DNA of 64,000 bases from NCBI GenBank assembly GCA_963801605.1, contig CAWDFP010000006.1, positions 768,879 to 832,878 on the forward strand, read 5' to 3'. The notes under the pieces are model-generated. The model saw only the letters and a list, made by a program, of their open reading frames with translations. It was not told where the DNA came from and did not search any database. Positions 1 to 64,000 of the stretch are shown here, in pieces. Position 1 is the first letter of the stretch. Every line of letters begins with the position of its first letter. The stretch comes from an uncultured candidate division Zixibacteria bacterium. Lineage in GTDB: Bacteria; Zixibacteria; MSB-5A5; UBA10806. The position numbers were made by a program, and so were the translations under genes.

Positions 1-791
1 TATCCGTAAGAATCCGCGATGACTTTGGCGGCGTCAAGAAGATCGACATCGCGAGGATTAAATTTTTGGAAATATTTGCCAGACATCCAGCGCTGCACAT
101 ATATATCGGGAAGGTGACGCTTGAGGTTGGATTCGGTGATGAACAACGCCGTCAGGCTTGAATGCAGGCCTTTAATGGATTTACCTGTACCATCGATTAC
201 GTCATTTCCCATCGAAAGCAGGGTTACATTTTTCGGCATATCCAAGCCGTAAATATCGCAATGTTTTTCTTTTCCAAATAGCGCCCCTACCGCGATTGTA
301 GGGTTACCGCCGGCTTCTTTACCTGGTTTGATTCGAACGCCTTCGGTTATTGTCGATTCAATTAGGACTTCTTCTCCCAAGGGCAGTGTCTCGGTTGTTA
401 CTTGCAGCACTTCAGACATCACCTGGGCTGCCGTCCGGTCGTTATCTCGTTTGAGACGATCGGCCAGGCCATCGGATTGCTGATCTTTAGGGTACTTGTT
501 TAAGGCACCCCGCCCATGCAGGCTAACCGATACTGCCGCCAGGGCCGCGGACAGAACAACCGATTGCCGCATCTTCCGATTACGAAGTACACCCAGATTT
601 GACCTGTTATTAACCTTGTCGCTGATATTTATGATGCGGCAGGATCCCAGCGAGAGATCATAATTGGCTAATGCCCATTTATGGCGATGATTAAATTCGA
701 TAATGCGATCCTGGTCGAATACCAGTTCTTCGTGCTTCCCCTGGTAAGAAAGCCGTCTTTCCGCGATGTTCATTCGTAAATCGCTTTTCAT
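1..791 (-). CDS. GlpX-like (class II fructose-1,6-bisphosphatase family) protein; 3' end runs off the window
   Basis: Absent from the ORF track because no stop lies in the window. My translation from ATG 791-789 (RBS GAGGTGA just upstream) stays open to position 1: MKSDLRMNIAERR...SAALAAVSVSLHGRG...LLSMGNDVIDGTGKSIKG...LPDIYVQRWMSG. These blocks parallel GlpX (AAL..GRGDK, DPIDGT, PDMY). The ~75-aa N-terminal extension is atypical. Confidence 0.45.
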   Translation of the reverse strand, partial: MKSDLRMNIAERRLSYQGKHEELVFDQDRIIEFNHRHKWALANYDLSLGSCRIINISDKVNNRSNLGVLRNRKMRQSVVLSAALAAVSVSLHGRGALNKYPKDQQSDGLADRLKRDNDRTAAQVMSEVLQVTTETLPLGEEVLIESTITEGVRIKPGKEAGGNPTIAVGALFGKEKHCDIYGLDMPKNVTLLSMGNDVIDGTGKSIKGLHSSLTALFITESNLKRHLPDIYVQRWMSGKYFQKFNPRDVDLLDAAKVIADSYG

Positions 792-1142
792 GGTCTCACC
801 TCAATTACAGCGGAATGATCTGTTCCGCAAGTTTGCTTTCCCCCCGCTTAAATCAAGCGAAATTTATGTTCCTCAAAATCTTAAACCAAATTTGCCGAAA
901 ATTCAACAATAATCATTTTACATCCTGGGGATGAAAAATTTCCCATCCCCGGCAGGCAGCTTGGTTCAATATAAAATGAACGGGTTGAATCGTCCACTTC
1001 ATTCTTGCCAAGAAGCCGTACTTCGTATAGGCACATATATCAATTGAATTTGTACCATGGCCTTATGTCAAATTAGAAAATTGGGGAGACACTGGCATGT
1101 TTTAAATTAAAAAAAGCCATCGTATCCCCCTCTAAACGACGG

Positions 1143-1221
1143 CCAAAAGGTGGGAGGGTTCCCGAGTCGAGAACGTCATTCCCCCTTGGGTCTCGAGTGC
1201 CAAATCCTCGGGAACGCCCAC
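1143..1221 (-). terminator. Long imperfect hairpin downstream of the PAS-LuxR gene; possible intrinsic terminator or structured RNA
   Basis: Nested complementary arms GTGGG-AGG-GTTCCCGAG-TCGAGA (1150-1172) and TCTCGA...CTCGGGAAC-G-CCCAC (1191-1221). Read on the minus strand, the hairpin is followed by CUUUUGG. With only four U it is weak as a terminator. Confidence 0.3.
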
Positions 1222-1296
1222 GAGGGTAATAAGGGATATTATAAGGATTGCGCAATACGACAACTTATAGCTATTTTTACGTATATCAACGTGCCG

Positions 1297-2184
1297 TCAA
1301 TTACTTCTTAAATACGTAGATAAATTGACGTCTTTTTTTACCAAAATCAGCTTTTTCCTGATCCTCTCGCGATGCTTGTTTACGGTAAGCACCGAAATAT
1401 CAAGGGCTTTGGCAACCTCTTTGGAAGTAGCGCCACCTTTTAGCAGATTACAGATATCTACCTCTCGGGGGGTAAGTTTTCCGTACGCATGCGCTATTCC
1501 TCCGGCCTCAGCCGCCATCTTCGCCAGGTCATCCTGAAGAGCATCTAAATGGTCTTTCGATAGTGTACCATCCTCGTTGACCAGTCTTTCAAGATTCGGC
1601 GCTAACACCTGATCGATAGTCTCGGCAATTTGCTTTCTATACTTGAGTTTCTCTTCTTCCAGATGGGCAAGTACCTGATTTAGGGCCGTGTTCTTTTCTT
1701 TATAGGCAAGCTCGGATCGTTTTTGTTCAGTTATATCCCTAAAACTGGCCAGAAGCAGACTTTCGCCTTTTGATCTATGAATCGTGGCGCCGACCTCGGT
1801 ATAAATGAGTTTGTCATCCTTGCCTACTAACGGAATTTCACCATTATAATCCATGGAGCTTGCTAGGGATTTGGTGATTTCAGAACGAAACTTATTCCAC
1901 TTCTCTTTGGAAATATAGTCCCCCAAGTCGAAGCCAACCAACTGACTATCATCATAACCAAGCATTTTACAGGCGGCTTGATTCACAGCGGCTATTTTAA
2001 TTTTGTCATCTATGAGAATTATGGGTGCCAGAACCCTATCGAAAAGGAGCCGATAATTACCCTCGGATTCCTTCGTTTTTCTGCTGTGCATCACCATACT
2101 AAGCATGATGACCCCAGCCAATATCAGAAAAAGGACCATAATGGAGACTATGCTCCAGACCATCTCTATTGCCGACATTTGCAT
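1297..2184 (-). CDS. Membrane-anchored PAS-domain transcriptional regulator with LuxR/GerE-type HTH
   Basis: N-terminal TM helix (IVSIMVLFLILAGVIMLSMV). PAS-like core (ILIDDKIKIAAVNQAACKMLGY...FRDITEQKRSE). C-terminal LuxR HTH (LTPREVDICNLLKGGATSKEVAKALDISVLTVNKHRERIRKKL). Confidence 0.8.
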   Translation of the reverse strand: MQMSAIEMVWSIVSIMVLFLILAGVIMLSMVMHSRKTKESEGNYRLLFDRVLAPIILIDDKIKIAAVNQAACKMLGYDDSQLVGFDLGDYISKEKWNKFRSEITKSLASSMDYNGEIPLVGKDDKLIYTEVGATIHRSKGESLLLASFRDITEQKRSELAYKEKNTALNQVLAHLEEEKLKYRKQIAETIDQVLAPNLERLVNEDGTLSKDHLDALQDDLAKMAAEAGGIAHAYGKLTPREVDICNLLKGGATSKEVAKALDISVLTVNKHRERIRKKLILVKKDVNLSTYLRSN

Positions 2185-2831
2185 AAAAATCCTATCGCAA
2201 ATAGTATATATGCCAAAGCATTAACTACTGAAAAGATTCCCCATAAAAGTACCAAATTGTTTTGAGCTATTAAGGGGTAGAATCCAAAATAGGCAAGGCT
2301 TCCGGATGAGTATAATAGCAAACCTGAACAAATCCAAAAGCGCGGATCAAAAATCATTTCTCCACGATCGTCTCTCCTCAAGATAATTAGATTAAACACA
2401 GCAATCAGAGCGTAAATCATACACGCCAGTGAAAGGGCGAAGGAATTCAATTTAGTCATACCGCCAGATAAAACCAAACTGATGAACCAAATGACCGCAA
2501 AGCCGGCAATGCTCCATTTCAGGTACTTCTTTAACTGGATATTATCTTGCCATAACGAAAGAACCGAAACAATAAATGCATATTCAATAGGAACATATAT
2601 GTTGATGAGCCACAAGACGTTAAGGTGTCTGGTGCCGCAGTAGAAGTTGTATGATTCCACGGCGACTGTAACGGCAAATAGCCAAGCCAGAAGCCTGAAG
2701 GTTCGGTCAAGGTGGGGATATCTGTATACTCCGGCTGCAAAGGGGATCAGCGGAGAAAAGGAGGACACGAAATGAAGGAAGTGCACCTGCCCCGCCCTTA
2801 AGATTTGATAAGTGGGCTGTTCATATCGCAA
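2166..2831 (-). CDS. Polytopic (about 7 TM) membrane protein of unknown function
   Basis: 221-aa ORF with about seven hydrophobic segments (e.g. FRLLAWLFAVTVAVESY, LWLINIYVPIEYAFIVSVLSLW, LVLLWGIFSVVNALAYILFAIGFL). It overlaps both neighbours, by 19 nt and 34 nt, which suggests an operon with the LuxR regulator. Confidence 0.55.
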   Translation of the reverse strand: MRYEQPTYQILRAGQVHFLHFVSSFSPLIPFAAGVYRYPHLDRTFRLLAWLFAVTVAVESYNFYCGTRHLNVLWLINIYVPIEYAFIVSVLSLWQDNIQLKKYLKWSIAGFAVIWFISLVLSGGMTKLNSFALSLACMIYALIAVFNLIILRRDDRGEMIFDPRFWICSGLLLYSSGSLAYFGFYPLIAQNNLVLLWGIFSVVNALAYILFAIGFLCKCRQ

Positions 2832-3115
2832 AAAGGAGGGCAGGGAGTTGCTACTTCAGCGAGCTCGCCTTCGTAAATATCCTTTTCATCTTTCGTGGCG
2901 CCGACCAAAATGAAGCACTCTTCATTGTTGCTCTTTTCCCCCAGGTAAATCCTTATACCAACGCAGTTTTCCTGATCTATCAATTTTTGAATGGTTGCTT
3001 TTCCAAAAAATCCAGCTAATAATGTCCCTGATGGTACCGATTCTCTGTATCTTTTGGTCAACTCGATAGCTTCCATCAGGCTGATACGATGATCCTCAGC
3101 TCCCGTAAATGACAT
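2798..3115 (-). CDS. Small soluble hypothetical protein (105 aa), first gene of the 7TM/PAS-LuxR operon
   Basis: ORF with a GGAGG-like RBS (plus strand cctcc at 3121-3125). No TM segment. C-terminal CPPFC pair. I recognise no family. Confidence 0.45.
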   Translation of the reverse strand: MSFTGAEDHRISLMEAIELTKRYRESVPSGTLLAGFFGKATIQKLIDQENCVGIRIYLGEKSNNEECFILVGATKDEKDIYEGELAEVATPCPPFCDMNSPLIKS

Positions 3116-3615
3116 TGAACCTCCTTGCCGCCGATTTTAATATCAAATTCTGAATCAACTTTAGACGTTATCTATTAACAAAAAGTTAATTGGTAAACAG
3201 AATTAGTTATTCCTTAGGGTTCTTTAGCTTTTTGGTTTTAGTTTCATCGAGCCACGGGTTTTTGATCTTTGCCCGGCTAACAAAATCGGTTAAAAATAAT
3301 TTTAATATTGGTCACAATATAGCATCTTAATGTTTCCGGTCAAGTTTTTTTAGGGGAGTCTTAGACGTAAAGCGTACCTAATGCCAAATATTAAAAAAAC
3401 GATTCCGTTGATACATAATAAGTTAGCTTTTTATTTTGCGTAATAGGCCGTACGTAATAATAGCTATATCTTGTCGCATTGACTTTTTTCCCGGAAGAGG
3501 CTATCTACTTTCGCGTACGACGTAAGTTTTGTAATGCGGACGCAAGAGATTTGTATAAAATGCGCCTGACGAATGACTATTGAGTCGTTTGCAAATTAGT
3601 GATGCCAAAAATCAG

Positions 3616-3679
3616 AGGCGCCGATCAACCCCAGTATCCCAACCGCAAATAATTGATCGGCGCCTTTTGAGCATTTTTT
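3616..3679. terminator. Orphan terminator-like hairpin in the 930-bp divergent intergenic region
   Basis: Perfect 13-bp stem AGGCGCCGATCAA (3616-3628) / TTGATCGGCGCCT (3653-3665) with a 24-nt loop. It is followed by TTTGAGCATTTTTTG on + and by CTGATTTTTGG on -. No annotated gene ends here. Confidence 0.35.
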
Positions 3680-3906
3680 GCCAAATAACTGTTTTTTCCA
3701 ATTCCTGCCACACCTTTAAGATCTTATTTACACAATCGCCAACCTACTTTCAAAATTTTTAATTATTAGTGGAATAAGGCAATTAAATATTGTAAAAATG
3801 GGAATTAATAAGAAATTGATCGTTATTGCGGCTAATCTTAAAAACCTGTAAAATTATTCAGATACTTGGTTTTTGCACCCACTTATTATGATTTTTCACA
3901 ACAAGT

Positions 3907-3936
3907 TTGACTAAAATCTGTGTTGTATGTTAATAT
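3907..3936 (+). promoter_or_regulatory. Candidate sigma70-type promoter of the cytochrome cluster
   Basis: TTGACT (3907-3912), then TG-T-TAATAT (3928-3936), an extended -10 with an 18-nt spacer. It lies about 110 nt upstream of the first gene (GTG 4049). Confidence 0.35.
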
Positions 3937-4048
3937 AGAGGCATTAAGGGAACCTGGTGATTGGTTCTACTTTATGATTTGCGTCATATTTCCCTTGACG
4001 GAGCTGATAATGATGTTTAGTATAGTTATCAAATATTTGGAGGCGATT

Positions 4049-4510
4049 GTGAAGGTATTCACATCAGCTAAATTTCCTTTACTTCTTGCTCTTCTTACTG
4101 CGCTTCTGACCTTATCATGCGAAACCGAGGTTAAGGAGTTAACTATCAGGGTAACAAGTCGTATGTACTCTAATTTCGAAGAAGAGCATAAGGTCAAGAT
4201 GTACGAAAAATTTCAGATATCCGATACTGATCTTGAGGCCGTGGCGGTTGAATTCTATCCTGATTTCGATCTCGATACCCTGACGTTTAAGGCTTATTCC
4301 AAATCGGATACGTTAAATAATCCTGCCGTCAAGATTCTGATCATCAAAGGAAATGAGAAAAAAGAGGAAGCCTGGGCGTTTTTGCCGGGGCTGGTTCCGC
4401 ATTTCTCACCTCGTTCTTTTATTGGTTTTGAACTGATGGATTACAAAACTGGCAAGAAATATATAAAGCCGCTAAAACCCAGTCCTGAAAAAGGGAAGGA
4501 AAATGAATAA
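4049..4510 (+). CDS. Lipoprotein of unknown function, first gene of the cytochrome cluster
   Basis: GGAGG at 4039-4043, 5 nt before an in-frame GTG at 4049. N-terminus VKVFTSAKFPLLLALLTALLTLSC has a signal peptide plus a lipobox-like LSC. The track start at 3920 lies inside the putative promoter. The stop overlaps the next gene's start (ATGAATAA). Confidence 0.6.
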   Translation: MKVFTSAKFPLLLALLTALLTLSCETEVKELTIRVTSRMYSNFEEEHKVKMYEKFQISDTDLEAVAVEFYPDFDLDTLTFKAYSKSDTLNNPAVKILIIKGNEKKEEAWAFLPGLVPHFSPRSFIGFELMDYKTGKKYIKPLKPSPEKGKENE

Positions 4511-7500
4511 AAGGCTACTAATCTGCATTGCGCTTCTATTTTGTTTTGGATCATCCTCCCTTTACGCGAAGCAAAAGGAATGTTACGATTGCCATCAAAA
4601 GGCAAAAAAAACCTTCGATTCGTATAAATATTCGCACGAACCTGTCAAAAGCAAAGATTGTGCGGCCTGTCATGATTCGCATGGATTTTCGCAAAAGCTT
4701 GTTCTGAAGGCATACGATAACAGCATTTGCACCAAATGCCACAAGGAATTTGCGGCGGGCTATCCTCCCAGCACGGCAACTTATGTTCATCAGCCTATGA
4801 AAGATCGCGTTTGTTGGTCTTGTCATGAGCCTCACGGCAGTAATCTTCCATCGCTGGTGCGGGTGGTAAATGACACTTTGGTTTGCTTTATATGCCATGA
4901 CGACGTAGGCAATCTTCAAAAAAAGACAGTGGTACATGAGCCATTCGCAAAAAATCAATGTTCGGCCTGCCACAGTGCACATGACAGTCAAGTCGCAGGG
5001 CTTCTAAATAAAAATCAAAAGGAGCTATGCGCCGGATGTCACAGCTTAACCGATAAAGATTATTTGGCTAAACACTCAGTTACGGGTATCGATAAAATCG
5101 ATTGTGTTACTTGTCACAATCCTCATGCCTCCGACAAACCAGGCCTGATCGATCCACTGGCACATGCTCCGATGGTAGAGGGTAGTTGCGAAAGTTGCCA
5201 TAGTAATTTGGCCGCGGGAGATACCACAATTTCGACCACGCCCGGCGAACTATGTGTTACCTGCCATGATGATATTGGCAAGAAAATGGCCATGGCAACG
5301 CCTCATCCGCCGGCGGCGGGCGGAGAATGTCTAACCTGTCATTCGGCTCATAAGGGTAAAGAAAAATCGTTATTAGTATCCAAGCCCGGCGAACTATGCC
5401 TGGGATGTCATACCGAGTTCGCCGACACGTTAAAACTCGAAGGTGTCCATACTGCATTAAGAAATGGCGACTGCAATCTTTGTCATGATTCTCACGGTTC
5501 TCCCAATAAAAGCCTGGTTAAGGATACATCGGATAAACTCTGTCTCGATTGCCATACCGCCCTCAGGGATTCGATGTCTGTTGCAAAGACTCCTCATCCT
5601 GCCGTGGAGACCAAGGGATGTCTCGGTTGCCATCAACCGCATTATTCCAAAAAGATGCCCCTTTTGGTTGATGACGAGAAGCTGATTTGCTTACAATGCC
5701 ATGACAATCTTAAAGAAGAGAGCAAGGCCGGAACGGTTCATATTCCGTTTATGTCGGGGCAATGCGGAGCCTGCCATAATCCGCATGGTTCATCCCAGCC
5801 TAATATGTTTCGGTCAAGCGTACCGGCCGTTTGCGGGCGGTGCCACAATGACGTTATCCAGACTCTCTCTTTGCCGTCAACACACCCGCCTGCCAAAGAG
5901 GGTGAATGCCTTTCATGCCACAAACCGCACTCATCAGATTTTGCCAGGCTTTTAAAGGCAAATGAAAGTCAAAGCTGTGCCGAGTGCCATGGCGATCTGG
6001 ATGGTAAGCTCGCCGTAAAGAATCTTCATACGCCTGTTAAGAATGGCCAATGTACAGCTTGCCATAATCCTCATGGCGCCAAAGAGGCAAAGCTTCTGCC
6101 TGCAAGCGGGAAAGATCTTTGTTTATCATGTCATAAGGATAAAGCGGAAGAGCTGAAAAAAGCAGTGGTGCACCAGCCGGTCAAAGACGGGGAGTGTACC
6201 ACCTGTCATTTAGCGCATGGATCAAATGAGCGTAATAATCTTATTAAACCTGTCGCCGAGCTCTGTCAGGGTTGCCATGATCCCAGTATCGATAAAATTA
6301 AAACAGCCCACGGCGGATATGTTGTCCGAGGTTCCAACTGCGTTACCTGCCATAATCCTCATGCCTCCGATCAACCGAAACTCGTTAATAAAGTTCAACA
6401 TGCACCGTTTGCGGAAAAAAGCTGCGATTCGTGCCATAAAGGTTTAGGCGAGGGCGGCAAGGTACAGTTAGTGGCTGAAGGCGACGCTTTATGCGCTCAA
6501 TGCCACGATGAAGTCGGCAAAATTATGGGGCAGCCGAATATTCACACGCCGATTAAAATGGGCCAGGGATGTATAAGCTGTCATGATCCGCATGCCTCGC
6601 GAAACGAGAAGATGCTTATTGATAAGGTCCCGACGCTCTGCTACAATTGCCACAGCGATTTACAAACGAAATTCGAATCCGATAAAGCCCACTCGCCTGT
6701 TAAAGATGGCAACTGTTTAGCCTGCCATGAAAAACACAGTGGTCCAAACAAGGGACTTCTGATTACCAAGAGCACACAACTCTGTTATAGCTGCCACACA
6801 AAAGAAAAAGAAAAGTTTACTAAAGAGGTAGCTCACAAGCCGGTGGCCGAGGGAAATTGTTTCCAGTGTCACGATGCTCATTCTACCGATAACAATTTTA
6901 TGTTAGTAAAGCCTGAAAGCAAGCTCTGCGTAACCTGTCATTCACTGACCACGCCGGCGTTTCAGCAAGCTCATCATAATTTCCCGATGGAGACCGCCGA
7001 ATGCGCCAAGTGCCATGATCCTCATTCAACTCCGAAAGGATCGGTCGCGCTGCTTTATCCTGATCAGCATAGTCCTTTTAAGATTCGAAACTGTAATGCC
7101 TGCCATGTATCTAACAAGAGTTTCGCCACGATAAAGAGCGGTAAAGAGCTTTGCCTACAATGTCACACCAAGTCGGATGCCCTCTTTGCCAAGAAAAATG
7201 TGCACAAGGCGGTTTCGATGCCGGGCGAATGTGTCAACTGCCATTCGCCGCATACAGGATTTTCCGCAAATATCCTGTCAAAGCCGGCGGGGGATGTCTG
7301 TTTTAATTGTCACAAAAAGGCGGAATTCGAGGGTAAATTCAAACACAAACCGGCTACCGAGAACTGCTCCATTTGTCATGAAGTGCATTCATCGGATAAC
7401 GCCAGCCTTTTAAATGGTGATGATGAGATAAAGCTCTGTCTTAAGTGCCATAACGCCGATAAAACGCACATGCATCCCATGGGCAAGGATTATAAGGATC

Positions 7501-7619
7501 CGCGTAACGGGGAAAGGTTAGTCTGTACAAGTTGCCATTCGCCGCATTCGAGTAATTTTGAAAATATCCTGATGGCCGATAAACAGAGGGAGCTTTGTGT
7601 GGCCTGCCATGCTCTGTAA
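4503..7619 (+). CDS. Giant multihaem c-type cytochrome, 42 CXXCH motifs (doubled-CXXCH / c7-polymer-like)
   Basis: Signal peptide MNKRLLICIALLFCFGSSSLYA. I count 42 CXXCH in 1038 aa, about one per 25 aa. They alternate regularly between LCxxCH(D/T/S) and (E/D/N/Q)CxxCHxPH(G/S/A) units. Confidence 0.95.
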   Translation: MNKRLLICIALLFCFGSSSLYAKQKECYDCHQKAKKTFDSYKYSHEPVKSKDCAACHDSHGFSQKLVLKAYDNSICTKCHKEFAAGYPPSTATYVHQPMKDRVCWSCHEPHGSNLPSLVRVVNDTLVCFICHDDVGNLQKKTVVHEPFAKNQCSACHSAHDSQVAGLLNKNQKELCAGCHSLTDKDYLAKHSVTGIDKIDCVTCHNPHASDKPGLIDPLAHAPMVEGSCESCHSNLAAGDTTISTTPGELCVTCHDDIGKKMAMATPHPPAAGGECLTCHSAHKGKEKSLLVSKPGELCLGCHTEFADTLKLEGVHTALRNGDCNLCHDSHGSPNKSLVKDTSDKLCLDCHTALRDSMSVAKTPHPAVETKGCLGCHQPHYSKKMPLLVDDEKLICLQCHDNLKEESKAGTVHIPFMSGQCGACHNPHGSSQPNMFRSSVPAVCGRCHNDVIQTLSLPSTHPPAKEGECLSCHKPHSSDFARLLKANESQSCAECHGDLDGKLAVKNLHTPVKNGQCTACHNPHGAKEAKLLPASGKDLCLSCHKDKAEELKKAVVHQPVKDGECTTCHLAHGSNERNNLIKPVAELCQGCHDPSIDKIKTAHGGYVVRGSNCVTCHNPHASDQPKLVNKVQHAPFAEKSCDSCHKGLGEGGKVQLVAEGDALCAQCHDEVGKIMGQPNIHTPIKMGQGCISCHDPHASRNEKMLIDKVPTLCYNCHSDLQTKFESDKAHSPVKDGNCLACHEKHSGPNKGLLITKSTQLCYSCHTKEKEKFTKEVAHKPVAEGNCFQCHDAHSTDNNFMLVKPESKLCVTCHSLTTPAFQQAHHNFPMETAECAKCHDPHSTPKGSVALLYPDQHSPFKIRNCNACHVSNKSFATIKSGKELCLQCHTKSDALFAKKNVHKAVSMPGECVNCHSPHTGFSANILSKPAGDVCFNCHKKAEFEGKFKHKPATENCSICHEVHSSDNASLLNGDDEIKLCLKCHNADKTHMHPMGKDYKDPRNGERLVCTSCHSPHSSNFENILMADKQRELCVACHAL

Positions 7620-7625
7620 ACGCTA

Positions 7626-8153
7626 ATGCCCAATAGACGCCATCAAATCTTCGTAAGAGGAGGAGACCACCGCGGGCTGCTGGTGGGATCGATTATCCTG
7701 ATTCTTGTCCTGGTAGTAGTGGCATCAGGCTTGTTTTATATTTTAGCGAACAGAAATTTGGAACAGGCCACTTACCGGGCACATTTCGAGACTTTGCGGA
7801 ACACAATGCAACTGCTTCTTCCCTGGCTTCTGATAGTAAATATAATCGCGCTGATTATAGTGATAATTCTGGCTCTGTTTTTCACTCACAAGATCGCCGG
7901 ACCGGCATACCATCTAATTGTTGATCTCAAAAAGGTTAAGGATGGGGATCTAACGGTGAGAACTGCATTTCGTAAAGGTGACCGCCTCAAGGAGGTAGCA
8001 TCTGCAATGTCTGAAACGACCGAGAATCTGCGTTTAATCGTTGCGGATATTAAAAATGATGTTGCCAATATTTCGGAAGTTTGCGGAGACGAGAAAACCG
8101 TTAAGGAGAAACTCGAAAATCTCAATAGGACTTTGGGCAAATTAAAAACCTGA
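7626..8153 (+). CDS. Two-TM membrane protein with a HAMP domain and short coiled coil, no output domain
   Basis: TM1 LLVGSIILILVLVVVASGLFYIL and TM2 LLPWLLIVNIIALIIVIILALFF, followed by a HAMP-like segment THKIAGPAYHLIVDLKKVKDGDLTVRTAFRKGDRLKEVASAMSETTENL. Its stop overlaps the next start (TGATG). Confidence 0.65.
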   Translation: MPNRRHQIFVRGGDHRGLLVGSIILILVLVVVASGLFYILANRNLEQATYRAHFETLRNTMQLLLPWLLIVNIIALIIVIILALFFTHKIAGPAYHLIVDLKKVKDGDLTVRTAFRKGDRLKEVASAMSETTENLRLIVADIKNDVANISEVCGDEKTVKEKLENLNRTLGKLKT

Positions 8154-8708
8154 TGTGGCTGGTATTATTAGCCGTTTTGATGGCGGTAAATGAAAATTCA
8201 ATTTCGCCGAATATTATGGCGGAGAATATTATCGGCCATACGGGGACGGTATTTCGGGAAAACGCCGGTTTGAAATCGGATAGCTGTACCATCTGTCACA
8301 ATGACGGGGGATTTGATTTGAGCGCGACCACCAACCAACTCTGTTACCACTGCCATGACGATGTCGAATCCAAATCACTAAAGAGGTTCAAGCATACGGA
8401 CGTTGTTAACCCCCAATATCCCGAGCGTAAGTTGCGAGGGATGCCATAAGCTTCACAAAGCAGGCGCGAGACCGTTACTGACTCAAAACGAAATGGAGCT
8501 TTGCCAGGGCTGCCATCCGGAAACAAAGCAATACCTATCTCATCCGGTTGTAACCGGCTTACAGGGACAGACGATTACCGGGAGCGATGGGCGAGTTATT
8601 ACCTGTGCATCACATTGTCATGATGTTCACGGCACGGACAATAAATATTTCTGCAAATTGGAGCCGGGGCGAGAATTGTGTATTTCATGCCATAAGGATT
8701 TTGAGTAA
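8153..8708 (+). CDS. Small multihaem cytochrome (5 CXXCH + 1 CX3CH); frame broken at a C5 run (fragments 8153-8449 and 8403-8708)
   Basis: Fragment 1 carries CTICH and CYHCH. Fragment 2 carries CEGCH, CQGCH, CASHCH and CISCH. Removing one C from CCCCC (8410-8414) gives a continuous ...KHTDVVNPNIPSVSCEGCHKLH... The C-terminus parallels that of the 42-haem protein. Confidence 0.8.
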
Positions 8709-8715
8709 GATCGAT

Positions 8716-9603
8716 ATGATTAAAGAGCGTACGAAAATTTCGCATTTTCTTATTTCGATATCTTTATTGATGTTGTTTTCCGTTTCGGCTGATGCTCAAT
8801 TCAGCGAACAGCATAAAGGTTACGCATTTGAAAACCCGGGCTTTTTAAGCATCCCCGGAGCACTATCATACGATAGCGGACGACATCGTCTGGCCATTGC
8901 CGACAAAGGCCGTCAGTTAGTTTATCTATTCGACCTCACCGATCACTCCTATCAAACCCTTGGAGCGGATAAAGAATTAGGAGAGCCTGCCGGATTGGCT
9001 TTTAGCCGTCAGGGTACATTATTTATCGTCGAGGACAAAAGCCCTTATATCCTAAAGTTTCCATATTCAATCGATCAACCGGAAACGCTAAAATTCGGAG
9101 ATAGTGGCAGCCCGATTCATCCTGGAAAGTTATTTATCAAAAACGATGGCGGTATATTAATTGCCGATAAAGACGATGCTGCCATTTATTCAATTGATTC
9201 CACCGGAGTACTTACCGGGAAGATCACCGAAAAGTTAAGGCAGCCAGATGGAATTATGATCGATCTTTCTGGAGAAATCCTTGTGGCCGATAAAGGTGTT
9301 GACCCTATTTTGGTATATAGCTCAAAAGGTGAATTCGAGCGTAAACTCTCGCGGCCGGAATCTCCCACATCGCAGTTTAGCTTTGCCGCATCGGGGTTGG
9401 CAATTGATCAAAGCGGTTGGATATATACTCTGGATATGACAAGAGAGCAAATCGTTACTTTTGACCCTACCGGAGTTAATCGTTTGGAATGGGCGCCTGA
9501 AGCGCCATTTTTCCCGGAGGATATCGCAATTGACCGCTATAATACGATCTATGTTTCAGAGAGCGGCTCAGGCAGCGTTCGTATTTTTTCGAGGAGCAAC
9601 TGA
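8716..9603 (+). CDS. Secreted NHL-repeat six-bladed beta-propeller protein (copy 1)
   Basis: Start chosen at ATG 8716 (MIKERTKISHFLISISLLMLFSVSADA signal peptide), just after the upstream stop. Six NHL-type blades, e.g. PGALSYDSGRHRLAIADKGRQLVYLFD, PAGLAFSRQGTLFIVEDKSPYILKF, PDGIMIDLSGEILVADKGVDPILVY, PEDIAIDRYNTIYVSESGSGSVRIF. Confidence 0.8.
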   Translation: MIKERTKISHFLISISLLMLFSVSADAQFSEQHKGYAFENPGFLSIPGALSYDSGRHRLAIADKGRQLVYLFDLTDHSYQTLGADKELGEPAGLAFSRQGTLFIVEDKSPYILKFPYSIDQPETLKFGDSGSPIHPGKLFIKNDGGILIADKDDAAIYSIDSTGVLTGKITEKLRQPDGIMIDLSGEILVADKGVDPILVYSSKGEFERKLSRPESPTSQFSFAASGLAIDQSGWIYTLDMTREQIVTFDPTGVNRLEWAPEAPFFPEDIAIDRYNTIYVSESGSGSVRIFSRSN

Positions 9604-9605
9604 TA

Positions 9606-10478
9606 GTGCATCCGATATTGGCGGCGATAATACTCAGTGCAAACATTGGATCGTCCAGGATTGAATTTGCAGCCGTTACTCCGGGGACGATCGATGGGCT
9701 TCCTATGAATAATGCCCAATGCCTGGCAGTCAACCCGCGCACTGAGGAATTTTTGGTGGCTGACGCCCTAAACGATCGCATCCTGGTTTTTGATACCACC
9801 GGTCTGCCCGTATTTGATTTTCAGCTTGGAGCGAATCGTCATAATCCCTTTGGGATTGTAGTCGATTCATCCGATCAGATAATTGTGGGGGCGATGGATT
9901 CTCCGGTGCTTTGGATATACGATTATAGCGGCGAGTTCGTAGATAATATCGAACTTCCCGATAGCGTATATCCGGGTAGGCTTTTAGCCTTACCAGGGGG
10001 CAATCTATTGGTTATAAACCGTTCAGGTCGGGGTGCGCTGCAAATTGATCACAGCGGGAATATCGTTTCGAAATATGAGGTATCCCGGGAAGAGTGTAAA
10101 CCTTCAGGCATATGTCTCGATGCAAAAGGAAATATCATTATAGTTTCCTCGGCCGGGCCGGTTATCACTGCATTTGATCATTATGGGAAAGCGATATTTT
10201 CCTTTGGGGAACATGGCCGGGAGCCAAAAGATTTTTCCCGGCCGACAGCCGCCGCGATTGATGACCACGGCAACTATTGGATAGTTGACTCATTTAGGCA
10301 TGAGTTAAAGCTTTTTGATTCCGATCATAATTTCAAGGAGGTTTTTGGACAACGCGGCACTAATAAAGGAGAGTTTTATTTCCCGGCGGATATAAAGATA
10401 ACTTCAAGCGGTAAAATGGGGATATTGGATAAGGGGTCAGGAAGGCTTCAGATATTTAGATTGAATTATGACAAATAA
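9606..10478 (+). CDS. NHL-repeat beta-propeller protein (copy 2)
   Basis: GTG start 3 nt after the upstream stop. Blades include AQCLAVNPRTEEFLVADALNDRILVFD, PFGIVVDSSDQIIVGAMDSPVLWIYD, PSGICLDAKGNIIIVSSAGPVITAFD, PTAAAIDDHGNYWIVDSFRHELKLFD, PADIKITSSGKMGILDKGSGRLQIF. Confidence 0.8.
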   Translation: MHPILAAIILSANIGSSRIEFAAVTPGTIDGLPMNNAQCLAVNPRTEEFLVADALNDRILVFDTTGLPVFDFQLGANRHNPFGIVVDSSDQIIVGAMDSPVLWIYDYSGEFVDNIELPDSVYPGRLLALPGGNLLVINRSGRGALQIDHSGNIVSKYEVSREECKPSGICLDAKGNIIIVSSAGPVITAFDHYGKAIFSFGEHGREPKDFSRPTAAAIDDHGNYWIVDSFRHELKLFDSDHNFKEVFGQRGTNKGEFYFPADIKITSSGKMGILDKGSGRLQIFRLNYDK

Positions 10479-11451
10479 GCTAATAAAAATCGGACTTACA
10501 GTTCTATTGCTTCAGTTGCCGGCTATTGGAGGAGAATACCATCAGCAATCGGATGTTATTTGCAGCGATTGCCATACAACTCACTATAGCGAGCATGGCA
10601 CGCTGCCTGAAAAGGCCGAACCGGGCGGGCCCTTCACCGAGCTTCTCCTGGTTGGGTCAATTAATAAGCTGTGTCTATCTTGTCACGATGGCACCGACCC
10701 GGCGGCTCCCGATGTGCTTTTCCCCGTGGCGATGTATAACGGATCAGGCTCCGAATACTCGGGGGCAGGCTTTTTTTCCAATGCGGACGGCGTGATTTCC
10801 GTTAATGGCCACTCTCTCGGTGTTCCGCTTGAGATTCCCGATTCTAATCCGGCGCGGACGGTGATGCTTTCCTGCATCAGTTGTCATGACGCGCATGGCA
10901 CATCCAATTACCGAAATCTGGTTTTAAATCCGGATAGTTTGGGTATCGACATAAATCTTTCAATAGGCGCCGATGTTTTTGAAAATGTTCATCCTCAGAA
11001 TCCGCCCGAAAGAAATGCGTCTATCCAGGCGTATAAATCGGGCAACAGCGGATATGTCGATAAAATTACTTTATGGTGTACAGACTGTCATAACGCTCTG
11101 TCTGTGGATAATCCCGGAAATCCGCCGGCTCATTTTATGCGTCATCCGTCCGGAGTGAGTATGGATGGCGTTTCCTATCATCTGAGTCCGGCGCATTGGG
11201 TAAGCGGAGAAGGGGACGGGTTTGGATTAGCCACCGGGGATGGCCTCGAAGGAATCCCCAGGGTACGTTTCCAGTCTGAAGGGGCGACTGATTATAACAC
11301 TGCGATTACGCCATCAAGAACGAATCAGGTGTTTTGTTATTCATGTCATTTTGCTCATGGCGGCCCGTATGAGGCTTCATTAGTATGGCCATATAAAACC
11401 AGCGGTGCAGCGGATATGTACTCGGGGTGTCAGCAATGTCATTACAAATAA
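10468..11451 (+). CDS. Secreted hexahaem c-type cytochrome (paralog family A, member 1)
   Basis: Signal peptide ...LLLQLPAIGG, then EYHQQSDVICSDCHTTHYSEHG. Six CXXCH (CSDCH, CLSCH, CISCH, CTDCH, CYSCH, CQQCH) in 327 aa. 11-nt overlap with the upstream NHL gene. Confidence 0.9.
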   Translation: MTNKLIKIGLTVLLLQLPAIGGEYHQQSDVICSDCHTTHYSEHGTLPEKAEPGGPFTELLLVGSINKLCLSCHDGTDPAAPDVLFPVAMYNGSGSEYSGAGFFSNADGVISVNGHSLGVPLEIPDSNPARTVMLSCISCHDAHGTSNYRNLVLNPDSLGIDINLSIGADVFENVHPQNPPERNASIQAYKSGNSGYVDKITLWCTDCHNALSVDNPGNPPAHFMRHPSGVSMDGVSYHLSPAHWVSGEGDGFGLATGDGLEGIPRVRFQSEGATDYNTAITPSRTNQVFCYSCHFAHGGPYEASLVWPYKTSGAADMYSGCQQCHYK

Positions 11452-13005
11452 AAAAACGATCCGAAATATATTTGGCGACGGCGCTCACCTTAGCGGTCAT
11501 TGTGATACTGGCCGGTTTAGTGTATGCCGATTCCGGCGCATATAAGACCACCAAACACGCAGACCCACAAATCGGAGTGAACCGCGATTCCAATCTTCCT
11601 CGGGGCAATTGTAGTCAATGCCATTTGGAACATAACACCGATAATCCCAACGATTATGCTTTATTCGCCCCGCCGGATAACTCACTATGTCTTTCGTCCG
11701 GTTGCCATGAGTACGAATATCAATGGCCTCCGGGAAACTATTACTGGAGCTATCCCGGCAATGTGCCCGACTGGTATAACTCGGCCCACGGATCATCGAC
11801 AGCGCTATTCACACCGGGCGGTAACCGCGAAGTGCGGCTTTGCGTGCAATGTCATAATCCGCACGGCAAAACCGATTCAACGTATGGCGTTTACCCCTCG
11901 GAGACAAGTTTCCTCGAAGAAGGCGGCTGCTATTCTAACGGCGGATTAATAGGGCAGGGATGCCATGGGAATAATTCAAGTAACAGGCCGATCGGGGCTG
12001 CAGATATTTATTCGGAAATTCTTAAATCATCGCGGCATAATGTCGAAGCGACCACCAAGGAGCATTCCTCTGATTGGATAGCGGTGTATCCTTACGGCAG
12101 AGAATCGCGAACGCCTGTCTCAGGTTTTTTCGCTGGTGATAGGCGGCATGTCGAGTGTGTTGATTGTCACAATCCGCACAAGGCGATTACGGGAACGCAT
12201 CAGCCGGCGACAGGAGAAATCGGCGGTCCGCTTTTGGGCAATTGGGGAGTGGAACCCGGTAGCAGCGCACCCTGGACCGTCCCAATGAGCTTTAATGCTG
12301 TTGATTTTTCCTCGATATCTACGGCCAGAGAGTATCAGCTCTGCCTGAAATGTCATAGTTATTTTGCCTATGGATATAGTCCTCCCACGGGATACACCGA
12401 TATCGCCCGCGAAATAAATCCGGCTAATGCTTCATTTCATCCAATTGAGGATACAATTCGAACCAACTCCTACACATCGCCGTCCCCAAATAACAATTTT
12501 ACCGAAACGATGGAAACACCCTGGGATGATGGCCGTCACAACCAGATGACATGTTCCGATTGCCATGGTTCGGAAAACGGTGCTGATCCCAAAGGCCCGC
12601 ATGGTTCAAACCAGCCCTATATCCTCATGGCTTCGCCGGCCGCAGGCGAAACCGCTTTATGTATCAAGTGCCATAAAGCATCGGTTTATGCGCCGCCGTT
12701 TGATCCGGGCGCACAGGAGACAGGCAGTAGATTCGATTTGCAAACGACGGGAAACGATAAGGCAAATCACTACTATCATGTAACAATCATGAGACTTGGC
12801 TGCCGGCAATGTCACGCGGCACGGCAGACGGTCCCCCCCGGCAATCCCTGAACAGCGGACCCCTTATCCGATTCAGGTGGGTTCGGCTCACGGAACTAAT
12901 TTGTTTGCCGGTCTACTAAATGGTACGAATATTAATTCGTATTCTCCGGGAAGCTGCGCTCCCACTTGCCATGATCCGGTCACTTATAATGCAGGGCCGG
13001 AATAA
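11427..13005 (+). CDS. Multihaem cytochrome (7 CXXCH plus CX4CH, CX10CH and CX3CH variants); frame broken at a C7 run (fragments 11427-12851 and 12796-13005)
   Basis: N-terminal signal/anchor IYLATALTLAVIVILAGLVYA. Motifs CSQCH, CVQCH, CVDCH, CLKCH, CSDCH, CIKCH, CRQCH, plus CLSSGCH (11688-11708), C-x10-CH (11928-11966) and CAPTCH (12955-12972). Deleting one C of 12833-12839 gives ...CRQCHAARQTVPPAIPEQRTPYPIQVGSAHGTN... ATG 11436 is an alternative start. Confidence 0.8.
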
Positions 13006-14624
13006 TGCCGAGAAGATTTGTGTTTGTCATTATTATGCTGGCATCATTAAAAGCTTCTGCCTCCGATTTGAGAGGAAATCTTAATCTCAGCTATCAAGGC
13101 ACTGATGGAGGGGCGGAAAATCCCGCGTCTTCAGTGTTCAGCCAGGTTGCCAATCTTTATATTACCGACCGTATCTTTTACGGCAATGATTTAACTCTGG
13201 GAGCATTTATTTTTCACACCAAAACCTCAGGAGCGGCCAGAGGCGATTTGCGCGTTAGATATTCTGCGAATCTTTTAGGCAATAGATATTCACTTTATTC
13301 GTCGTATTCACCATACACCCTGTACCGCCCCGGAGGGGGTGCACTCAAGGTACGAGTATTTCAAGGATCTCTTACTTACCGTCCAAAATTGCTCCCGGAT
13401 ATTATGGGCAGTTACGCCTCTACTCGTCAGTATACAACCGACAAACCGCGATCCCAGGACGGGCTAAATTATTCCTGGAATTTGGGGACTCAGTTTTCCA
13501 AATCGTTTGGATCGTTCAGCGGCGTCTATCAAAGGCAGCAAACAAAAAACGATCAGGCTCTCGTTCAAACCAAACAGATAACACGAACTATTAATTTGGG
13601 ATATGATATTTCAAAACAGTATCCGGCCAATGTTAATTGGTCGGCGGGATATAATTATATAGGTACCACTACAGAGAACCCGGGTATTCAAAAGGATAAT
13701 AGCCGAACGCATATCGGCTCTTTTCAGGTTGGACGGAATTTTGGCAAATGGTTTTCAATGTCAGGGGCGACGTCTGGCCGAATTTTCGATCTTGAGCATT
13801 TGTCCAGAACAACCAGGATCGAAGATTTTCTTGCCAATGGCTCGGCCAGCATGAAGCTTCGCGAGAACATCACATTTGTACTTCTTCGAGGCTATAATAT
13901 CAGTCAGAACAAAGAAGATTCTACCACGAAAATTATAAACGATTATATAAATCTGGGGGGTGTCTGGGGATTTTCGGTTGGACGAGGCGCCGATACGCGG
14001 CTGGCGTTGTCGAGATCGTATTATTATGCTTCAATCCAGGGGCGCAATATCGTTGATAATGGCACCCTGATTTTTGATATGAATCTTTATCGCCGCACCA
14101 CCGCGACGGTCAATCTGGGAGTTGCTCGTAATCAGAAGATTCTTTCCGGCTTTGGGAGATATCAAATGACGCGTAATGTCGATATTATTTCGAGGCCGCT
14201 GAGGTCAATATCGCTAAACATGAATTACCAGTCATCCGAAACCTCAAACTCGATCAATTTCAAGAACAGCAACAGCGACAATTTTTCTGTGAATCTAACA
14301 CATATTTTGAAATATTATTTTAATTATGCGTTAACTTATACGCGGTCTGCCTTTCATTCGCAAGGGATGAATAATTTCTCGACATTATCGGTGGCATTTA
14401 ATTACCGATTGAGCAATACGCTTTCGTTACTCGGAACGTATAGCAGGCGAGATCTGGGCGAATTATCCACAGCACTTGAAAGCGGTATCGATCAAACTGT
14501 GGGAGGCAGAATTTCCTGGATTACCTCACCAAGAAGTAATTTGACTTTGAATTATTCCGTTTCCAATATTAATACCACACGTCAAACACAAGGTTTTGGC
14601 GGTTATTTTGTGACGAGCTTTTGA
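13005..14624 (+). CDS. Predicted outer-membrane beta-barrel protein (candidate porin of the conduit)
   Basis: Signal peptide MPRRFVFVIIMLASLKASA. 539 aa with no Cys and no haem motif. Amphipathic strand-like runs rich in Y/G/N/S/T/R (LNLSYQG, LTLGAFIFHT, LRVRYSANLLG, LTLNYSVSN). C-terminus GGYFVTSF ends in Phe. ATG overlaps the upstream TAA (TAATG). Confidence 0.6.
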   Translation: MPRRFVFVIIMLASLKASASDLRGNLNLSYQGTDGGAENPASSVFSQVANLYITDRIFYGNDLTLGAFIFHTKTSGAARGDLRVRYSANLLGNRYSLYSSYSPYTLYRPGGGALKVRVFQGSLTYRPKLLPDIMGSYASTRQYTTDKPRSQDGLNYSWNLGTQFSKSFGSFSGVYQRQQTKNDQALVQTKQITRTINLGYDISKQYPANVNWSAGYNYIGTTTENPGIQKDNSRTHIGSFQVGRNFGKWFSMSGATSGRIFDLEHLSRTTRIEDFLANGSASMKLRENITFVLLRGYNISQNKEDSTTKIINDYINLGGVWGFSVGRGADTRLALSRSYYYASIQGRNIVDNGTLIFDMNLYRRTTATVNLGVARNQKILSGFGRYQMTRNVDIISRPLRSISLNMNYQSSETSNSINFKNSNSDNFSVNLTHILKYYFNYALTYTRSAFHSQGMNNFSTLSVAFNYRLSNTLSLLGTYSRRDLGELSTALESGIDQTVGGRISWITSPRSNLTLNYSVSNINTTRQTQGFGGYFVTSF

Positions 14625-14638
14625 TCTCTGGAGGATAG

Positions 14639-15223
14639 ATGAAAAATAAATGCCTTATTTTGGGAATTACATTGTTATTGGCAGTCCTCGGATGCGGCGG
14701 TCCCCGGACCTTTCTCAACGGCAACACAGATTGGACATTTTATAAACAGCTTGGCGTCTTGCCATTTGTTAATCTAACAACCGATCGTTTTGCGGGCGAA
14801 AAGGTGCAGTCGGCCTTTATTACCGAACTTTTTCTTTCGGAACGCTTTCAGGTTATGGAACCAGGAGAGTTTAACTCCAGAGTAGCCCAGGAACTTAAAA
14901 CCTCGGCATCGCAGCCCGTCCAGGAACTTTCCCTTGACCAGATCAAAACGATCGGTGAAAAAACCGGAGTTCAGGGGGTAATCGAGGGTGTTGTCAGAGA
15001 ATATGGTACTACCCGAGTGGGGCAAACCGATTACCCGGTCATTAGCTTAAGTATCAGAATGATCGATGTTCCTACCGGAACAGTAATCTGGATGACATCT
15101 TTCAGCAAAAAAGGCGGCCCTAATTTGCCGATCGTATCGATTGGAGAGACGCATACGCTAAGCGAACTGACGCAGAAGATCTGCCATGACATTGTTTCTG
15201 ATTTTGTAAGCCGTGCCTTTTAA
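14639..15223 (+). CDS. Non-haem lipoprotein, paralog 1 (TolB-N/CsgG/LpoB-like 'VLPF-N' type; family uncertain)
   Basis: MKNKCLILGITLLLAVLGC lipobox. Core motifs LGVLPFVNLTTDRFAGEKVQSAFITEL, VMEPGEF, GVIEGVVREYG, ISLSIRMIDVPTGTVIWMTSFSKKG. No Cys apart from the lipobox region and one other residue, and no CXXCH. Confidence 0.6.
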   Translation: MKNKCLILGITLLLAVLGCGGPRTFLNGNTDWTFYKQLGVLPFVNLTTDRFAGEKVQSAFITELFLSERFQVMEPGEFNSRVAQELKTSASQPVQELSLDQIKTIGEKTGVQGVIEGVVREYGTTRVGQTDYPVISLSIRMIDVPTGTVIWMTSFSKKGGPNLPIVSIGETHTLSELTQKICHDIVSDFVSRAF

Positions 15224-15234
15224 GGAGAATTCGG

Positions 15235-15810
15235 ATGAAGCTTTACTCGAAAACAAACTGGATAATAATTTTATCGTTGGCGTTTTTGTCATGCGGTCCA
15301 AAGCCAAGCGTTTACCTGCAGGATAACAATGGCGCCAAAGCGTCCAAGACGCTCGCCATTTTGCCATTCGATAATTACTCCGGAAAAGAGGATGCCGGCA
15401 AGCAAGTGGCCAATGCCTTTTTGGTGGAACTTCTCAAGAATCCATCGTTTCATGTCGTAGAGCCGGGAGAAGTCGATAGGGTGATGAGGGAGGAACGGAT
15501 TCGCTCATCGAGCCAGATTGATCTGAATGCGGCTCGGCTATTTAAAGATAAGCTTTCGTCGGATTATATTTTAATTGGCGCGGTCAATGAGTTTGATTAT
15601 CTCAAAGACGGCGATCGTGATGTTCCCCTGGTGGGATTTACGGTAAGGTTGCTCGATACCTCAAATGGACAGATTGTTTGGGCGGCCAACTACAGCAGGC
15701 GGGGGGACGATCACGAGCTTGTTTTCGGCTGGGGTTTGGTAAGCTCGCTTTCGGAACTAACTCAAATCAGCGTTCGCGATGCAATTTCCCGTATAAAGAT
15801 TGCACAGTAA
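15235..15810 (+). CDS. Non-haem lipoprotein, paralog 2 (same family as 14639-15223)
   Basis: IILSLAFLSC lipobox. Aligns block by block with the upstream gene: LAILPFDNYSGKEDAGKQVANAFLVEL, VVEPGEV, ILIGAVNEFDY, VGFTVRLLDTSNGQIVWAANYSRRG, LSELTQ. Confidence 0.6.
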   Translation: MKLYSKTNWIIILSLAFLSCGPKPSVYLQDNNGAKASKTLAILPFDNYSGKEDAGKQVANAFLVELLKNPSFHVVEPGEVDRVMREERIRSSSQIDLNAARLFKDKLSSDYILIGAVNEFDYLKDGDRDVPLVGFTVRLLDTSNGQIVWAANYSRRGDDHELVFGWGLVSSLSELTQISVRDAISRIKIAQ

Positions 15811-15886
15811 ACGTAACTCATTACCTCTCTTTTGGTTAGCTTGCCGTCTTAACGGTAAGAATAACGATAATTATTTGAAATAATAC

Positions 15887-15914
15887 TTGACATAGTAATT
15901 GTTACTAATATATT
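15887..15914 (+). promoter_or_regulatory. Candidate sigma70-type internal promoter upstream of the third NHL gene
   Basis: TTGACA (15887-15892), a 16-nt spacer, then TATATT (15909-14). It sits in the only sizeable gap (186 nt) inside the cluster. Confidence 0.45.
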
Positions 15915-15996
15915 TATGACGAATATCATAAATCCCGAGAGGATTTTTGTTAAACGCTCTTGTGAAGAACTTCACTAACCTCGATGTAGAAAAAAA

Positions 15997-16945
15997 ATGA
16001 GAAGATACTTTATCCCGCTGATTTTCCTACTTGTCAACCTGGCTGTCTCGGCCGAACCGTTGGTCGAGCCCAATGTCAGTCTTGTCAGTGTGGTTAAAGG
16101 TTATTCGGATCGTAAAGCATTTGGAAATCCCACAGGAATATTCCTCGATCCCATAAAAAACGAAATCTATGTCGCCGACGCCGGTAATCATCAGATTGGG
16201 ATATTCGACAAGCGCGGCACCAGCTTGTGGACATTCAAGCACTGGGTAACGGATAGCCGGGAGGAAGGCGCCAGGATATCTGGGCGATCCTCATTCAATA
16301 GTGGTTACCAAAGACGGCGACATCATCGTCAGCGACAACAAAGCTGATTATATCGATGTTTTTGATTATCGCGGCTCACTTCAATTAAAAATATCTCCTG
16401 AAGATTATCCTGAGGCAGGCCCATTCAGAGGCGCCATTCTGGCGCTTGATAAATCAGGCAATCTTTATATCGGCACGATTCTTGAAAAATCGGAAATCCT
16501 GGTGCTCGATTCCGATTATCAGCTTATCAAGCGATTCGGGAAAAAAGGTGAGGAGCCGCAGGATTTCCAGAATATCTCGGGAATCTGGGTGAACGGTGAT
16601 GGCAACATTCTGGTCACCGATGCCCTGGGCACTCCAATTTTGAAGAAATTCAATTCCAACGGCGAATATCTCGGTGGTTTTGGAGAGCATAGTATCGAGA
16701 AAAACGATTTTTCGTTTCCAAGCGGAGTGGTGATGACCTCAAGCGGGCGGATCTGGATCGTCGATCAACTTCGACAGGTAGTCAAATGCGTGAACGATTC
16801 GGGAGCTTTCATCACTATGATCGGCGGCCTGGGATATGCTCCCGGCGATATGTGCTATCCCTCCGGAGCCGCTTCCGACGGAGATTCGACGCTGGTAGTA
16901 GTCGAGAAAAACGGTAATAGATTTCAACAATTTATCATCAGGTAA
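15997..16945 (+). CDS. Secreted NHL-repeat beta-propeller (copy 3); frame broken once (fragments 15997-16347 and 16301-16945)
   Basis: Signal peptide MRRYFIPLIFLLVNLAVSA. Blades PTGIFLDPIKNEIYVADAGNHQIGIFD, then after a +1 shift near 16250-16290 (second frame open from 16250: ...APGYLGDPHSIVVTKDGDIIVSDNKADYIDVFD), ISGIWVNGDGNILVTDALGTPILKKF, PSGVVMTSSGRIWIVDQLRQ. Confidence 0.75.
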
Positions 16946-17059
16946 TAAAATGATTAACCCTAAAGTAAATATGCCAGAAGGAGGTGGTACGGTAGTTACA
17001 ATTTTCACAACTCAGATTGTTATTACACGCACTTATTATCAAATTCGAGAGGTTTTGTA

Positions 17060-18109
17060 ATGAAGAAAATTTTCGCACTAACTCTGGCAATGGTATTCGT
17101 TTTCGCGATGACGGCATTCGCCGGTGAATACCACATGGGAAGCTCATTGAGCTGCTACCAGTGCCATTCAATGCACTATAGCCAACAGCATATGTTTGGC
17201 TATGCTCACGAGGATAGTATTCCGTTCCTCGGCCCCGATGGACCATACAACAAGCTGCTTCGTTCGGATGTCAACGATCTTTGCCTTTCCTGCCATGACG
17301 GGGGAGATGTCATAGATGTTTACGGCGTATCCGAAGTCAACGCGACAGTTAACCGCGAGGGCGGTTTCCTTAGCAGAGTCGGCGACGGCAATGAGAATCA
17401 CGGCCATACGCTCGGAGCCACCAGCACTGCTCCCGGTAGCCTTCCAGCTTGGAGCCCGGATCAGACAGAGGGTCTTACCTGCGTCAATTGCCATAGCGCA
17501 CACGGCAGCGCCGGTTCAGGGAATCCGGATCAGGTTAAGGGTCAGTGGAGAAACCTGACCAGGAATCCTGGCAACGGAACCAACAGATACGTCAACTACG
17601 AAAAATCCAGCGAGCCCGTAAACACGACCCGCGACATCAAGTGGAGATCCTCCAGCGCCCACGACGCCGGCGCTTATGAAACCGACAATGTCGATTTTTA
17701 TGAGCCCGTGTCATCTGAATCCCGTTACGGCGCCTGGTGCCAGGGATGCCATACCAATTTCCATGGTAATTCCTCAAGCGACAATATGGCTAATGCGGAC
17801 GGATGGATCCGTCACCCGACAGCCGACGTTAATCTAGGGACCTCTGGCGCAACCGATTTTGCATCCCATGCTTATCGTCCGCAAGTGATGAGCCCGACAG
17901 GCAACTGGGGCACCCAGGGCGATTCCACCTGGACTCCGCCGACCGATCTTACCCCGACTTGCGTTACTTGCCATAAAGGCCACGGCAACGGTAATGCGTT
18001 CGGTCTCGTTTATATGGATGGCCGCCATCCGCGTACAGAAAACGGCGATGCGGTATCTACCAAGATTACTGCTACCTGCAAAATCTGTCACAGCCAGGGC
18101 GGTTATTAA
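17060..18109 (+). CDS. Secreted hexahaem c-type cytochrome (paralog family A, member 2)
   Basis: Signal peptide MKKIFALTLAMVFVFAMTAFA, then GEYHMGSSLSCYQCHSMHYSQQH. Six CXXCH (CYQCH, CLSCH, CVNCH, CQGCH, CVTCH, CKICH) in 349 aa. RBS GAGAGG. Followed by a strong terminator. Confidence 0.9.
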   Translation: MKKIFALTLAMVFVFAMTAFAGEYHMGSSLSCYQCHSMHYSQQHMFGYAHEDSIPFLGPDGPYNKLLRSDVNDLCLSCHDGGDVIDVYGVSEVNATVNREGGFLSRVGDGNENHGHTLGATSTAPGSLPAWSPDQTEGLTCVNCHSAHGSAGSGNPDQVKGQWRNLTRNPGNGTNRYVNYEKSSEPVNTTRDIKWRSSSAHDAGAYETDNVDFYEPVSSESRYGAWCQGCHTNFHGNSSSDNMANADGWIRHPTADVNLGTSGATDFASHAYRPQVMSPTGNWGTQGDSTWTPPTDLTPTCVTCHKGHGNGNAFGLVYMDGRHPRTENGDAVSTKITATCKICHSQGGY

Positions 18110-18121
18110 TAGTCCGCTTGA

Positions 18122-18155
18122 AGGAGGGTGTCTCGCACACCCTCCTTTTTCTTTT
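18122..18155 (+). terminator. Rho-independent terminator after the hexahaem cytochrome
   Basis: AGGAGGGTG (18122-18130), loop TCTCGCA, CACCCTCCT (18138-18146), followed by TTTTCTTTT. Confidence 0.8.
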
Positions 18156-18179
18156 CATACTTTTACTGCGGGATAAATA

Positions 18180-19298
18180 ATGATCAAACACACAATTGTA
18201 TTTCTTTTTGCGATGATTTCTCTTTCTACCGCCGGAACTATTTTACAGAATGACGGTTTCCCGCACAAACCCGGTTCCGGTTATCAACCCGGCGCAATAC
18301 TCGATACGCCGCCCTTTACGCCAGGTTATCACAATGGCAACGACATGGTTTGCTCAGATTGCCATATTATGCATGCCTCTATGCAGCATGATTATGGTAC
18401 CCCTGATTCTTATACCTATCCTTATAACGTTGAGCCTCCCGCAAATCATCTTCTTAAGGCTGCGAACGCCTTAACGCTGTGTCTGTCCTGTCACAACGAT
18501 AAGGTTGGTATTCCCGATGTTGTCGGCGCCGACGTCAATGGAGGGAGTGATCGTGCGGCGGGACAGCTTGGCGAAGTTGGCGAAATCAACAACAACGGGC
18601 ATAATATTGCTCCTGATCCGGGGGACCTCTGCAATCGATGCCATTTTGGAGGGGAGTTTCACACCGCTTCTGTAGAGTGTATCGATTGTCATGCTCCACA
18701 TGGTACCCGGTATTATCGCAATTTACAGTGGGCGTCATGGCCGGGTCATCAGCCACCTATTGTCGCTTTTGTCAGGCCTGGTTCGCAGGGACTTGACAAA
18801 TATCAAACTGCCAATGTTCGATACGGCGCTCCCGGTTATGGACGTGGTCAGGCGACCTGGAGAGAGGTAACTAATATCTGCATTGATTGTCATCATACCC
18901 TGGTTGACGCCTCGCCCAACGGTGGACGTTATACCAATCCGGAGCTTGATGATCATTGGAATAGACACCCCGGTACAAATAGCGAAGACGGCGCATATCG
19001 GCCTATTGGCGGTTTACCGGATGATCCCGATGTTTACACCGATCCTCAGAATTGGGTAAGCGGTGAAGGTTCCGAATTTTCTGTTGGACGAGTGCCTTAT
19101 ATCGTAACCGAGGCTCACTCATTTCAACAGGCGGACGTTGTTTCCACCAGTAACGAGGTTTTCTGTCTTTCCTGTCATAGCGCTCACGGCACCGATAAGC
19201 CGTTTGGTTTACGATGGAATCCGACCAATAACTCAACTCCACTGGCTACTGCTGGATGCCGTCAATGCCATAACAATACAGCGAGCAATATTCCATAG
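18180..19298 (+). CDS. Secreted heptahaem c-type cytochrome (paralog family A, member 3)
   Basis: Signal peptide MIKHTIVFLFAMISLSTA. Seven CXXCH (CSDCH, CLSCH, CNRCH, CIDCH x2, CLSCH, CRQCH) in 372 aa. Shares ...GYHNGNDMVCSDCHIMHASMQH and NNNGHNI blocks with the other two family members. Confidence 0.9.
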   Translation: MIKHTIVFLFAMISLSTAGTILQNDGFPHKPGSGYQPGAILDTPPFTPGYHNGNDMVCSDCHIMHASMQHDYGTPDSYTYPYNVEPPANHLLKAANALTLCLSCHNDKVGIPDVVGADVNGGSDRAAGQLGEVGEINNNGHNIAPDPGDLCNRCHFGGEFHTASVECIDCHAPHGTRYYRNLQWASWPGHQPPIVAFVRPGSQGLDKYQTANVRYGAPGYGRGQATWREVTNICIDCHHTLVDASPNGGRYTNPELDDHWNRHPGTNSEDGAYRPIGGLPDDPDVYTDPQNWVSGEGSEFSVGRVPYIVTEAHSFQQADVVSTSNEVFCLSCHSAHGTDKPFGLRWNPTNNSTPLATAGCRQCHNNTASNIP

Positions 19299-19370
19299 AG
19301 GAAATTAGAAGTATTGGAGTAGAGAGAAACTACCCGTAATTCGATTTTAATTAATAAGAAATTTTTGCTT

Positions 19371-19407
19371 AATAAGGTATCCATCCGGGTACCTTATTAT
19401 GTTTTTA
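19371..19407 (+). terminator. Rho-independent terminator closing the cytochrome cluster
   Basis: AATAAGGTATCC (19371-19382), loop ATCC, GGGTACCTTATT (19387-19398) with one mismatch, then ATGTTTTT. Confidence 0.6.
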
Positions 19408-19593
19408 GGCAGCATAATAAAATAAGAAATAGTTTAGGAAATTTAAGATTGTTCTCGCCGGGTTTTCATTAATTATATTGCCACTGATTATAATCGAGGA
19501 TTGGTTATTTTCATCTTGGGTTTTCAACAATTAGGTTCTATTATAATCATCATGAGTATATGTTTTAGGAAGTTCATTTGGTAAGGCAGGCGA

Positions 19594-20496
19594 ATGAACC
19601 CCATTTACGGTGAAATTGCCGCACTATCAACCGCGCTCTGCTGGGCTTTCGGATCAACTTTTTTTACGCTCGGCGGATCGAGAATTGGCTCTGCCAATGT
19701 AAATCGGGCACGGTTGGTCATTGCTGCGATTTTTCTATCCTCGATGCACTTTCTATTAACGGGTAATCCACTGCCTATTGATGCAACTCAGGAGCGTTGG
19801 CTCTGGCTTGGATTTTCCGGGATAGTCGGATTTATAATTGGGGATGGAATGCTATTCGAGTCTTTCATCATTGTGGGGCCACGGCTCTCGATGCTTCTAA
19901 TGGCGCTTGTCCCGATAATAAGCGCAATTCTGGCATGGTTATTTTTGGGCGAATCACTCAGCGCGCTGGAAATTTCCGCTATCGTTATTACAGTCTCGGG
20001 AATCTTCTGGGTTGTAGCCGATAAAAAGAAAGTAAGCACCCATATCCCCGGAAAGAAGCTTGTTCTGGGAGTCGCCTTGGGATTTGGCGGCGCTCTCGGT
20101 CAAACATTTGGTTTGATCCTTTCAAAAAAAGGGCTTGAGGGAGGATACCCGGCGCTCTCAGGTAATTTAATACGGGTTCTTTGCGCGATGGTGATCTTAT
20201 GGTTGATTACTCTCCTAAGCGGAAAGGCGCGGGAGGCCCTGAAGAGTTATAAGGATAAGAAGGCGTTTTTGGCGCTCACAGCAGGGTCGTTTTTCGGGCC
20301 ATTTATTGGCGTCTGGTTTTCACTGATATCAATTAAATATGCCAGGCTCGGAATCGCTACCACGTTAATGTCCCTGACTCCCATATTCCTGATTCCCATC
20401 ACGCGCATAGTATTTAAAGAAAAGGTAACCGTCGGAGCGATTATTGGAACTGTGATCGCCGTCGCCGGAGTTGCAATCCTGCTTTTGGCAGGATAA
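19594..20496 (+). CDS. EamA/DMT-family transporter
   Basis: 300 aa with about 10 hydrophobic helices arranged as two similar halves. Typical DMT N-terminus (GEIAALSTALCWAFGSTFF) and C-terminal half (LGIATTLMSLTPIFLIP). Confidence 0.7.
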   Translation: MNPIYGEIAALSTALCWAFGSTFFTLGGSRIGSANVNRARLVIAAIFLSSMHFLLTGNPLPIDATQERWLWLGFSGIVGFIIGDGMLFESFIIVGPRLSMLLMALVPIISAILAWLFLGESLSALEISAIVITVSGIFWVVADKKKVSTHIPGKKLVLGVALGFGGALGQTFGLILSKKGLEGGYPALSGNLIRVLCAMVILWLITLLSGKAREALKSYKDKKAFLALTAGSFFGPFIGVWFSLISIKYARLGIATTLMSLTPIFLIPITRIVFKEKVTVGAIIGTVIAVAGVAILLLAG

Positions 20497-20542
20497 AGCC
20501 GGTGGGCTTTTAGAATTAAATGTTTTATTGAAAGGAATTTTT

Positions 20543-21304
20543 ATGTATGGGAAGCTAAAGCCTAAAATAAAATTTCCTCATCGTGGTTCGATACTCAGCG
20601 CAATCGTATTATTTTTGTTGGCATCACTATTGTTCCGGGAGCCGGGCGAAGCTCAGATTAAAAAAACAAAAAAACCGGCTGCCTGGACAGAGGAATTTGC
20701 CGTAGATAATTGTCATTTTACCACTATCGGACGAAACGGATATTTCATCCTTGAACCGAAATATCAATTGGTGTTGGCCGGCAAAGATGGGAAAGACAGC
20801 GTGGTGCTTACGATCACAGTACTGAATGAAACTCAGAAAATCGGAACAGTGGAAACGAGAGTTGTTGAAGAGCGGGAAAAGCGTAACGGGAAACTCAGCG
20901 AGGTTTCGAGAAACTATCTTGCTTTTTGTCTTCAAACCAGCGATATCTTTTATTTTGGCGAGGATGTCGCTAACTATGCCAAAGGCAAGATCGTAAATAG
21001 CGAGGGAAGCTGGAAAGCCGATTCGGCGGGCGCCAGGGCCGGGTTGCTATTACCGGGTACCGCGCTCATTGGCGCCAGATATTATCAGGAGATGGCGCCC
21101 GGAATCGCCATGGATAGAGCCCAAATAATAGACAATATCGTTACTCTTAAAACTCCCGCCGGCAATTATCGGAATTGTCTTAAAACCCTGGAGACTTCGC
21201 CTCTGGAGCCCGGAGTTAAGGATTATAAAATATATGCTCCCGGAATCGGGCTTATCAAGGATGGCAATCTGCTTCTTATAAAAACAGGGTTCTTAAAGAG
21301 ATAA
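20543..21304 (+). CDS. Secreted hypothetical protein
   Basis: Start moved to ATG 20543 (RBS AAAGGA). MYGKLKPKIKFPHRGSILSAIVLFLLASLLF looks like a signal peptide. No recognisable motif. Confidence 0.5.
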   Translation: MYGKLKPKIKFPHRGSILSAIVLFLLASLLFREPGEAQIKKTKKPAAWTEEFAVDNCHFTTIGRNGYFILEPKYQLVLAGKDGKDSVVLTITVLNETQKIGTVETRVVEEREKRNGKLSEVSRNYLAFCLQTSDIFYFGEDVANYAKGKIVNSEGSWKADSAGARAGLLLPGTALIGARYYQEMAPGIAMDRAQIIDNIVTLKTPAGNYRNCLKTLETSPLEPGVKDYKIYAPGIGLIKDGNLLLIKTGFLKR

Positions 21305-21422
21305 TTTATATCGAATGCCGGCGGCTTCCTAATATTAATAAGTCGCTTAATATTGCTTGTAATATCATGTCGCCGAATGTTAATATTTATTATAAGAACC
21401 GGACATTTACAGGTTTAAACCA

Positions 21423-21902
21423 ATGAATCATCCTTACTTTATCGGCGTAGTAGGCCATAAGAAAAGCGGCAAAACAACTCTGGTTGAGCTTTTGACCAAA
21501 GAGATGGTTTTGCGAGGGAAGTCAGTTGGCACCATTAAAATTACTTCACATGACCTGCAATTTGACACACCGGGCAAGGATACTCATCGTCATAGAGCAG
21601 CAGGTTCAATAGTTACCATGATCAAATCAAAATCACAAATAGCATTATTTTCGGATCACGCCTATTTTGACGATGAGCAAATAAGATCTATCTTCATAAA
21701 ATGCGATTTTGTATTTATCGAGGGCGATAGCGGTTCGCAAAACCCCAAAATTTGCGTATCCGATGAACGGGAAATCCGAAAGGATATCGCGGGAGAAATT
21801 ATAGCTATTTGGGGCATGAGACCTGATAGCGAGGGCACTCCTTATTTCAATACAAACGAAACAAATAGTCTCTGTGAATTTTTACTTCAAAAGTATCACT
21901 AA
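21423..21902 (+). CDS. mobB: Molybdopterin-guanine dinucleotide biosynthesis adapter protein MobB
   Basis: P-loop GVVGHKKSGKTTLVELL, then GTIKITSHDLQFDTPGKDTHRHRAAG and DFVFIEGDS. These are colinear with E. coli MobB (GTGKTTL / LIKHTHHDMDVDKPGKDS / LILVEGFK). Confidence 0.8.
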   Translation: MNHPYFIGVVGHKKSGKTTLVELLTKEMVLRGKSVGTIKITSHDLQFDTPGKDTHRHRAAGSIVTMIKSKSQIALFSDHAYFDDEQIRSIFIKCDFVFIEGDSGSQNPKICVSDEREIRKDIAGEIIAIWGMRPDSEGTPYFNTNETNSLCEFLLQKYH

Positions 21903-21914
21903 CAGGCGGTGAAT

Positions 21915-22082
21915 ATGGCTGATACATCAGATTTAAAAGTAGAACTGACTGTCAACGGCAAAAGCATTCCCATGAATGAGTTTGTTCATAAAATCGTAGG
22001 CAATCTCATGTTAGCCATTCTAAAATCAATCCGGCTCGATGAGGAGCCACGTTCAGCGGTAATAAATTTAACAATCAAATAG
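21915..22082 (+). CDS. Small hypothetical protein (55 aa), below the ORF-track cutoff
   Basis: ATG 21915, 12 nt after the mobB stop, preceded by AGGCGGTGA. Translation MADTSDLKVELTVNGKSIPMNEFVHKIVGNLMLAILKSIRLDEEPRSAVINLTIK*. Coding status not verified. Confidence 0.3.
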   Translation: MADTSDLKVELTVNGKSIPMNEFVHKIVGNLMLAILKSIRLDEEPRSAVINLTIK

Positions 22083-22247
22083 GGATTTTGGTCGAATCAA
22101 ATCCACCGCGTATAGGTGTGCTAAGCGCCGGCGTTTGTATTTCCTTAACTATGAGTCCTTTTGATTGTAGATGAGTTGCCTTTTTGTTTTACTTATATAA
22201 TTTCGTAAAAATAATAATTATAATCAAACAGCGTTTTATGGTCCGAA

Positions 22248-23528
22248 TTATCGCATACAAATTCTACTGATTCGTTTTGCGAGCGCCATGATAGTTAAAA
22301 TTGGTGGATTCCCCAAAGATTCCGGAAATAGAGTTGCATCAGCTACGTAGAGGTTTTCAGGCAGACGATCGTTATGAAATGAGGCAGCATCTTTCCTCGT
22401 GAGTGGCAGCATTCCACCGGGATGCCCAGCGTTGAGTTTTCCTAAAAAGATAGCGTCTTTCTTTACTCCCAAACGGCTAAACAGTTCGGTACAAAGCTCA
22501 ACCCCTTGGTCAAGATTAGTTTTATCTTCCGCTGTGAGTTTTTTATCAACGCCTTTTTGCGAAATATGTCCGGCGGTAGCGTCTGCTAATTTAATCATCA
22601 AGCTAAATATATCGCTCATGCCCGGCTTCCATTTTCTATTGAAAAAGAAGCTGAGGTAGTCGAAATACGGGGCGATAATAAAGTGACTCCTCTGAATGGC
22701 AAAGGGCATTGATATTTCTTTGTTTTGAAAAGAGTCTTTCCATTCGGCAGCGACGCATAAGACAGGATCAACGAAGAGCCGTTTATCGCATGTGATGCCG
22801 GAGTTTTCCAGAATGATCGGTGTTCCCAATCCTCCCGCGGCCAGGACGAAAAGATCGGCGTTGTATATTTTAGATCGGCCCTTCTCTTTGACTGCGGCTC
22901 CGCTGACAGCGTTACTATCGATTAACAATTTTTCTACTCGGCAACCGGTGACCAGATTAGCGCCCTGTTCAAGCGCCCGACTGACAAATTGCCGGCTATC
23001 CCATTTGGCTCCACCGGGACATCCCAATACGCATTTACCGCAGTTTGTGCAACGCCCGGCATAACCCATTTTGGGAAGCGGGATTGGATTAAGACCCATA
23101 TCTGTGCATATTTCAAAAAGACGCTTTGTTGAAGTTCTCCAGTTCTTCTGATGCTCAGTATGAATAGGGATTTCAGCCAGAAGCTCCTCGAATTCCTCAT
23201 CGAGACAGATTCCCAGAGCCTTTAAATCCTTATCCATCCTAAGGGCATTACCTGTCGCGAGGGTAGTGGTGCCCCCGACGGCGAGGCCGTTTATGAGGCT
23301 CATCTGGTCGGACGTTTTTCTTATCTGCATCGCTGGAAAAAGAAGGCCAATCTCTCGTTCGTCAAAGAGCAATCCAAGTCTCTTTAGTTTTTCGATTTTG
23401 GAAAGCCCGACCGCAAATGGACGAAACTCCCCTCCGGCCTCCAATATGGTAACCTCATACTTACCCTGAAGTTCTTTTGCGACAGTGGCGCCGCCAGCCC
23501 CGCTCCCAATAACGATTGCTTTCTTCAT
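22248..23528 (-). CDS. FAD-dependent oxidoreductase, GMC-like
   Basis: Rossmann motif KKAIVIGSGAGGATVAKEL...ILEAGG. C-terminal YVADATLFPESLGNPPILTIMALAKR as in GMC flavoproteins. Internal Cys cluster CTNCGKCVLGCP. Confidence 0.65.
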   Translation of the reverse strand: MKKAIVIGSGAGGATVAKELQGKYEVTILEAGGEFRPFAVGLSKIEKLKRLGLLFDEREIGLLFPAMQIRKTSDQMSLINGLAVGGTTTLATGNALRMDKDLKALGICLDEEFEELLAEIPIHTEHQKNWRTSTKRLFEICTDMGLNPIPLPKMGYAGRCTNCGKCVLGCPGGAKWDSRQFVSRALEQGANLVTGCRVEKLLIDSNAVSGAAVKEKGRSKIYNADLFVLAAGGLGTPIILENSGITCDKRLFVDPVLCVAAEWKDSFQNKEISMPFAIQRSHFIIAPYFDYLSFFFNRKWKPGMSDIFSLMIKLADATAGHISQKGVDKKLTAEDKTNLDQGVELCTELFSRLGVKKDAIFLGKLNAGHPGGMLPLTRKDAASFHNDRLPENLYVADATLFPESLGNPPILTIMALAKRISRICMR

Positions 23529-24073
23529 CCTGATTTCCCGGTAACTGATAGTTGGCCCTTACAGCAGGATTTCATTTCGGTGATTCTCTGGCCGAACTCA
23601 AGCTTCCAGCCATTTGATAATCCCGCTACCAATCCGGCATCAAGCGCCGATATCAGCTTGCAAGTCTCGGAATTATAATAAGAACTGAAATAGCATTTTT
23701 TTATCTCAACCGCGCCTTGAGGATCGCAATGAAAATCTATTTTAAGTAATTTATAAACAAAAGAAATAGCCGAGAGAATATCTTCCCTGGAATCTAAGTT
23801 TAGTTTTTCTTTCAACTCAATTCCCATTTTATAAGCGTGATCATAAAGATTGCTTCGGATAGCATCGAGATCGCGGCCATCGGATATGGCAGTATCGGCG
23901 GCTCCTTTGGTGAAAAGCGCGAAACTTTTCAGATTCTGATTAAAGCAAACACTATTAAGGTTAGGGGGATTGTATCCAAATGCCCGTGCCGTTAATTCCG
24001 ACAATTCGCGCAGCTTCGCATTTTTCACGAATGTTGGGATGTATCCCTTAAGTAACCAGATACGCATATTCAT
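23525..24073 (-). CDS. Hypothetical protein with C-terminal Cys pair
   Basis: 182-aa ORF whose start and stop each overlap a neighbour by 4 nt (operon). Features ALDAGLVAGLSNGWKLEFGQRITEMKSCCKG. I can assign no family. Confidence 0.45.
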   Translation of the reverse strand: MNMRIWLLKGYIPTFVKNAKLRELSELTARAFGYNPPNLNSVCFNQNLKSFALFTKGAADTAISDGRDLDAIRSNLYDHAYKMGIELKEKLNLDSREDILSAISFVYKLLKIDFHCDPQGAVEIKKCYFSSYYNSETCKLISALDAGLVAGLSNGWKLEFGQRITEMKSCCKGQLSVTGKSG

Positions 24074-24513
24074 TTAGCTGATCTTCCTATTGCTCTGGGA
24101 TAAAAAATGGCCAGGCCCACGCCAATCAAACCATCAACAACCCCGTTAGCCAAGAAAATGAGATATGGTCCGGTTATAAAATACAATGCAAACGAAAAGG
24201 CCGCACTTGCGATTTTGGCATTAACTAAAAGCATAGGGAAAATTCGGTTTTCGGGATGTTTATACATGAGAACGGCCAGCAGCGTGACCAGATACATATA
24301 TGCCACTGCCAAAGCGAGGAAAAAGCCTCCTTGGTTTGAATCAACAGTAATCATGCCGAATTGGAGTGCGATACTATTAAAAAATGCCAAAAGATGATTG
24401 GGAATCAGGAGGAATATCAGTCCCACCAAGGCAAAGCAAACTGCCAATATCATACTTATAGTTTTATAAAGACTCATCAATTGGCCTCGCGCTTTTCCCA
24501 TAATAAAGTTCAT
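24070..24513 (-). CDS. Small 4-TM membrane protein
   Basis: 147 aa with four hydrophobic helices (ISMILAVCFALVGLIFLLI, FFLALAVAYMYLVTLLAVLM, IASAAFSFALYFITGPYLIFL, VVDGLIGVGLAIF). Confidence 0.5.
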   Translation of the reverse strand: MNFIMGKARGQLMSLYKTISMILAVCFALVGLIFLLIPNHLLAFFNSIALQFGMITVDSNQGGFFLALAVAYMYLVTLLAVLMYKHPENRIFPMLLVNAKIASAAFSFALYFITGPYLIFLANGVVDGLIGVGLAIFYPRAIGRSAK

Positions 24514-25696
24514 AGAATTTCGAATACGAATCGAATTTGACTTCTTTCATCATTTCAAGAGTCGCTTCTCTTGGAATAGGATATTCTCCGCTATTGTATT
24601 TTTGCAAAAGTGTATAATTTTTATTTATAAAGCAGCTTCCTTCGGACGGAAACCGCTTTTTCATCTCAAAAAAGATATTCTCTATCGAGGCGTTCTTAAT
24701 ATTTCCGAACGTAATGGGAGTGAAAACGCAAGGACCTACCTCACCAAAAGAATCGATATAGATCATTTTGTGACCGGCATTGCAGCCAAAATGTTCCTTA
24801 CCCTCGAAATGACTGAGGTAGTTAACGGTGATCCCATTCTTTTTATTATACCGATCTTGAAGAGCAACGAGATAAAGGCGATCTGCCTCCGTAATTACAA
24901 ACTTTTTATCCCAAAAAGCCTCAATTGATGGTTTGGTTTCACTAATCCAGGCCTCATCGACTCCCAGTCTCTCCAAAAAATGCAGAAAAGTTTCGACCTG
25001 CCCGTTTCTTATCATATCGACTGATAATACAGACGAGACGCTAACGTGAATGCCACCTGTTTCCTTAAAAAGCTCAATAGCCTTTAGGGCTGTCTTGAAA
25101 GCACCTTTGTATCCTCTACCGAGATCATGTATGTCCTCTGTCCAGTGATCCAGGCTCACCGATACCGAATAGAGTCCGGCTTTTCGAAGATCGTTCGCCA
25201 TCTGTGATGTTAGTGTGCAGCCCGTGGTAAATAGCTTGCTGGCGCAATTGTCTCCCACATGTTCCGTAATTTTTAGCAAGTCTTTGTTTAATAGAGGTTC
25301 TCCACCGGTGAAGCCGATCCAGAATACGCCCATCTTTTTCAGGTCGTCAATCAGGCTCATAATGGAAGAAGTATCTAAAAGGACCCCTTTTCTATTCTTA
25401 TTATAGCAATACTGGCAGTTTTGCGGACAAAGATTAGTGAGTCCGATCTGCGCGTGGGAGGGACCAGTGGTTCGAGCAAGAAGGTGTTCCTCAATAAAGC
25501 GGGAAAAAGCTGGGCTGTTCAGAGGAGGCAGGTGAGAGTGCAGCACGAGTTTGCCTTCTATATCCTTAACCTTAAATTTTCGTAAGTAATTACATAGAAA
25601 TAGATCCATGGCAGGGCCGGCCATAACAATTTTCGGATTTGAGAGCAGTGCGCCCACAGTCTTAATTTTTGTATTGATCCAGGACATTCTATTCAT
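24464..25696 (-). CDS. Radical SAM enzyme with C-terminal twitch/SPASM-like Cys region
   Basis: CX3CX2C cluster in GLTNLCPQNCQYCYNK, GGEPLL glycine motif, C-terminal GCNAGHKMIYIDSFGEVGPCVF. Start placed at ATG 25696 (MNRMSWINTK). The track's longer ORF to 25792 begins with TTG. Confidence 0.75.
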   Translation of the reverse strand: MNRMSWINTKIKTVGALLSNPKIVMAGPAMDLFLCNYLRKFKVKDIEGKLVLHSHLPPLNSPAFSRFIEEHLLARTTGPSHAQIGLTNLCPQNCQYCYNKNRKGVLLDTSSIMSLIDDLKKMGVFWIGFTGGEPLLNKDLLKITEHVGDNCASKLFTTGCTLTSQMANDLRKAGLYSVSVSLDHWTEDIHDLGRGYKGAFKTALKAIELFKETGGIHVSVSSVLSVDMIRNGQVETFLHFLERLGVDEAWISETKPSIEAFWDKKFVITEADRLYLVALQDRYNKKNGITVNYLSHFEGKEHFGCNAGHKMIYIDSFGEVGPCVFTPITFGNIKNASIENIFFEMKKRFPSEGSCFINKNYTLLQKYNSGEYPIPREATLEMMKEVKFDSYSKFYELYYGKSARPIDESL

Positions 25697-25840
25697 TACC
25701 CCGTTGTAGACGGCCCCGCCGACAAACGAAATTTGCGTCGAGCCTCCAATATTTATTCTAATGAAAAATAACAAAGATTCTTTAGATTTCAAAGCAATTT
25801 AGATTTAGAGGATAGATCACATTTTTATTATATGGATATT

Positions 25841-25877
25841 AAAAACAAAAAAAGAGGGCAGCATATAAGCTGCCCTC
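25841..25877 (-). terminator. Rho-independent terminator of C25 peptidase paralog 1
   Basis: On the minus strand: GAGGGCAGC-TTATAT-GCTGCCCTC followed by TTTTTTTGTTTTT (plus coordinates: stem 25854-25862 / 25869-25877, A-run 25841-25853). Confidence 0.8.
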
Positions 25878-25904
25878 ATCGACTTGAATATTTATTTCTG
25901 CGAA

Positions 25905-28900
25905 CTACTCTGTGCCGCCAACCTCGGGCTGATTATTCAAGATGGGGCTAACTGATGGCATTAATCTCGGTGAAAGGGGTGCCAAAATGGTTCCGGGTGG
26001 GCAATCCGGGCAGGGATGAACCAGGGGGCCGCCTTTGAAGTAGCTGACCATATAAGTTACATCCAATCCGTTAAAGGAACAGCTTCCGTTAACGTCGCCG
26101 GTTACATACCAGGTATGGCCGACGGTGCATTCGCAGGTATACGTCGGAGCAGCTCCGCCTTTGAAATAGCTTACCGAATAAGTCACATCGAGACCGTTCA
26201 GAGTATTGCTGCCGTTAGCGTCTCCCACAACATAATCGCAGTTAGCGCCTTCGGGGCTAAGGTTCAGATTAACCGCAATGGTATCATCCGAAATTACCTG
26301 AATACTATATTGTGTTCTGGTATTATAGGTATCCTTAGAAGCTTCAAGATTTACCTGAATAACCGGCAAGCTTGGCAAGAAATAATTCCCGCTGGCATCG
26401 GTCGTGTCGCGTCTAATCTCGGCAGCTCCGTTCAAGGCCCTGATTAGGACTCCCTCAATCGGGGTGGTACCATCGATTTCGGTTACTCTGCCCTGCATTG
26501 CTCCTGGAGGAACGCCCGCCGTGCCACTCTCTTTATTAGATGGCTTCGATTCAGCAGTCCATTCCGCGCTCGAATATTTAGCAGTGACATAGTACCAATA
26601 GATTGAGGAATCGGGTACGGTGTTATCCGTATAATTTGTCACCAGGACAGGATCGGTATTAAGCTTTACGTATTCGCTATTTTGCCAGAGGCTTCGGTAG
26701 ATGTCATAGCCAATGAAATTTTCATGACTGACGCCTATCCAGCCGAGTTCAACTCGATGCAAAAGGCCGTGTGAAGCTGTTAGATTGGTAGGGACCGGGC
26801 AGGGGTTAAGTGCGAAATTGATGCCCTGCGCGGACATGTTGGCAGTAACCTCGACTCCGCTTGTCGCGCCCGGGAAATATCCGATCTTTTCGGCGTCAAC
26901 GTCATAGCTTCCCGGAACGAGGTCTCTTACCAAATAAGCTCCGTTAGATGCAGAGACCGTATGGCTGCCATTCGATACTGTAATGTTAACTCCGCTATCA
27001 ATGTCGGTATCCAGAAGATCGGCAACGCCTTTAATTCCGCCTCGATTATTATTGGTAGTTATCTTAATCGCTCTACCATTAGCAACGGGAGCTGCCCCGG
27101 GCGAGTTGATATTGTCAAAGGTATATTGAATGCCGTCCAGCTCGTCCATACTTTCCAGGCCCACCGAACAATAATTCTCCTCAGCGTCATTATTGGTAAT
27201 TGTGCTGTATTGGAAAAGCATCTCAGCATCGCCGGTCACATTTGGATAGTAGGAAGGATCATAAATGATAATCTCAAAGGTTTCGGTTGCACTTGTGTTT
27301 CTGTGGGTAGCGCCGCTCCATTCAATTACGTAACGATGATTGGCGATGTCATTCCATGCGAAAACACCGAGATTGCCGCTTGAAGAAATTTGTAAATCAT
27401 CCCAGAATGGAGAAATCTGGGCTTTGGCATTGCCTGGATCCGGAATTGGCCAATTGAAAAAGTTGGCCCAGTAATTTCCGGCCATATCCATTCTACTGGT
27501 ATCAGGGGATATGAAACCATTTGTACAGACTATTATTCTGGTATAAGGCTTGCCGTAATAGACAAAACTGAATGGAAGCGTAACCAGAACGGATTTGTCA
27601 TCAGTATCGGTAAAATTGATTCTGGCGCCCGAACCACCCAAGCCGGGAACGATTTCAACCCAGCCATAAGTTGGATGCAAGGCGTTGGCGACATCTGTAT
27701 TGTCATAGATATAATAACCATATCTATCGGGTCCCATCGGATCGCTGGCGGCAACGACTCCTACCGTAGCGCTAAATGGAATATTTTCTTCCATTCCATT
27801 TGAGGTAATGGTATGCAAGGTTAAATTTACCTGCCTGCCGTTATAGGCATCGCTACTGCATTTAATCACCAATGGGGACGAGTTTGTATTGGTTCCTCCG
27901 ACCGCGATATCTCCGAAGCTTGCGTCTGGGGTTACGATCGTTACATAAGGATCATCTGATCTAAGAGTCGCGGTTACCCCCAGGGCCGGCAATGCGCCGA
28001 TGTTTTTAATCGAGAGAGTGACATTACAGGAATCTCCTGGATCGAGCCTGCCGTTGCCGCCCGGAAATGCCGTGGCTATGATATTTAGCTTGGGAGCTGA
28101 AACGGTAATATCAAATCCGGATTCCCACATGTCATAATACGGGTCGGATGATTCAATTCTAACTCTGGCAACTGCACCGTTGGTTGCAGTCGGTTTAATA
28201 AAGAAATTGAACGGTGTAGAATTTCCGGTTCCTCCGGCTTCTATGGTGCCATAGTAATGAGCAGCATCGGAAATACTTACCAAATTAGTATCCAATGTTT
28301 GAAGAATGGCCCTGACACCGGTAGCCTGCAGAGTACCGAAGTTTCGCAATACTACCGCCAATTGGACCGTCTCGTTGGGGCTGAGAATGTTATCGCCGCC
28401 ATCGACATAAAGCGAATCAAATCCCACTGTCACGCCAGGTTGATACATAAGGATATTACTCTGATAGGGAATCAGGTTTTTCCCGCTGACCGTAATAACG
28501 ATTGTATCCGGGGTGCTGGTCTCAAATGTGAATTCGACATAGCCATCGGCATCGCTTTTGTCAACCCGGAATACATCTTCGGAAGGGCTGTGACCCTTGA
28601 TTATGGTGACAATCGCGCCCTCAATCGGATTTCCCAGGGTATCGGCAACATGAGCTCGAATATATCCAGTGCCCATTGGTATGTTGGCTGGATGCTGGAC
28701 TACAATTCTCTTTGGAATGGCGGTGCGCAGTTCAAGTTCAGGATCGCCCAACATATTGTAGGTATTAAAATATTGCTGAACATAGCCGCTTGGATTACCC
28801 GGGAATGTGCGGAACATTTGAAGCTTTCCTGCAACGGCCGCTGCCGCAAAATGCTCGATATCTAATTCGAAAACGCCGTCGAAATAGCCGACCATAATTG

Positions 28901-30460
28901 GGTTATTCCATTTGGTATGCGTAAAGTGGTCGCTGACTCCGAAGAAAGCCGGACCTCCTTTGAGACTGTCGGGAGTGTATCCCATACGAATCCAGGTTTC
29001 TCCGAAACACTCTGTGCCAAAATCGCCCAATCCGCAAGTGAGAGGAGTCATGACTCCCAGCTTTTGACTGTTAGGCATCGAGAGAAGATTCGAAATCGTA
29101 AGCTCCGGACCCCACCAATGTGATTCGTCACCGGCGCCCCTGTACCATATCATGCCTGGGCCTGTATTCATGTAATTTAGAACCCTGGGATCAATACTTG
29201 TGCCATATACGGTATCAACACGAGCAAAACCGTCCTGAAGTACAAGTTGTCTTACCCAGAGAGTAGTCAAGCGAGAAGTATTATAGTAGGTATAGCCCAC
29301 TGAAAGGCCGCGAATCCAATGTTCGGCATCGCGCATGAGAGGAGTTTTCTCGTATTTGAATATCTTTGAGATGGCAATTCTGAAATCAAGCATAGCATCG
29401 ACCGACATTCGCGCTATAAAAATATCGGGTATATAATCCGTTCCATCGACACAAGCGTAACCGTTGTCTGAGGGGTAGCCCGAGTATGGGTAATACGGGA
29501 CGGATATGAACCATCCACGTCACCGACAATCATTACATATTCGGGAGGAACTTCCCAGGTTTGATAAGCTGTCCTGAGGTAATTAAAGATCTGAGTGTAA
29601 GTCGGAGATCCTCCCGGTGCAATTTCGGTAGTTGGCACAATTCTCGATATATAACCTTTTTGGTGTTTCCATAAGGCTACCGCCTTAAGTGAATCGACCA
29701 AAGCCGCCTTGGCAATGATTACATAACCGCCCCTGGCAGGTTCATAGGATGCCAGCATTTCGTCAGCGTTGGGTACCAACTCGCGGTAAAGCGGCAGAAA
29801 ACTTTCGGAAATGTAATTTGAACGTCGAATTTTAACGTTCCGATTGTCGGTGCCCGAATAATTCAAACGATATTGAATATCGGTATATACTTTCAACTGT
29901 TTCGTAACGGGATTATATTGAATAGGATTTACAACAGTTTGAATCATTCTCAAATCACGCATGATGATCGGCTCGCCCAATTGAACGACTTCCGATGGGA
30001 AAAATTCATTTTTCTGATACGCTTGCTCATCTTTGGTAAAGGCATACTCTTCGTCCGTACCTTCCAAAGGAGGAGGCTGAGTTGGCATGATATCGTAGTT
30101 TTCAAGGATTTCAAAAGAGGCCGAAATAATTTCAAGGGTTACACCGGCTTGATCAGGAATAGCTACAAGCTGTGTAAAAAGTGGAAGATCCGGCAGGCCA
30201 AGTTCGGCTATTTCTCCGAATTTATCTGGTTGTGACGTGATCGGCGTAACCTTTTGCGCGGTCACTCCGCCAGCCTGTATTTCTTCATTTTCGATGCCCG
30301 CTATCTTGAACTCAAGCGAGGTTTCGGTATTTGAGGAACTGAGCTTTTGAATTGGGGCTTCCTCGATATTCCCCGGCGCCAGCACAACCCTGTTTGTAGC
30401 GGCATTTAATGCCCAAACAGGAAGACACAATAAAACGATACACCAGATCCCAACTTTCAT
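25905..30460 (-). CDS. Giant secreted gingipain-like (peptidase C25 family) protein, paralog 1; frame broken once (fragments 29414-30460 and 25905-29408)
   Basis: Start at ATG 30460 (GGGAGGAGAC RBS; MKVGIWCIVLLCLPVWALNA signal peptide). His/Cys region YRGAGDESHWWGPE...LTCGLGDFGTECFGETW resembles gingipain GHGSETAWG...ACVNGDF...CFAEA. A -1 shift near 29500-29520 restores ...GDVDG..VPYYPYSGYPSDNGYACVDGTDYIPDIFIARMSVD... C-terminal double dockerin-like module. Confidence 0.75.
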
Positions 30461-30868
30461 GTCTCCTCCCAAGAAAACATCGTTTTTACATTCGAAAAAA
30501 TATTTTAGAATCACATTTTATTTGCGAACATGCTACAAAGAAGTATTATTTCGCTATTGGCTATTTCCCCGTATCCCAAAAGAGCTTGCAGAATAAATAA
30601 TTGCACCAATAATATAATGCCTCGTCTCAGGAAAACAAGCATTTTATGCTGATTTTATTAGCCGCCAAAGGCATGTGAATGTGTATAAGATATTAATTTA
30701 TAAGGCTTTATAAAACGAAAACTGGGCATGGTACAAATGTAGAAACAAAACACCTCGTCTAAAAAAAACCTGATTAGTCTTGGCTTAGTTCAGAGATTTA
30801 ATTTAGAATAGGATATACCCTGTTTCCAGCTTGCAAACGGCGCGATGACGGATCGGCATCGCTTAATA

Positions 30869-32758
30869 TTATTTATCTATCCCTACGCCAATTTCAAATG
30901 GTGCCGGTTTGGTCGAATCGGATTTAGGGGTTATCCAACGAGTCCCGTTTTTTGCCCAACTTTTGCTGTAATTATCATTTCCGGAACCATCTATAAAAAT
31001 GCCGAAGGTGTACAAATATGCCCTGGCTCCCTGATTAAGTCCATTGGCGCCACCAAGAGTAAAATCCCCCTTGGCGCTGTAAGTATCGTCGCCGCTCCAG
31101 TCATGGAATATTCCGATTCCCTGAAAATTGCCGCCGCCTAATGACAGGCTGGGAGCGTTATACGTATCGTTTCCGCCTCGTTCGTTAAGATAGCCTATGG
31201 TGAAATCATGACCGGAGCCCAGCGACATATTCATCGATGCGGTATAGATATCGTTACCGGCGAAATCATCGAGATATCCCACTGCAAAATGCGCTCCTGA
31301 GCCGAGGGTGTACCAGACGCTCTTATAAATATCATCCCCGGCCCCATCAAGCAGCATTCCCACCGCAAACCAATATCCGCATCCCTGGGCGAACAGTCCA
31401 GCGGAGTAATGATCATTTCCCATTATATCACAAAGAATACCAACGCCTCCGGCCCAGCTGTGGCCATCTATATAATCGGCGCGCTTGCCAAATCCCACTC
31501 CCTGGGAAAGTGAGGCGTTATGCTCTTTGGTCTGCTGACCGGGAGCAAATAGAATGCTATCTTCGGCAATGTAGCTGTCGTTTCCGGAGTAATTGATACA
31601 AAGGCCGCAGCCTCTGGTATATCCAAAGCCCTGGGAGTTCGCCCAGCAGTAAAGAGAGTCGTCTCCGGTGCTGTCGCTTAGAATGCCAAGGCCAAATGAT
31701 CCCGAACCTTGAGAATAGAATTTAGCGCGGTATTTGTCATTACCGTTGTTATCCATTACAACCCCGACGCCAAACAGGGCGCTCCCCTGGGTGAGATTAA
31801 TCCCCTGATAAAGATCATCCCCGGACTTGTCGATTACTACAGCCATCCCCAGAATCGCCCCACCAATTCCGGGAGTTGTGGAGTCCGAGGAAATATACCT
31901 GTCATTTCCGGCAACATCGATGATCGCAGTTAACGGATATTCGACTGGATACCCGGAAAGATGATAGGTGTCATCTCCTCCCGGATCAAGTATTAGCAAA
32001 GGAGGTATTTTATAGGTATAATCATCACTTTCTTTAGTGCCAATTATAATCAAGCCATAAGGCGTTTTTATCGTCACTCGATGATCGGGAAATGAGCAAT
32101 ACTCAAGTGAATCGGCTGCCCATATCAAGGCTTCACTTATATCTTCGGCTCCACCCACCATCCGGTTGAAATCGACCGATGCTGAAAGTCCCTCAATCAT
32201 ATCGTTATATTTTTGACTGTCGGCCACAAAGTGTTTGAAGATTTGAGATTGAACTTTGGCTCTGTCTGTTTTCCCGAAAGTTTGATTATAAATGAAAGAG
32301 CTATCATTAATTAAGGCGAAAAGCAGATCGATTTTATTTCTCAGTTTTTGATACTGCAGCCCTTCGAGCAGATTGCTCTTTTCCATAAAGGTTGGATGAG
32401 CCAAAGAATCGGGTGAATATTTTATAATGGGATCATCAATAAGCCCGCGACGAACCGGACAATCGATCTTTCGTCCCGCGCCCGAAATAAGTGCATTTAT
32501 ATTTCCGCAGTCGCTTCTAAACGATTCAAGATTAAGCTTACCGTATTTGGGTAATTTGAGGGGATTTTTATGAAAGAGGGTAAAATATGAGAGACGCCAG
32601 GTATCGCCTCCCCATCCGGCCATCTCGTCCTGGTCGAAATGAATATCCGCCACGGTCATATTCACTTGGACCATAACGGAATCAAACAGGCTTAAATCCT
32701 GGGCGTTAGAAAGTAATGGCAAAAACGTTACTAATACGATAAGGATCAAGGCTTTCAA
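30869..32758 (-). CDS. Secreted repeat protein with 12 G(N/D)DxY repeats (predicted beta-solenoid)
   Basis: Signal peptide MKALILIVLVTFLPLLSNA. From about aa 259 there are 12 copies of a unit mostly 26-29 aa long (two longer spacings), G[ND]DxYxxxxxxQGxGxxGxGxxxDxx (GGDDTYH, AGNDRYI, SGDDLYQ, NGNDKYR, SGNDSYI, MGNDHYS, AGDDIYK, AGNDIYT, GGNDTYN, SGDDTYS, SGNDNYS...). Confidence 0.7.
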   Translation of the reverse strand: MKALILIVLVTFLPLLSNAQDLSLFDSVMVQVNMTVADIHFDQDEMAGWGGDTWRLSYFTLFHKNPLKLPKYGKLNLESFRSDCGNINALISGAGRKIDCPVRRGLIDDPIIKYSPDSLAHPTFMEKSNLLEGLQYQKLRNKIDLLFALINDSSFIYNQTFGKTDRAKVQSQIFKHFVADSQKYNDMIEGLSASVDFNRMVGGAEDISEALIWAADSLEYCSFPDHRVTIKTPYGLIIIGTKESDDYTYKIPPLLILDPGGDDTYHLSGYPVEYPLTAIIDVAGNDRYISSDSTTPGIGGAILGMAVVIDKSGDDLYQGINLTQGSALFGVGVVMDNNGNDKYRAKFYSQGSGSFGLGILSDSTGDDSLYCWANSQGFGYTRGCGLCINYSGNDSYIAEDSILFAPGQQTKEHNASLSQGVGFGKRADYIDGHSWAGGVGILCDIMGNDHYSAGLFAQGCGYWFAVGMLLDGAGDDIYKSVWYTLGSGAHFAVGYLDDFAGNDIYTASMNMSLGSGHDFTIGYLNERGGNDTYNAPSLSLGGGNFQGIGIFHDWSGDDTYSAKGDFTLGGANGLNQGARAYLYTFGIFIDGSGNDNYSKSWAKNGTRWITPKSDSTKPAPFEIGVGIDK

Positions 32759-33133
32759 GGCGTTCTCCAGCTTAGGTGTTAAACTTTAAGACAAAATATA
32801 CCATCGCGGGCAATATTGGGCAATTGTATCCTTAGGAGATATTATTTATTTCTGCCCCAATAGTTATAAAACCGATTGAGAGGATTTTTACGGATTTAGT
32901 CGAAATTCAAGATGCGATAGTATCGGATTCCCATTAATAATAAACTCTTTTGCAAGCCTGATACGGAACAGGAATTTTGCATTTATTGGAATTAGAGCTA
33001 TTGTCAATAATAACTATTATCTGCCGATAATATAACCGTGGTTATTGCCCCTATAAGTATTTGCCGTGCCTCGACATGCAAAGGCCGACAATAATGATTG
33101 GTACAAAATCGATCTTTGCCTGAGGAATAAGAG

Positions 33134-36100
33134 ATGAACAAGGTAATCAGAATTCTTTTTATCGGAAACAGTGAAGCCGATATCGCCATAATTCTTCGTG
33201 AACTCTCTCAAGATGGTTTCAGGCCAGTGAGTCAACGAGTAGGGAAGGCCGAGGAGATGCGCTCGGCGCTTATTAACGACCATTGGGATATCATCATTTC
33301 GGAATATTCTTTACCGGATTTTGGAGCCGTAGACCCGCTCACGATCGCTAAAGACAGCAGCCAGAATTTGCCATTTATCTTTATTTCAGAAAAAATCGGA
33401 GAAGAAACCGCAGTTGATTTATTGAAAGCGGGAGCTCATGATTTTGTTATAAAATCAAATCTGATGCGGCTCAATAACGTTATAACAAGAGAGCTGTATG
33501 AGGCCCAATTACGACGAGAAAAGCAAAAAGCAGATGAGGAACTAATTAAAAGCAAAGAACATTTTGAAAGTTTAATTAATGAATCTCCAATAGGCATATA
33601 TAAAACAACTGTAGATGGCCGGATTCTACATGCCAACCCGGCGCTAATCAAGATGCTGGGATTTAATTCCTTTGATGAGTTAGCCAGGCGCAATCTTGAA
33701 TTCGAAGGCTATGGTCAAGGCGGTCCAACTCGTAGCGAATTTAAACGGCTTATGGAACAAACCGGGGAAATCAAAGGAATGGAATATTTATGGCGAACAA
33801 AAAATGGTAATTGCATCGCCATAAACGAATACGCCAGAGCTATCCGCGATGAAAACGGAGTAATTCTTTATTACGAGGGCACAGTTGAAGATATTACCGT
33901 TCGTAATAAAGCAGAAGAAGAATTACAAAATAGCGAAACTAAATATCGTACGCTTTATCAAAGCATAAGAGATGGCTTTGCCATGGTTGATATGGAAGGG
34001 CATATTATTGAATTTAATGAAGCTTATGTAAATATGCTGGGCTACACTTCTGACGAAATTCGGCAACTTTCATACCAGGATTTGACCCCCAAAAAGTGGC
34101 ATGACATGGAATCCAGAATTATCATGGACGAAGTTCTGCCCAGGGGATATTCCGAAGTCTATGAAAAGGAATATGAACGTAAAGATGGGACAATATTCCC
34201 CGTTGAACTGCGTACTATCCTCATCAAAGATAATAAGGGCAAACCCTCCGCGATGTGGGGAATAATCAGGGATATTACAGATCGAAAAAGATCCGAGCAA
34301 GCGCTTCGGGATTCAGAATCGAATTATCGTCTACTCATTGAAAATCAAAATGATTTAGTTGTAAAGGTTGATAATGATGGGAAATTTCTTTTCGTAAGCG
34401 AATCGTTTTGCAATATGTTCGGAGAAAACCAGGCAGATTTACTTGGCAAGAATTATTTATCTCTTGTTTCTGCAGATGAGAGAGCCTCGACTGCAAACGC
34501 AATGGAATGTCTTTTCAAGCCTCCATATAATAATAATCACGAAATGCGTGCTCTGACTAAAAACGGTTGGAAATGGCTCGCCTGGTCGAATACCGCAATG
34601 CTTAATGGCCAAAACAACGTTATTGCGATCGTAGGAGTTGGTAGAGATATTACCGAACAAAAAATGGCAAAGGATACCTTAAAGGCATCTGAAGAAAAAT
34701 TGAGGGCGATAGCCTCCCGTAACGAGGCAATAATAGAGTCTGTGCCCGACATAATTATGGAAGTTGACAATAACAAATTATACACCTGGGCAAACAAAGC
34801 AGGGTATGAATTCTTCGGAGATGACGTAATTGGAAAAGCAGCCGATTATTATTTTGAAGACGAACAAAACACCCTGGAAGCTGTCGACCCGCTCTTTCAT
34901 GGTTTAGATGATATCATTCTTCTGGAGAGCTGGCAGCGTCGCCGCGACGGTAAGAGGCGACTGCTAAGCTGGAGATGCAAGGTCCTGCGAGATTCACAAG
35001 GCAAAATAATCGGTGCCCTCTCATCGGCTCGAGATATTACTGAACATAAAACTGCCGAAATTGACCTGGTCGAAAGCGAGGCAAAATATCGAAATCTCCA
35101 TGAGAGCATGATCGATGCCTTTGCCAATGCTGATTTAAATGGAAATCTTATTGATTTTAATGAAGTCTATCGAAACATGCTTGGATATTCAGCGGATGAG
35201 CTTCGCCAGCTTACTTACTCGGATTTTACTCCTGAAAAGTGGCATGAATTAGATGCAAAAATCGTCAGAGAACAAATAATTCCACGCGGTTATTCGGATG
35301 TTTATGAAAAGGAATTCCGTCGTAAAGATGGCACGGTCTTCCCGGTTGAATTGCGGGTGACATTGACGAAAAGCGATTCAGGCAATCCTACCGGCATGTG
35401 GGCGATTGTCCGTGATATTACTGAGAGAAAAAAGGCAGCACAACAGCTTGCCGAAAGCGAAAGGCAGTTCCATTCGCTATTTGAGCACATGATCAATGGT
35501 TTTGTATTATATGAAATTTTATATGATGATAATGGCGAGGCTCGAGACGCCCGTTACGTCGAAGTGAACTCCGCGTTTGAGAAGTTGATGGGATTTAAAA
35601 AGGATGATGTTATCGGCAAGACGATAACGGATCTTTTCCCCAGCATTAATATGGACTGGATTCGTGAATATGGCAAACTGGCAAAAGGCACGATATCGGC
35701 AATGGTTGAACGCGATAGGTACGATACCGGGCAATATTTTGAAACCGCCATTTATAGCCCCCGGCCGGGTTATGTTGCTGCCATATTTCAAGATATATCC
35801 GACAGAAAACGCGCTGAAAATGAATTAAAATTCAGAAATTTGCTGCTTTCAACTCAGCAGGAAGCTGCTATCGATGGGATTCTCGTAGTTGGCGAATCCG
35901 GCAATATACTTTCTTTCAATAAAAGATTCGTTGATTTATTCAACATTCCATCAGAAATGCTGGCCGCTAAAATCGACGAACCGGTATTGAAAAGCGTTAT
36001 GGAAAAAATGTCGGATCCTCAACAATTCATATATAAAGTAATATATCTCTATCAACATCATTTTGAAACCAGTCGAGACGAATTAGTTTTGAAAGACGGA

Positions 36101-39100
36101 CGGACCTTTGATCGTTATTCCGCTCCGATGATTGGAAATGATGGCAAGTATTATGGAAGGATATGGTTTTTCCGGGATATTACAGAACGAATAAAAGCTG
36201 AAGAATCTATTAGGGCTGCGGAGACTTATAACAGGGCGGTAATCGAACATTCGCCACTTGGAATATCAGTTCGAAGCCATACGGGACAACTTATAAGCTG
36301 TAATAAGGCCTGGCAAAAAATATGGAATAAGTCCGATGAAGATATCAAAAGACTTATGGCTAACACATGCCAGGAGTTGAAATTCAATCAAAGCGATGAT
36401 TATCTGAAAGTATGGCATTCAAAAATCAGAGACATTTACGAACAGGGCGGTTATCTTCATGTGCCCGAAGCGAAATTATTATTTCACCATGAAGGCGGAG
36501 ATCATTGGGTATCGCAGCATTTTTATGCTATCAAGGATGCCAATGGTCAGGTTGAAAAAATCGTAATCTTGACCGAAGATATTTCCGAGCGCAAACAAAC
36601 CGAGGAAGCTTTGGCCGAGGAAGTCCTCCGTCGTCGCATACTTATGGATCAATCCCGCGATGGAATCGTAATCCTGGACGATAATGGTAAGGTCTATGAG
36701 GCAAACCGGAGTTACGCCGAAATGCTTGGTTACTCGATGGAGGAAGTTCGTCAGCTATATGTATGGGATTGGGATCGCCAGTGGCCCAGAGAAAAACTGC
36801 TTGAAATGATTCAAGCGGTAGACGAGAAAGGCGATCATTTCGAAACCAAGCATTTTTGCAAGAATGGCAGCATCATCGATGTTGAAATCAGTACCAACGG
36901 TTCAATGTGCGGAGGGAAAAAGTTAATATTCTGCGTTTGTCGAAATATTACCGAACGCAAAAAGGCCGAGGAAGCTTTGCGCGAAAGCGAACAAAAATAC
37001 CGGATGGTTATCGAAAATATGCAGGACGTGTTTTATCGGACTGATATCGATGGGAACCTAACCATGTTGAGTTCCGCCGGGCCAAAGTTTTTGGGATATG
37101 ACTCCGTAGACCAATTGATTAACGTCAATGTCGCTCGCGATTTATATGCTAATCCCGAAGAAAGAACACTATTTCTTAAGGAGCTCCAGGCTAAGGGCTT
37201 TGTACGCGACCACCAGGTAACTCTGAAACGCGTTGATGGAAGTCAATTCTATGCTTCGGTAAATAGCCAGTACTATCGCGGTCCCAATGGCGAAATATTG
37301 GGAGTTGAGGGAATTCTTCGAGATATTAATGAACGAATTGAAAATGAAAAACATATTCGGGATCTATCGAGGTTCCCGGCTGAGAACCCCGCTCCTGTTT
37401 TGCGCATTTCAAAAAGCGGACAATTACTATATGCGAATTCAAGCAGCGCCCCGATTCTAAGCGGTTGGGATTGTAAGATTGGCGATCTTCTGCCGAACCA
37501 ATGGATAGAAATAATGTCCGAAACCCTTAAAATAGGATTGAATAGGGAAGAAACCATTAAATTTGACGACCGAGTTTATTCGCTATTATTGGCGCCTGTT
37601 TCGGAATCGGGGTATGTTAACATTTATGGCCTCGATATCACTCAACGGCTGCAGGCGGAGAATCGGTTGGCTCGCTCGGCAAAAATCAATGAGCATATCA
37701 GCCAGGTGTTAGTGACACTAAACTCGATCAGTAACATTAATGAAATGATGCCCCCGTTATTAGAGGCCGCCATAGAGATAACTGAAATGGACGGCGGCGG
37801 GATATATTTAATTAAAGATCAAATCGCGCTTCTTCATCTACATAAAGGCTTACCGGATACTTTCGTCAAAATGGTCTCGGAAATGCCTGTCTCAGAGCCG
37901 CCCGTAAGTCTGGCCCTGATTTCCGATAGGCCTTTGGATGTTTGCAAAATATCTGAGGATATTTTGAGACTTATTCAGGCTAACGGTATAAAACATGCTT
38001 ACAGCGTACCGCTTCGGGTCGGCAATGATGTTTTCGGATTCTTAAATCTTTCCTCTTACAGAGCCGTACCGCCAGACGAACTTGGTTTAAATTCAGTCTG
38101 GATGCTGGCGCTGGAAGCGGGATCATTTTTTAAGCGCGCTATCATGGAAAATGACCTTCGCGTCTCCGAAGAAAAATATCGTTTATTGTTCGAAAACGCA
38201 GGCGAGGCCATATTCGTCATACAAGAATTCAAAATTGTATTTTCCAACAATAAGCTGGCTGAAATTCTTGGCTATAGCGATGCTTATGTCATTGATCGAA
38301 ATCTGACCGATTATATTCATCCTGACGACAAAGACCTGGTCGTCAGACGATTCAAAGCCCGCGTTGAGGGCAAACAATTCGATAAACCCGAACCCTTCAG
38401 AGTCATGGCGTCTGGCGGAATTTATAAGTGGCTCCGTGTTGATGCGGTTAAGATAATGTGGGACGGGAAACCGGCCACTCTAAATTTTGCCACCGACGTT
38501 ACCGAACAGTTACGGGCTCAGAGCAACCTAAAAGAAAGCGAAACAAAGTTTCGCACAATTTTCGAAAATTCAGCTGATGCTTCATTTTTAATGACAGATC
38601 GATTTATAGATTGCAATCAAAAAGCCTGTGAATTGTTGGCGTATGAACGCAATGAGTTAATAGGCAGGTCTCCGGTAGAATTTTCGCCCGCGACTCAACC
38701 GGATGGCAGAGTATCCGATGTAGTTTCTACAGCGTATGTAAATGCCGCGCATTCGGGAAAACCTCAATATTTTAATTGGCAGCATCAGAATAAAAAGGGA
38801 AAGCTAATAGATTGTGAAGTGTCTCTCAAAGCAATCACCATAGATGGAAAGAAGATGCTTCATGCGGTGGTAAGGGATATCAGCCAGCGCAAACGGGCCG
38901 AAGAGACACTTCGAAGATTGGCCACTGCCATCGAACAATCGGCGGACGCCGTTGTAATAATGGATACTAATACAATTGTGCAATATGTTAATCCCGCCTA
39001 TGAAAAAATTACGGGCCGAAAGAAGGATGAAGTAGTCGGCCTTGAGTTCTCTTTATTAAAATCCGAAAATCAGGATTATAAGCTGATCGAAGATATTTGG

Positions 39101-40438
39101 AAAAAACTAAAAGCGGGACGGACATGGTCGGGTACCATATTAAATCATAAGAAGGACGGCACTCCGCTAAACGAGGAAATAACTATTTCTCCCGTATTTG
39201 ATAATACTGGAGCCGTTATCAATTTTGTGGCAGTAAAGCGTGATATTACTAAACAGGTAACCCTCGAACAACAGCTTTTGCAATCGCAGAAGATGGATGC
39301 AATCGGGCGTTTGGCCGGTGGGGTGGCGCATGATTTTAATAATCTTTTAACAGCAATTATCGGATATAGCGAGTTGTTGCGCGTTGGTCTCAAAGGGCAG
39401 GACAATCTTATCGCGGATGTTGACGAAATTAAGAAAGCAGGTGAGCGGGCCGCGTCCTTGACCCGTCAGCTTTTGGCTTTCAGCAGAAAACAAATCATTC
39501 AGCCCAAAGTGCTCAATCTCAATTCGATAGTCGTTGACATGAATAAGATGCTAAAGCGTATAATCGGCGAAAATATTGATTTAGTAGTTGAAACCGAAAA
39601 TGATTTATGGCAAGTCAAAGCGGACCCCGGGCAAATTGAGCAAATATTAATGAACTTAGCTGTTAACTCTCATGATGCCATGCACGACGGTGGAAAACTA
39701 ATAATTAAGACAGAAAACACTGTCGCTGAATGTCGGGATGACGAGGCGGCGATAAAGATCGACCACATCGAGTACGTGATGCTGACCGTTTCGGATAACG
39801 GCTCCGGGATTCCCGATGATATCAAGCCTCATATTTTCGAGCCGTTTTTCACTACCAAAGAACTGGGTAAAGGCACCGGCCTGGGCCTTTCAACCGTTTA
39901 CGGTATAGTCGAGCAGAACAAAGGCTTTATCGAATTGGAAAGCCAACTTGGAGTTGGTACGACCTTTAAGATATATTTGCGGCGATTCGTAGACAACCTT
40001 GATGGAACCAAGATGCTGGAGTTGGAAAAAGGTGAGATAAGGGGGAATGAGACAATATTGGTGGTTGAGGACGAGGATGTCGTCAGGAATCTGACCATGC
40101 GCCTTTTGATCGACTTGGGTTACGATGCAATTGTTGTAAGTGATGGTTTCCAGGCAATTGAGGTTTGTAAAGAGAGAGGAAACGAAATTAAGCTCCTGCT
40201 AACTGATATGATAATGCCCGGCATGAGCGGCGACGAGCTTGCTATAAATATTAAAAAAGTAGTGCCGGCCATTAAAATCATTTTCATGTCCGGTTATACC
40301 GATAGTGCTTTCATTCAGCATAAAATCCTGGAATCGCAGGCCGATTATATTCAAAAGCCATTCAGGAAAGAGATGCTCGGATTGAAATTAAGGGAAGTAC
40401 TGGATAGGCAGTTACCCGAATCGGTTGGTCAAATTTAG
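33134..40438 (+). CDS. Giant hybrid sensor histidine kinase: REC-(PAS/PAC x ~14)-GAF-like-HisKA-HATPase-REC (2434 aa)
   Basis: N-terminal receiver (IRILFIGNSEADIAII...IIISEYSLPDFG). About 14 PAS units, each closed by a (R/E)DI(T/S)(E/D)RK-type linker. H-box AHDFNNLLTAIIGYSELL, GTGLGLSTVYGIV, C-terminal receiver (ILVVEDEDVV...LLLTDMIMPGMSG). Confidence 0.9.
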   Translation: MNKVIRILFIGNSEADIAIILRELSQDGFRPVSQRVGKAEEMRSALINDHWDIIISEYSLPDFGAVDPLTIAKDSSQNLPFIFISEKIGEETAVDLLKAGAHDFVIKSNLMRLNNVITRELYEAQLRREKQKADEELIKSKEHFESLINESPIGIYKTTVDGRILHANPALIKMLGFNSFDELARRNLEFEGYGQGGPTRSEFKRLMEQTGEIKGMEYLWRTKNGNCIAINEYARAIRDENGVILYYEGTVEDITVRNKAEEELQNSETKYRTLYQSIRDGFAMVDMEGHIIEFNEAYVNMLGYTSDEIRQLSYQDLTPKKWHDMESRIIMDEVLPRGYSEVYEKEYERKDGTIFPVELRTILIKDNKGKPSAMWGIIRDITDRKRSEQALRDSESNYRLLIENQNDLVVKVDNDGKFLFVSESFCNMFGENQADLLGKNYLSLVSADERASTANAMECLFKPPYNNNHEMRALTKNGWKWLAWSNTAMLNGQNNVIAIVGVGRDITEQKMAKDTLKASEEKLRAIASRNEAIIESVPDIIMEVDNNKLYTWANKAGYEFFGDDVIGKAADYYFEDEQNTLEAVDPLFHGLDDIILLESWQRRRDGKRRLLSWRCKVLRDSQGKIIGALSSARDITEHKTAEIDLVESEAKYRNLHESMIDAFANADLNGNLIDFNEVYRNMLGYSADELRQLTYSDFTPEKWHELDAKIVREQIIPRGYSDVYEKEFRRKDGTVFPVELRVTLTKSDSGNPTGMWAIVRDITERKKAAQQLAESERQFHSLFEHMINGFVLYEILYDDNGEARDARYVEVNSAFEKLMGFKKDDVIGKTITDLFPSINMDWIREYGKLAKGTISAMVERDRYDTGQYFETAIYSPRPGYVAAIFQDISDRKRAENELKFRNLLLSTQQEAAIDGILVVGESGNILSFNKRFVDLFNIPSEMLAAKIDEPVLKSVMEKMSDPQQFIYKVIYLYQHHFETSRDELVLKDGRTFDRYSAPMIGNDGKYYGRIWFFRDITERIKAEESIRAAETYNRAVIEHSPLGISVRSHTGQLISCNKAWQKIWNKSDEDIKRLMANTCQELKFNQSDDYLKVWHSKIRDIYEQGGYLHVPEAKLLFHHEGGDHWVSQHFYAIKDANGQVEKIVILTEDISERKQTEEALAEEVLRRRILMDQSRDGIVILDDNGKVYEANRSYAEMLGYSMEEVRQLYVWDWDRQWPREKLLEMIQAVDEKGDHFETKHFCKNGSIIDVEISTNGSMCGGKKLIFCVCRNITERKKAEEALRESEQKYRMVIENMQDVFYRTDIDGNLTMLSSAGPKFLGYDSVDQLINVNVARDLYANPEERTLFLKELQAKGFVRDHQVTLKRVDGSQFYASVNSQYYRGPNGEILGVEGILRDINERIENEKHIRDLSRFPAENPAPVLRISKSGQLLYANSSSAPILSGWDCKIGDLLPNQWIEIMSETLKIGLNREETIKFDDRVYSLLLAPVSESGYVNIYGLDITQRLQAENRLARSAKINEHISQVLVTLNSISNINEMMPPLLEAAIEITEMDGGGIYLIKDQIALLHLHKGLPDTFVKMVSEMPVSEPPVSLALISDRPLDVCKISEDILRLIQANGIKHAYSVPLRVGNDVFGFLNLSSYRAVPPDELGLNSVWMLALEAGSFFKRAIMENDLRVSEEKYRLLFENAGEAIFVIQEFKIVFSNNKLAEILGYSDAYVIDRNLTDYIHPDDKDLVVRRFKARVEGKQFDKPEPFRVMASGGIYKWLRVDAVKIMWDGKPATLNFATDVTEQLRAQSNLKESETKFRTIFENSADASFLMTDRFIDCNQKACELLAYERNELIGRSPVEFSPATQPDGRVSDVVSTAYVNAAHSGKPQYFNWQHQNKKGKLIDCEVSLKAITIDGKKMLHAVVRDISQRKRAEETLRRLATAIEQSADAVVIMDTNTIVQYVNPAYEKITGRKKDEVVGLEFSLLKSENQDYKLIEDIWKKLKAGRTWSGTILNHKKDGTPLNEEITISPVFDNTGAVINFVAVKRDITKQVTLEQQLLQSQKMDAIGRLAGGVAHDFNNLLTAIIGYSELLRVGLKGQDNLIADVDEIKKAGERAASLTRQLLAFSRKQIIQPKVLNLNSIVVDMNKMLKRIIGENIDLVVETENDLWQVKADPGQIEQILMNLAVNSHDAMHDGGKLIIKTENTVAECRDDEAAIKIDHIEYVMLTVSDNGSGIPDDIKPHIFEPFFTTKELGKGTGLGLSTVYGIVEQNKGFIELESQLGVGTTFKIYLRRFVDNLDGTKMLELEKGEIRGNETILVVEDEDVVRNLTMRLLIDLGYDAIVVSDGFQAIEVCKERGNEIKLLLTDMIMPGMSGDELAINIKKVVPAIKIIFMSGYTDSAFIQHKILESQADYIQKPFRKEMLGLKLREVLDRQLPESVGQI

Positions 40439-40472
40439 ATAATCATAATTTAGGTTTTCTAAATATCATTAG

Positions 40473-40500
40473 AAAAGGGCGGTCATATGACCGCCCTTTT
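40473..40500. terminator. Bidirectional rho-independent terminator between convergent genes
   Basis: Perfect 28-nt palindrome AAAAGGGCGGTCATATGACCGCCCTTTT, with a GC-rich stem flanked by A-tract and T-tract. It sits between the stops at 40438 (+) and 40518 (-). Confidence 0.8.
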
Positions 40501-40517
40501 AAGTCACTGCCAGGTTT

Positions 40518-42071
40518 TCATTTCAGAAGGATAGCTATCGGCAATTTGAATGGAATAGTCACATTGCCGGGAGTTGTAGATTTCTTAAATTTGGGTGTCA
40601 AGGGCGGATTAAGCCTTGACGGTGGGCAGTCGGGGCAGGAGGCTAAAGCAGGTCCGCTCTTGAGGTAAGTAACAAAATAGGTAATATCAATTCCATTGAA
40701 TGAACAGGAGCTATTAACATCACCCGCGACGTAATGAAAATCTGGATGAGATGAACAATCGCAATAAATTGGAGGTGGGGGGCCGCCCTTGAGGAAGCTC
40801 ACGCCGTAGACAACGTCAATACCGTTGGCGCCGCCACTACCATTTATATCCCCCGAGACATATTCGCAAGCCGGTGCGAAAAAGCGAATTGAATCAAGCG
40901 GTGATTGCACCGCATTGAGGCCATCAGAGAATTCGAAATAATAATGGTGCCAGCCCGCGCCTCCCGGCCAGGGGAGATTAGCTTCAAATTCCGATGTATC
41001 GGAGTAAAAATGATCGATACTGCCAAGGATAAATGATTCCGAATCGAAACGAAAAGTTCGCAACACCGGCAGATTATTATCTTGATCCAGGTATTTAACT
41101 CTTGGATAAATCCCCACGCCTGAATCTGCCTCCAAATGCGATGCATATAAGGTGGGCGGATTGTTGGAGTTGAAAGTTAGGAACTGCGTTTGAGGCTGGT
41201 AGATGGCCGGATAAGTCATATCGTTTACCATTTGTTCTGAAATGCTGGCGGTCAGAGTTGCCCCCATCGGAATAATATAGCCCTCAGGAGGAGGCCAACC
41301 AGGCCAGGCGGGATCGGATGAAAATTCGCTTAATAAACAGGACATGTGAAGAGCGCCCCCGCTAATGGTTGAGCTGATATCGCCTATTCTTGTATATGTG
41401 GAATCAACACGGTCAAGGATATAAAGACCTGATGATATCATTAGCGGAATATTGGCATAAACCAGGGCATAGAATGATGAATCCGGCCCCGAGGTTATCA
41501 TGAATCCGAAAGTATAAGCATAATAGGTCAGAAACTGGCTTTGTGGCCAGGTGCCGGATACATTTTTCAAAAAGCAATAAAATTTAGTATCGGAATAACT
41601 CATGCCGTTGTCTGTGAGATCCAACCAGTTTCCATCGGAGCCACCAGCCATGTCGCCGCTGGCATCACGGATAAAATTCGCATATCGATAAAGTGGCGGC
41701 GGGAATTGATTGGTGGTATTTTTGGGCGATTGAGTAATTGCAAATGAATCCTGGGCGGTGCTATAATAATATTCGAGAATTCCGGGATTTACAGCAAAAT
41801 TAATATCGGACTGATAAGTGAATTCGTAAAATGGAGGTTCATTCAGCAATGGCATAGAAACCTGATTGAAGCTGGTTTCGGTTTGGCCTCGATAATGTAG
41901 AGTGACGCCATTTCCAACTGCCCCAGTAAAATCGCAGTTGAACAATACCGGCTGTCCAACGTTTCCTGCGGAGGAGCAGCCGCTTAACAAAGGTTGTTGG
42001 GCACCGGCTAACTGAAATAGAATAGCGATGCTAAAGCCCCCCCAAATTAAAATTCTGTTCACCATTTCCAC
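40518..42071 (-). CDS. Secreted protein of unknown function carrying the C-terminal double dockerin-like/CPDCPP module
   Basis: Signal peptide MEMVNRILIWGGFSIAILFQLAGA. C-terminus CEYVSGDINGSGGANGIDVVYGVSFLKGG...YCDC...HYVAGDVNSSCSFNGIDITYFVTYLKSGP...CPDCPP is colinear with the C-termini of both C25 peptidases. Confidence 0.65.
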   Translation of the reverse strand: MEMVNRILIWGGFSIAILFQLAGAQQPLLSGCSSAGNVGQPVLFNCDFTGAVGNGVTLHYRGQTETSFNQVSMPLLNEPPFYEFTYQSDINFAVNPGILEYYYSTAQDSFAITQSPKNTTNQFPPPLYRYANFIRDASGDMAGGSDGNWLDLTDNGMSYSDTKFYCFLKNVSGTWPQSQFLTYYAYTFGFMITSGPDSSFYALVYANIPLMISSGLYILDRVDSTYTRIGDISSTISGGALHMSCLLSEFSSDPAWPGWPPPEGYIIPMGATLTASISEQMVNDMTYPAIYQPQTQFLTFNSNNPPTLYASHLEADSGVGIYPRVKYLDQDNNLPVLRTFRFDSESFILGSIDHFYSDTSEFEANLPWPGGAGWHHYYFEFSDGLNAVQSPLDSIRFFAPACEYVSGDINGSGGANGIDVVYGVSFLKGGPPPPIYCDCSSHPDFHYVAGDVNSSCSFNGIDITYFVTYLKSGPALASCPDCPPSRLNPPLTPKFKKSTTPGNVTIPFKLPIAILLK

Positions 42072-42325
42072 CTTTTATTAATTTCGCGCACCATCAAACG
42101 GATCAAGATTGCATCGTTTGTTAAATCATTTTTTTTCATTTGTCGCAGAACTGATTTTTCGTACAGAAGCGCCAAATTCGATTAATTCAGGCATTCACAA
42201 GCCAATCGAATTTTCAAAATCAATATAATATCAATCTTAATACGTGCAATAGTAAATTGTACTATGAGAAATGGGCAAGCCCATTAATTAGAATATCAGA
42301 GAGGAGACTTAAAACTATTTAAGGA

Positions 42326-42781
42326 TTATCTACCGTAGATATCAAGAAGCTGAAGTCTGGTGGAATCGAGACGTTCAGCCATTATTTCGGTAAATACCTG
42401 CATCATTTTATATCCGAGATTGTGGTCTGTTTCGCATTTTGAACGAAGGCATTTGCCGTCGAGCGCTATAAGCCGGGTTTGTTCGCTGGTACGGGCATCA
42501 AATCGCCACTTAAAAGGAGGGACAAACCATGACCATCCCAAAACATCACCTTCGGTGCATGTTTGGATACATATCGGACCCTGCCAGGGCGAAAAGACTT
42601 CTACGATTACCCGTCCATGGCGGATGACATAAAAAGCGTCGGCTTCAGCCCCTTCCCGGAAGATATATTGTTCGGGATTAAATACCTGATTAGAAGCGCA
42701 TCCCACTAAAAGATTTATCTCGGCATCATTGAAATTCTTAAATACCGGGTGAGCGGCGATGATTGGTTCAATTGTCTCCAT
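42326..42781 (-). CDS. Stand-alone cyclic-nucleotide-binding (cNMP/Crp-type) domain protein
   Basis: 151 aa. FREGAEADAFYVIRHGRVIVEV...GDVLGWSW...ARTSEQTRLIALDGKCL matches the beta-roll of the cNMP-binding domain. No DNA-binding HTH follows. Confidence 0.7.
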   Translation of the reverse strand: METIEPIIAAHPVFKNFNDAEINLLVGCASNQVFNPEQYIFREGAEADAFYVIRHGRVIVEVFSPWQGPICIQTCTEGDVLGWSWFVPPFKWRFDARTSEQTRLIALDGKCLRSKCETDHNLGYKMMQVFTEIMAERLDSTRLQLLDIYGR

Positions 42782-43087
42782 AATTTCACTCCTTTTGAGC
42801 CGTCATAAAGCCTCAGATTAATTGGCTTGACTCATGATCATATTTTGGAATTGCGCCTGACCATTGAATATATAATAATAAATACTATTATTATGTAAAG
42901 AGGAATTTGGTGTTTTTTATGGATTAATCCAATAATATTTGCTGGGACCAGATAACGGGACCCACCCTTACCGTTTGTGTCGCAAGAGGATAGGGACGGT
43001 AGGGCTACTTGGTATATCCAAAATTATGGGGCATCAGAGATGGCCGTCCCGGCAAATTATGATGATTACAATATTCTTTTTAGGCGC

Positions 43088-43768
43088 TTATAAACTGGCC
43101 TTAGGATGAAACTCCTCTGTGCGATGTCTTGCTATGACCCCATCAACCATGTAAATAACATCTTCGGAGATATTGGTGGCATGATCGGCGATACGCTCCA
43201 AATATCTTGAAACCGAAAGGTAAGGTATTAGCGCATCCACATGTTCGGGATGAGCTTTTATCGCATTCTTAACCAGATCATACATTTCCCGATTTATGGC
43301 ATCGACCTCATCATCAGCGGCAATAACATGACTGGCTATGGACGTATCAAACTTGACCAGCGAATCAAGGCTATTTCGCAGCATCCAGCTTGTTTTTTCG
43401 GCCAGCCCTGGAAGATCAAATGGTATCCTGACGTTCGGTTGTGAAGTTATAAATTTTACCCTTTCGGCAATATTCACTGCCAAATCCCCGATGCGTTCCA
43501 GGTCGTTATTAATCTTTAAAACTGCAATGATGAAACGCAAATCAATTGCCACAGGCTGATGGAGCGCCAATATTTTAAGGCAATTTTCCTCGAGGTTTAC
43601 CTCGGCCTGGTCAATTTCAAAATCCGATTTAACCACCTTTTCGGCCAAAGTGGAATCTCTATCGTCAATAGCTCGAACGGCTATCTGAACGCTGTTTTCT
43701 ACCAGGGCGCCCAGGCTGAGTATCTCCTTTTTTAACTTATCTATTTCTCGTTGCAGATGCTGTGCCAT
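43088..43768 (-). CDS. phoU: Phosphate signalling complex protein PhoU
   Basis: 226 aa with two PhoU repeats carrying DLERIGDLAVNIAE and YLERIADHATNISE. Last gene after pstB. Confidence 0.9.
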   Translation of the reverse strand: MAQHLQREIDKLKKEILSLGALVENSVQIAVRAIDDRDSTLAEKVVKSDFEIDQAEVNLEENCLKILALHQPVAIDLRFIIAVLKINNDLERIGDLAVNIAERVKFITSQPNVRIPFDLPGLAEKTSWMLRNSLDSLVKFDTSIASHVIAADDEVDAINREMYDLVKNAIKAHPEHVDALIPYLSVSRYLERIADHATNISEDVIYMVDGVIARHRTEEFHPKASL

Positions 43769-43781
43769 AATAAGCTACCTT

Positions 43782-44616
43782 TCATCCAAAGCGGCCGGTA
43801 ATATAATCCTCGGTGCGCTTTATTTGGGGCTTTGTAAATATCTGTTTGGTTGGCCCGAACTCGATTAAATGACCCTCATAGAAAAAGGCGGTATAATCCG
43901 AAATGCGGGCGGCCTGCTGCATATTGTGAGTTACGATAACAATTGTATAGTTTTTCCTTAGCTCTCCGATCAGGTCCTCAATTTTAGACGTTGAAATCGG
44001 GTCCAGCGCCGATGCGGGCTCATCCATTAACAGAACCTCGGGACGGACCGCCAGAGCGCGTGCGATACAAAGTCTCTGCTGCTGGCCTCCCGAAAGCATA
44101 TAGGCGCTATCGTCAAGCTTATCTTTGACTTCTTCCCACAGAAAGGCTCTTTTGAGTGTTTCCTCGACAGCCTCCGCTATGATATTTTTATCGGTAATAC
44201 CATTTACCTTAAGGCCGTAGGCGACATTTTCGAAGATCGATTTTGGAAAGGGGTTTGATTTTTGAAAGACCATACCCACGCGGGTCCGAACCGTGGAAAC
44301 ATCCTTAATATCTTTATAAATATTCTATGTCATCGAGCTGTACCGTCCCCTCAAGCCGGGTACCGGGAATCGTTTCATTCATACGGTTAAGCGTGCGAAG
44401 AAATGTCGATTTGCCACAGCCCGAAGGACCGATCAAGGCGCTGACTTTGTTCTCTTCGATATCTAAAGATATATCGATAAGCGCCCGGAAAGAGCCGTAA
44501 TAAAAATTTAATTCTCTGGCGATCATCTTATATGGCCTGTCGCGGTTTGTTTCGGGCATCACAATTTCCGTTCCAGAATCGGATATTTTATTTGCTGTTC
44601 GATCATCAACTCGCAC
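43782..44616 (-). CDS. pstB: Phosphate ABC transporter ATP-binding protein PstB; frame broken once (fragments 44314-44616 and 43782-44279)
   Basis: Walker [10 protein letters not shown] in the N-fragment. [20 protein letters not shown] and LLMDEP in the C-fragment. Skipping one base near 44314-44330 gives ...[27 protein letters not shown]... The true start may be ATG 44559. Confidence 0.85.
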
Positions 44617-45562
44617 GATTTTTCCTCATTTTCGATCTGATAAAAATAGCTACAATATTCAACAGAAATGTCAGTATCAATAAAACCAAAACTGTACCAT
44701 ATAGAATCGGCTTGGTCTTTTCCACGTCCGGCGACTGGGTGGCCATGACATATACGTGGTATCCAAGCTGCATAAACTGATCATTCAGCCTGTGGGGAAG
44801 ATATGATAAATAATACGCTACTCCTGTAAACATGATAGGAGCCACGTCTCCGGCTCCGCGGCTTATCGCCAGAATTCCACCGGTTAGTATGCCCGGCAAT
44901 GCCTGCGGTAAAATAACTCGCCAGATTGTTTGCAGTTTGGTGGCGCCCAAAGCATAACTCGCTTCTTTCAATTCTCGTGGAATTGTCCGCAGCGCTTCTT
45001 CGGTAGAGACAATTACCACAGGAAGAGTTAGAAGCGCCATCGTTAGAGCGGCCCAGATTAACGCCGGCTGTCCCCAGGCCAATTGGCCGGAATGATAGAA
45101 TGTCTTATCTATTCCGGCTCCTATGAAGCCCACAAAGAAACCCAGGCCGAACAATCCGAATACGATCGATGGTACGCCCGCCAGGTTATTTACGCCGATT
45201 CGTATTAATTTCGTGATCTTTGAATCCGGCCGGGTATATTCCTGTAAATAAATGGCCGTTAATACTCCGATTGGCACTCCAAAGATAACCATTAAAATCA
45301 CCAGGGCTACGGTCCCAAAGATGGCCGGGAAAATGCCGCCAGCTGTCATTCCCTGTTCCGGCGCCTGGGTCAGGAATTTCCAGGAGATAGTGCCTGCGCC
45401 GTTAACAACGATGTTTATTATTATAATGGCAAGTATTGTCAAAATTATAATTACTGCCAGAAGTGTCAGGCCTATTGGAATTATCCCTCGGGATTTGGGT
45501 TTCAAATGAAGCGCACTCACTTCCGAAACATTGAGCAAAGTTTGATTATAATCCTTAGTCAT
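44606..45562 (-). CDS. pstA: Phosphate ABC transporter permease PstA
   Basis: Six-TM permease with the EAA-type loop [27 protein letters not shown]. Second permease in pstSCAB order. Overlaps pstC by 4 nt. Confidence 0.85.
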
Positions 45563-46518
45563 CTGGTCTTGCCCTGGAATTTGTCCTTTAGTTTCGATAA
45601 AATTAATTCGCCGCCGAGATTAATAATAAAAGTAAAAACAAACAAGAGCGCCCCTATGAAAAACAGGACGTTATAATGGGCGCTTCCAAAAACTACTTCA
45701 GCCAGTTCAGCGGCTATGGTTGCGGAGAGCGTCCTGATAGAATCGGTAAAACTGGCGGACGTTATTGCTGCGTTTCCTGACGCCATCAAAACTATCATTG
45801 TCTCTCCGATAGCCCGTCCGAATCCAAGTACAATTCCGGCCGCGATTCCCGGCAGAGCCGCCGGTAGTACCATCGTAAACGAAACTTGCCAGGGATTAGC
45901 CCCCAGAGCCATGGCGGCTTCTCTAAGGGATTTAGGCACGGCAGTCATAGCATCCTCGGCCAGCGTAAAAATGATCGGGATGACCGCTATTCCTAATGCT
46001 ATACCGGCATTGATAGCATTGAGTCTATATGTGAAGTTGAATAGTTTTTGAAGAATGGATGCTAGAACAATCAATGCAAAAAAGCCCAGGACGACCGATG
46101 GAATACCCGCCAGAAGTTCGATTGTGGGTTTAATTATCTCTCGCATTCTTTTTGATGCGAACTCCGCCGAATAAATCGCAGCTCCAACTCCTAAGGGAAT
46201 TGCAAATAGCATCGCAATTAACGCGGCCTTGAGTGTCCCCAGGAAGAGCGGCAATAAGGAATATTTGGGCACATCTGAGTTGGGTTGCCAGGAATATTTG
46301 GGTTCATGACCGGCATAATACTGCTGTTTTAAAAAAAGCTTTGATAGGCTGGCCTCGTTTTGAACTTTGGCGCTGGTAAATATCGGTAACGATTCTTTAA
46401 ATATAAAAATAAATATTAGCAGAATTACTATTAACGCTGTAAAGGCGCTCATCGCGATAATCTTCTCGCCCAGCAGTTCTTTTATTTTCGATTTTGGCTT
46501 AAATTCGTATTTATTCAT
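45559..46518 (-). CDS. pstC: Phosphate ABC transporter permease PstC
   Basis: Permease with LREAAMALGANPWQVSFTMVLPAALPG. First permease after pstS. Confidence 0.85.
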   Translation of the reverse strand: MNKYEFKPKSKIKELLGEKIIAMSAFTALIVILLIFIFIFKESLPIFTSAKVQNEASLSKLFLKQQYYAGHEPKYSWQPNSDVPKYSLLPLFLGTLKAALIAMLFAIPLGVGAAIYSAEFASKRMREIIKPTIELLAGIPSVVLGFFALIVLASILQKLFNFTYRLNAINAGIALGIAVIPIIFTLAEDAMTAVPKSLREAAMALGANPWQVSFTMVLPAALPGIAAGIVLGFGRAIGETMIVLMASGNAAITSASFTDSIRTLSATIAAELAEVVFGSAHYNVLFFIGALLFVFTFIINLGGELILSKLKDKFQGKTR

Positions 46519-46583
46519 TATGCCTTCAAACGGCTATGGGCGAGGCATAGTTCCTCGCCCAACGTAATAGCCATGGAGGGGGG

Positions 46584-47433
46584 TTATTTAATCTGATTTT
46601 TTTCAGCCACTTCTTTGGGAAGCGGAACGTAATCAGTTTCCTGAGCGATTTTTTGCCCTTCCGGGGAAAGTGACCAGTTTAATAGATCCTTGACTGCGCC
46701 CTTAGGTGTGCCGTTAGTGAACCAGTAAAGTTCGCGCGAAATAGGGTATGTATTATTGGTCACCGTCTCATTACTTGGAATTATGGCAGTTGATTTATCA
46801 TCGTTTTTAACCGCCACATATTTAACTCCTTTGCCCCAGGCCAGACCGCCGTAACCGATGCCGAATTTATCGTTAGCAACAGCGTTAACTACTGCAGCGG
46901 TGCCGGGCAAAGTCTGGGTAGCTTCGGCGTAATCCTCATTGGTGAGTACCTTTCTCCTTAAAATAGGCGTAGGTGCCGGAGCTATTTTCGCGGCCGTATA
47001 AAATAATAGTGTGAGACTGTCCTCCGACCTCTTTCCAATTGGTGATTGAACCGGTATAGATTCCTTTTAGTTGAGCTAATGTCAACTCCTTAACGGGATT
47101 TGCTTCGTTCAGAAAGACTGCAATACCATCTAAAGCTACAGATACTCGATAAGCAGCGTTTCCCTTAGCCTTAACATCATCGTATTCCTGCGGTTTCATG
47201 TCTCGCGAGGCTTCGCAGATATCTGTGGTGCCGTTAATTAGCGCGGCGATACCGGTTCCCGATCCTCCTCCTGAGACCTGAATGACAACGTCCGGATGGA
47301 TTTTCATGTATTCTTCTGCCCAGCGCTGGCCCAATCTCACCATCGTATCGGATCCCTTAACAGTGATGGTATTTGCTGCCATTGTCAAGCCCGGCAGTAG
47401 CATTGCCAGGGCGATTATCATTAGTTTCCTCAT
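46584..47433 (-). CDS. pstS: Phosphate-binding protein PstS; frame broken once (fragments 46936-47433 and 46584-46910)
   Basis: Signal peptide MRKLMIIALAMLLPGLTMA. Motifs TVKGSDTM, SGGGSGTG, GRENSSGTY. Dropping one base at about 46947-46954 (gagaaaGGtac) gives ...YAYFKEKVLTNEDYAEATQTLPGTAAVVNAV... Confidence 0.85.
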
Positions 47434-47461
47434 ATAAATCTCCTTATTTAATTCGTGAATG

Positions 47462-48586
47462 TTAAAACTTGAATTCAGTATTTACAAACAAAAACTTTTG
47501 AGGGTCTGTATTGGGGGCCTGGAAGCTTGTTTGCTTATAGCCAATTGAACCCCTTACACCCTTAACGGGCAGACATTCGAGTCCGCCGACAACCATGGTG
47601 TTGCCGTCTTTGTCGATCTTGGTATTGGGATCATATTGATCGACTCTGACATAAAGAACCAATGTTCTGAATATCGAAGATGATGGGACTACTCCGTTTA
47701 AGTATAGATTCCCCCAAAATGAAAGTCCCTTTTGCTTAATGGCAGTTACTCCGGGTCCCTGACCAAATGACCTGAAATTCAAATCGAAATCAACGTCAAC
47801 CCATTTTTGATAAGCAAGTTTACCGCCAATTGATACTATCTGGTTTTTCCAATCGGAGGCGGTGACTGGAGATACAATCGCCTTGTTCTGCGTGCCGGAA
47901 TAGAATTGGGCGAATAGTGTGGTTTGGTCGAAATCCGCGTTGTTGAATAGAGGATTTATTTTAGCCGCTAAGTTCAAATCCTTATTACTATTGTTTTCTA
48001 CCACATCGCTATATTTGGTGCCATTGAAGACTCCCAATTCCAATTCACCAAGTTTTCCCTGAGGACCAATGGTGCCGACAGCGGCTGCTGCAAAATCGGA
48101 TGTCGATAGCCAGCCGTTCTGATCAATAACCATTTTGGCGACGTAACGGCGCATCCAGGCAGTTTCTGCATAGTTAAGATATGGCGTAGGCTGAAGGCCC
48201 AGGCGAAGCTTAAGATAATTGGCGATCGGCTTAATTTTCCATTCGGCATAAGCGTATTTAAGGATTATGGGGAATCCGCTATAGGCGGAAAGAGATGGCA
48301 CCGTCACGGTATCGCCGGCGGAGTCAATGACCTTGGTGGAGGATGTGAGAAATCGCTCCGGCCGGATATCGAAAGTAATTCGCATGAATGTGTAATCGGA
48401 AAGCTTCGACTCGGCTCCCAGATAGGCTCGGTCGATTGTAAAGGCGTTAGCGTTTTTTGCCCCCTTACTCTGATTCATCATCCAGTCTGCGTAAATTGTT
48501 CCCTTAATTGATGTCTCAGCCGCAAATGCCGAGGTTGCAAGCGCGAGAACAAGGATAATGTTGAAAATTTTGAGGGTTCTTGTCAT
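47462..48586 (-). CDS. Outer-membrane porin, probably phosphate-selective (OprO/P-like) by context
   Basis: Signal peptide MTRTLKIFNIILVLALATSAFA. Strand-like alternation and a C-terminal FVNTEFKF beta-signal. RBS AGGGAGA. First gene of the pst operon. The functional call rests on context only. Confidence 0.55.
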   Translation of the reverse strand: MTRTLKIFNIILVLALATSAFAAETSIKGTIYADWMMNQSKGAKNANAFTIDRAYLGAESKLSDYTFMRITFDIRPERFLTSSTKVIDSAGDTVTVPSLSAYSGFPIILKYAYAEWKIKPIANYLKLRLGLQPTPYLNYAETAWMRRYVAKMVIDQNGWLSTSDFAAAAVGTIGPQGKLGELELGVFNGTKYSDVVENNSNKDLNLAAKINPLFNNADFDQTTLFAQFYSGTQNKAIVSPVTASDWKNQIVSIGGKLAYQKWVDVDFDLNFRSFGQGPGVTAIKQKGLSFWGNLYLNGVVPSSSIFRTLVLYVRVDQYDPNTKIDKDGNTMVVGGLECLPVKGVRGSIGYKQTSFQAPNTDPQKFLFVNTEFKF

Positions 48587-48911
48587 TACGTCTCCCTGTT
48601 TTGTGTTTTAACAGTTTACCTATTCAAATGCATATGCAAACCACTATGCTTTGCCCTTTTAATACTTTTGAATTGTTAGGGAATTATTATTATCAAGTTA
48701 GAAAAGCATGAATTCGGCTATGTCTTTTATACAAGTAACTCTTTCGATTGGAATATCAAATGTAAGGAATTGCATCTGACTTCCTTTCATGTCTGAATTT
48801 TTTTACTTAACTGAGATCTTTTAAGTAAAATACGTTTCTTGACAACAAATTAAAATTTGCCATTAAGGCTAAATTAGCCATTCATTCAATTATGATTAGT
48901 TTTAATGAAAA

Positions 48912-50672
48912 TTAATCGGCTGTTGGGAGATGAATAATAAAGGTGCTTCCTTTATCCGGAGAGCTTTCGACGGTGATATTCCCGTGGTGAGCCAAGACGA
49001 TATGCTTAACGATCGAAAGGCCCAGGCCGGTACCGCCCAATTCCCTGCTTCTGGCCTTATCGACAGTATAAAAGCGTTCGAACAAGCGGGGCAGATGCTT
49101 CTTTTCTATCCCGATTCCCCAATCTTGAACGCGGATAATCACTTCCGATTTTACACTTAGGGCGAACAGGTCAACTTTGCCGCCCTCATCGCTATATTTA
49201 ATGGCATTATCCAGCAGATTAACTATAGCCTGCCGCAAAAGCTCGGAATTGATATCGGCCTTAATATCATCATCACAATTCAGCGCGACCGTAATCCTTT
49301 TTTCTTTGGCTTTTAATGCGCAAGTGGCTATGGCTTCGAGAAGAACCGCTTTTAATTCGTTTTTTTCGAGGCGCATTTGCGATTTTTCGGTTTCCTCAAT
49401 TTGCGAAAGTGTTAAGAGGTCCGTAATTATCGAATTAAGCCTGTCCGCTTGCTTGGCGATGATAACCAGAAAACGTTCAGTATCTTCAGGGTTAGCGACT
49501 GCGCCTTCCTGGAGCGTTTCGACAAATCCTTTTATTGATGTTATCGGTGTGCGCAATTCGTGAGATACATTAGCTACAAAATCGCGGCGCATTTTTTCCA
49601 GATGACGCAGCCTGGTTATATCATTTAGTACCACCAAAACACCGAGATTCCGACTCTTATCGTCCCGAAGGATAGTACCATGCATTTGCAGTATTTGACC
49701 GTTAGCGCCCTCGATCTCAATTTCATCAAGCTCTTTATTTTCCAATATACGAGTCACTAATTTTTGAAGATCAACATACCTGGTAATTTCCTGAACGAAG
49801 TGTCCCCTGGCCTGCTCTTTATCTATACTGAGCATCTTTGAGGCTGCTAAATTGAGGCTGACTAAACGTTCATTGGAATCAAAAGCCAGCACACCTTCAA
49901 CCATGCTGGAAAGTACGGCATCGAGTTCATTGCGTTGGCCTAACACAGTCCGAATTTTATCATCAAGTTCCGCCGCCATCTGGTTCATTGCTATCGCAAG
50001 CTCATCGATTTCGATAGTATTCCCGAGCGGCACCTTATGGCCAAATTCGCCTCTGGAGTAATTCACCGCGATCCGCCTGATCCGATCCAAAGGAATACTA
50101 ATGCGGCGAGATAAATAATAACTAAAAATACCAGACAGCAACGCTATGATTAATCCCCCAAGAATAATTCTCGGATACAATTGAGCGAAGGCATGATCGA
50201 TGGCATTGATCGGCAAGGCGGCTCGAACAACTCCCGCAGTTTTGCCATTCTGAAATATCGGGATTGCCACATACATCATTGTTTCTGATAGAGTGTGGCT
50301 GTATCTCGTAGAGACGCCCATCTGGCCCGAGAGCGCCTCTATTACTTCCGGCCGGTTGGCATGGTTTTCCATTCCAGATGGATTATTATCCGTATCGCCT
50401 ATTACTTTTCCCGATGGAAGAATAACAGTAAAACGCGTGCCGCTATCTTTTCCTAATGTTTTGCAGAGCAAATCTACATTGGATGAATCGAGACTCCCGG
50501 GAATTAGCAGGTCTTTCAGGAGAGTTGACCTCGCTCTCAGATCGTCCGAAGTTTCATTCAGATAAAGGCGTTTCATCGAGCCGGCCATAAACAAAGTGAC
50601 GGCCGCGATTGCCAATACGATGACAATCACGTAGGAAAAAAACAACCGCCATATCAACCGGCGCTTAACCAT
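48912..50672 (-). CDS. phoR: Phosphate regulon sensor histidine kinase PhoR-like
   Basis: Two TM segments, HAMP, PAS, H-box NVSHELRTPITSIKGF, GGTGLGLSIVKHIV. Immediately downstream of phoB (3-nt gap). Confidence 0.8.
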   Translation of the reverse strand: MVKRRLIWRLFFSYVIVIVLAIAAVTLFMAGSMKRLYLNETSDDLRARSTLLKDLLIPGSLDSSNVDLLCKTLGKDSGTRFTVILPSGKVIGDTDNNPSGMENHANRPEVIEALSGQMGVSTRYSHTLSETMMYVAIPIFQNGKTAGVVRAALPINAIDHAFAQLYPRIILGGLIIALLSGIFSYYLSRRISIPLDRIRRIAVNYSRGEFGHKVPLGNTIEIDELAIAMNQMAAELDDKIRTVLGQRNELDAVLSSMVEGVLAFDSNERLVSLNLAASKMLSIDKEQARGHFVQEITRYVDLQKLVTRILENKELDEIEIEGANGQILQMHGTILRDDKSRNLGVLVVLNDITRLRHLEKMRRDFVANVSHELRTPITSIKGFVETLQEGAVANPEDTERFLVIIAKQADRLNSIITDLLTLSQIEETEKSQMRLEKNELKAVLLEAIATCALKAKEKRITVALNCDDDIKADINSELLRQAIVNLLDNAIKYSDEGGKVDLFALSVKSEVIIRVQDWGIGIEKKHLPRLFERFYTVDKARSRELGGTGLGLSIVKHIVLAHHGNITVESSPDKGSTFIIHLPTAD

Positions 50673-50675
50673 AAG

Positions 50676-51377
50676 CTAATTTTCTGTTTCCTTATCGGAG
50701 AAACGATAGCCCACGCCCCTTATTGTTTCTATTAGGTCTCCGTAGGAGCCAAGTTTCTTTCTGAGTCCGGCAATTTGCACGTCGACAGAGCGATCGGTCA
50801 CCGGATAATCATCCCCCTTAACAGCATTTACTATCTGGTAACGGGTAAATACCCAACCGGGACGGCCGGCAAGAAAATGGAGAAGTTCAAACTCAGCGAA
50901 AGTTAAATCAAGCAACTTATTATTTATGCGAACTTCTCGTTTTCCGGGATGAATTGTCAGATCATTTACTCGGATGGAGGTTTCCTTATCAGCATGAATC
51001 TTATTTTTACGGCGCAGTATTGATCTTATGCGAGCGATCAGAATCCGCGGGCTGAAAGGTTTAACGATATAATCTTCAGCTCCAAGCTCCAATCCAAGTA
51101 CGATATCTGTTTCCTCACCTTTGGCGGTTACCATTATTATGGGAATGCCCGCCAGCGACGGGTCTGCCTTAAGAATCCTGCAGATTTCCAATCCATCAAT
51201 GCCGGGAAGCATTAGATCAAGAAGAATTAGGTCAAATTTAGTTGATTTGACAGCTTCGAGCGCATCTTCTCCGTTGGACGCCGTCGCAATTTGATAATGT
51301 TCTTTTTGAAGATTATATTTTATTAGTTCCATGATATCTTTATCATCTTCTACAACTAACAAGCTCTCGCCAGACAT
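50676..51377 (-). CDS. phoB: OmpR/PhoB-family response regulator
   Basis: Receiver (LLVVEDDKDIMELI...LILLDLMLPGIDG...MVTAKG) plus a winged-helix output domain (LTFAEFELLHFLAGRPGWVFTRYQI...IETIRGVGYRF). Confidence 0.85.
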   Translation of the reverse strand: MSGESLLVVEDDKDIMELIKYNLQKEHYQIATASNGEDALEAVKSTKFDLILLDLMLPGIDGLEICRILKADPSLAGIPIIMVTAKGEETDIVLGLELGAEDYIVKPFSPRILIARIRSILRRKNKIHADKETSIRVNDLTIHPGKREVRINNKLLDLTFAEFELLHFLAGRPGWVFTRYQIVNAVKGDDYPVTDRSVDVQIAGLRKKLGSYGDLIETIRGVGYRFSDKETEN

Positions 51378-51518
51378 TGCACACCCACTTAATCAGGTTT
51401 TTAGATATAGATTCATATTTTCGTATATATTTATCATAAATCTGCAAAGAATATACTAAAATTTATTGTCAGGATTTCGAATTATTTTGAAATTTCGGTG
51501 AATGAATTGCCGTCCCTG

Positions 51519-51554
51519 AAAAAAAGAAGAGGGCAGCTTTCGTAAGCTGCCCTC
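51519..51554 (-). terminator. Rho-independent terminator of C25 peptidase paralog 2
   Basis: On the minus strand: GAGGGCAGC-TTACGAAA-GCTGCCCTC followed by TTCTTTTTTT (plus coordinates: stem 51529-51537 / 51546-51554). The stem sequence is identical to the terminator at 25854-25877. Confidence 0.8.
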
Positions 51555-51589
51555 CAATTGCTAAAAGGCAAAAAGCCCGAATACCCGAG

Positions 51590-54500
51590 TTACTCCGCTC
51601 CACCAGTCGGTTGAGTGCTGTTTAAAGTCGGCGAAGTCGTTTGCTGGAGTGTTGGTGTTGGCAGGATGCCGGGGATTGGAGGCGCCAATAGTCCACCCGG
51701 AGGACAATCCGGACAAGGATGAATATCTGGTCCACCCTTAAAGTAATAGACCATAAAGGTAACGTCCAGGCCATTGAAATTGCATGAGGCGTTAACGTCT
51801 CCCACTACGTACCAGGTATTGCCGGGTGTGCACTCGCATGAATAAATGGGCAGCTGGCCGCTTTCCAAATAGCGCCCGGCGTAGAGCACATCAAGCCCGT
51901 CGAATACTTGATTCCCATTAACATCGCCAACGACATAATTACATCCCGGCCCGATGTTATCGACATAGAGGGTTACAGGTATAGATACGCATGAAGTGTC
52001 AGGATCGTTGGAATCAATCGTAATGTGACCCGTATAGGTGCCTCTCGTAAGGTTAGTGGCGTCGAATGTAATGATGGCAAGAGTATCATCTCCGGCCGCA
52101 ATCGTCCCCCCGTGAATATTGCTTCGGAGCCAGGTTGGCTGGCCATAAAACAGAATTGCCATATTACTATGCAGATAAGCAGCATTGTAAATAACCTGAA
52201 GCCCGTCCGTACCGCTGGGATTTTCAATACCCACGGTAGCTGAATTGAGGCTATGAGTACCACCATCCAAATAGCCATATTCATAAAGTATTCTGCCGTC
52301 CGGGTAAAGGATAGCCTCGAAATTTGCAAAACCGGTACCGCCAGTAGATGTGTAGAACGGAGTAGAAGTGTAGCTGACAATAAATCTGTTATTGGCAGCA
52401 TCGTGATAATATAGGACGGAGCCGCCGTTTTGAGGACTCAGGTCATCCCAGAGAGGCGCCAGGAAGTTATTGGGTAGGTTGGCGCTGGGAATAGCAGCAT
52501 TTAAGGAAACGGTTGAACCGCTGGTAAGTGTCAATAGCCCGTTGGCGCTAATGTATACGGCTGAGTAGTTGCTGCCATAGAATGAGAAATTCATGCCCAT
52601 GTCAATGGGACCAACAAAGCCGTTATCACCGACGATTGCCGCCGGTGTGCCAACTCCGCTAATGTCAACCCAGGTATAGGCCGGGCCGCCCGGGTCATCG
52701 GAATCGATCCAACTATGGCCAAACGCATCTGGTCCGCCATGATTGAAGATGACAGGCCGTTGATTCGGATCATCGCCCCTAATGGAATCGCCATTATTAA
52801 CAAATTCCCCGATAGTGAAATTGAGCGATCCACCGCCGGTATTAGAAAGATTAATTGTATCCAAAACTACCTGGCCGGCCGAGGTTCTTTCAATGCATGA
52901 GCCTGGACTGTAAACTAAATTGGATGGAGGCAGCATGCCGAGGGCCGTGGTCATTTTAATTGCCCGGCCAGCTACCAGACGAGCAGCCGCAGGGTGATAA
53001 ATGTTGTCAAAGGTGTATTCCAGCCCCTCGAAATTGTCAGGGTCCTGCATGCCGACTGTGGCATATAGCCCGGGCTTAACAGTATTGTATGTATCGTTAT
53101 CGTCGTTGTATACGGTTTGGTATTGGAATATCATCTCACAATCACCTGTAGGAGTGGGATAGTAGGCAGGATCATTGATTATCATCTGAAATGTTTCGGG
53201 ATGATTTCCGGGCGCCTCGGTGTGTGTGCATGCTTTCCATTCAAGAATGAATCGGTGATTCACCGAATCCGCATATTGGAATACGCCGTTGTTACCGGTA
53301 TATTCCAGATCATCCCACAATGGAGCGATAAGGCCATCTGGCGCGCTGGGCTCGGGAATCTGGTTGTTGTCGAAGGGAGACCAGTGGTGGGTCCCATCAT
53401 ATCGAGTCGTATCGAAAGCGACAAATCCATTGATGGAAACCATCAGGTAACTATAGGTTTCACCATAGTAGTGAATACTAAACGGCAGATTATTGATCAC
53501 TTTGGAATCATCGTCGGTTCCAAAACTGAATGTAACCCTTGAACCGCTTCCTCCGGCGTAAGGCGAAATTTCGACCCAATTGTATGTTGGGCAGGAGGTG
53601 TAGCTCACGTCAGTGTTATCATAAAGATAATACCCATAGGAATCAGGGCCTATCGGATCGGATGGGTTTACTGCACCGGTCACTAAGGAAAACGGTACAT
53701 GAGCGATTGCACCATTACCGGAGACGAGCTCCAGATTAAGATTCGAATTATGCCCTCGGTATACATTCCGTCCAGCACGAATAACAAATGGGGATGCCGT
53801 ATTTGATCCCGTCGCATCGATCCCAATATCTCCGAAATTCGCGGTGCCATTGATTATAACAAGACTTGTATCGTTGCTTATTAGGGTACCTGAAAGAGCT
53901 GCACCGGCAAGCTGCCCCATATTCTTGAGAGTGATCACGAAATTTGAGGTCTCTCCGGGATCCAATCTATTATTGGCGTTACCCGGATAGCTTAGACCCT
54001 GATTGACGAATAGTACGCTCTTAATATCAACCGGTAAGGCCGCTGTCCAGCTTCCTTGATTTGAGGTAATGGCAAGCTGCAGAAGATAGCGGTTGCCATT
54101 TACCAGATTGGATGCAAAATGAGCGGCAAACTTACCTGAGGTAACTGAATCTCCCGGGGCGATTGAGCCATAAGTTTGGTTGGCAACGGTAACAGTAATG
54201 CTGGAATCCAAACTTGTTAAGGTTGCTGAGACGTTATTGGCCGTAGAATCGGTTCCAAAATTGCGAAGATTTACGGCGAATTCCACTGTTTCCGAGGGAT
54301 TGACGTTGCCGTCAGAATTTCCCTGGGAGTTGCCTGAGTTATCATCGTCAATTGTGATGGAGCCAACGTTGATTGCTACCGGGGTAGCCTCCACCAGGGC
54401 ATAACCGCAATGAGGAATATAGTTGTAAGCTGAAACCGTTACGAACATGGTGTCAGCCACAGTGGTGGAGAAATTAAGGGAAATGTCGCCATTGGCGTTG

Positions 54501-56455
54501 GTTCTTCCGCCCACGAAAACCTCTTCGGCGCCTCTCCGACCCTTGACCAGACAGACATAAGCGCTATCCAGGGGCAGGCTATCCGAGCCGACCACGTGAA
54601 CGGTAAGAAGATTAGTTCCCACCGGAACGGTCTGGGGATAGGTTACCGTCATGCTCTGCGGAATACCGGTTCTAACCTCGAATTCAGGTTCGCCAAGAGG
54701 ATTGAAGCTATATGTATAGTGGACTACACTCGGCCACGGAGCGTTCGGTGATCGATTGAAAGGAAATGTGTCATACAGCTCCAGCTTTCCCATGAAGCAA
54801 GCGGATGCAAAATTACGAATACCTTCCATAAGGATGGCTGCATAATAACCGACCATAAAAGGATTATCGTATCTGGTTTCGGTGTCTTCTCCACAGGCGC
54901 CAAAGTAACCGGGGCCACCTTTAAAGCCTGTTGTCGTTGAACCCATCGTGCACCAGTGTTCGCCGAAGCAATCCTGAGTGCCAAAATTACCGGTGCCGCA
55001 TGTCGGGCAGCAGGCGGGTCCAATTTTATTATTGAATTGAAGCGCATCCAGATTGGCTGTTGAAAACACTGGCGCACCCCAATGATCCGGGAATCCCCAG
55101 CCTCGGTATGATGTTATGCTAACGCCGCGATTTAAAGCGGCTGTGATGCCGGAAATACCAGGATCATGACCGTCCCAATAAAACACCGTGTCAACCTGCT
55201 GGAAGCCCCGCCTTAAAAGCATCTCGCGAACCCAAAGGGTTGCAAGACGGGGCGTCACTGCGCTCACGTTGCCGGCGCATGAAAAGCCTCGTAACCAGTA
55301 ACTGGGATCACCCATATATGGTGTTTTATCATAGACTATGGCTTTCCAAATGGTTGTTCTCATAACAGTGTTTGTTATGGGCATCGACATTCTGGTAACC
55401 ATGACATCGGCGAAATAGTCACTGCCGTCAACGCAGGCATATTGATGATCGGAATCCAAGCCATCATGAGGAAAATCGATAATTTTATTTGCGACGAAGA
55501 TACTTCCCATAATACAAACAAACTCCGGAGGGGAATCCCAGGTATTATAAGCATTTTGGATATAATTAAATATCTGCGAAGCAGTGGGGCTGGCATTGTG
55601 GGCGATTGCAGAATCTGGAACCGTCACAACGGAATATCCCTTAAGATGTTTCCAGCGTGCCAGGTCCTGTACAAGGGAATCAGGGATAGTGCGAGGATAA
55701 AGAATTAAGTATCCACCTCTTACCGGCTGATAGGAGGCCAGCATTTCATCGGCGTTGGGAACCAAAGCCCGATACATCGGAAGGAATGTTTCGGAAATTT
55801 TGTTGTTGCGTCTTATTTTTTGGTTTCTGGTATCGATCCCTTCGTAATTCAGCCGCCAGTCAATATTTGTATAAACTTTTAGCTCTCTTCTGACCGGGTT
55901 ATATTGAATTGGACAGATTACCGCTGAAACCATGCGCAGATCCCTTAAAACGACTGGTTCCTGAACCTGTACTAAATCTCGAGGATAAAATTCATCCTGT
56001 TGATAAAAAGCATCATCCTTCGTGAAAGGGATTACCTCGTCCGGCCGGCTATCCAGCGGTTGACGCTGAAACGGATAGACATCAACATTTTCGATAATCT
56101 GATAAGATGATGAAATAATTTCTGCTCTGACGCCCGCTTGATCGGGTATGGCGACCATCTGAGAATAAACTGGCAGATCGGGGAGGCCCTCGGTATCTGT
56201 CTGTCCGAATTTTTCAGGAGTATCGGTAATTGGTAAAACTTGCTGGTAGTTCGTAGCTGAAACCGCCTTATCAGATAGCTCTACGCCAGCCAGACGGAAA
56301 GTAAAGCCGGTTTGTGATGTGGTAGAAATTGTCTTCTCCAAGTGAACCTGGCCAATATTAGACGCTTCCAGAACCACCTGTCTGGCACCCTCGCTTGCCC
56401 CGAGGGTTACAACAGGCAATGCAAAAATCAACATTACCAACAACGCGGTTCTCAT
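51590..56455 (-). CDS. Giant secreted gingipain-like (peptidase C25 family) protein, paralog 2 (1621 aa, intact)
   Basis: Signal peptide MRTALLVMLIFALPVVTLGA. N-terminal region colinear with paralog 1. His/Cys region YRGWGFPDHWGAP...CCPTCGTGNFGTQDCFGEHW. Two GPDxxG...(A/S)P(L/F)WDDL modules. C-terminal double dockerin-like/CPDCPP module. Confidence 0.8.
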   Translation of the reverse strand: MRTALLVMLIFALPVVTLGASEGARQVVLEASNIGQVHLEKTISTTSQTGFTFRLAGVELSDKAVSATNYQQVLPITDTPEKFGQTDTEGLPDLPVYSQMVAIPDQAGVRAEIISSSYQIIENVDVYPFQRQPLDSRPDEVIPFTKDDAFYQQDEFYPRDLVQVQEPVVLRDLRMVSAVICPIQYNPVRRELKVYTNIDWRLNYEGIDTRNQKIRRNNKISETFLPMYRALVPNADEMLASYQPVRGGYLILYPRTIPDSLVQDLARWKHLKGYSVVTVPDSAIAHNASPTASQIFNYIQNAYNTWDSPPEFVCIMGSIFVANKIIDFPHDGLDSDHQYACVDGSDYFADVMVTRMSMPITNTVMRTTIWKAIVYDKTPYMGDPSYWLRGFSCAGNVSAVTPRLATLWVREMLLRRGFQQVDTVFYWDGHDPGISGITAALNRGVSITSYRGWGFPDHWGAPVFSTANLDALQFNNKIGPACCPTCGTGNFGTQDCFGEHWCTMGSTTTGFKGGPGYFGACGEDTETRYDNPFMVGYYAAILMEGIRNFASACFMGKLELYDTFPFNRSPNAPWPSVVHYTYSFNPLGEPEFEVRTGIPQSMTVTYPQTVPVGTNLLTVHVVGSDSLPLDSAYVCLVKGRRGAEEVFVGGRTNANGDISLNFSTTVADTMFVTVSAYNYIPHCGYALVEATPVAINVGSITIDDDNSGNSQGNSDGNVNPSETVEFAVNLRNFGTDSTANNVSATLTSLDSSITVTVANQTYGSIAPGDSVTSGKFAAHFASNLVNGNRYLLQLAITSNQGSWTAALPVDIKSVLFVNQGLSYPGNANNRLDPGETSNFVITLKNMGQLAGAALSGTLISNDTSLVIINGTANFGDIGIDATGSNTASPFVIRAGRNVYRGHNSNLNLELVSGNGAIAHVPFSLVTGAVNPSDPIGPDSYGYYLYDNTDVSYTSCPTYNWVEISPYAGGSGSRVTFSFGTDDDSKVINNLPFSIHYYGETYSYLMVSINGFVAFDTTRYDGTHHWSPFDNNQIPEPSAPDGLIAPLWDDLEYTGNNGVFQYADSVNHRFILEWKACTHTEAPGNHPETFQMIINDPAYYPTPTGDCEMIFQYQTVYNDDNDTYNTVKPGLYATVGMQDPDNFEGLEYTFDNIYHPAAARLVAGRAIKMTTALGMLPPSNLVYSPGSCIERTSAGQVVLDTINLSNTGGGSLNFTIGEFVNNGDSIRGDDPNQRPVIFNHGGPDAFGHSWIDSDDPGGPAYTWVDISGVGTPAAIVGDNGFVGPIDMGMNFSFYGSNYSAVYISANGLLTLTSGSTVSLNAAIPSANLPNNFLAPLWDDLSPQNGGSVLYYHDAANNRFIVSYTSTPFYTSTGGTGFANFEAILYPDGRILYEYGYLDGGTHSLNSATVGIENPSGTDGLQVIYNAAYLHSNMAILFYGQPTWLRSNIHGGTIAAGDDTLAIITFDATNLTRGTYTGHITIDSNDPDTSCVSIPVTLYVDNIGPGCNYVVGDVNGNQVFDGLDVLYAGRYLESGQLPIYSCECTPGNTWYVVGDVNASCNFNGLDVTFMVYYFKGGPDIHPCPDCPPGGLLAPPIPGILPTPTLQQTTSPTLNSTQPTGGAE

Positions 56456-56865
56456 GTTGCCTCCAAATGAATTAAAGAGTTTAGGGGAATATTAATAAAT
56501 ATCGTTTTAATAAGCCTGAAAAACAGTGGGAGAAAGGAAAGCACAAATGACACAAAAACGCCCTTATTAATCCAAACTAGTCGGCTTAATAATAGCTCCT
56601 ATTAAGCAATAAAACATATTTTTGCTTGCCGAAGATTTATATGATTGCGTAATAATACAATCATTCCCGACAGCGATGACGGGAAAACTATCTACGGTAT
56701 TTCCTTTAATAACAAAATCAACGGTTGTCAAAGTCAAGCTCCCAAAGTACGAACCACTACCAAGGAGTATTTTTCGTACAATATATTGATCCAAAAGCCC
56801 AATACAATCTTATTTTAATAAAATTGGTAGTTTCTATTAATAGTAGTATTATAGTAGTATTATTG

Positions 56866-56874
56866 TGGTATAAT
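56866..56874 (+). promoter_or_regulatory. Perfect extended -10 element (TGGTATAAT) in the 1-kb AT-rich gap
   Basis: TG-G-TATAAT at 56866-56874, directly after an 11-bp tandem duplication TAGTAGTATTA x2 (56841-56862). If used, it gives a roughly 600-nt leader before the TonB-dependent receptor gene. Confidence 0.25.
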
Positions 56875-57485
56875 TATTCCAATCTTGTAGCAACCATCAA
56901 TTAATGTTAATTAGCTGCCTTTGTGGCGTGATTGAGGTCATCTATTAATACTCTTGGACAAACATCCCGTATTAATCGGTTGAGTAAACCGATGAATTTT
57001 GAGAACGCGTTGCTATATAAAACTCCAATTGATAAAGACATAGCTCCGATTTGCGTGTTGCGCCACTCCCGGGCAAGGCAATTCCAAAATTTAGAAAATG
57101 CATACGGGCGTTCATATATTTAGGATGCCATGATGGCAGATATGCGGTTTTGCCCCCAAAAAAAGGCTAATTCCAGGCGATATTCATATTAAAATCAAAA
57201 CACAAAATTGGCAGGCTTCTGGGATTTGTTTTCAAAACGCCTATCGATTTACAATTTTAGTGATTTTAATTAATTTAATAGACTGTAAGTCTCCGATATT
57301 TCTTCAGGCCCTTCCCAGGCAGCTAATATTTAATCCGAATCTGCCGAAATTCATAATGTTGAATAACTTTAGCGCTCCTTCATTATCTCGATTTTTTAAA
57401 AAATGTCGGAGCTCAGGGAATCGCGGGAATCCGGGATTTTCCGAAAAAATAGGAGCGCCTAACAGGTAGAGATGGAGAAATCCGT

Positions 57486-59486
57486 ATGAATTCTCTTAAA
57501 GCAATATGCCTATTAATGGCTATTGTCATTATGGCCGCGAATAGTGCATCCAATGCACAGGATAGCACATCGGCTGCTGATAATTTGTCTATTGAGGATC
57601 TCCTCAATACCCAAATCAGCACTGCGGCCAAATATACCCAGGCAGTCAGTCAAGCTCCAGCATCAGTAACGATTATCACCTCCGATGAAATACAGCATTT
57701 TGGATATCGTACATTGAAAGACGTTCTTTCTGCAGTCCGAGGGTTTTATACAAGCTACGATAGGAATTATGCCTATGTGGGCGTTCGCGGTTTCGGCAGG
57801 CCTACCGACTATAATAATCGCATTCTGCTCTTGTTAAATGGTCATACCTTAAATGAGGATATTTATGGTTCAGCCCCCATCGGTACCGAATTTGGCCTGA
57901 ATCTGAATAGCGTGGAACGAATCGAAATTGTTCGCGGACCGGGCTCCGCGCTTTATGGGACAGGGGCGATGTTCGCCATTATTAATGTCATCACAAAAAG
58001 CGGAAAGGATATTGATGGATTCCAGGTTAATGGGGAGACCGGTAGTTATGGGAGAGCCTTGGGTTCGCTGGTAATGGGAAAGGAAATTGGCGATGATATT
58101 GAAATTGCGGTCACCGGCCAGGTAGGAAATATTGAGGGGCAGAATTTATTTTTCAAAGAATATAATTATCCTTCAACCAATTTCGGCATAGCTAAAAAAC
58201 TTGATGGCGACCGATTTTACGGATTCTTAACCAACCTTTCATATAAAAAACTATCTATCGAAGCTTTCCGATCCTCCCGGGAAAAAGACGTTCCAACGGG
58301 GGCCTGGGATGCCCCTTTTAATGCTCGTCCCTCGAAAAGTCTCGATGAGTGGAATTTTATCGAAACTAAATATCAGGATCAAATTAAAAACAATTTAAGC
58401 CTTTCGGTAAGAGGGTATTATGATTTTTATTTTTATAAAGGCTGGTTTCCTTACGAGACCCCCACGTTTGATGAATCAAATGGCCAATGGTATGGAAGCG
58501 AAGCTCAGGTTTGTTGGGATATAAAGTCGAACAACCGCTTAACCATCGGGGGTGAATATCAAAATCGCATTCACGCTTCTTATAAGTATTGGAATGCCGA
58601 CACTGTCTATTTTGATCGAAATTTCCCGTCCTATGCGCTTTCGTTTTATATTCAGGATGATTACCAGGTCAGGGAAGACTTCTCGATTACATTGGGAATT
58701 CGACGGGATAGGTATAACACTCCTGCCAGCACCACCACTCCCAGAATTGGAGTGATTTATGATCCCTTTAACTCCAGTACATTGAAGTTGCTTTATGGCG
58801 AAGCTTTTCGCAAACCCAATATTTATGAATCTTATTATGAAGATGCAATATCGGGGTATAAGGCCAATAAATATCTCAAGCCGGAAAATATTCAAACGGC
58901 CGAATTGGTGTGGGAGCAAGGTTTTGGAAACAGTATTATGGGCACGATATCAATTTACAATTATTCCATGAAAAATCTAATCGACCAGGTGATCGATCCA
59001 GCAGATTCGCTGATTCAATATCAGAATATCAGTAATATCAAAGCAAAAGGTGTTGAATTAGAACTGGATATGCGGAAGAAAACCGGATTGGCCGGTTCTA
59101 TCAACTTTGCATATCAAAAGGCCAGAGATTCCAAGTCGAACAGGATTCTGACCAATTCGCCCGAATTTATTGCCAAAGGAAGTATTTCGTATCCTGTGGG
59201 AAAGTGCTTAAACCTGGCATCGGAACTTCTTTATGAATCTGAACGCTTGACAATTCAAAATCTTAAAACCAAATCCTATTTATTAACAAATTTAACCCTG
59301 GCTTTCAAGTCAACGTGTATGAAACGTGGCGGCCTTAATAACTTTATTGGCAAAATGGATATAACTCTTTCGATAAATAACATTTTTGATGTTTCGTATG
59401 AGTCGCCCGCGGGTTTTGAGCATATAGAAAACGCTATACCTCAAGATAGGCGAAATTTCATCATATCGGCAGGATATAGATTTTAA
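57486..59486 (+). CDS. TonB-dependent outer-membrane receptor
   Basis: Signal peptide MNSLKAICLLMAIVIMAANSASNA. Plug-domain motifs (VTIITSDEIQHFGYRTLKDVLSAVRGF, GVRGFGR, IEIVRGPGSALYG). Long beta-barrel region. C-terminal SAGYRF. Confidence 0.85.
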   Translation: MNSLKAICLLMAIVIMAANSASNAQDSTSAADNLSIEDLLNTQISTAAKYTQAVSQAPASVTIITSDEIQHFGYRTLKDVLSAVRGFYTSYDRNYAYVGVRGFGRPTDYNNRILLLLNGHTLNEDIYGSAPIGTEFGLNLNSVERIEIVRGPGSALYGTGAMFAIINVITKSGKDIDGFQVNGETGSYGRALGSLVMGKEIGDDIEIAVTGQVGNIEGQNLFFKEYNYPSTNFGIAKKLDGDRFYGFLTNLSYKKLSIEAFRSSREKDVPTGAWDAPFNARPSKSLDEWNFIETKYQDQIKNNLSLSVRGYYDFYFYKGWFPYETPTFDESNGQWYGSEAQVCWDIKSNNRLTIGGEYQNRIHASYKYWNADTVYFDRNFPSYALSFYIQDDYQVREDFSITLGIRRDRYNTPASTTTPRIGVIYDPFNSSTLKLLYGEAFRKPNIYESYYEDAISGYKANKYLKPENIQTAELVWEQGFGNSIMGTISIYNYSMKNLIDQVIDPADSLIQYQNISNIKAKGVELELDMRKKTGLAGSINFAYQKARDSKSNRILTNSPEFIAKGSISYPVGKCLNLASELLYESERLTIQNLKTKSYLLTNLTLAFKSTCMKRGGLNNFIGKMDITLSINNIFDVSYESPAGFEHIENAIPQDRRNFIISAGYRF

Positions 59487-59599
59487 CCCCTAAATTATGG
59501 TAAAATGTGATTATTCGTGAATATCAATACCAGACCGTCAGGAAAATGTGCGCGAGTATGCAAGAACGTCAGGGAAATTCTAAGTAATAATGAGATGAA

Positions 59600-60166
59600 A
59601 TGAAGACTCTTATTTTCGCTTTAATTTTCATATTAACGATAAATTTGGTCGTCGCGCAAACGGTTGAAGTTCCGGTCGAGCTGCAGCATTCGCTATTTAT
59701 GAAAATATTGTCGTTCGATAAAAATATTAAGGCTCGGGCGGGCAGCGAAATTATCATTGGCATTATATATCAAAAGAATTTTAAAATCTCCCTTGACACC
59801 AAGGATGAAATATTGAAAGCTTTTAGCAAATCGCCCGTGAAAGATATTAATAATATTCCAGTTCGCTTTGTGCCAATTGACATCGATGAAGAGACCGACT
59901 TGGGCGCCAGCGTCACAAAATACGGAATCAGCGTGTTTTATGTGGCCCCTTTACGGGCCACACAGCTCAGTTCAATAATTGCCCTGGCTAGAAGTAAACA
60001 AATTCGAACCATGACGGGCGTACCGGATTATGTCGTATCCGGATTAGCTCTGGGAATCGGGGCCAAAGGCGGGAAACCATTGATATTGGTCAACCTTGCC
60101 GCCGCCAAAATGGAAGGAGCCAATTTTAATTCACAATTATTAAAATTGGCCAAGATTATAGAATAA
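59600..60166 (+). CDS. Periplasmic YfiR-like (DUF4154-type) protein
   Basis: 188 aa. Signal peptide MKTLIFALIFILTINLVVA. Size, the position between a TonB receptor and a sensor kinase, and the C-terminal ...AAAKMEGANFNSQLLKLAKII all fit my recollection of the DUF4154/YfiR family. Not verified by search. Confidence 0.5.
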   Translation: MKTLIFALIFILTINLVVAQTVEVPVELQHSLFMKILSFDKNIKARAGSEIIIGIIYQKNFKISLDTKDEILKAFSKSPVKDINNIPVRFVPIDIDEETDLGASVTKYGISVFYVAPLRATQLSSIIALARSKQIRTMTGVPDYVVSGLALGIGAKGGKPLILVNLAAAKMEGANFNSQLLKLAKIIE

Positions 60167-60183
60167 TTTATCGTTAATAAACA

Positions 60184-62940
60184 ATGAACGCAAAGTTGAA
60201 AATATTTAAATTTATTAGATTCTCTAACATCAGGGAAAAACTGGCGCTTGTGTTTTCGCTGCTGATAGCGGCTATATCTCTGTTTATTCTATTATATTTT
60301 CCAGCCAGACAGAAGCATCAAGCCCTGGACGCCGTTTCTGATAAAGCCAAGAGTATCGCCCAAATGACAGCTTATAGCCTTAGCCCCGGATTATATTTTG
60401 ACGATTATGATGCGGTTAAAGAAGTCCTGGAAAGCGCTAAACAAAACAAGGATATCATTCATATCTCGGTGCTTAGCGATTCTAACAAGGTTTTTTACTC
60501 TTTTGGCGATTGTAATTTACCGCACACAATCCAATCATCCTCAGATAGCGAGATTATTCGGGGAGAAAATGCTTTTCAGATTACCAGCCCTATCAACTAT
60601 TCGGGTCGCCGAATTGGCCAATTAATTCTTGATTTTTCATTGTCTTCTATCATCGATGAAATCAATCAAAGCCGCGCAACGGTTACATTGATAAGTTTGA
60701 TGATATTGATTCTTGGAATGGGCACAGTATTTATATTCAGTACGATTATTACTCGTCCTTTAAGTCGAATCATTGAAACTGTGGGCTATGTGTCAAAGGG
60801 CGATTTCAGTAAGCGAGCTGATGTGGATTCGAAAGATGAAGTCGGCATTCTCGCAAAATCATTCAATCAGATGGTGCAGAATCTTCAATCGGCACGTAAT
60901 GAGCTTCAAAATCTTAACATGACGCTGGAATTAAAGGTCAATGAGCGGACCAAAGAACTCGTTAACGAAATTGCGGAACGCAAAAGCGTCGAGGAAGCTC
61001 TTAGAGAATCCGAGATTAACTATCGAGCGATTTTTAATGCAGCTAATGATGCCATCTTTGTACACGATCCCCTGAACGGTGCAATTTTGGATGTGAATCA
61101 GAAAATGTGCGAGTTATATGGTTACCAATTGCCAGAAACCAAAAACCTGACAGTTGAAGATATAAGCGTTGGGGCGCCATCATTTACCCAAAGAGATGCC
61201 TTAGTTAAAATTGAAAAGGCGGCCAAGGGCGTTCCGCAGCTTTTCGAGTGGGCCTCCAAGCATAAGGATGGGCATCATTTCTGGGTTGAAGTCAGTCTCA
61301 GAAAAGCAGAAATTGGAGGCAAGGAAAGAATCCTGGCAGTCGTGCGAGATATTGGAGAAAGAAAAAAAGCAGATGAGCTTTTACGACGTTCGGAAGAAAA
61401 ATACCGCAGCCTGATAGAAAATATTTCTGATGGAGTAATGGGCACCGATTTCGAGGAAAACATATTTTTCGCTAATTCGGCATCATGCAAGATATTTGGT
61501 TATGAATTGAATGAGCTTCAAGCCATGACCTTCAGCCAACTTATAGATAAAGAGGACGCGGATAAATTCAGGGGAGAAGCGGAAAGAAAGCAGAAAGGTA
61601 CCAATAGCCAATTTGAAATATCGATTATAAAAAAGGATGGCCAATCCTGCCGAGTGTTAATTTCGGCGACGCCTTACCTTGACAATAGCGGAATACTGAG
61701 AGGATCCATTTATGTTTGCACTGACGTAACGGAGTTGAAGAAAGTCGAAGCCGAAAAGCAGGAATTACGGGAAAAGCTGGCCAGGGCTCAAAGAATGGAA
61801 TCGCTGGGAGTTCTAGCGGGTGGAGTGGCTCACGACCTAAACAATATCCTCGGACCGCTGGTGGCTTATCCGGATGTGATAAGAATGAAGCTTCCGCCCG
61901 AAAACCCGGTTCTTAATTACGTTAGTAAAATCGAGCAATCGGCCAAACGGGCCGCGGAAGTCGTACAGGACTTATTAACGATGGCTCGACGCGGCCGTTA
62001 TGAAATGGTGCCAATACAACTTAACGAGATAATAGAGTCGTATTTGCGATCTGTCGATTTCGCCAATCATATTTCGAAGCATCCGTCGATTGAAATGAAT
62101 CTTGCGCTGGAAAGATCTTTGCCTCTAATTTATGGTTCAGCATCCCATCTTTCAAAAGTAATCATGAATTTGTTAATCAATGCTATGGAGGCTATGCCCG
62201 AGGGCGGGCGGCTTACGGTTAAAACCGAATGCAAACATGTGGATAGACTGATTAGCGGATTTGGAAATATCGAACCATGCAAGTACGTAATCCTCACCGT
62301 AAGCGATACCGGCATTGGTATCGACCAGAAAGATTTGAAGCGCATATTTGAGCCATTTTATTCGAAAAAAGAAATGGGCAGAAGCGGAAGCGGGTTGGGC
62401 TTGGCAATTGTCTATGGTGTGATAAAAGATCACAATGGTTACATCGACGTTACTACCGAACTTGGCAAAGGCAGCGATTTTCTGGTTTATTTCCCTGCCC
62501 TCAACGCTTCAGTTGTCGAAGATAAGCAGGAAATTATCGATATACGCGGGAGCAACAGCATTCTGGTCGTTGACGATGGACAGGAACAGCGGGAATTGGC
62601 GGCCGCTACTCTTTCAAGCCTCGGGTATAAAGTGTCAGTCGCCGCGAGCGGCAGGGAAGCGGTTGAATATATTAAAGCGCATAATGTAGATATGGTTATT
62701 CTCGATATGATAATGGAAGATGATTTTGATGGGCTTGATACTTATCGTGAAATTATCAAGTTCCAACCCCAGCAGAAAGCCATTATCGCCAGCGGTTTTG
62801 CCGAGACCGATCGCGTGAAGGAAGCGGAAAGACTCGGAGTCAATATGTATGTTCGCAAACCTTACACGATGCAAACCCTGGGAAAGGCGATCAGGCAGGT
62901 CTTAGCCGAACGGCCAATTAAAGAAAAGGTTTCGGTTTAA
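60184..62940 (+). CDS. Hybrid sensor histidine kinase (periplasmic sensor-HAMP-PAS x2-HisKA-HATPase-REC)
   Basis: TM, about 140-aa periplasmic loop, TM, HAMP (ITRPLSRIIETVGYVSKGDFSKRADVDSKDEVGILAKSFNQM), two PAS units, H-box AHDLNNILGPLVAYPDVI, GSGLGLAIVYGVI, receiver (ILVVDDGQEQ...MVILDMIMEDDFDG). Confidence 0.85.
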   Translation: MNAKLKIFKFIRFSNIREKLALVFSLLIAAISLFILLYFPARQKHQALDAVSDKAKSIAQMTAYSLSPGLYFDDYDAVKEVLESAKQNKDIIHISVLSDSNKVFYSFGDCNLPHTIQSSSDSEIIRGENAFQITSPINYSGRRIGQLILDFSLSSIIDEINQSRATVTLISLMILILGMGTVFIFSTIITRPLSRIIETVGYVSKGDFSKRADVDSKDEVGILAKSFNQMVQNLQSARNELQNLNMTLELKVNERTKELVNEIAERKSVEEALRESEINYRAIFNAANDAIFVHDPLNGAILDVNQKMCELYGYQLPETKNLTVEDISVGAPSFTQRDALVKIEKAAKGVPQLFEWASKHKDGHHFWVEVSLRKAEIGGKERILAVVRDIGERKKADELLRRSEEKYRSLIENISDGVMGTDFEENIFFANSASCKIFGYELNELQAMTFSQLIDKEDADKFRGEAERKQKGTNSQFEISIIKKDGQSCRVLISATPYLDNSGILRGSIYVCTDVTELKKVEAEKQELREKLARAQRMESLGVLAGGVAHDLNNILGPLVAYPDVIRMKLPPENPVLNYVSKIEQSAKRAAEVVQDLLTMARRGRYEMVPIQLNEIIESYLRSVDFANHISKHPSIEMNLALERSLPLIYGSASHLSKVIMNLLINAMEAMPEGGRLTVKTECKHVDRLISGFGNIEPCKYVILTVSDTGIGIDQKDLKRIFEPFYSKKEMGRSGSGLGLAIVYGVIKDHNGYIDVTTELGKGSDFLVYFPALNASVVEDKQEIIDIRGSNSILVVDDGQEQRELAAATLSSLGYKVSVAASGREAVEYIKAHNVDMVILDMIMEDDFDGLDTYREIIKFQPQQKAIIASGFAETDRVKEAERLGVNMYVRKPYTMQTLGKAIRQVLAERPIKEKVSV

Positions 62941-62971
62941 TATAATTGATCTGAAGAAGAAGCCGAAAGAA

Positions 62972-63880
62972 TCAAATTACCTGCTGAGTTTTGTGAAATA
63001 CCTCGAAAATTGCCATAACGGCGGGATGGCTGACACGCCGTTCAGCCGTCACCGCATAAAACCTTTCTCGAATTTGCGGTAAATTTAAGAGTACTTTCAG
63101 GCCTAATTGTTTGCAAATGATCTTCTCAATAAAAGTTGGAATTCCTAAAATGCCGAGCCCCTCCTGGCCAAAAGCCGCGAGCAACGCGCCGTCCTCAAAC
63201 TCGGCGCGCACATTTGGCCTGATTTGTTGTTCTCCAAACCATTCATCCAAAACCCTTCTTTGAGTAGTATTTCCCGTAGCCAGCAAAAACGGTGCTCCAT
63301 CGAGGGAACGCGGGAGTCTTGCTTTATACTTTTTAATCATTTGGGGAGTGGCTAATAGACTCGTGCCGCTTTCGACCAGCAGATGATTAAAAACCCTGAA
63401 GCCGGCCGATGGCGAAACAGGCGCGTCTACAAGCAGCATATCAAGGGCGTGAATAACAAGATCGGGCAACAATCTTTCTGGTTGGCCTTCACGGCAAATT
63501 AACCTGACATCGATTTTCAAGTTTTGGACCGGTTCTAAAATCTTTTTGACGATTTGTTTGGATATCACATCGACGATTCCAACGGTGAATATCAGCGGTT
63601 TTCCGGTAGGTCTGTCATGCACGGTATCGATCATTTCGTGGCCGAGACGGAAAATTTCATCGGCATATTGGAATACGGTTCGGCCCATTTCTGTCATCTC
63701 GAGTTTCCTGCCTCGCCGCATGAACAGCTCTTCCCCAAGAGATGATTGAAATTCATGCAATTGTCCGCTTACTGTGGATGGAGCCAGGTTGAGCTTGTGG
63801 GCCGCTCGCGTAAGTCCGCCCTCCTTTACTACAGTCCAGAAATAAAGCAAATGATGATAATTCAACCATTCCATGTGCAT
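62972..63880 (-). CDS. LysR-family transcriptional regulator (NhaR-like N-terminus)
   Basis: HTH LNYHHLLYFWTVVKEGGLTRAAHKLNLAPSTVSGQLHEFQSSLGEELFMRRGRKLEMTEMG resembles NhaR (INYNHLYYFWHVYKEGSV...). LysR substrate-binding domain follows. Confidence 0.8.
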   Translation of the reverse strand: MHMEWLNYHHLLYFWTVVKEGGLTRAAHKLNLAPSTVSGQLHEFQSSLGEELFMRRGRKLEMTEMGRTVFQYADEIFRLGHEMIDTVHDRPTGKPLIFTVGIVDVISKQIVKKILEPVQNLKIDVRLICREGQPERLLPDLVIHALDMLLVDAPVSPSAGFRVFNHLLVESGTSLLATPQMIKKYKARLPRSLDGAPFLLATGNTTQRRVLDEWFGEQQIRPNVRAEFEDGALLAAFGQEGLGILGIPTFIEKIICKQLGLKVLLNLPQIRERFYAVTAERRVSHPAVMAIFEVFHKTQQVI

Positions 63881-64000
63881 AATATATTTCGATTATTTCG
63901 AATTTACCATTAGAATCTTCCATATTGACGAATTATTTAAAACGCTTATCATCATATCGGTTGAAAATATTTAAGGGGATTATGAAATGCCCATGATGCG

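What the first reader, a model, noticed from the sequence alone, without database searches (positions are those of the whole stretch)
17060..18155. Stand-alone hexahaem cytochrome with its own strong terminator; one of three low-haem-density paralogs
Seen: ORFs 10468-11451, 17060-18109 and 18180-19298 share G(E)YH...(C)xxCH.(M/T)H(Y/A)S..H directly after the signal-peptide cleavage site. They also share a conserved N(G/H)GH(S/T/N) block and a C-terminal CxxCH. Each has 6-7 haems in 327-372 aa, about one per 55 aa versus one per 25 aa in the 42-haem protein. The middle paralog has a 114-nt upstream gap, a good RBS and a GC-rich terminator, consistent with separate and possibly high expression. 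Inference (speculative): the size, haem number and secretion fall in the range of filament-forming cytochromes such as OmcS (six haems). It could be the extracellular terminal element. I cannot assert homology from sequence reading alone.
Basis: inference. Interest (0 to 1): 0.6.

Follow-up and report, generated by a model that had tools for sequence, protein, structure and literature searches.

The report
OmcS-type nanowire cytochrome in Zixibacteria
This gene encodes a shortened but genuine relative of OmcS, the Geobacter six-haem protein that stacks into conductive filaments. It sits among relatives of the published OmcS assembly genes in an uncultured Zixibacteria genome, so it is a credible, unproven wire subunit of a system already known to be widespread.

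Summary
ORF 17060-18109 encodes a secreted 349-aa cytochrome with six CxxCH motifs. It has two paralogs at 31-33% identity, a 114-nt upstream gap and the strongest terminator in the region.

A 68-sequence profile of the family hits only OmcS in the PDB (E 2e-11). Profile-profile comparison with an OmcS-family alignment gives 99.6% probability (E 1.7e-24). Foldseek finds only OmcS (E 6e-7). All six haem motifs and all six non-motif axial histidines of OmcS align column by column. These include H39, the equivalent of OmcS His16, which ligates haem 5 of the next subunit.

The surrounding genes (4503-19298) are a reduced omcS-companion (osc) cluster:
- a fused OscI+OscJ (42 haems);
- OscF, OscG, OscK and GSU2505-like homologs;
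- a barrel in the OscE position.

Relatives of the target occur in MAGs of at least 12 phyla, mostly next to osc-type genes. In a Planctomycetota MAG they sit inside a complete osc cluster.

Polymerisation itself is untested, and evidence for high expression is weak. Verdict: a new member of a known, published kind (Shen et al. 2025). Interest is moderate.

The parts
17060..18109 (+). Target gene: 349-aa OmcS-family hexahaem cytochrome. Signal peptide covers residues 1-21 (17060-17122).
17132..17176 (+). N-terminal OmcS-register block: H25 (17132-17134), haem-1 motif C32-H36 (17153-17167) and H39 (17174-17176). H39 is the equivalent of OmcS His16, the ligand given in trans to haem 5 of the next subunit.
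   Evidence: HMMER alignment to 6EF8 residues 1-54; hhalign; merged alignment.
17282..18091 (+). Haem motifs 2-6 (17282-17296, 17480-17494, 17738-17752, 17960-17974, 18077-18091) and distal His H116 (17405), H148 (17501), H252 (17813), H308 (17981). The haem-5 motif at 17960-17974 equals OmcS C328xxC331H332.
   Evidence: every column is 100% conserved in the 68-sequence family and matches the OmcS-family column.
16946..17059 (+). 114-nt intergenic leader with a block conserved among Zixibacteria orthologs (about 16980-17010, includes a -10-like TACAAT) and the RBS GAGAGG.
   Evidence: A 227-nt metatranscriptome contig at 97.8% identity starts at 17018.
18120..18148 (+). Intrinsic terminator hairpin followed by a T-rich tail.
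10468..11451 (+). Paralog 1: 327-aa OmcS-like hexahaem protein. Its clade is also found fused to downstream-type cytochromes.
18180..19298 (+). Paralog 3: 372-aa OmcS-like protein with a seventh CxxCH. It sits on a long branch.
4503..7619 (+). 42-haem cytochrome, a fusion of OscI (26 haems) and OscJ (16 haems).
   Evidence: blastp E 4e-118 and 6e-63. By tblastn, OscI maps to 4506-6437 and OscJ to 6441-7610.
8587..10478 (+). Two NHL beta-propeller genes, homologous to the gene directly upstream of Geobacter omcS (GSU2505-like).
   Evidence: E about 2e-22 to 4e-21 for 9606-10478.
11427..12851 (+). 474-aa cytochrome with 7 CxxCH plus 1 CxxxxCH. Partner of paralog 1 (fused to it in P0255).
13005..14624 (+). 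539-aa protein with no Pfam family, a probable outer-membrane barrel in the OscE position. Homology to OscE is not established.
14639..15810 (+). Two LpoB/CsgG-like lipoproteins, homologs of OscF and OscG.
   Evidence: blastp E 2e-24 and 3e-18.
15997..16945 (+). OscK-like NHL propeller gene, split by a one-base frame change near 16260.

Best explanation
ORF 17060-18109 encodes a Sec-exported, shortened member of the OmcS family of hexahaem c-type cytochromes. It is encoded in a reduced omcS-companion (osc) type cluster of a Zixibacteria genome. The most likely mechanism is as follows. After haem attachment in the periplasm, the protein is passed through an outer-membrane channel formed by the barrel (13005-14624) and the OscF/OscG-like lipoproteins (14639-15810). 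It then polymerises head to tail outside the cell, as OmcS does. H39 of one subunit completes the bis-His ligation of haem 5 (C301xxC304H305) of the next subunit, giving a continuous haem chain. That chain carries electrons between the envelope cytochromes (the 42-haem OscI-OscJ fusion, paralog 1 and the 474-aa cytochrome) and external minerals or partner cells. Shown here: family membership, conservation of all twelve axial ligands, and the osc-type gene context. Inferred: export route, polymerisation, trans ligation, and the direction and partner of electron flow.
For: (1) The 68-sequence family profile hits only OmcS (6EF8/6NEF) among 177,635 PDB sequences, E 2.2e-11. The mature N-terminus aligns in register: YH...CxxCHxMH against FH...CxxCHTMH. 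(2) hhalign against a 28-sequence OmcS-family alignment gives probability 99.6%, E 1.7e-24, over 275 columns. (3) The AF2 model (pLDDT 83.8, mostly coil) finds only OmcS by Foldseek: E 6.2e-7, TM 0.43/0.38. As a control, an AF2 model of OmcS itself reaches only TM 0.65-0.69 against 6EF8. (4) All six CxxCH motifs and the six non-motif His of OmcS (mature H2, H16, H110, H147, H257, H335) align with residues that are 100% conserved in the target family (H25, H39, H116, H148, H252, H308). In OmcS, 11 axial His come in cis and one, on haem 5, comes from the neighbouring subunit (PMC6584659). (5) The cluster carries homologs of OscI+OscJ, OscF, OscG, OscK and the GSU2505-like propeller of the Geobacter omcS operon. 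The osc operon is reported to fold, secrete and shape OmcS wires (Shen et al. 2025, as cited in PMC13194489 and PMC12977616). (6) In a Planctomycetota MAG, two target-clade genes sit inside a complete osc cluster (OscD-OscK homologs), between the OscK-like and OscD genes. They are the only OmcS-like genes in the 21-kb stretch fetched. (7) Of 49 species-representative loci of at least 18 kb, 43 have OscI/J, 42 have NHL genes and 34 have OscF/G-type genes within 10 kb. (8) The gene has its own strong terminator and a conserved upstream block. Soil metatranscriptome contigs from relatives fall mainly on this gene within the cluster.
Against: Homology does not prove polymerisation. In G. sulfurreducens only OmcS, of four related hexahaem proteins, is known to form a wire, and OmcT, OscC and OmcJ have unknown roles (PMC12977616). 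In the tree the target is not closer to OmcS than to OmcT or OscC, because the Geobacter proteins form their own clade across a long branch. The protein is about 80 residues shorter than OmcS at 22-25% identity, so the subunit interface may differ. No OscH (prolyl isomerase), OscD or OscB homolog is present in the window. Barrel-to-OscE homology is inconclusive. No multimer model could be made. The RNA evidence consists of short contigs from related strains, many on conserved motifs, and cannot measure expression.
Confidence: 0.6

Rival explanations
1. It is an OmcS-family paralog that does not polymerise. It would be a soluble or outer-surface hexahaem electron carrier, like the uncharacterised OmcT, OscC (GSU2501) or OmcJ, passing electrons between the 42-haem cytochrome and the outer-membrane complex. 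Another protein, or none, would form any filament.
For: Only one of four Geobacter family members is a known wire, and the osc block may originally have served secretion rather than wire building (PMC12977616). The tree does not group the target with OmcS specifically. All three window paralogs keep the same twelve His, so ligand conservation does not discriminate between them. OscH and OscD are missing from the window.
Against: Target-clade genes are the only OmcS-like genes found in the 21-kb stretch around the complete osc cluster of the Planctomycetota MAG. The clade is almost always a stand-alone protein of about 350 aa (110 of 111 full-length cluster representatives), whereas the paralog-1 clade is the one found fused to other cytochromes. 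It has its own terminator and comparatively more transcript contigs.
Confidence: 0.3
2. It is one subunit of a mixed filament or filament-plus-base assembly. Paralog 1 with the 474-aa cytochrome would form the base at the barrel, the target would form the shaft, and the seven-haem paralog 3 would form a tip or branch.
For: Three paralogs share one ligand scheme. Paralog-1-type modules are fused N-terminally to other multihaem domains (P0255, P0257, P0253), and the gene of the 474-aa cytochrome immediately precedes the barrel gene. Paralog 3 carries an extra haem motif. Anchor or terminator subunits have been raised as an open question for cytochrome wires (PMC13712944).
Against: No direct evidence. 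The ortholog cluster in a related Zixibacteria MAG lacks paralog 3 after the target. The Planctomycetota cluster has only target-clade copies.
Confidence: 0.08
3. It is a generic monomeric periplasmic multihaem cytochrome (c3, c7 or NrfB type) that only resembles OmcS through CxxCH motifs.
For: Pfam and NCBIfam report only generic families: Paired_CXXCH_1, Cytochrome_C7, and weak c3/NrfB matches.
Against: Those matches are short and at or below the curated cut-offs. Similarity to OmcS spans 275 columns, including non-haem regions such as APGGT...L.C..CH.PHG and RHP. No c3, c7 or NrfB structure was hit by sequence or fold.
Confidence: 0.02

Closest known systems
OmcS (GSU2504) of Geobacter sulfurreducens, the hexahaem nanowire subunit (PDB 6EF8, 6NEF)
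   Same: Six CxxCH motifs in the same order. All six non-motif axial His are conserved, including the His16 equivalent. The first axial His lies near the mature N-terminus (residue 4 here, residue 2 in OmcS), in the same register to the first CxxCH. The last CxxCH lies at the extreme C-terminus. The fold is mostly coil, the protein is Sec-exported, and paralogs lie in the same cluster as osc genes.
   Different: Only 22-25% identity and about 80 residues shorter, with trimmed loops between haems 2-3, 3-4, 4-5 and 5-6. It lies in a separate clade across a long branch. It has two extra invariant His (H44, H235). No known RNA family was found upstream. Polymerisation is not shown.
osc (omcS-companion) operon of G. 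sulfurreducens, GSU2505-GSU2493 (Shen et al. 2025, Cell Chem Biol 32:239; read only through citing papers PMC13194489 and PMC12977616)
   Same: Homologs of OscF, OscG, OscI, OscJ, OscK and the GSU2505-like propeller, plus three OmcS-like genes and a large family-less protein directly before OscF.
   Different: OscI and OscJ are fused into one 42-haem protein. No OscB, OscD or OscH is present in the window. OscG is single-domain (191 aa against 392 aa). There is an extra 474-aa cytochrome and a small HAMP protein. The gene order differs. The barrel is not demonstrably homologous to OscE.
[quoted passage not shown]
   Same: Same family. Pairwise BLAST E-values to OmcT and OscC are similar to those to OmcS.
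   Different: The Geobacter paralogs arose by duplications inside their own clade, so none is an ortholog of the target.
OmcE and OmcZ nanowire families; archaeal tetrahaem wires
   Same: Extracellular multihaem polymers. OmcE also uses a trans His and is encoded near a large barrel and propeller lipoproteins (PMC13712944, PMC9473688).
   Different: No sequence or fold match to the target.

Membership tests
OmcS family (hexahaem nanowire-type cytochromes) | Significant sequence relationship to OmcS over most of the length | tested here: met
   Profile vs PDB: only OmcS, E 2.2e-11. hhalign A2 vs A3: 99.6%, E 1.7e-24, 275 columns. Pairwise blastp E about 1e-7 to OmcT.
OmcS family (hexahaem nanowire-type cytochromes) | Six CxxCH motifs collinear with those of OmcS | tested here: met
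   Merged alignment, all 18 Cys/His columns shared.
OmcS family (hexahaem nanowire-type cytochromes) | Six non-motif axial His, including the one donated in trans to haem 5 (OmcS His16) | tested here: met
   H25, H39, H116, H148, H252 and H308 are 100% conserved in 68 sequences and align with OmcS H2, H16, H110, H147, H257 and H335. The 11 cis + 1 trans scheme is from PMC6584659. The identity of the trans ligand as His16 is from my knowledge of Wang et al. 2019.
OmcS family (hexahaem nanowire-type cytochromes) | OmcS-like fold | tested here: met
   Foldseek finds only OmcS, E 6.2e-7, prob 1.0, TM 0.43/0.38. The method's ceiling on OmcS itself is TM 0.65-0.69.
OmcS family (hexahaem nanowire-type cytochromes) | Head-to-tail polymerisation into an extracellular filament | not testable with these tools
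   Only single-chain prediction was available. No culture, proteome or micrograph exists.
osc (omcS-companion) assembly cluster | OscF and OscG lipoproteins | tested here: met
   E 2e-24 and 3e-18.
osc (omcS-companion) assembly cluster | OscE channel/barrel | tested here: inconclusive
   A 539-aa family-less protein is in the right position. blastp gives E 0.008 over 46 aa. The thin profile comparison gives probability 0.7%.
osc (omcS-companion) assembly cluster | OscI and OscJ giant cytochromes | tested here: met
   Present as one fused 42-haem protein.
osc (omcS-companion) assembly cluster | OscH prolyl isomerase, OscD propeller and OscB | tested here: not met
   No tblastn hit at E <= 1e-3 anywhere in the 64-kb window. 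The rest of the genome could not be searched. OscH and OscD are present in 10 of 49 related loci and OscB in none.
osc (omcS-companion) assembly cluster | NHL propellers (OscK, GSU2505-like) | tested here: met
   E 5e-13 and 4e-21.
OmcE / OmcZ nanowire families | Sequence or fold similarity to OmcE or OmcZ structures | tested here: not met
   Neither appears at E <= 10 in the PDB sequence-profile search or in Foldseek.

The most novel reading that the evidence does not exclude
The three paralogs may be a division of labour within one appendage, comparable to anchor, shaft and tip subunits of pili. Paralog 1, whose clade is repeatedly fused to a downstream multihaem domain, would plug into the barrel as the base. 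The target would be the repeating shaft. The seven-haem paralog 3 would be a tip or branch with an exposed extra haem. The target clade's two extra invariant histidines (H44, H235) would serve a contact or metal site that OmcS lacks. If so, this 'short OmcS' clade, found only in uncultured MAGs of at least 12 phyla, would be a distinct, minimal type of cytochrome wire with defined start and end subunits.
Probability: 0.12. Interest if true: 0.75.

Novelty: new member of a known kind. Interest (0 to 1): 0.4.

Why it matters
Public sources mostly give the members of this clade no name, or call them 'hypothetical protein' or 'cytochrome c3 family protein'. The clade has roughly 400 clusters at 50% identity and 238 hits in species-representative genomes, and all of the best 80 are MAGs.

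Linking the clade firmly to OmcS and the osc machinery gives a concrete marker for long-range extracellular electron transfer in several uncultured groups:
- Zixibacteria
- Planctomycetota
- Ignavibacteria
- Armatimonadota
- Gemmatimonadota
- Eisenbacteria
- others

The protein is a smaller subunit (about 328 mature residues) with a confident AF2 model. That makes it a practical target for expression and structure work on how cytochrome wires assemble.

The result also reinterprets neighbouring features of this window. The twin lipoproteins and the 42-haem protein are parts of a published system, not of an unknown conduit.

Tried and rejected
- **Single-sequence phmmer against the PDB** found nothing. 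Only the family profile reached OmcS.
- **Pfam and NCBIfam** gave only generic haem-motif families, so they could not place the protein.
- **Barrel vs OscE:** pairwise BLAST and a two-against-two profile comparison were inconclusive.
- **Key papers not held:** Shen et al. 2025 and Wang et al. 2019 are not in the library. Their content is taken from citing papers or from my own knowledge and is marked as such.
- **Tandem-fusion idea rejected:** I wondered whether P0257 and P0253 were tandem OmcS-like repeats, which would argue for head-to-tail stacking. They carry one N-terminal OmcS-like module followed by unrelated multihaem domains.
- **RNA evidence is thin:** no run holds this organism closely. 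Two soil metatranscriptomes give only short contigs from relatives, which is not enough to rank expression.
- **Riboswitch or other known RNA upstream:** none at E <= 1 in 3000-20000.
- **AF2 control on OmcS itself** was poor (pLDDT 53.6). TM-scores for this haem-packed, coil-rich fold must therefore be read leniently.

Full report
**1. The observation**

ORF 17060-18109 on the + strand encodes 349 residues.
- It has a typical Sec signal peptide (MKKIFALTLAMVFVFAMTAFA|GEYH).
- It has six CxxCH motifs, at C32, C75, C141, C227, C301 and C340.

- 10468-11451 encodes 327 aa with 6 CxxCH.
- 18180-19298 encodes 372 aa with 7 CxxCH.
- They are 33% and 31% identical to the target and share 58 invariant columns.
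- The shared columns cover the Y-H pair before the first haem motif, the H three residues after it, the G-H block and the C-terminal CxxCH.

The flanking signals are also as described.
- The upstream gap is 114 nt, with a GAGAGG ribosome-binding site.
- The hairpin at 18120-18148 is the best terminator-like site in 8000-19800. It folds at -19.6 kcal/mol, z = -4.75.

One correction: in the third paralog the conserved block begins about 25-30 residues after the signal peptide.

**2. What the protein is**

Curated libraries give only generic haem-motif families. The single sequence finds nothing in the PDB.

The family is large.
- 467 relatives were found by word search.
- 398 clusters at 50% identity were found by exhaustive HMMER.

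A 68-sequence alignment (A2) was used as a profile.
- Against all PDB sequences it hits one protein only, OmcS (6EF8/6NEF), with E 2.2e-11.
- The mature N-termini align in register: target family YH.g....C..CH.MH, OmcS F1-H2...C9..C12-H13-T-M-H16.

I recovered an OmcS cluster representative (P0270) using the OmcS segment printed as a query. I then built a 28-sequence OmcS-family alignment (A3).
- Profile-profile comparison gives probability 99.6%, E 1.7e-24, over 275 columns.
- A merged alignment shows that all six CxxCH motifs and all six conserved non-motif histidines of the OmcS family coincide with residues invariant in the target family. These OmcS histidines, in mature numbering, are H2, H16, H110, H147, H257 and H335. 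The matching target residues are H25, H39, H116, H148, H252 and H308.

In the OmcS filament all twelve axial ligands are His. Eleven come from the same chain and one, on haem 5, comes from the neighbouring subunit (PMC6584659; also PMC9473688). From my knowledge of Wang et al. 2019, the donated residue is His16, which corresponds to H39 here. Haem 5 corresponds to C301xxC304H305.

The structural evidence agrees.
- The AF2 model built on A2 is confident (pLDDT 83.8, pTM 0.83) and almost all coil, as OmcS is.
- Foldseek against the PDB returns only OmcS at a significant level: E 6.2e-7, TM 0.43/0.38.
- As a control, an AF2 model of OmcS itself was poor (pLDDT 53.6) and matched the real structure at only TM 0.65-0.69. 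A TM of 0.43 for a 16%-identical, 80-residue-shorter relative is therefore consistent with the same fold.
- OmcE and OmcZ were not hit by either method.

**3. Context**

I fetched the Geobacter omcS locus. Its gene order is:
- a GSU2505-like propeller
- omcS
- omcT
- OscB
- OscC (OmcS-like)
- OscD (propeller)
- OscE (718 aa, no Pfam family)
- OscF (LpoB/GNA1162-like)
- OscG
- OscH (rotamase)
- OscI (26 CxxCH)
- OscJ (16 CxxCH)
- OscK (NHL)

Citing papers state that this osc operon is proposed to fold (OscH), secrete (OscE, OscF, OscG) and shape (OscD) OmcS nanowires (PMC13194489). They also state that the eight-gene block GSU2500-2493 always accompanies a GSU2501-type hexahaem gene (PMC12977616).

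BLAST between the two loci gives these matches:

| Window gene | Geobacter match | Result |
|---|---|---|
| 4503-7619 (42 haems) | OscI, then OscJ | E 4e-118 and 6e-63; OscI maps to 4506-6437, OscJ to 6441-7610; 26 + 16 = 42 |
| 14639-15223 | OscF | E 2e-24 |
| 15235-15810 | OscG | E 3e-18 |
| 16301-16945 | OscK | E 5e-13 |
| 9606-10478 | GSU2505-like propeller | E 4e-21 |
| three hexahaem paralogs | OmcS / OmcT / OscC | E about 1e-7 |

- No OscB, OscD or OscH homolog lies in the window.
- The 539-aa protein before the OscF homolog is positionally equivalent to OscE, but homology is not established.

**4. Relatives elsewhere**

The closest named relatives (82, 65, 65 and 60% identity) are Zixibacteria MAGs, so the window is from that phylum.

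A 65% ortholog lies in the same gene order. It is followed by an NrfCD-like module and a c3-type cytochrome.

A Planctomycetota MAG has a complete osc cluster: OscF, G, H, I (26 haems), J (16 haems), an OscK-like NHL gene, then two hexahaem genes, then OscD and OscE. Both hexahaem genes belong to the target clade (43% and 38% identity to the target, against 26-28% to the other window paralogs).

The scan of species-representative genomes found 238 relatives.
- All of the best 80 are MAGs. They come from Zixibacteria, Planctomycetota, Ignavibacteria, Armatimonadota, Gemmatimonadota, Eisenbacteria, Krumholzibacteriia, Latescibacterota, Acidobacteriota, Fibrobacteraceae, Deltaproteobacteria and others.
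- Among the 49 loci of at least 18 kb, the counts of osc-type genes within 10 kb were as follows:

| Gene type | Loci (of 49) |
|---|---|
| OscI/J-type | 43 |
| OscK/GSU2505-type NHL | 42 |
| OscF/G-type | 34 |
| recognisable barrel | 19 |
| OscH | 10 |
| OscD | 10 |
| OscB | 0 |

**5. Which paralog?**

A maximum-likelihood tree separates the Geobacter-type proteins (OmcS, OmcT, OscC and relatives of about 430 aa) from a 'short' clade by a long branch. The short clade holds all three window paralogs. Orthology therefore cannot say which window gene equals OmcS.

Within the short clade:
- The target belongs to a well-supported group of stand-alone proteins of about 350 aa. In one search, 110 of 111 full-length cluster representatives are closest to it.
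- Paralog 1 groups with N-terminal modules of fusion proteins. P0255 (752 aa) equals paralog 1 plus the 474-aa-type cytochrome. P0257 and P0253 are giant cytochromes.
- Paralog 3 is a long branch with an extra haem motif.

These points, together with the Planctomycetota cluster and the target's own terminator, make the target the best candidate for the repeating subunit.

**6. Expression**

No run holds this organism closely.
- In one soil metatranscriptome, contigs from relatives at 80% identity or more fall mainly on the target gene (bin depths 2.4-6.9) and hardly on the rest of 8000-19800 (0-1.4).
- One 227-nt contig at 97.8% identity covers 17018-17244.
- A second run gives a near-identical 157-nt contig in paralog 3.
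- Many of the matches sit on conserved motifs, so this is only weak support for higher expression.

A block about 55-85 nt upstream of the ATG is conserved in four or five Zixibacteria orthologs. This is compatible with a promoter or operator. No Rfam family matches.

**7. Verdict**

Family membership and osc-type context are firmly supported (about 0.95). That the protein polymerises into an extracellular wire is a reasonable inference (about 0.55-0.6), with a non-polymerising paralog as the main rival.

The system is published and described as widespread (Shen et al. 2025, title and citing papers). Earlier notes of this scan list many similar clusters. This is therefore a new member of a known kind.

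Features particular to this case:
- the shortened subunit
- two extra invariant histidines
- the OscI-OscJ fusion
- the lack of OscB, OscD and OscH nearby
- three diverged paralogs, one of them of a type found fused to other cytochromes

Noticed in passing
window 4503-7619: The 42-haem protein is a head-to-tail fusion of OscI (26 haems) and OscJ (16 haems) of the Geobacter osc operon. OscI maps to 4506-6437 and OscJ to 6441-7610.
   Followed up: yes
window 14639-15810: The twin haem-free lipoproteins are homologs of OscF and OscG (E 2e-24, 3e-18). They therefore belong to the published OmcS secretion machinery rather than to an undescribed conduit.
   Followed up: yes
window 15997-16945: The OscK-like NHL propeller gene is split into two ORFs by a one-base frame change near 16260. 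The ortholog in a related MAG (L004 9071-9991) is intact at 306 aa. This is probably an assembly error or a recent pseudogene.
   Followed up: partly
window 10468-12851; proteins P0255, P0257, P0253: Paralog 1 and the overlapping 474-aa cytochrome occur as a single fused protein elsewhere (P0255, 752 aa). Paralog-1-type modules also head giant cytochromes of 1879 and 2523 aa. This suggests that this paralog works as an adaptor or base rather than as a repeating subunit.
   Followed up: partly
window 18180-19298: Paralog 3 carries a seventh CxxCH (CNRCH) inserted between the H116-equivalent and haem 3, has a longer N-terminal stretch, and sits on a very long branch.
   Followed up: no
window 17189-17191 (H44) and 17762-17764 (H235): Two further histidines are invariant in the 68-sequence target clade. 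They are not part of the twelve OmcS axial ligands. H44 has no OmcS equivalent, and H235 aligns with OmcS H247, which is only 43% conserved. Their role is unknown.
   Followed up: no
window 16980-17010: A conserved block (AGGAGGTGG..AAGTTAGT.AAAATTTTCAC) lies 55-85 nt upstream of the start codon in four or five Zixibacteria orthologs. It may be a promoter or operator. A transcript contig from a close relative starts at 17018.
   Followed up: partly
L004 11621-14938: In a related Zixibacteria MAG the target ortholog is followed by an NrfC-like ferredoxin, an NrfD-like membrane protein and a c3-type cytochrome. This is a plausible inner-membrane quinone link for the same pathway. It is not present at this position in the window.
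   Followed up: no
L006 (Planctomycetota MAG JACKHP010000009.1) 1650-16153: A complete osc-type cluster (OscF, G, H, I, J, an OscK-like NHL gene, two target-clade hexahaem genes, OscD, OscE) in a Planctomycetota MAG.
   Followed up: partly

Follow-up and report, generated by a model that had tools for sequence, protein, structure and literature searches.

A cysteine-rich, dockerin-like C-terminal module on diverse exoproteins of the candidate phylum Zixibacteria

Type I dockerins (PF00404) are modules of about 70-80 amino acids built from two tandem F-hand segments with near-symmetrical halves, each segment having a 12-residue D-x-N-x-D/S...D calcium loop and a helix. They sit at the C-termini of secreted enzymes and occur in tens of copies per genome. 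Dockerin-like modules have long been catalogued outside the cellulosome producers, where their role is unsettled and where modules without identifiable cohesins are reportedly widespread. Anaerobic fungi too have Cys-rich, disulfide-stabilised docking modules, with a fold unrelated to that of the module described here.

The module that we analysed comes from an uncultured member of the Zixibacteria, to our knowledge a candidate phylum without cultured members. It shares each of these type I features, and its predicted fold matches known dockerins with a TM-score of about 0.7. Six conserved cysteines (predicted to form three disulfides), a beta-hairpin linker with a CxC motif that joins the two segments, and a terminal CPDCPP are new in this module and set it apart from type I dockerins. 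It also differs from them in position 5 of the loops, which is mostly Ser, in position 6 of loop 2, which is Cys, and in its aromatic-rich helices (TYxVxYFKGG). Finally, its host belongs to a diderm phylum of the FCB group with a type IX secretion system (T9SS), and no canonical cohesin was found for it in the window or in the related loci searched.

A comparable system has been proposed in 'Ca. Stygibacter' (Cloacimonadota, FCB group), in which C-terminal dockerins are found on signal-peptide enzymes including C25 gingipain-like and S8 peptidases, and a 3,755-aa scaffoldin carries Pfam and InterPro cohesins together with a T9SS C-terminal domain (CTD) (PMC8542988). Both cases involve an FCB candidate phylum, dockerin-tagged enzymes and a T9SS CTD anchoring the presumed receptor. 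Unlike the 'Ca. Stygibacter' scaffoldin, our Zixibacteria searches gave no recognisable cohesin and only an uncharacterised domain, here called X, and a Cys-stapled dockerin variant is not described for 'Ca. Stygibacter' (PMC8542988). Full-text literature searches gave no match joining Zixibacteria with dockerin, cohesin or T9SS; those with dockerin, cohesin and type IX secretion gave no title or abstract about Zixibacteria, and pairing Zixibacteria with cellulosome gave only a passing, single mention of each term.

The reading that we favour, with moderate confidence, takes the module as a disulfide-stapled form of the type I dockerin, specific to the Zixibacteria, that docks diverse exoproteins to a shared envelope receptor.

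Three copies of the module and their cargo genes

Three genes on the minus strand of the window (the whole 64,000-nucleotide stretch analysed) share a colinear C-terminal module. Two encode gingipain-like C25 peptidases and the third a 517-aa protein, and translation of their C-termini reproduced exactly the shared residue pattern given in a preliminary description of this DNA. All three cargo genes encode N-terminal signal peptides.

The first cargo gene (25905-30514, minus strand), a C25 peptidase by Pfam and three-frame translation, encodes in order a signal peptide, a propeptide, the catalytic domain, Ig-like and CarboxypepD_reg domains, and the module. A frameshift near 29,500 splits it into ORFs 29414-30514 and 25905-29408 in the three-frame translation; the former is the 5' portion of the C25 gene, out of frame with the rest, and contains the signal peptide, MKVGIWCIVLLCLPVWALNA. 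Elsewhere in the window pstB and pstS are interrupted as well, at 44,28x-44,31x and 46,91x-46,94x, and these breaks, like that in the C25 gene at 29,45x-29,55x, may be errors of assembly. The second (40518-42071, minus strand) encodes the 517-aa secreted protein, with signal peptide MVNRILIWGGFSIAILFQLAGA and an N-terminal 400 aa that matched no Pfam or NCBIfam family. The third (51590-56455, minus strand) encodes a 1621-aa C25 peptidase (Pfam Peptidase_C25, 1.9e-28; Propeptide_C25, 2.6e-23) with signal peptide MRTALLVMLIFALPVVTLGA, a propeptide, a C25 C-terminal Ig-like domain and a NIDO-like domain. The window also carries a large multihaem cytochrome cluster.

All module coordinates are likewise on the minus strand. 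Copy 1 has a core of 82 aa (C...CPDCPP) at 25995-26240, corresponding to residues 1057-1138 of the 1167-aa ORF. Its putative Ca-binding loops are DANGSNTLNGLD (26187-26222, module residues 7-18) and DVNGSCSFNGLD (26061-26096, module residues 49-60, position 6 of the loop being Cys54). The core is followed by a non-conserved, Pro-rich tail of 29 aa that ends in GGTE (25908-25994) and was modelled with low confidence (pLDDT 55-71). Copy 2 has an 83-aa core (40620-40868, residues 402-484 of the 517-aa ORF) and a 33-aa tail ending in PFKLPIAILLK (40521-40619), which did not match the local T9SS CTD model. The core of copy 3 is again 82 aa (51698-51943, residues 1505-1586 of the 1621-aa ORF), with a Pro-rich tail of 35 aa ending in GGAE (51593-51697).

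Pairwise, protein identity of the cores is 44-58% and DNA identity 62-69%, and 41 columns are invariant across all three, including the six cysteines and both D-x-N-x-S...D loops. When each copy was searched against the whole window with tblastn, the only matches were these three, with E values between copies of 2e-43 (58% identity), 2e-31 (52%) and 2e-25 (44%) and a next best E of at least 0.56. This similarity far exceeds chance. Given the low DNA identity, the copies are old and their similarity has been maintained at the protein level, and they are not a recent repeat.

Fold, calcium loops and cysteines

Dockerin_1 was the sole Pfam match to the three tails with E < 0.9. Its scores were 17.9 bits for copy 1, 14.7 bits for copy 2 and 22.9 bits for copy 3, against a Pfam gathering threshold of 22.9 bits, and in the wider family it picked up ten members out of 54 with E <= 1e-3, the lowest E being 1.8e-11. 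Sequence matches among solved structures were dockerins in nine out of nine cases, the best being 4dh2_B (E 8e-4); PDB 4DH2 contains C. thermocellum Doc435, and 1OHZ/2CCL the Xyn10B dockerin. In an AF2 model (mean pLDDT 84.5, core 94-97), both loops are followed by helices, which span model residues 21-31 and 63-73. With this model, rather than an experimental structure, as the query, Foldseek against the PDB returned dockerins at all of ranks 1-27, with TM-scores on the target of 0.6-0.79 and probabilities of 0.25-1.00 (at least 0.77 for ranks 1-26). On sequence and model grounds we assign the module as a divergent type I dockerin.

The internal symmetry of the module is strong, with 23 of 27 positions identical between the two tandem segments in the family consensus. 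Each segment consists of a 12-residue loop, D-x-N-x-[S/N/D]-x3-[N/T]-G-[L/I/V]-D, and then a helix, V-T-Y-x-V-x-Y-F-K-G-G. Across 380 unique family copies, the conserved columns are D7 (100%), N9 (99%), S/N/D11, N/T15 and D18 (100%) in loop 1 and D49 (99%), N51 (99%), S53 (88%), C54 (99%), N57 (80%) and D60 (100%) in loop 2, which suggests that both loops bind Ca2+. Both helices are also nearly invariant (T/Y/V/Y/F/K). The initial proposal of a dockerin-like module with two 12-residue, putatively Ca-binding loops is supported by the Dockerin_1 and solved-structure matches, by the AF2 and Foldseek results and by column conservation.

Each of the six cysteines is conserved in at least 92% of the 380 unique copies, and their losses are patterned. 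C54 and C77 disappear together, C1 and C36 are absent together in 13 copies, and C1, C36, C38 and C80 are missing where C54 and C77 remain. From these co-loss patterns we infer three disulfides, C1-C36, C38-C80 and C54-C77. A Zn(Cys)4 site in which CxC...CxxC would supply the ligands was considered and rejected; the cysteines are lost in pairs (C54/C77, C1/C36) and not as a set of four, which favours disulfides. To judge from the sequences, then, the cysteines behave as disulfide partners, in line with the disulfide stabilisation suggested at the outset.

Bonded in this way, the cysteines would link both ends of the module, the N-terminus and the C-terminal CPDCPP, to the linker and loop 2, and so would make covalent the 'intramolecular clasp' that cellulosomal dockerins form by non-covalent contacts. 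In the clasp of the R. flavefaciens ScaA dockerin, residues immediately before loop 1 contact the C-terminal end by non-covalent stacking or a salt bridge, stabilising the Ca-bound fold and the binding surface (PMC3821032). The equivalent regions of the module instead bear Cys1 and Cys80, probably disulfide-linked through the CxC linker. A natural, covalently clamped dockerin, if the disulfides form as predicted, would be of interest for engineered scaffolds under harsh conditions.

Distribution and relation to sorting signals

The module family comprises 1,814 clusters at 50% identity and so extends well beyond three paralogous tails. In the closed Zixibacteria genome CP070813.1, 25 loci contain at least 47 module ORFs between them, and another closed genome, CP070742.1, has at least 19. 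Cargo length ranges from 100 to 3,594 aa and the domain types are very diverse; outside the window they include beta-helix, FG-GAP, BACON, M6 and S8 peptidase, cupredoxin and other proteins. With a single module profile, the proteins that Zixibacteria probably secrete or display on their surface can be delimited. We see next to no chance that the resemblance within the window is a local artefact, that is, three recent paralogous tails or low-complexity similarity of no wider meaning. Although two of the three cargo proteins are indeed paralogous C25 peptidases, the third is no relation of theirs and the structure prediction is confident. The number of clusters, the variety of cargo architectures and the modest DNA identity of the cores refute such an origin.

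Of 387 copies, 363 (about 94%) lie at the extreme C-terminus of their protein and 24 (about 6%) are internal; some proteins hold two or three copies. A terminal type of the module can be told apart from an internal, 'GDATPLD' type. The distance from module to C-terminus varies between 0 and 60 aa. The Pro-rich tail, which the preliminary description counted among the features of the module, proved to be optional: it is absent in 44% of members, and 164 of 377 copies have no more than five residues between CPP and the end of the protein. The GG(T/A)E ending noted for the two window peptidases is present in both, as GGTE and GGAE, but is not conserved in the family. With tails often missing and endings that vary, we rejected both the tail and GG(T/A)E as candidate signals.

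Like the module, the type A CTD of the T9SS (PF18962/TIGR04183) is C-terminal and about 80 aa long, and each genome has dozens of large exoproteins that bear it, C25 peptidases among them. The resemblance does not extend to sequence. No Pfam or NCBIfam match of the three tails to Por_Secre_tail/TIGR04183 models was found at E <= 10, and NCBIfam as a whole gave nothing at E <= 10, whereas true T9SS CTDs in the same genomes do match Por_Secre_tail (e.g. L071, at 5.8e-13). With Dockerin_1 as the sole Pfam match, identity with a T9SS or other known sorting domain was rejected. In fold, the T9SS CTD is a beta-sandwich and the module a predicted helical EF-hand pair. The T9SS CTD occurs once per protein at the extreme C-terminus, unlike the module with its internal and multiple copies. 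The module is thus not a T9SS sorting domain.

A separate question is whether the module could be a secretion signal of its own kind, a lineage-specific alternative to the T9SS CTD that is read by an outer-membrane translocon and perhaps later removed. The predominance of copies at the extreme C-terminus, dozens per genome, fits this idea, and proteins that carry only the module require some route across the outer membrane. Porphyromonas homologues of the C25 gingipain-like peptidases are T9SS cargo. Por_Secre_tail also occurs on paralogues and neighbours of module proteins, and paralogues in the same similarity cluster bear either the module or Por_Secre_tail, so that similar cargo can carry one C-terminal domain in place of the other. 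We nevertheless regard a sorting signal as unlikely. The predicted helical fold and the absence of a match to Por_Secre_tail or TIGR04183-type models argue against it, as do the internal copies and the variable distance to the C-terminus. In a family of S8 peptidases, moreover, both domains coexist in one polypeptide (in the order S8, module, X, Por_Secre_tail), and in L040, L036 and P0234 a true CTD is found downstream of the module. Conserved Ca ligands and disulfides would further suit a stable functional domain better than a transient signal.

We also looked for the tripartite signals of exosortase and sortase substrates (PEP-CTERM, IPTL-CTERM, LPXTG), in which a short motif precedes a hydrophobic transmembrane helix and a C-terminal basic cluster. 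Module tails are Pro-rich and polar, have no hydrophobic helix and are often absent, and none of these signals was found in them; genuine IPTL-CTERM tails occur on other proteins of related loci and are never combined with the module. The module is used alongside T9SS and IPTL-CTERM sorting and not in their place. Of the sorting or anchoring role first suggested for it, the sorting half is weakened by the internal copies, the S8 arrangement and the variable tail, and anchoring is left as the best reading.

Candidate partners and the proposed docking role

In the docking reading that we prefer, cargo would be exported by Sec and the module would then fold oxidatively in the periplasm. The folded module would serve as a common protein-protein docking tag, attaching very diverse exoproteins to one receptor in the cell envelope. 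Docked cargo from the window would be the two gingipain-like peptidases and the protein without a family match.

No canonical cohesin was found by Pfam in the scanned ORFs of the window (a set that leaves aside several smaller ORFs), as had been reported from the sequence alone. Nor did phmmer with C. thermocellum CipA Coh7, a single-sequence query of low sensitivity, find any in 78 loci (about 0.8 Mb of Zixibacteria) and the window ORFs. All-against-all clustering of locus ORFs revealed no recurrent non-cargo neighbour family, and genes for X with a CTD on other contigs had no module genes adjacent; a conserved neighbour was accordingly rejected as the partner.

The missing cohesin, the reported abundance of non-cellulosomal dockerin-like modules with no identifiable cohesin and the presence of two or three copies in some proteins would also suit a stand-alone structural or ligand-binding domain with no dedicated protein receptor. 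Such a domain might stiffen or shield the C-terminus as a knob stabilised by Ca2+ and disulfides, or might bind polysaccharide, LPS or a mineral surface; the multihaem cytochrome cluster of the window suggests a sediment- or mineral-surface lifestyle. We think this improbable. The helices are kept nearly invariant on unrelated cargo across genomes, which fits a common recognition partner better than generic stabilisation, and the strict pairing of internal modules with X (22/24) points to a protein-protein unit.

For a docking module, the best candidate receptor is X, a domain of about 165 aa that 24 of 135 representative module proteins contain. We find X in three contexts: alone on proteins of about 240-290 aa anchored by a T9SS CTD or IPTL-CTERM; in tandem arrays within module-bearing proteins; and no more than 30 aa after an internal module in 22 of 24 cases. 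The best Pfam Cohesin match of X, in P0133, was weak (E 4.4e-4; 20.9 bits against a cut-off of 24.1 bits) and covered only 30 residues; among 38 X copies, two matched Pfam Cohesin at E <= 1. The X profile had no PDB match at E <= 10 and X had none in NCBIfam. An hhalign comparison with CipA-type cohesins gave a probability of 0.8%, using a shallow cohesin profile of ten close CipA relatives, and the AF2 model of X (pLDDT about 30) was unusable for a comparison with the nine-stranded jelly roll of cohesins.

Where X adjoins internal modules, it could instead be an accessory to the dockerin structure, comparable to the X-modules found with type II and III dockerins, and not a receptor. The XDoc dyads likewise pair a dockerin with an adjacent accessory beta-domain. 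There, however, the X-module precedes the dockerin, whereas here X follows internal copies and is also found alone on anchored proteins.

Taking X as a receptor, the module and X together form a concrete hypothesis for exoenzyme assembly on a diderm bacterial surface. We suggest, tentatively and with considerable doubt, that the Zixibacteria may assemble proteins on their surface with a full counterpart of the cellulosome, built from non-canonical parts. The stapled dockerin, borne by at least 47 cargo proteins in a genome (peptidases and adhesin-like proteins for the most part), would be the plug, and X a new cohesin analogue. X joined to a T9SS CTD or IPTL-CTERM would make a cell-anchored socket; proteins with tandem X arrays and a module would serve as scaffoldins, and those with the order module-X-module as adaptors. 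More speculatively still, cargo carrying only the module might be taken across the outer membrane by X proteins that the T9SS exports. In one locus, the gene for an X-IPTL-CTERM protein lies directly downstream of a gene that encodes only a signal peptide and the module.

The module and its fold

Translation of the ORFs that end at 25905, 40518, and 51590 on the minus strand reproduced the colinear C-terminal pattern of the preliminary description across the final 111–117 residues of all three. With each tail as a tblastn query, exactly three module copies were found in the whole window. The tails share 44–58% pairwise identity (E 2e-25 to 2e-43); every other match in the window has E ≥ 0.56. 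Trimmed to C...CPDCPP, the three cores are 82–83 aa long with 41 invariant columns. Their DNA identity is only 62–69%, so the copies are old and kept alike by protein-level selection.

All three module-bearing genes begin with a signal peptide. The cargo (the part preceding the module) of copy 3 is a full-length C25 (gingipain-type) peptidase, propeptide included (51590–56455, minus strand; Pfam). Copy 1 follows the distal portion of another C25 peptidase, together with CarboxypepD_reg domains (25905–29408, minus; Pfam), and the ORF carrying copy 2 (40518–42071, minus) matched no family in Pfam or NCBIfam. The ORF upstream of copy 1 (29414–30514, minus; Pfam) encodes a signal peptide, a propeptide, and the first part of a C25 domain. 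Because this ORF supplies the C25 start and three-frame translation places a single frameshift near 29,500, 25905–30514 is one C25 peptidase gene, interrupted by pseudogenisation or by an assembly indel. At the junction (29,45x–29,55x, minus), frame 0 reads ...PEYVMIVGDVDGS... and then a stop, and frame 2 goes on ...PYYPYSGYPSDNGYACVDGTDYIPDIFIARMSVDAM.... Two other minus-strand genes are split: pstB, into a Walker-A part (44314–44616; GPSGCGKST) and a signature-motif part (43782–44279; LSGGQQQR), and pstS (46936–47433 and 46584–46910). Three interrupted genes within 64 kb make sequence-quality indels a realistic explanation.

Dockerin_1 was the sole Pfam match of the isolated tails at E < 0.9 (22.9, 17.9, and 14.7 bits against a 22.9-bit cut-off), and no NCBIfam model, sorting domains included, matched at E ≤ 10. 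A profile of the three cores searched against sequences of solved structures gave nine distinct matches, all nine of them dockerins (best 4dh2_B, E 8e-4). Structure prediction, suggested in the preliminary description, was run with AlphaFold2 on an alignment of 57 sequences. The core has a pLDDT of 94–97 (the tail is low-confidence), and each loop is followed by a helix, with a short beta-hairpin between the two. Foldseek against the PDB ranked dockerins 1–27 (probability up to 1.00; target TM-score 0.6–0.79). From these Pfam, PDB-sequence, AlphaFold2, and Foldseek results, a dockerin fold is well supported, in keeping with the two dockerin-like loops read initially. The Pfam Dockerin_1 model recognises only 10 of 54 family members (about one in five).

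Across 380 unique copies, the loop ligands D7, N9, [S/N/D]11, [N/T]15, D18, D49, N51, S53, N57, and D60 are each 88–100% conserved (bracketed residues pooled). Both helices have the consensus V-T-Y-x-V-x-Y-F-K-G-G, and the consensus halves are identical at 23 of 27 positions. Conservation of cysteines 1, 36, 38, 54, 77, and 80 is 92% or higher. In rare variants they are lost in pairs: C54 together with C77, C1 together with C36 (13 copies), or C1, C36, C38, and C80 with C54 and C77 retained. This pairwise loss implies the disulfides C1–C36, C38–C80, and C54–C77, consistent with the disulfide stabilisation first proposed, and disfavours a four-Cys metal site. The bonds would connect both the stretch preceding loop 1 and the CPDCPP motif at the C-terminus to the linker and loop 2. 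Cellulosomal dockerins are stabilised by a non-covalent N-/C-terminal ‘clasp’ (PMC3821032), of which the putative disulfides resemble a covalent counterpart. A sub-family from related Zixibacteria (L068, L039, L065, L069, L077, L052, L073) has extra Cys at 34/35, 41, and 47 (...PLCADCPPCNTWNYCGD...) with C36 or C38 displaced, implying a different linker disulfide pattern.

Of 377 copies, 164 have no more than 5 aa after CPP and 144 have 21–60 aa, with no conserved ending among the 377. Neither the Pro-rich tail nor the GG(T/A)E ending, both noted in the preliminary description, thus belongs to the module. The C-terminus of the 517-aa protein carrying copy 2 (40521–40560, minus) ends ...IPFKLPIAILLK, superficially like the last strand of the T9SS type A C-terminal domain (CTD; KMxLLK); a local CTD model gave no match.

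Distribution, cargo, and sorting tails

A word-indexed search returned 386 relatives, the few with names all from Zixibacteria. Exhaustive HMMER searching of 1.84 billion representatives identified 1,814 module clusters at E ≤ 1e-3 (1,062 at E ≤ 1e-10). The matching proteins are 100–3,594 aa long, with the module nearly always at the extreme C-terminus. Their cargo is heterogeneous (CarboxypepD_reg, beta-helix/NosD, BACON, HYDIN-type Ig, FG-GAP, InhA-MAM (M6), LamG, cupredoxin, S8), revealing a wider cargo family, and database labels are either hypothetical or taken from the cargo domain. A pattern scan of species-representative genomes gave 115 matches, mostly in Zixibacteria MAGs, the remainder in one Ignavibacteria-labelled and one unclassified MAG. 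The retrieved loci of the closed Zixibacteria genomes CP070813.1 and CP070742.1 hold at least 47 and at least 19 module-bearing ORFs, respectively, often clustered.

One abundant family of small secreted proteins (about 180–195 aa; P0002, P0003, P0009, P0018, P0041, P0044, P0053) has several copies per genome. In each, a signal peptide is followed by a ~55-aa N-terminal motif without a Pfam match (YQIDWYVIGSGGGHSQSxxYQLDGTIGQPIVGxSSSxxYxLDAGFWVG), the module, and a Pro-rich tail.

In related loci, many paralogues or neighbours of module genes end in a T9SS type A domain (...SGVYFYRL...KMxLLK), confirmed as Por_Secre_tail (e.g. 5.8e-13), and a few end in IPTL-CTERM. Zixibacteria therefore have standard sorting tails, the module being a third, separate type of C-terminal domain. 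In three S8 peptidases (L040, L036, P0234) the S8 part is followed by the module, domain X, and Por_Secre_tail, so the module can coexist with a true T9SS signal in one protein. Moreover, 24 of 387 module copies (about 6%) are internal. These observations argue against the module itself being a secretion signal, and we consider an alternative outer-membrane sorting signal unlikely. Of the lineage-specific ‘sorting or anchoring tag’ originally proposed, anchoring is now the leading reading and sorting is weakened.

Domain X as a candidate receptor

As in the preliminary description, we saw no cohesin-like partner in the window (no Pfam Cohesin in 47 scanned ORFs). A CipA cohesin query, checked against 1AOH, had no match in related loci, and module genes there have no recurrent non-cargo neighbour family. 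The lack of a recognisable cohesin in both sets would fit a structural or ligand-binding knob with no partner, a reading we find improbable.

Domain X, first met in the S8 peptidase proteins, is about 160–165 aa long, has no match in Pfam, NCBIfam, or PDB sequences, and is absent from the window. Examples from related Zixibacteria are L063:7364–8218, P0256–P0268, P0255, P0133, P0126, and the L059 ORF at 6324–7052. Both closed genomes encode proteins of about 276 aa with a signal peptide, X, and a T9SS CTD. One gene for a signal peptide, X, and IPTL-CTERM lies immediately 3′ of a gene for a signal peptide and module only; X-CTD genes elsewhere have no adjoining module genes. Some module proteins carry tandem X arrays (three X copies in P0255), a module–X–module arrangement occurs in proteins of about 390 aa, and X directly follows 22 of 24 internal module copies. 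By analogy, this architecture mirrors cohesin/dockerin logic, with putative anchoring proteins, scaffoldins, and adaptors. Tests of X–cohesin homology were negative or weak: the best Pfam Cohesin score was 20.9 bits over 30 residues, below the 24.1-bit cut-off; hhalign gave a probability of 0.8%; and AF2 yielded no usable model of X. X is our leading receptor candidate, though it may instead play an accessory part comparable to that of X-modules in type II/III dockerins.

The most likely mechanism, to which we give an even chance, is a docking tag: cargo would be exported by Sec, and the Ca2+-dependent, disulfide-clamped module would tether these diverse proteins to a common envelope receptor, possibly X. 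The nearest parallel comes from the Cloacimonadota genus ‘Ca. Stygibacter’, for which a dockerin/cohesin/T9SS-CTD system, likewise with dockerins on a C25 peptidase, has been inferred (PMC8542988). Full-text searches pairing Zixibacteria with dockerin, cohesin, or T9SS gave no paper, and a single paper contains both Zixibacteria and cellulosome, each term appearing there just once; among ten papers joining dockerin, cohesin, and type IX secretion, no title or abstract was about Zixibacteria. Phylum-wide scale and the domain X lead are what make this dockerin variant notable.

Other genes in the window

A multihaem c-type cytochrome cluster (4503–19298, plus strand) has MtrC/MtrF-like domains with NHL/beta-propeller proteins interleaved; one of its proteins, 1038 aa long, contains 21 paired-CXXCH stretches. 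The cluster resembles a locus for extracellular electron transfer. Downstream of the first C25 peptidase gene, all on the minus strand, are a radical SAM/SPASM enzyme (24464–25792, directly adjacent), two small ORFs without a family (24070–24513 and 23525–24073), and a GMC-type oxidoreductase (22248–23528); together (22248–25792) they may form a peptide-maturation cassette. Between two module-bearing genes sits a 2434-aa hybrid histidine kinase (33134–40438, plus) with at least 13 PAS domains, one GAF domain, HisKA/HATPase, and a receiver domain.
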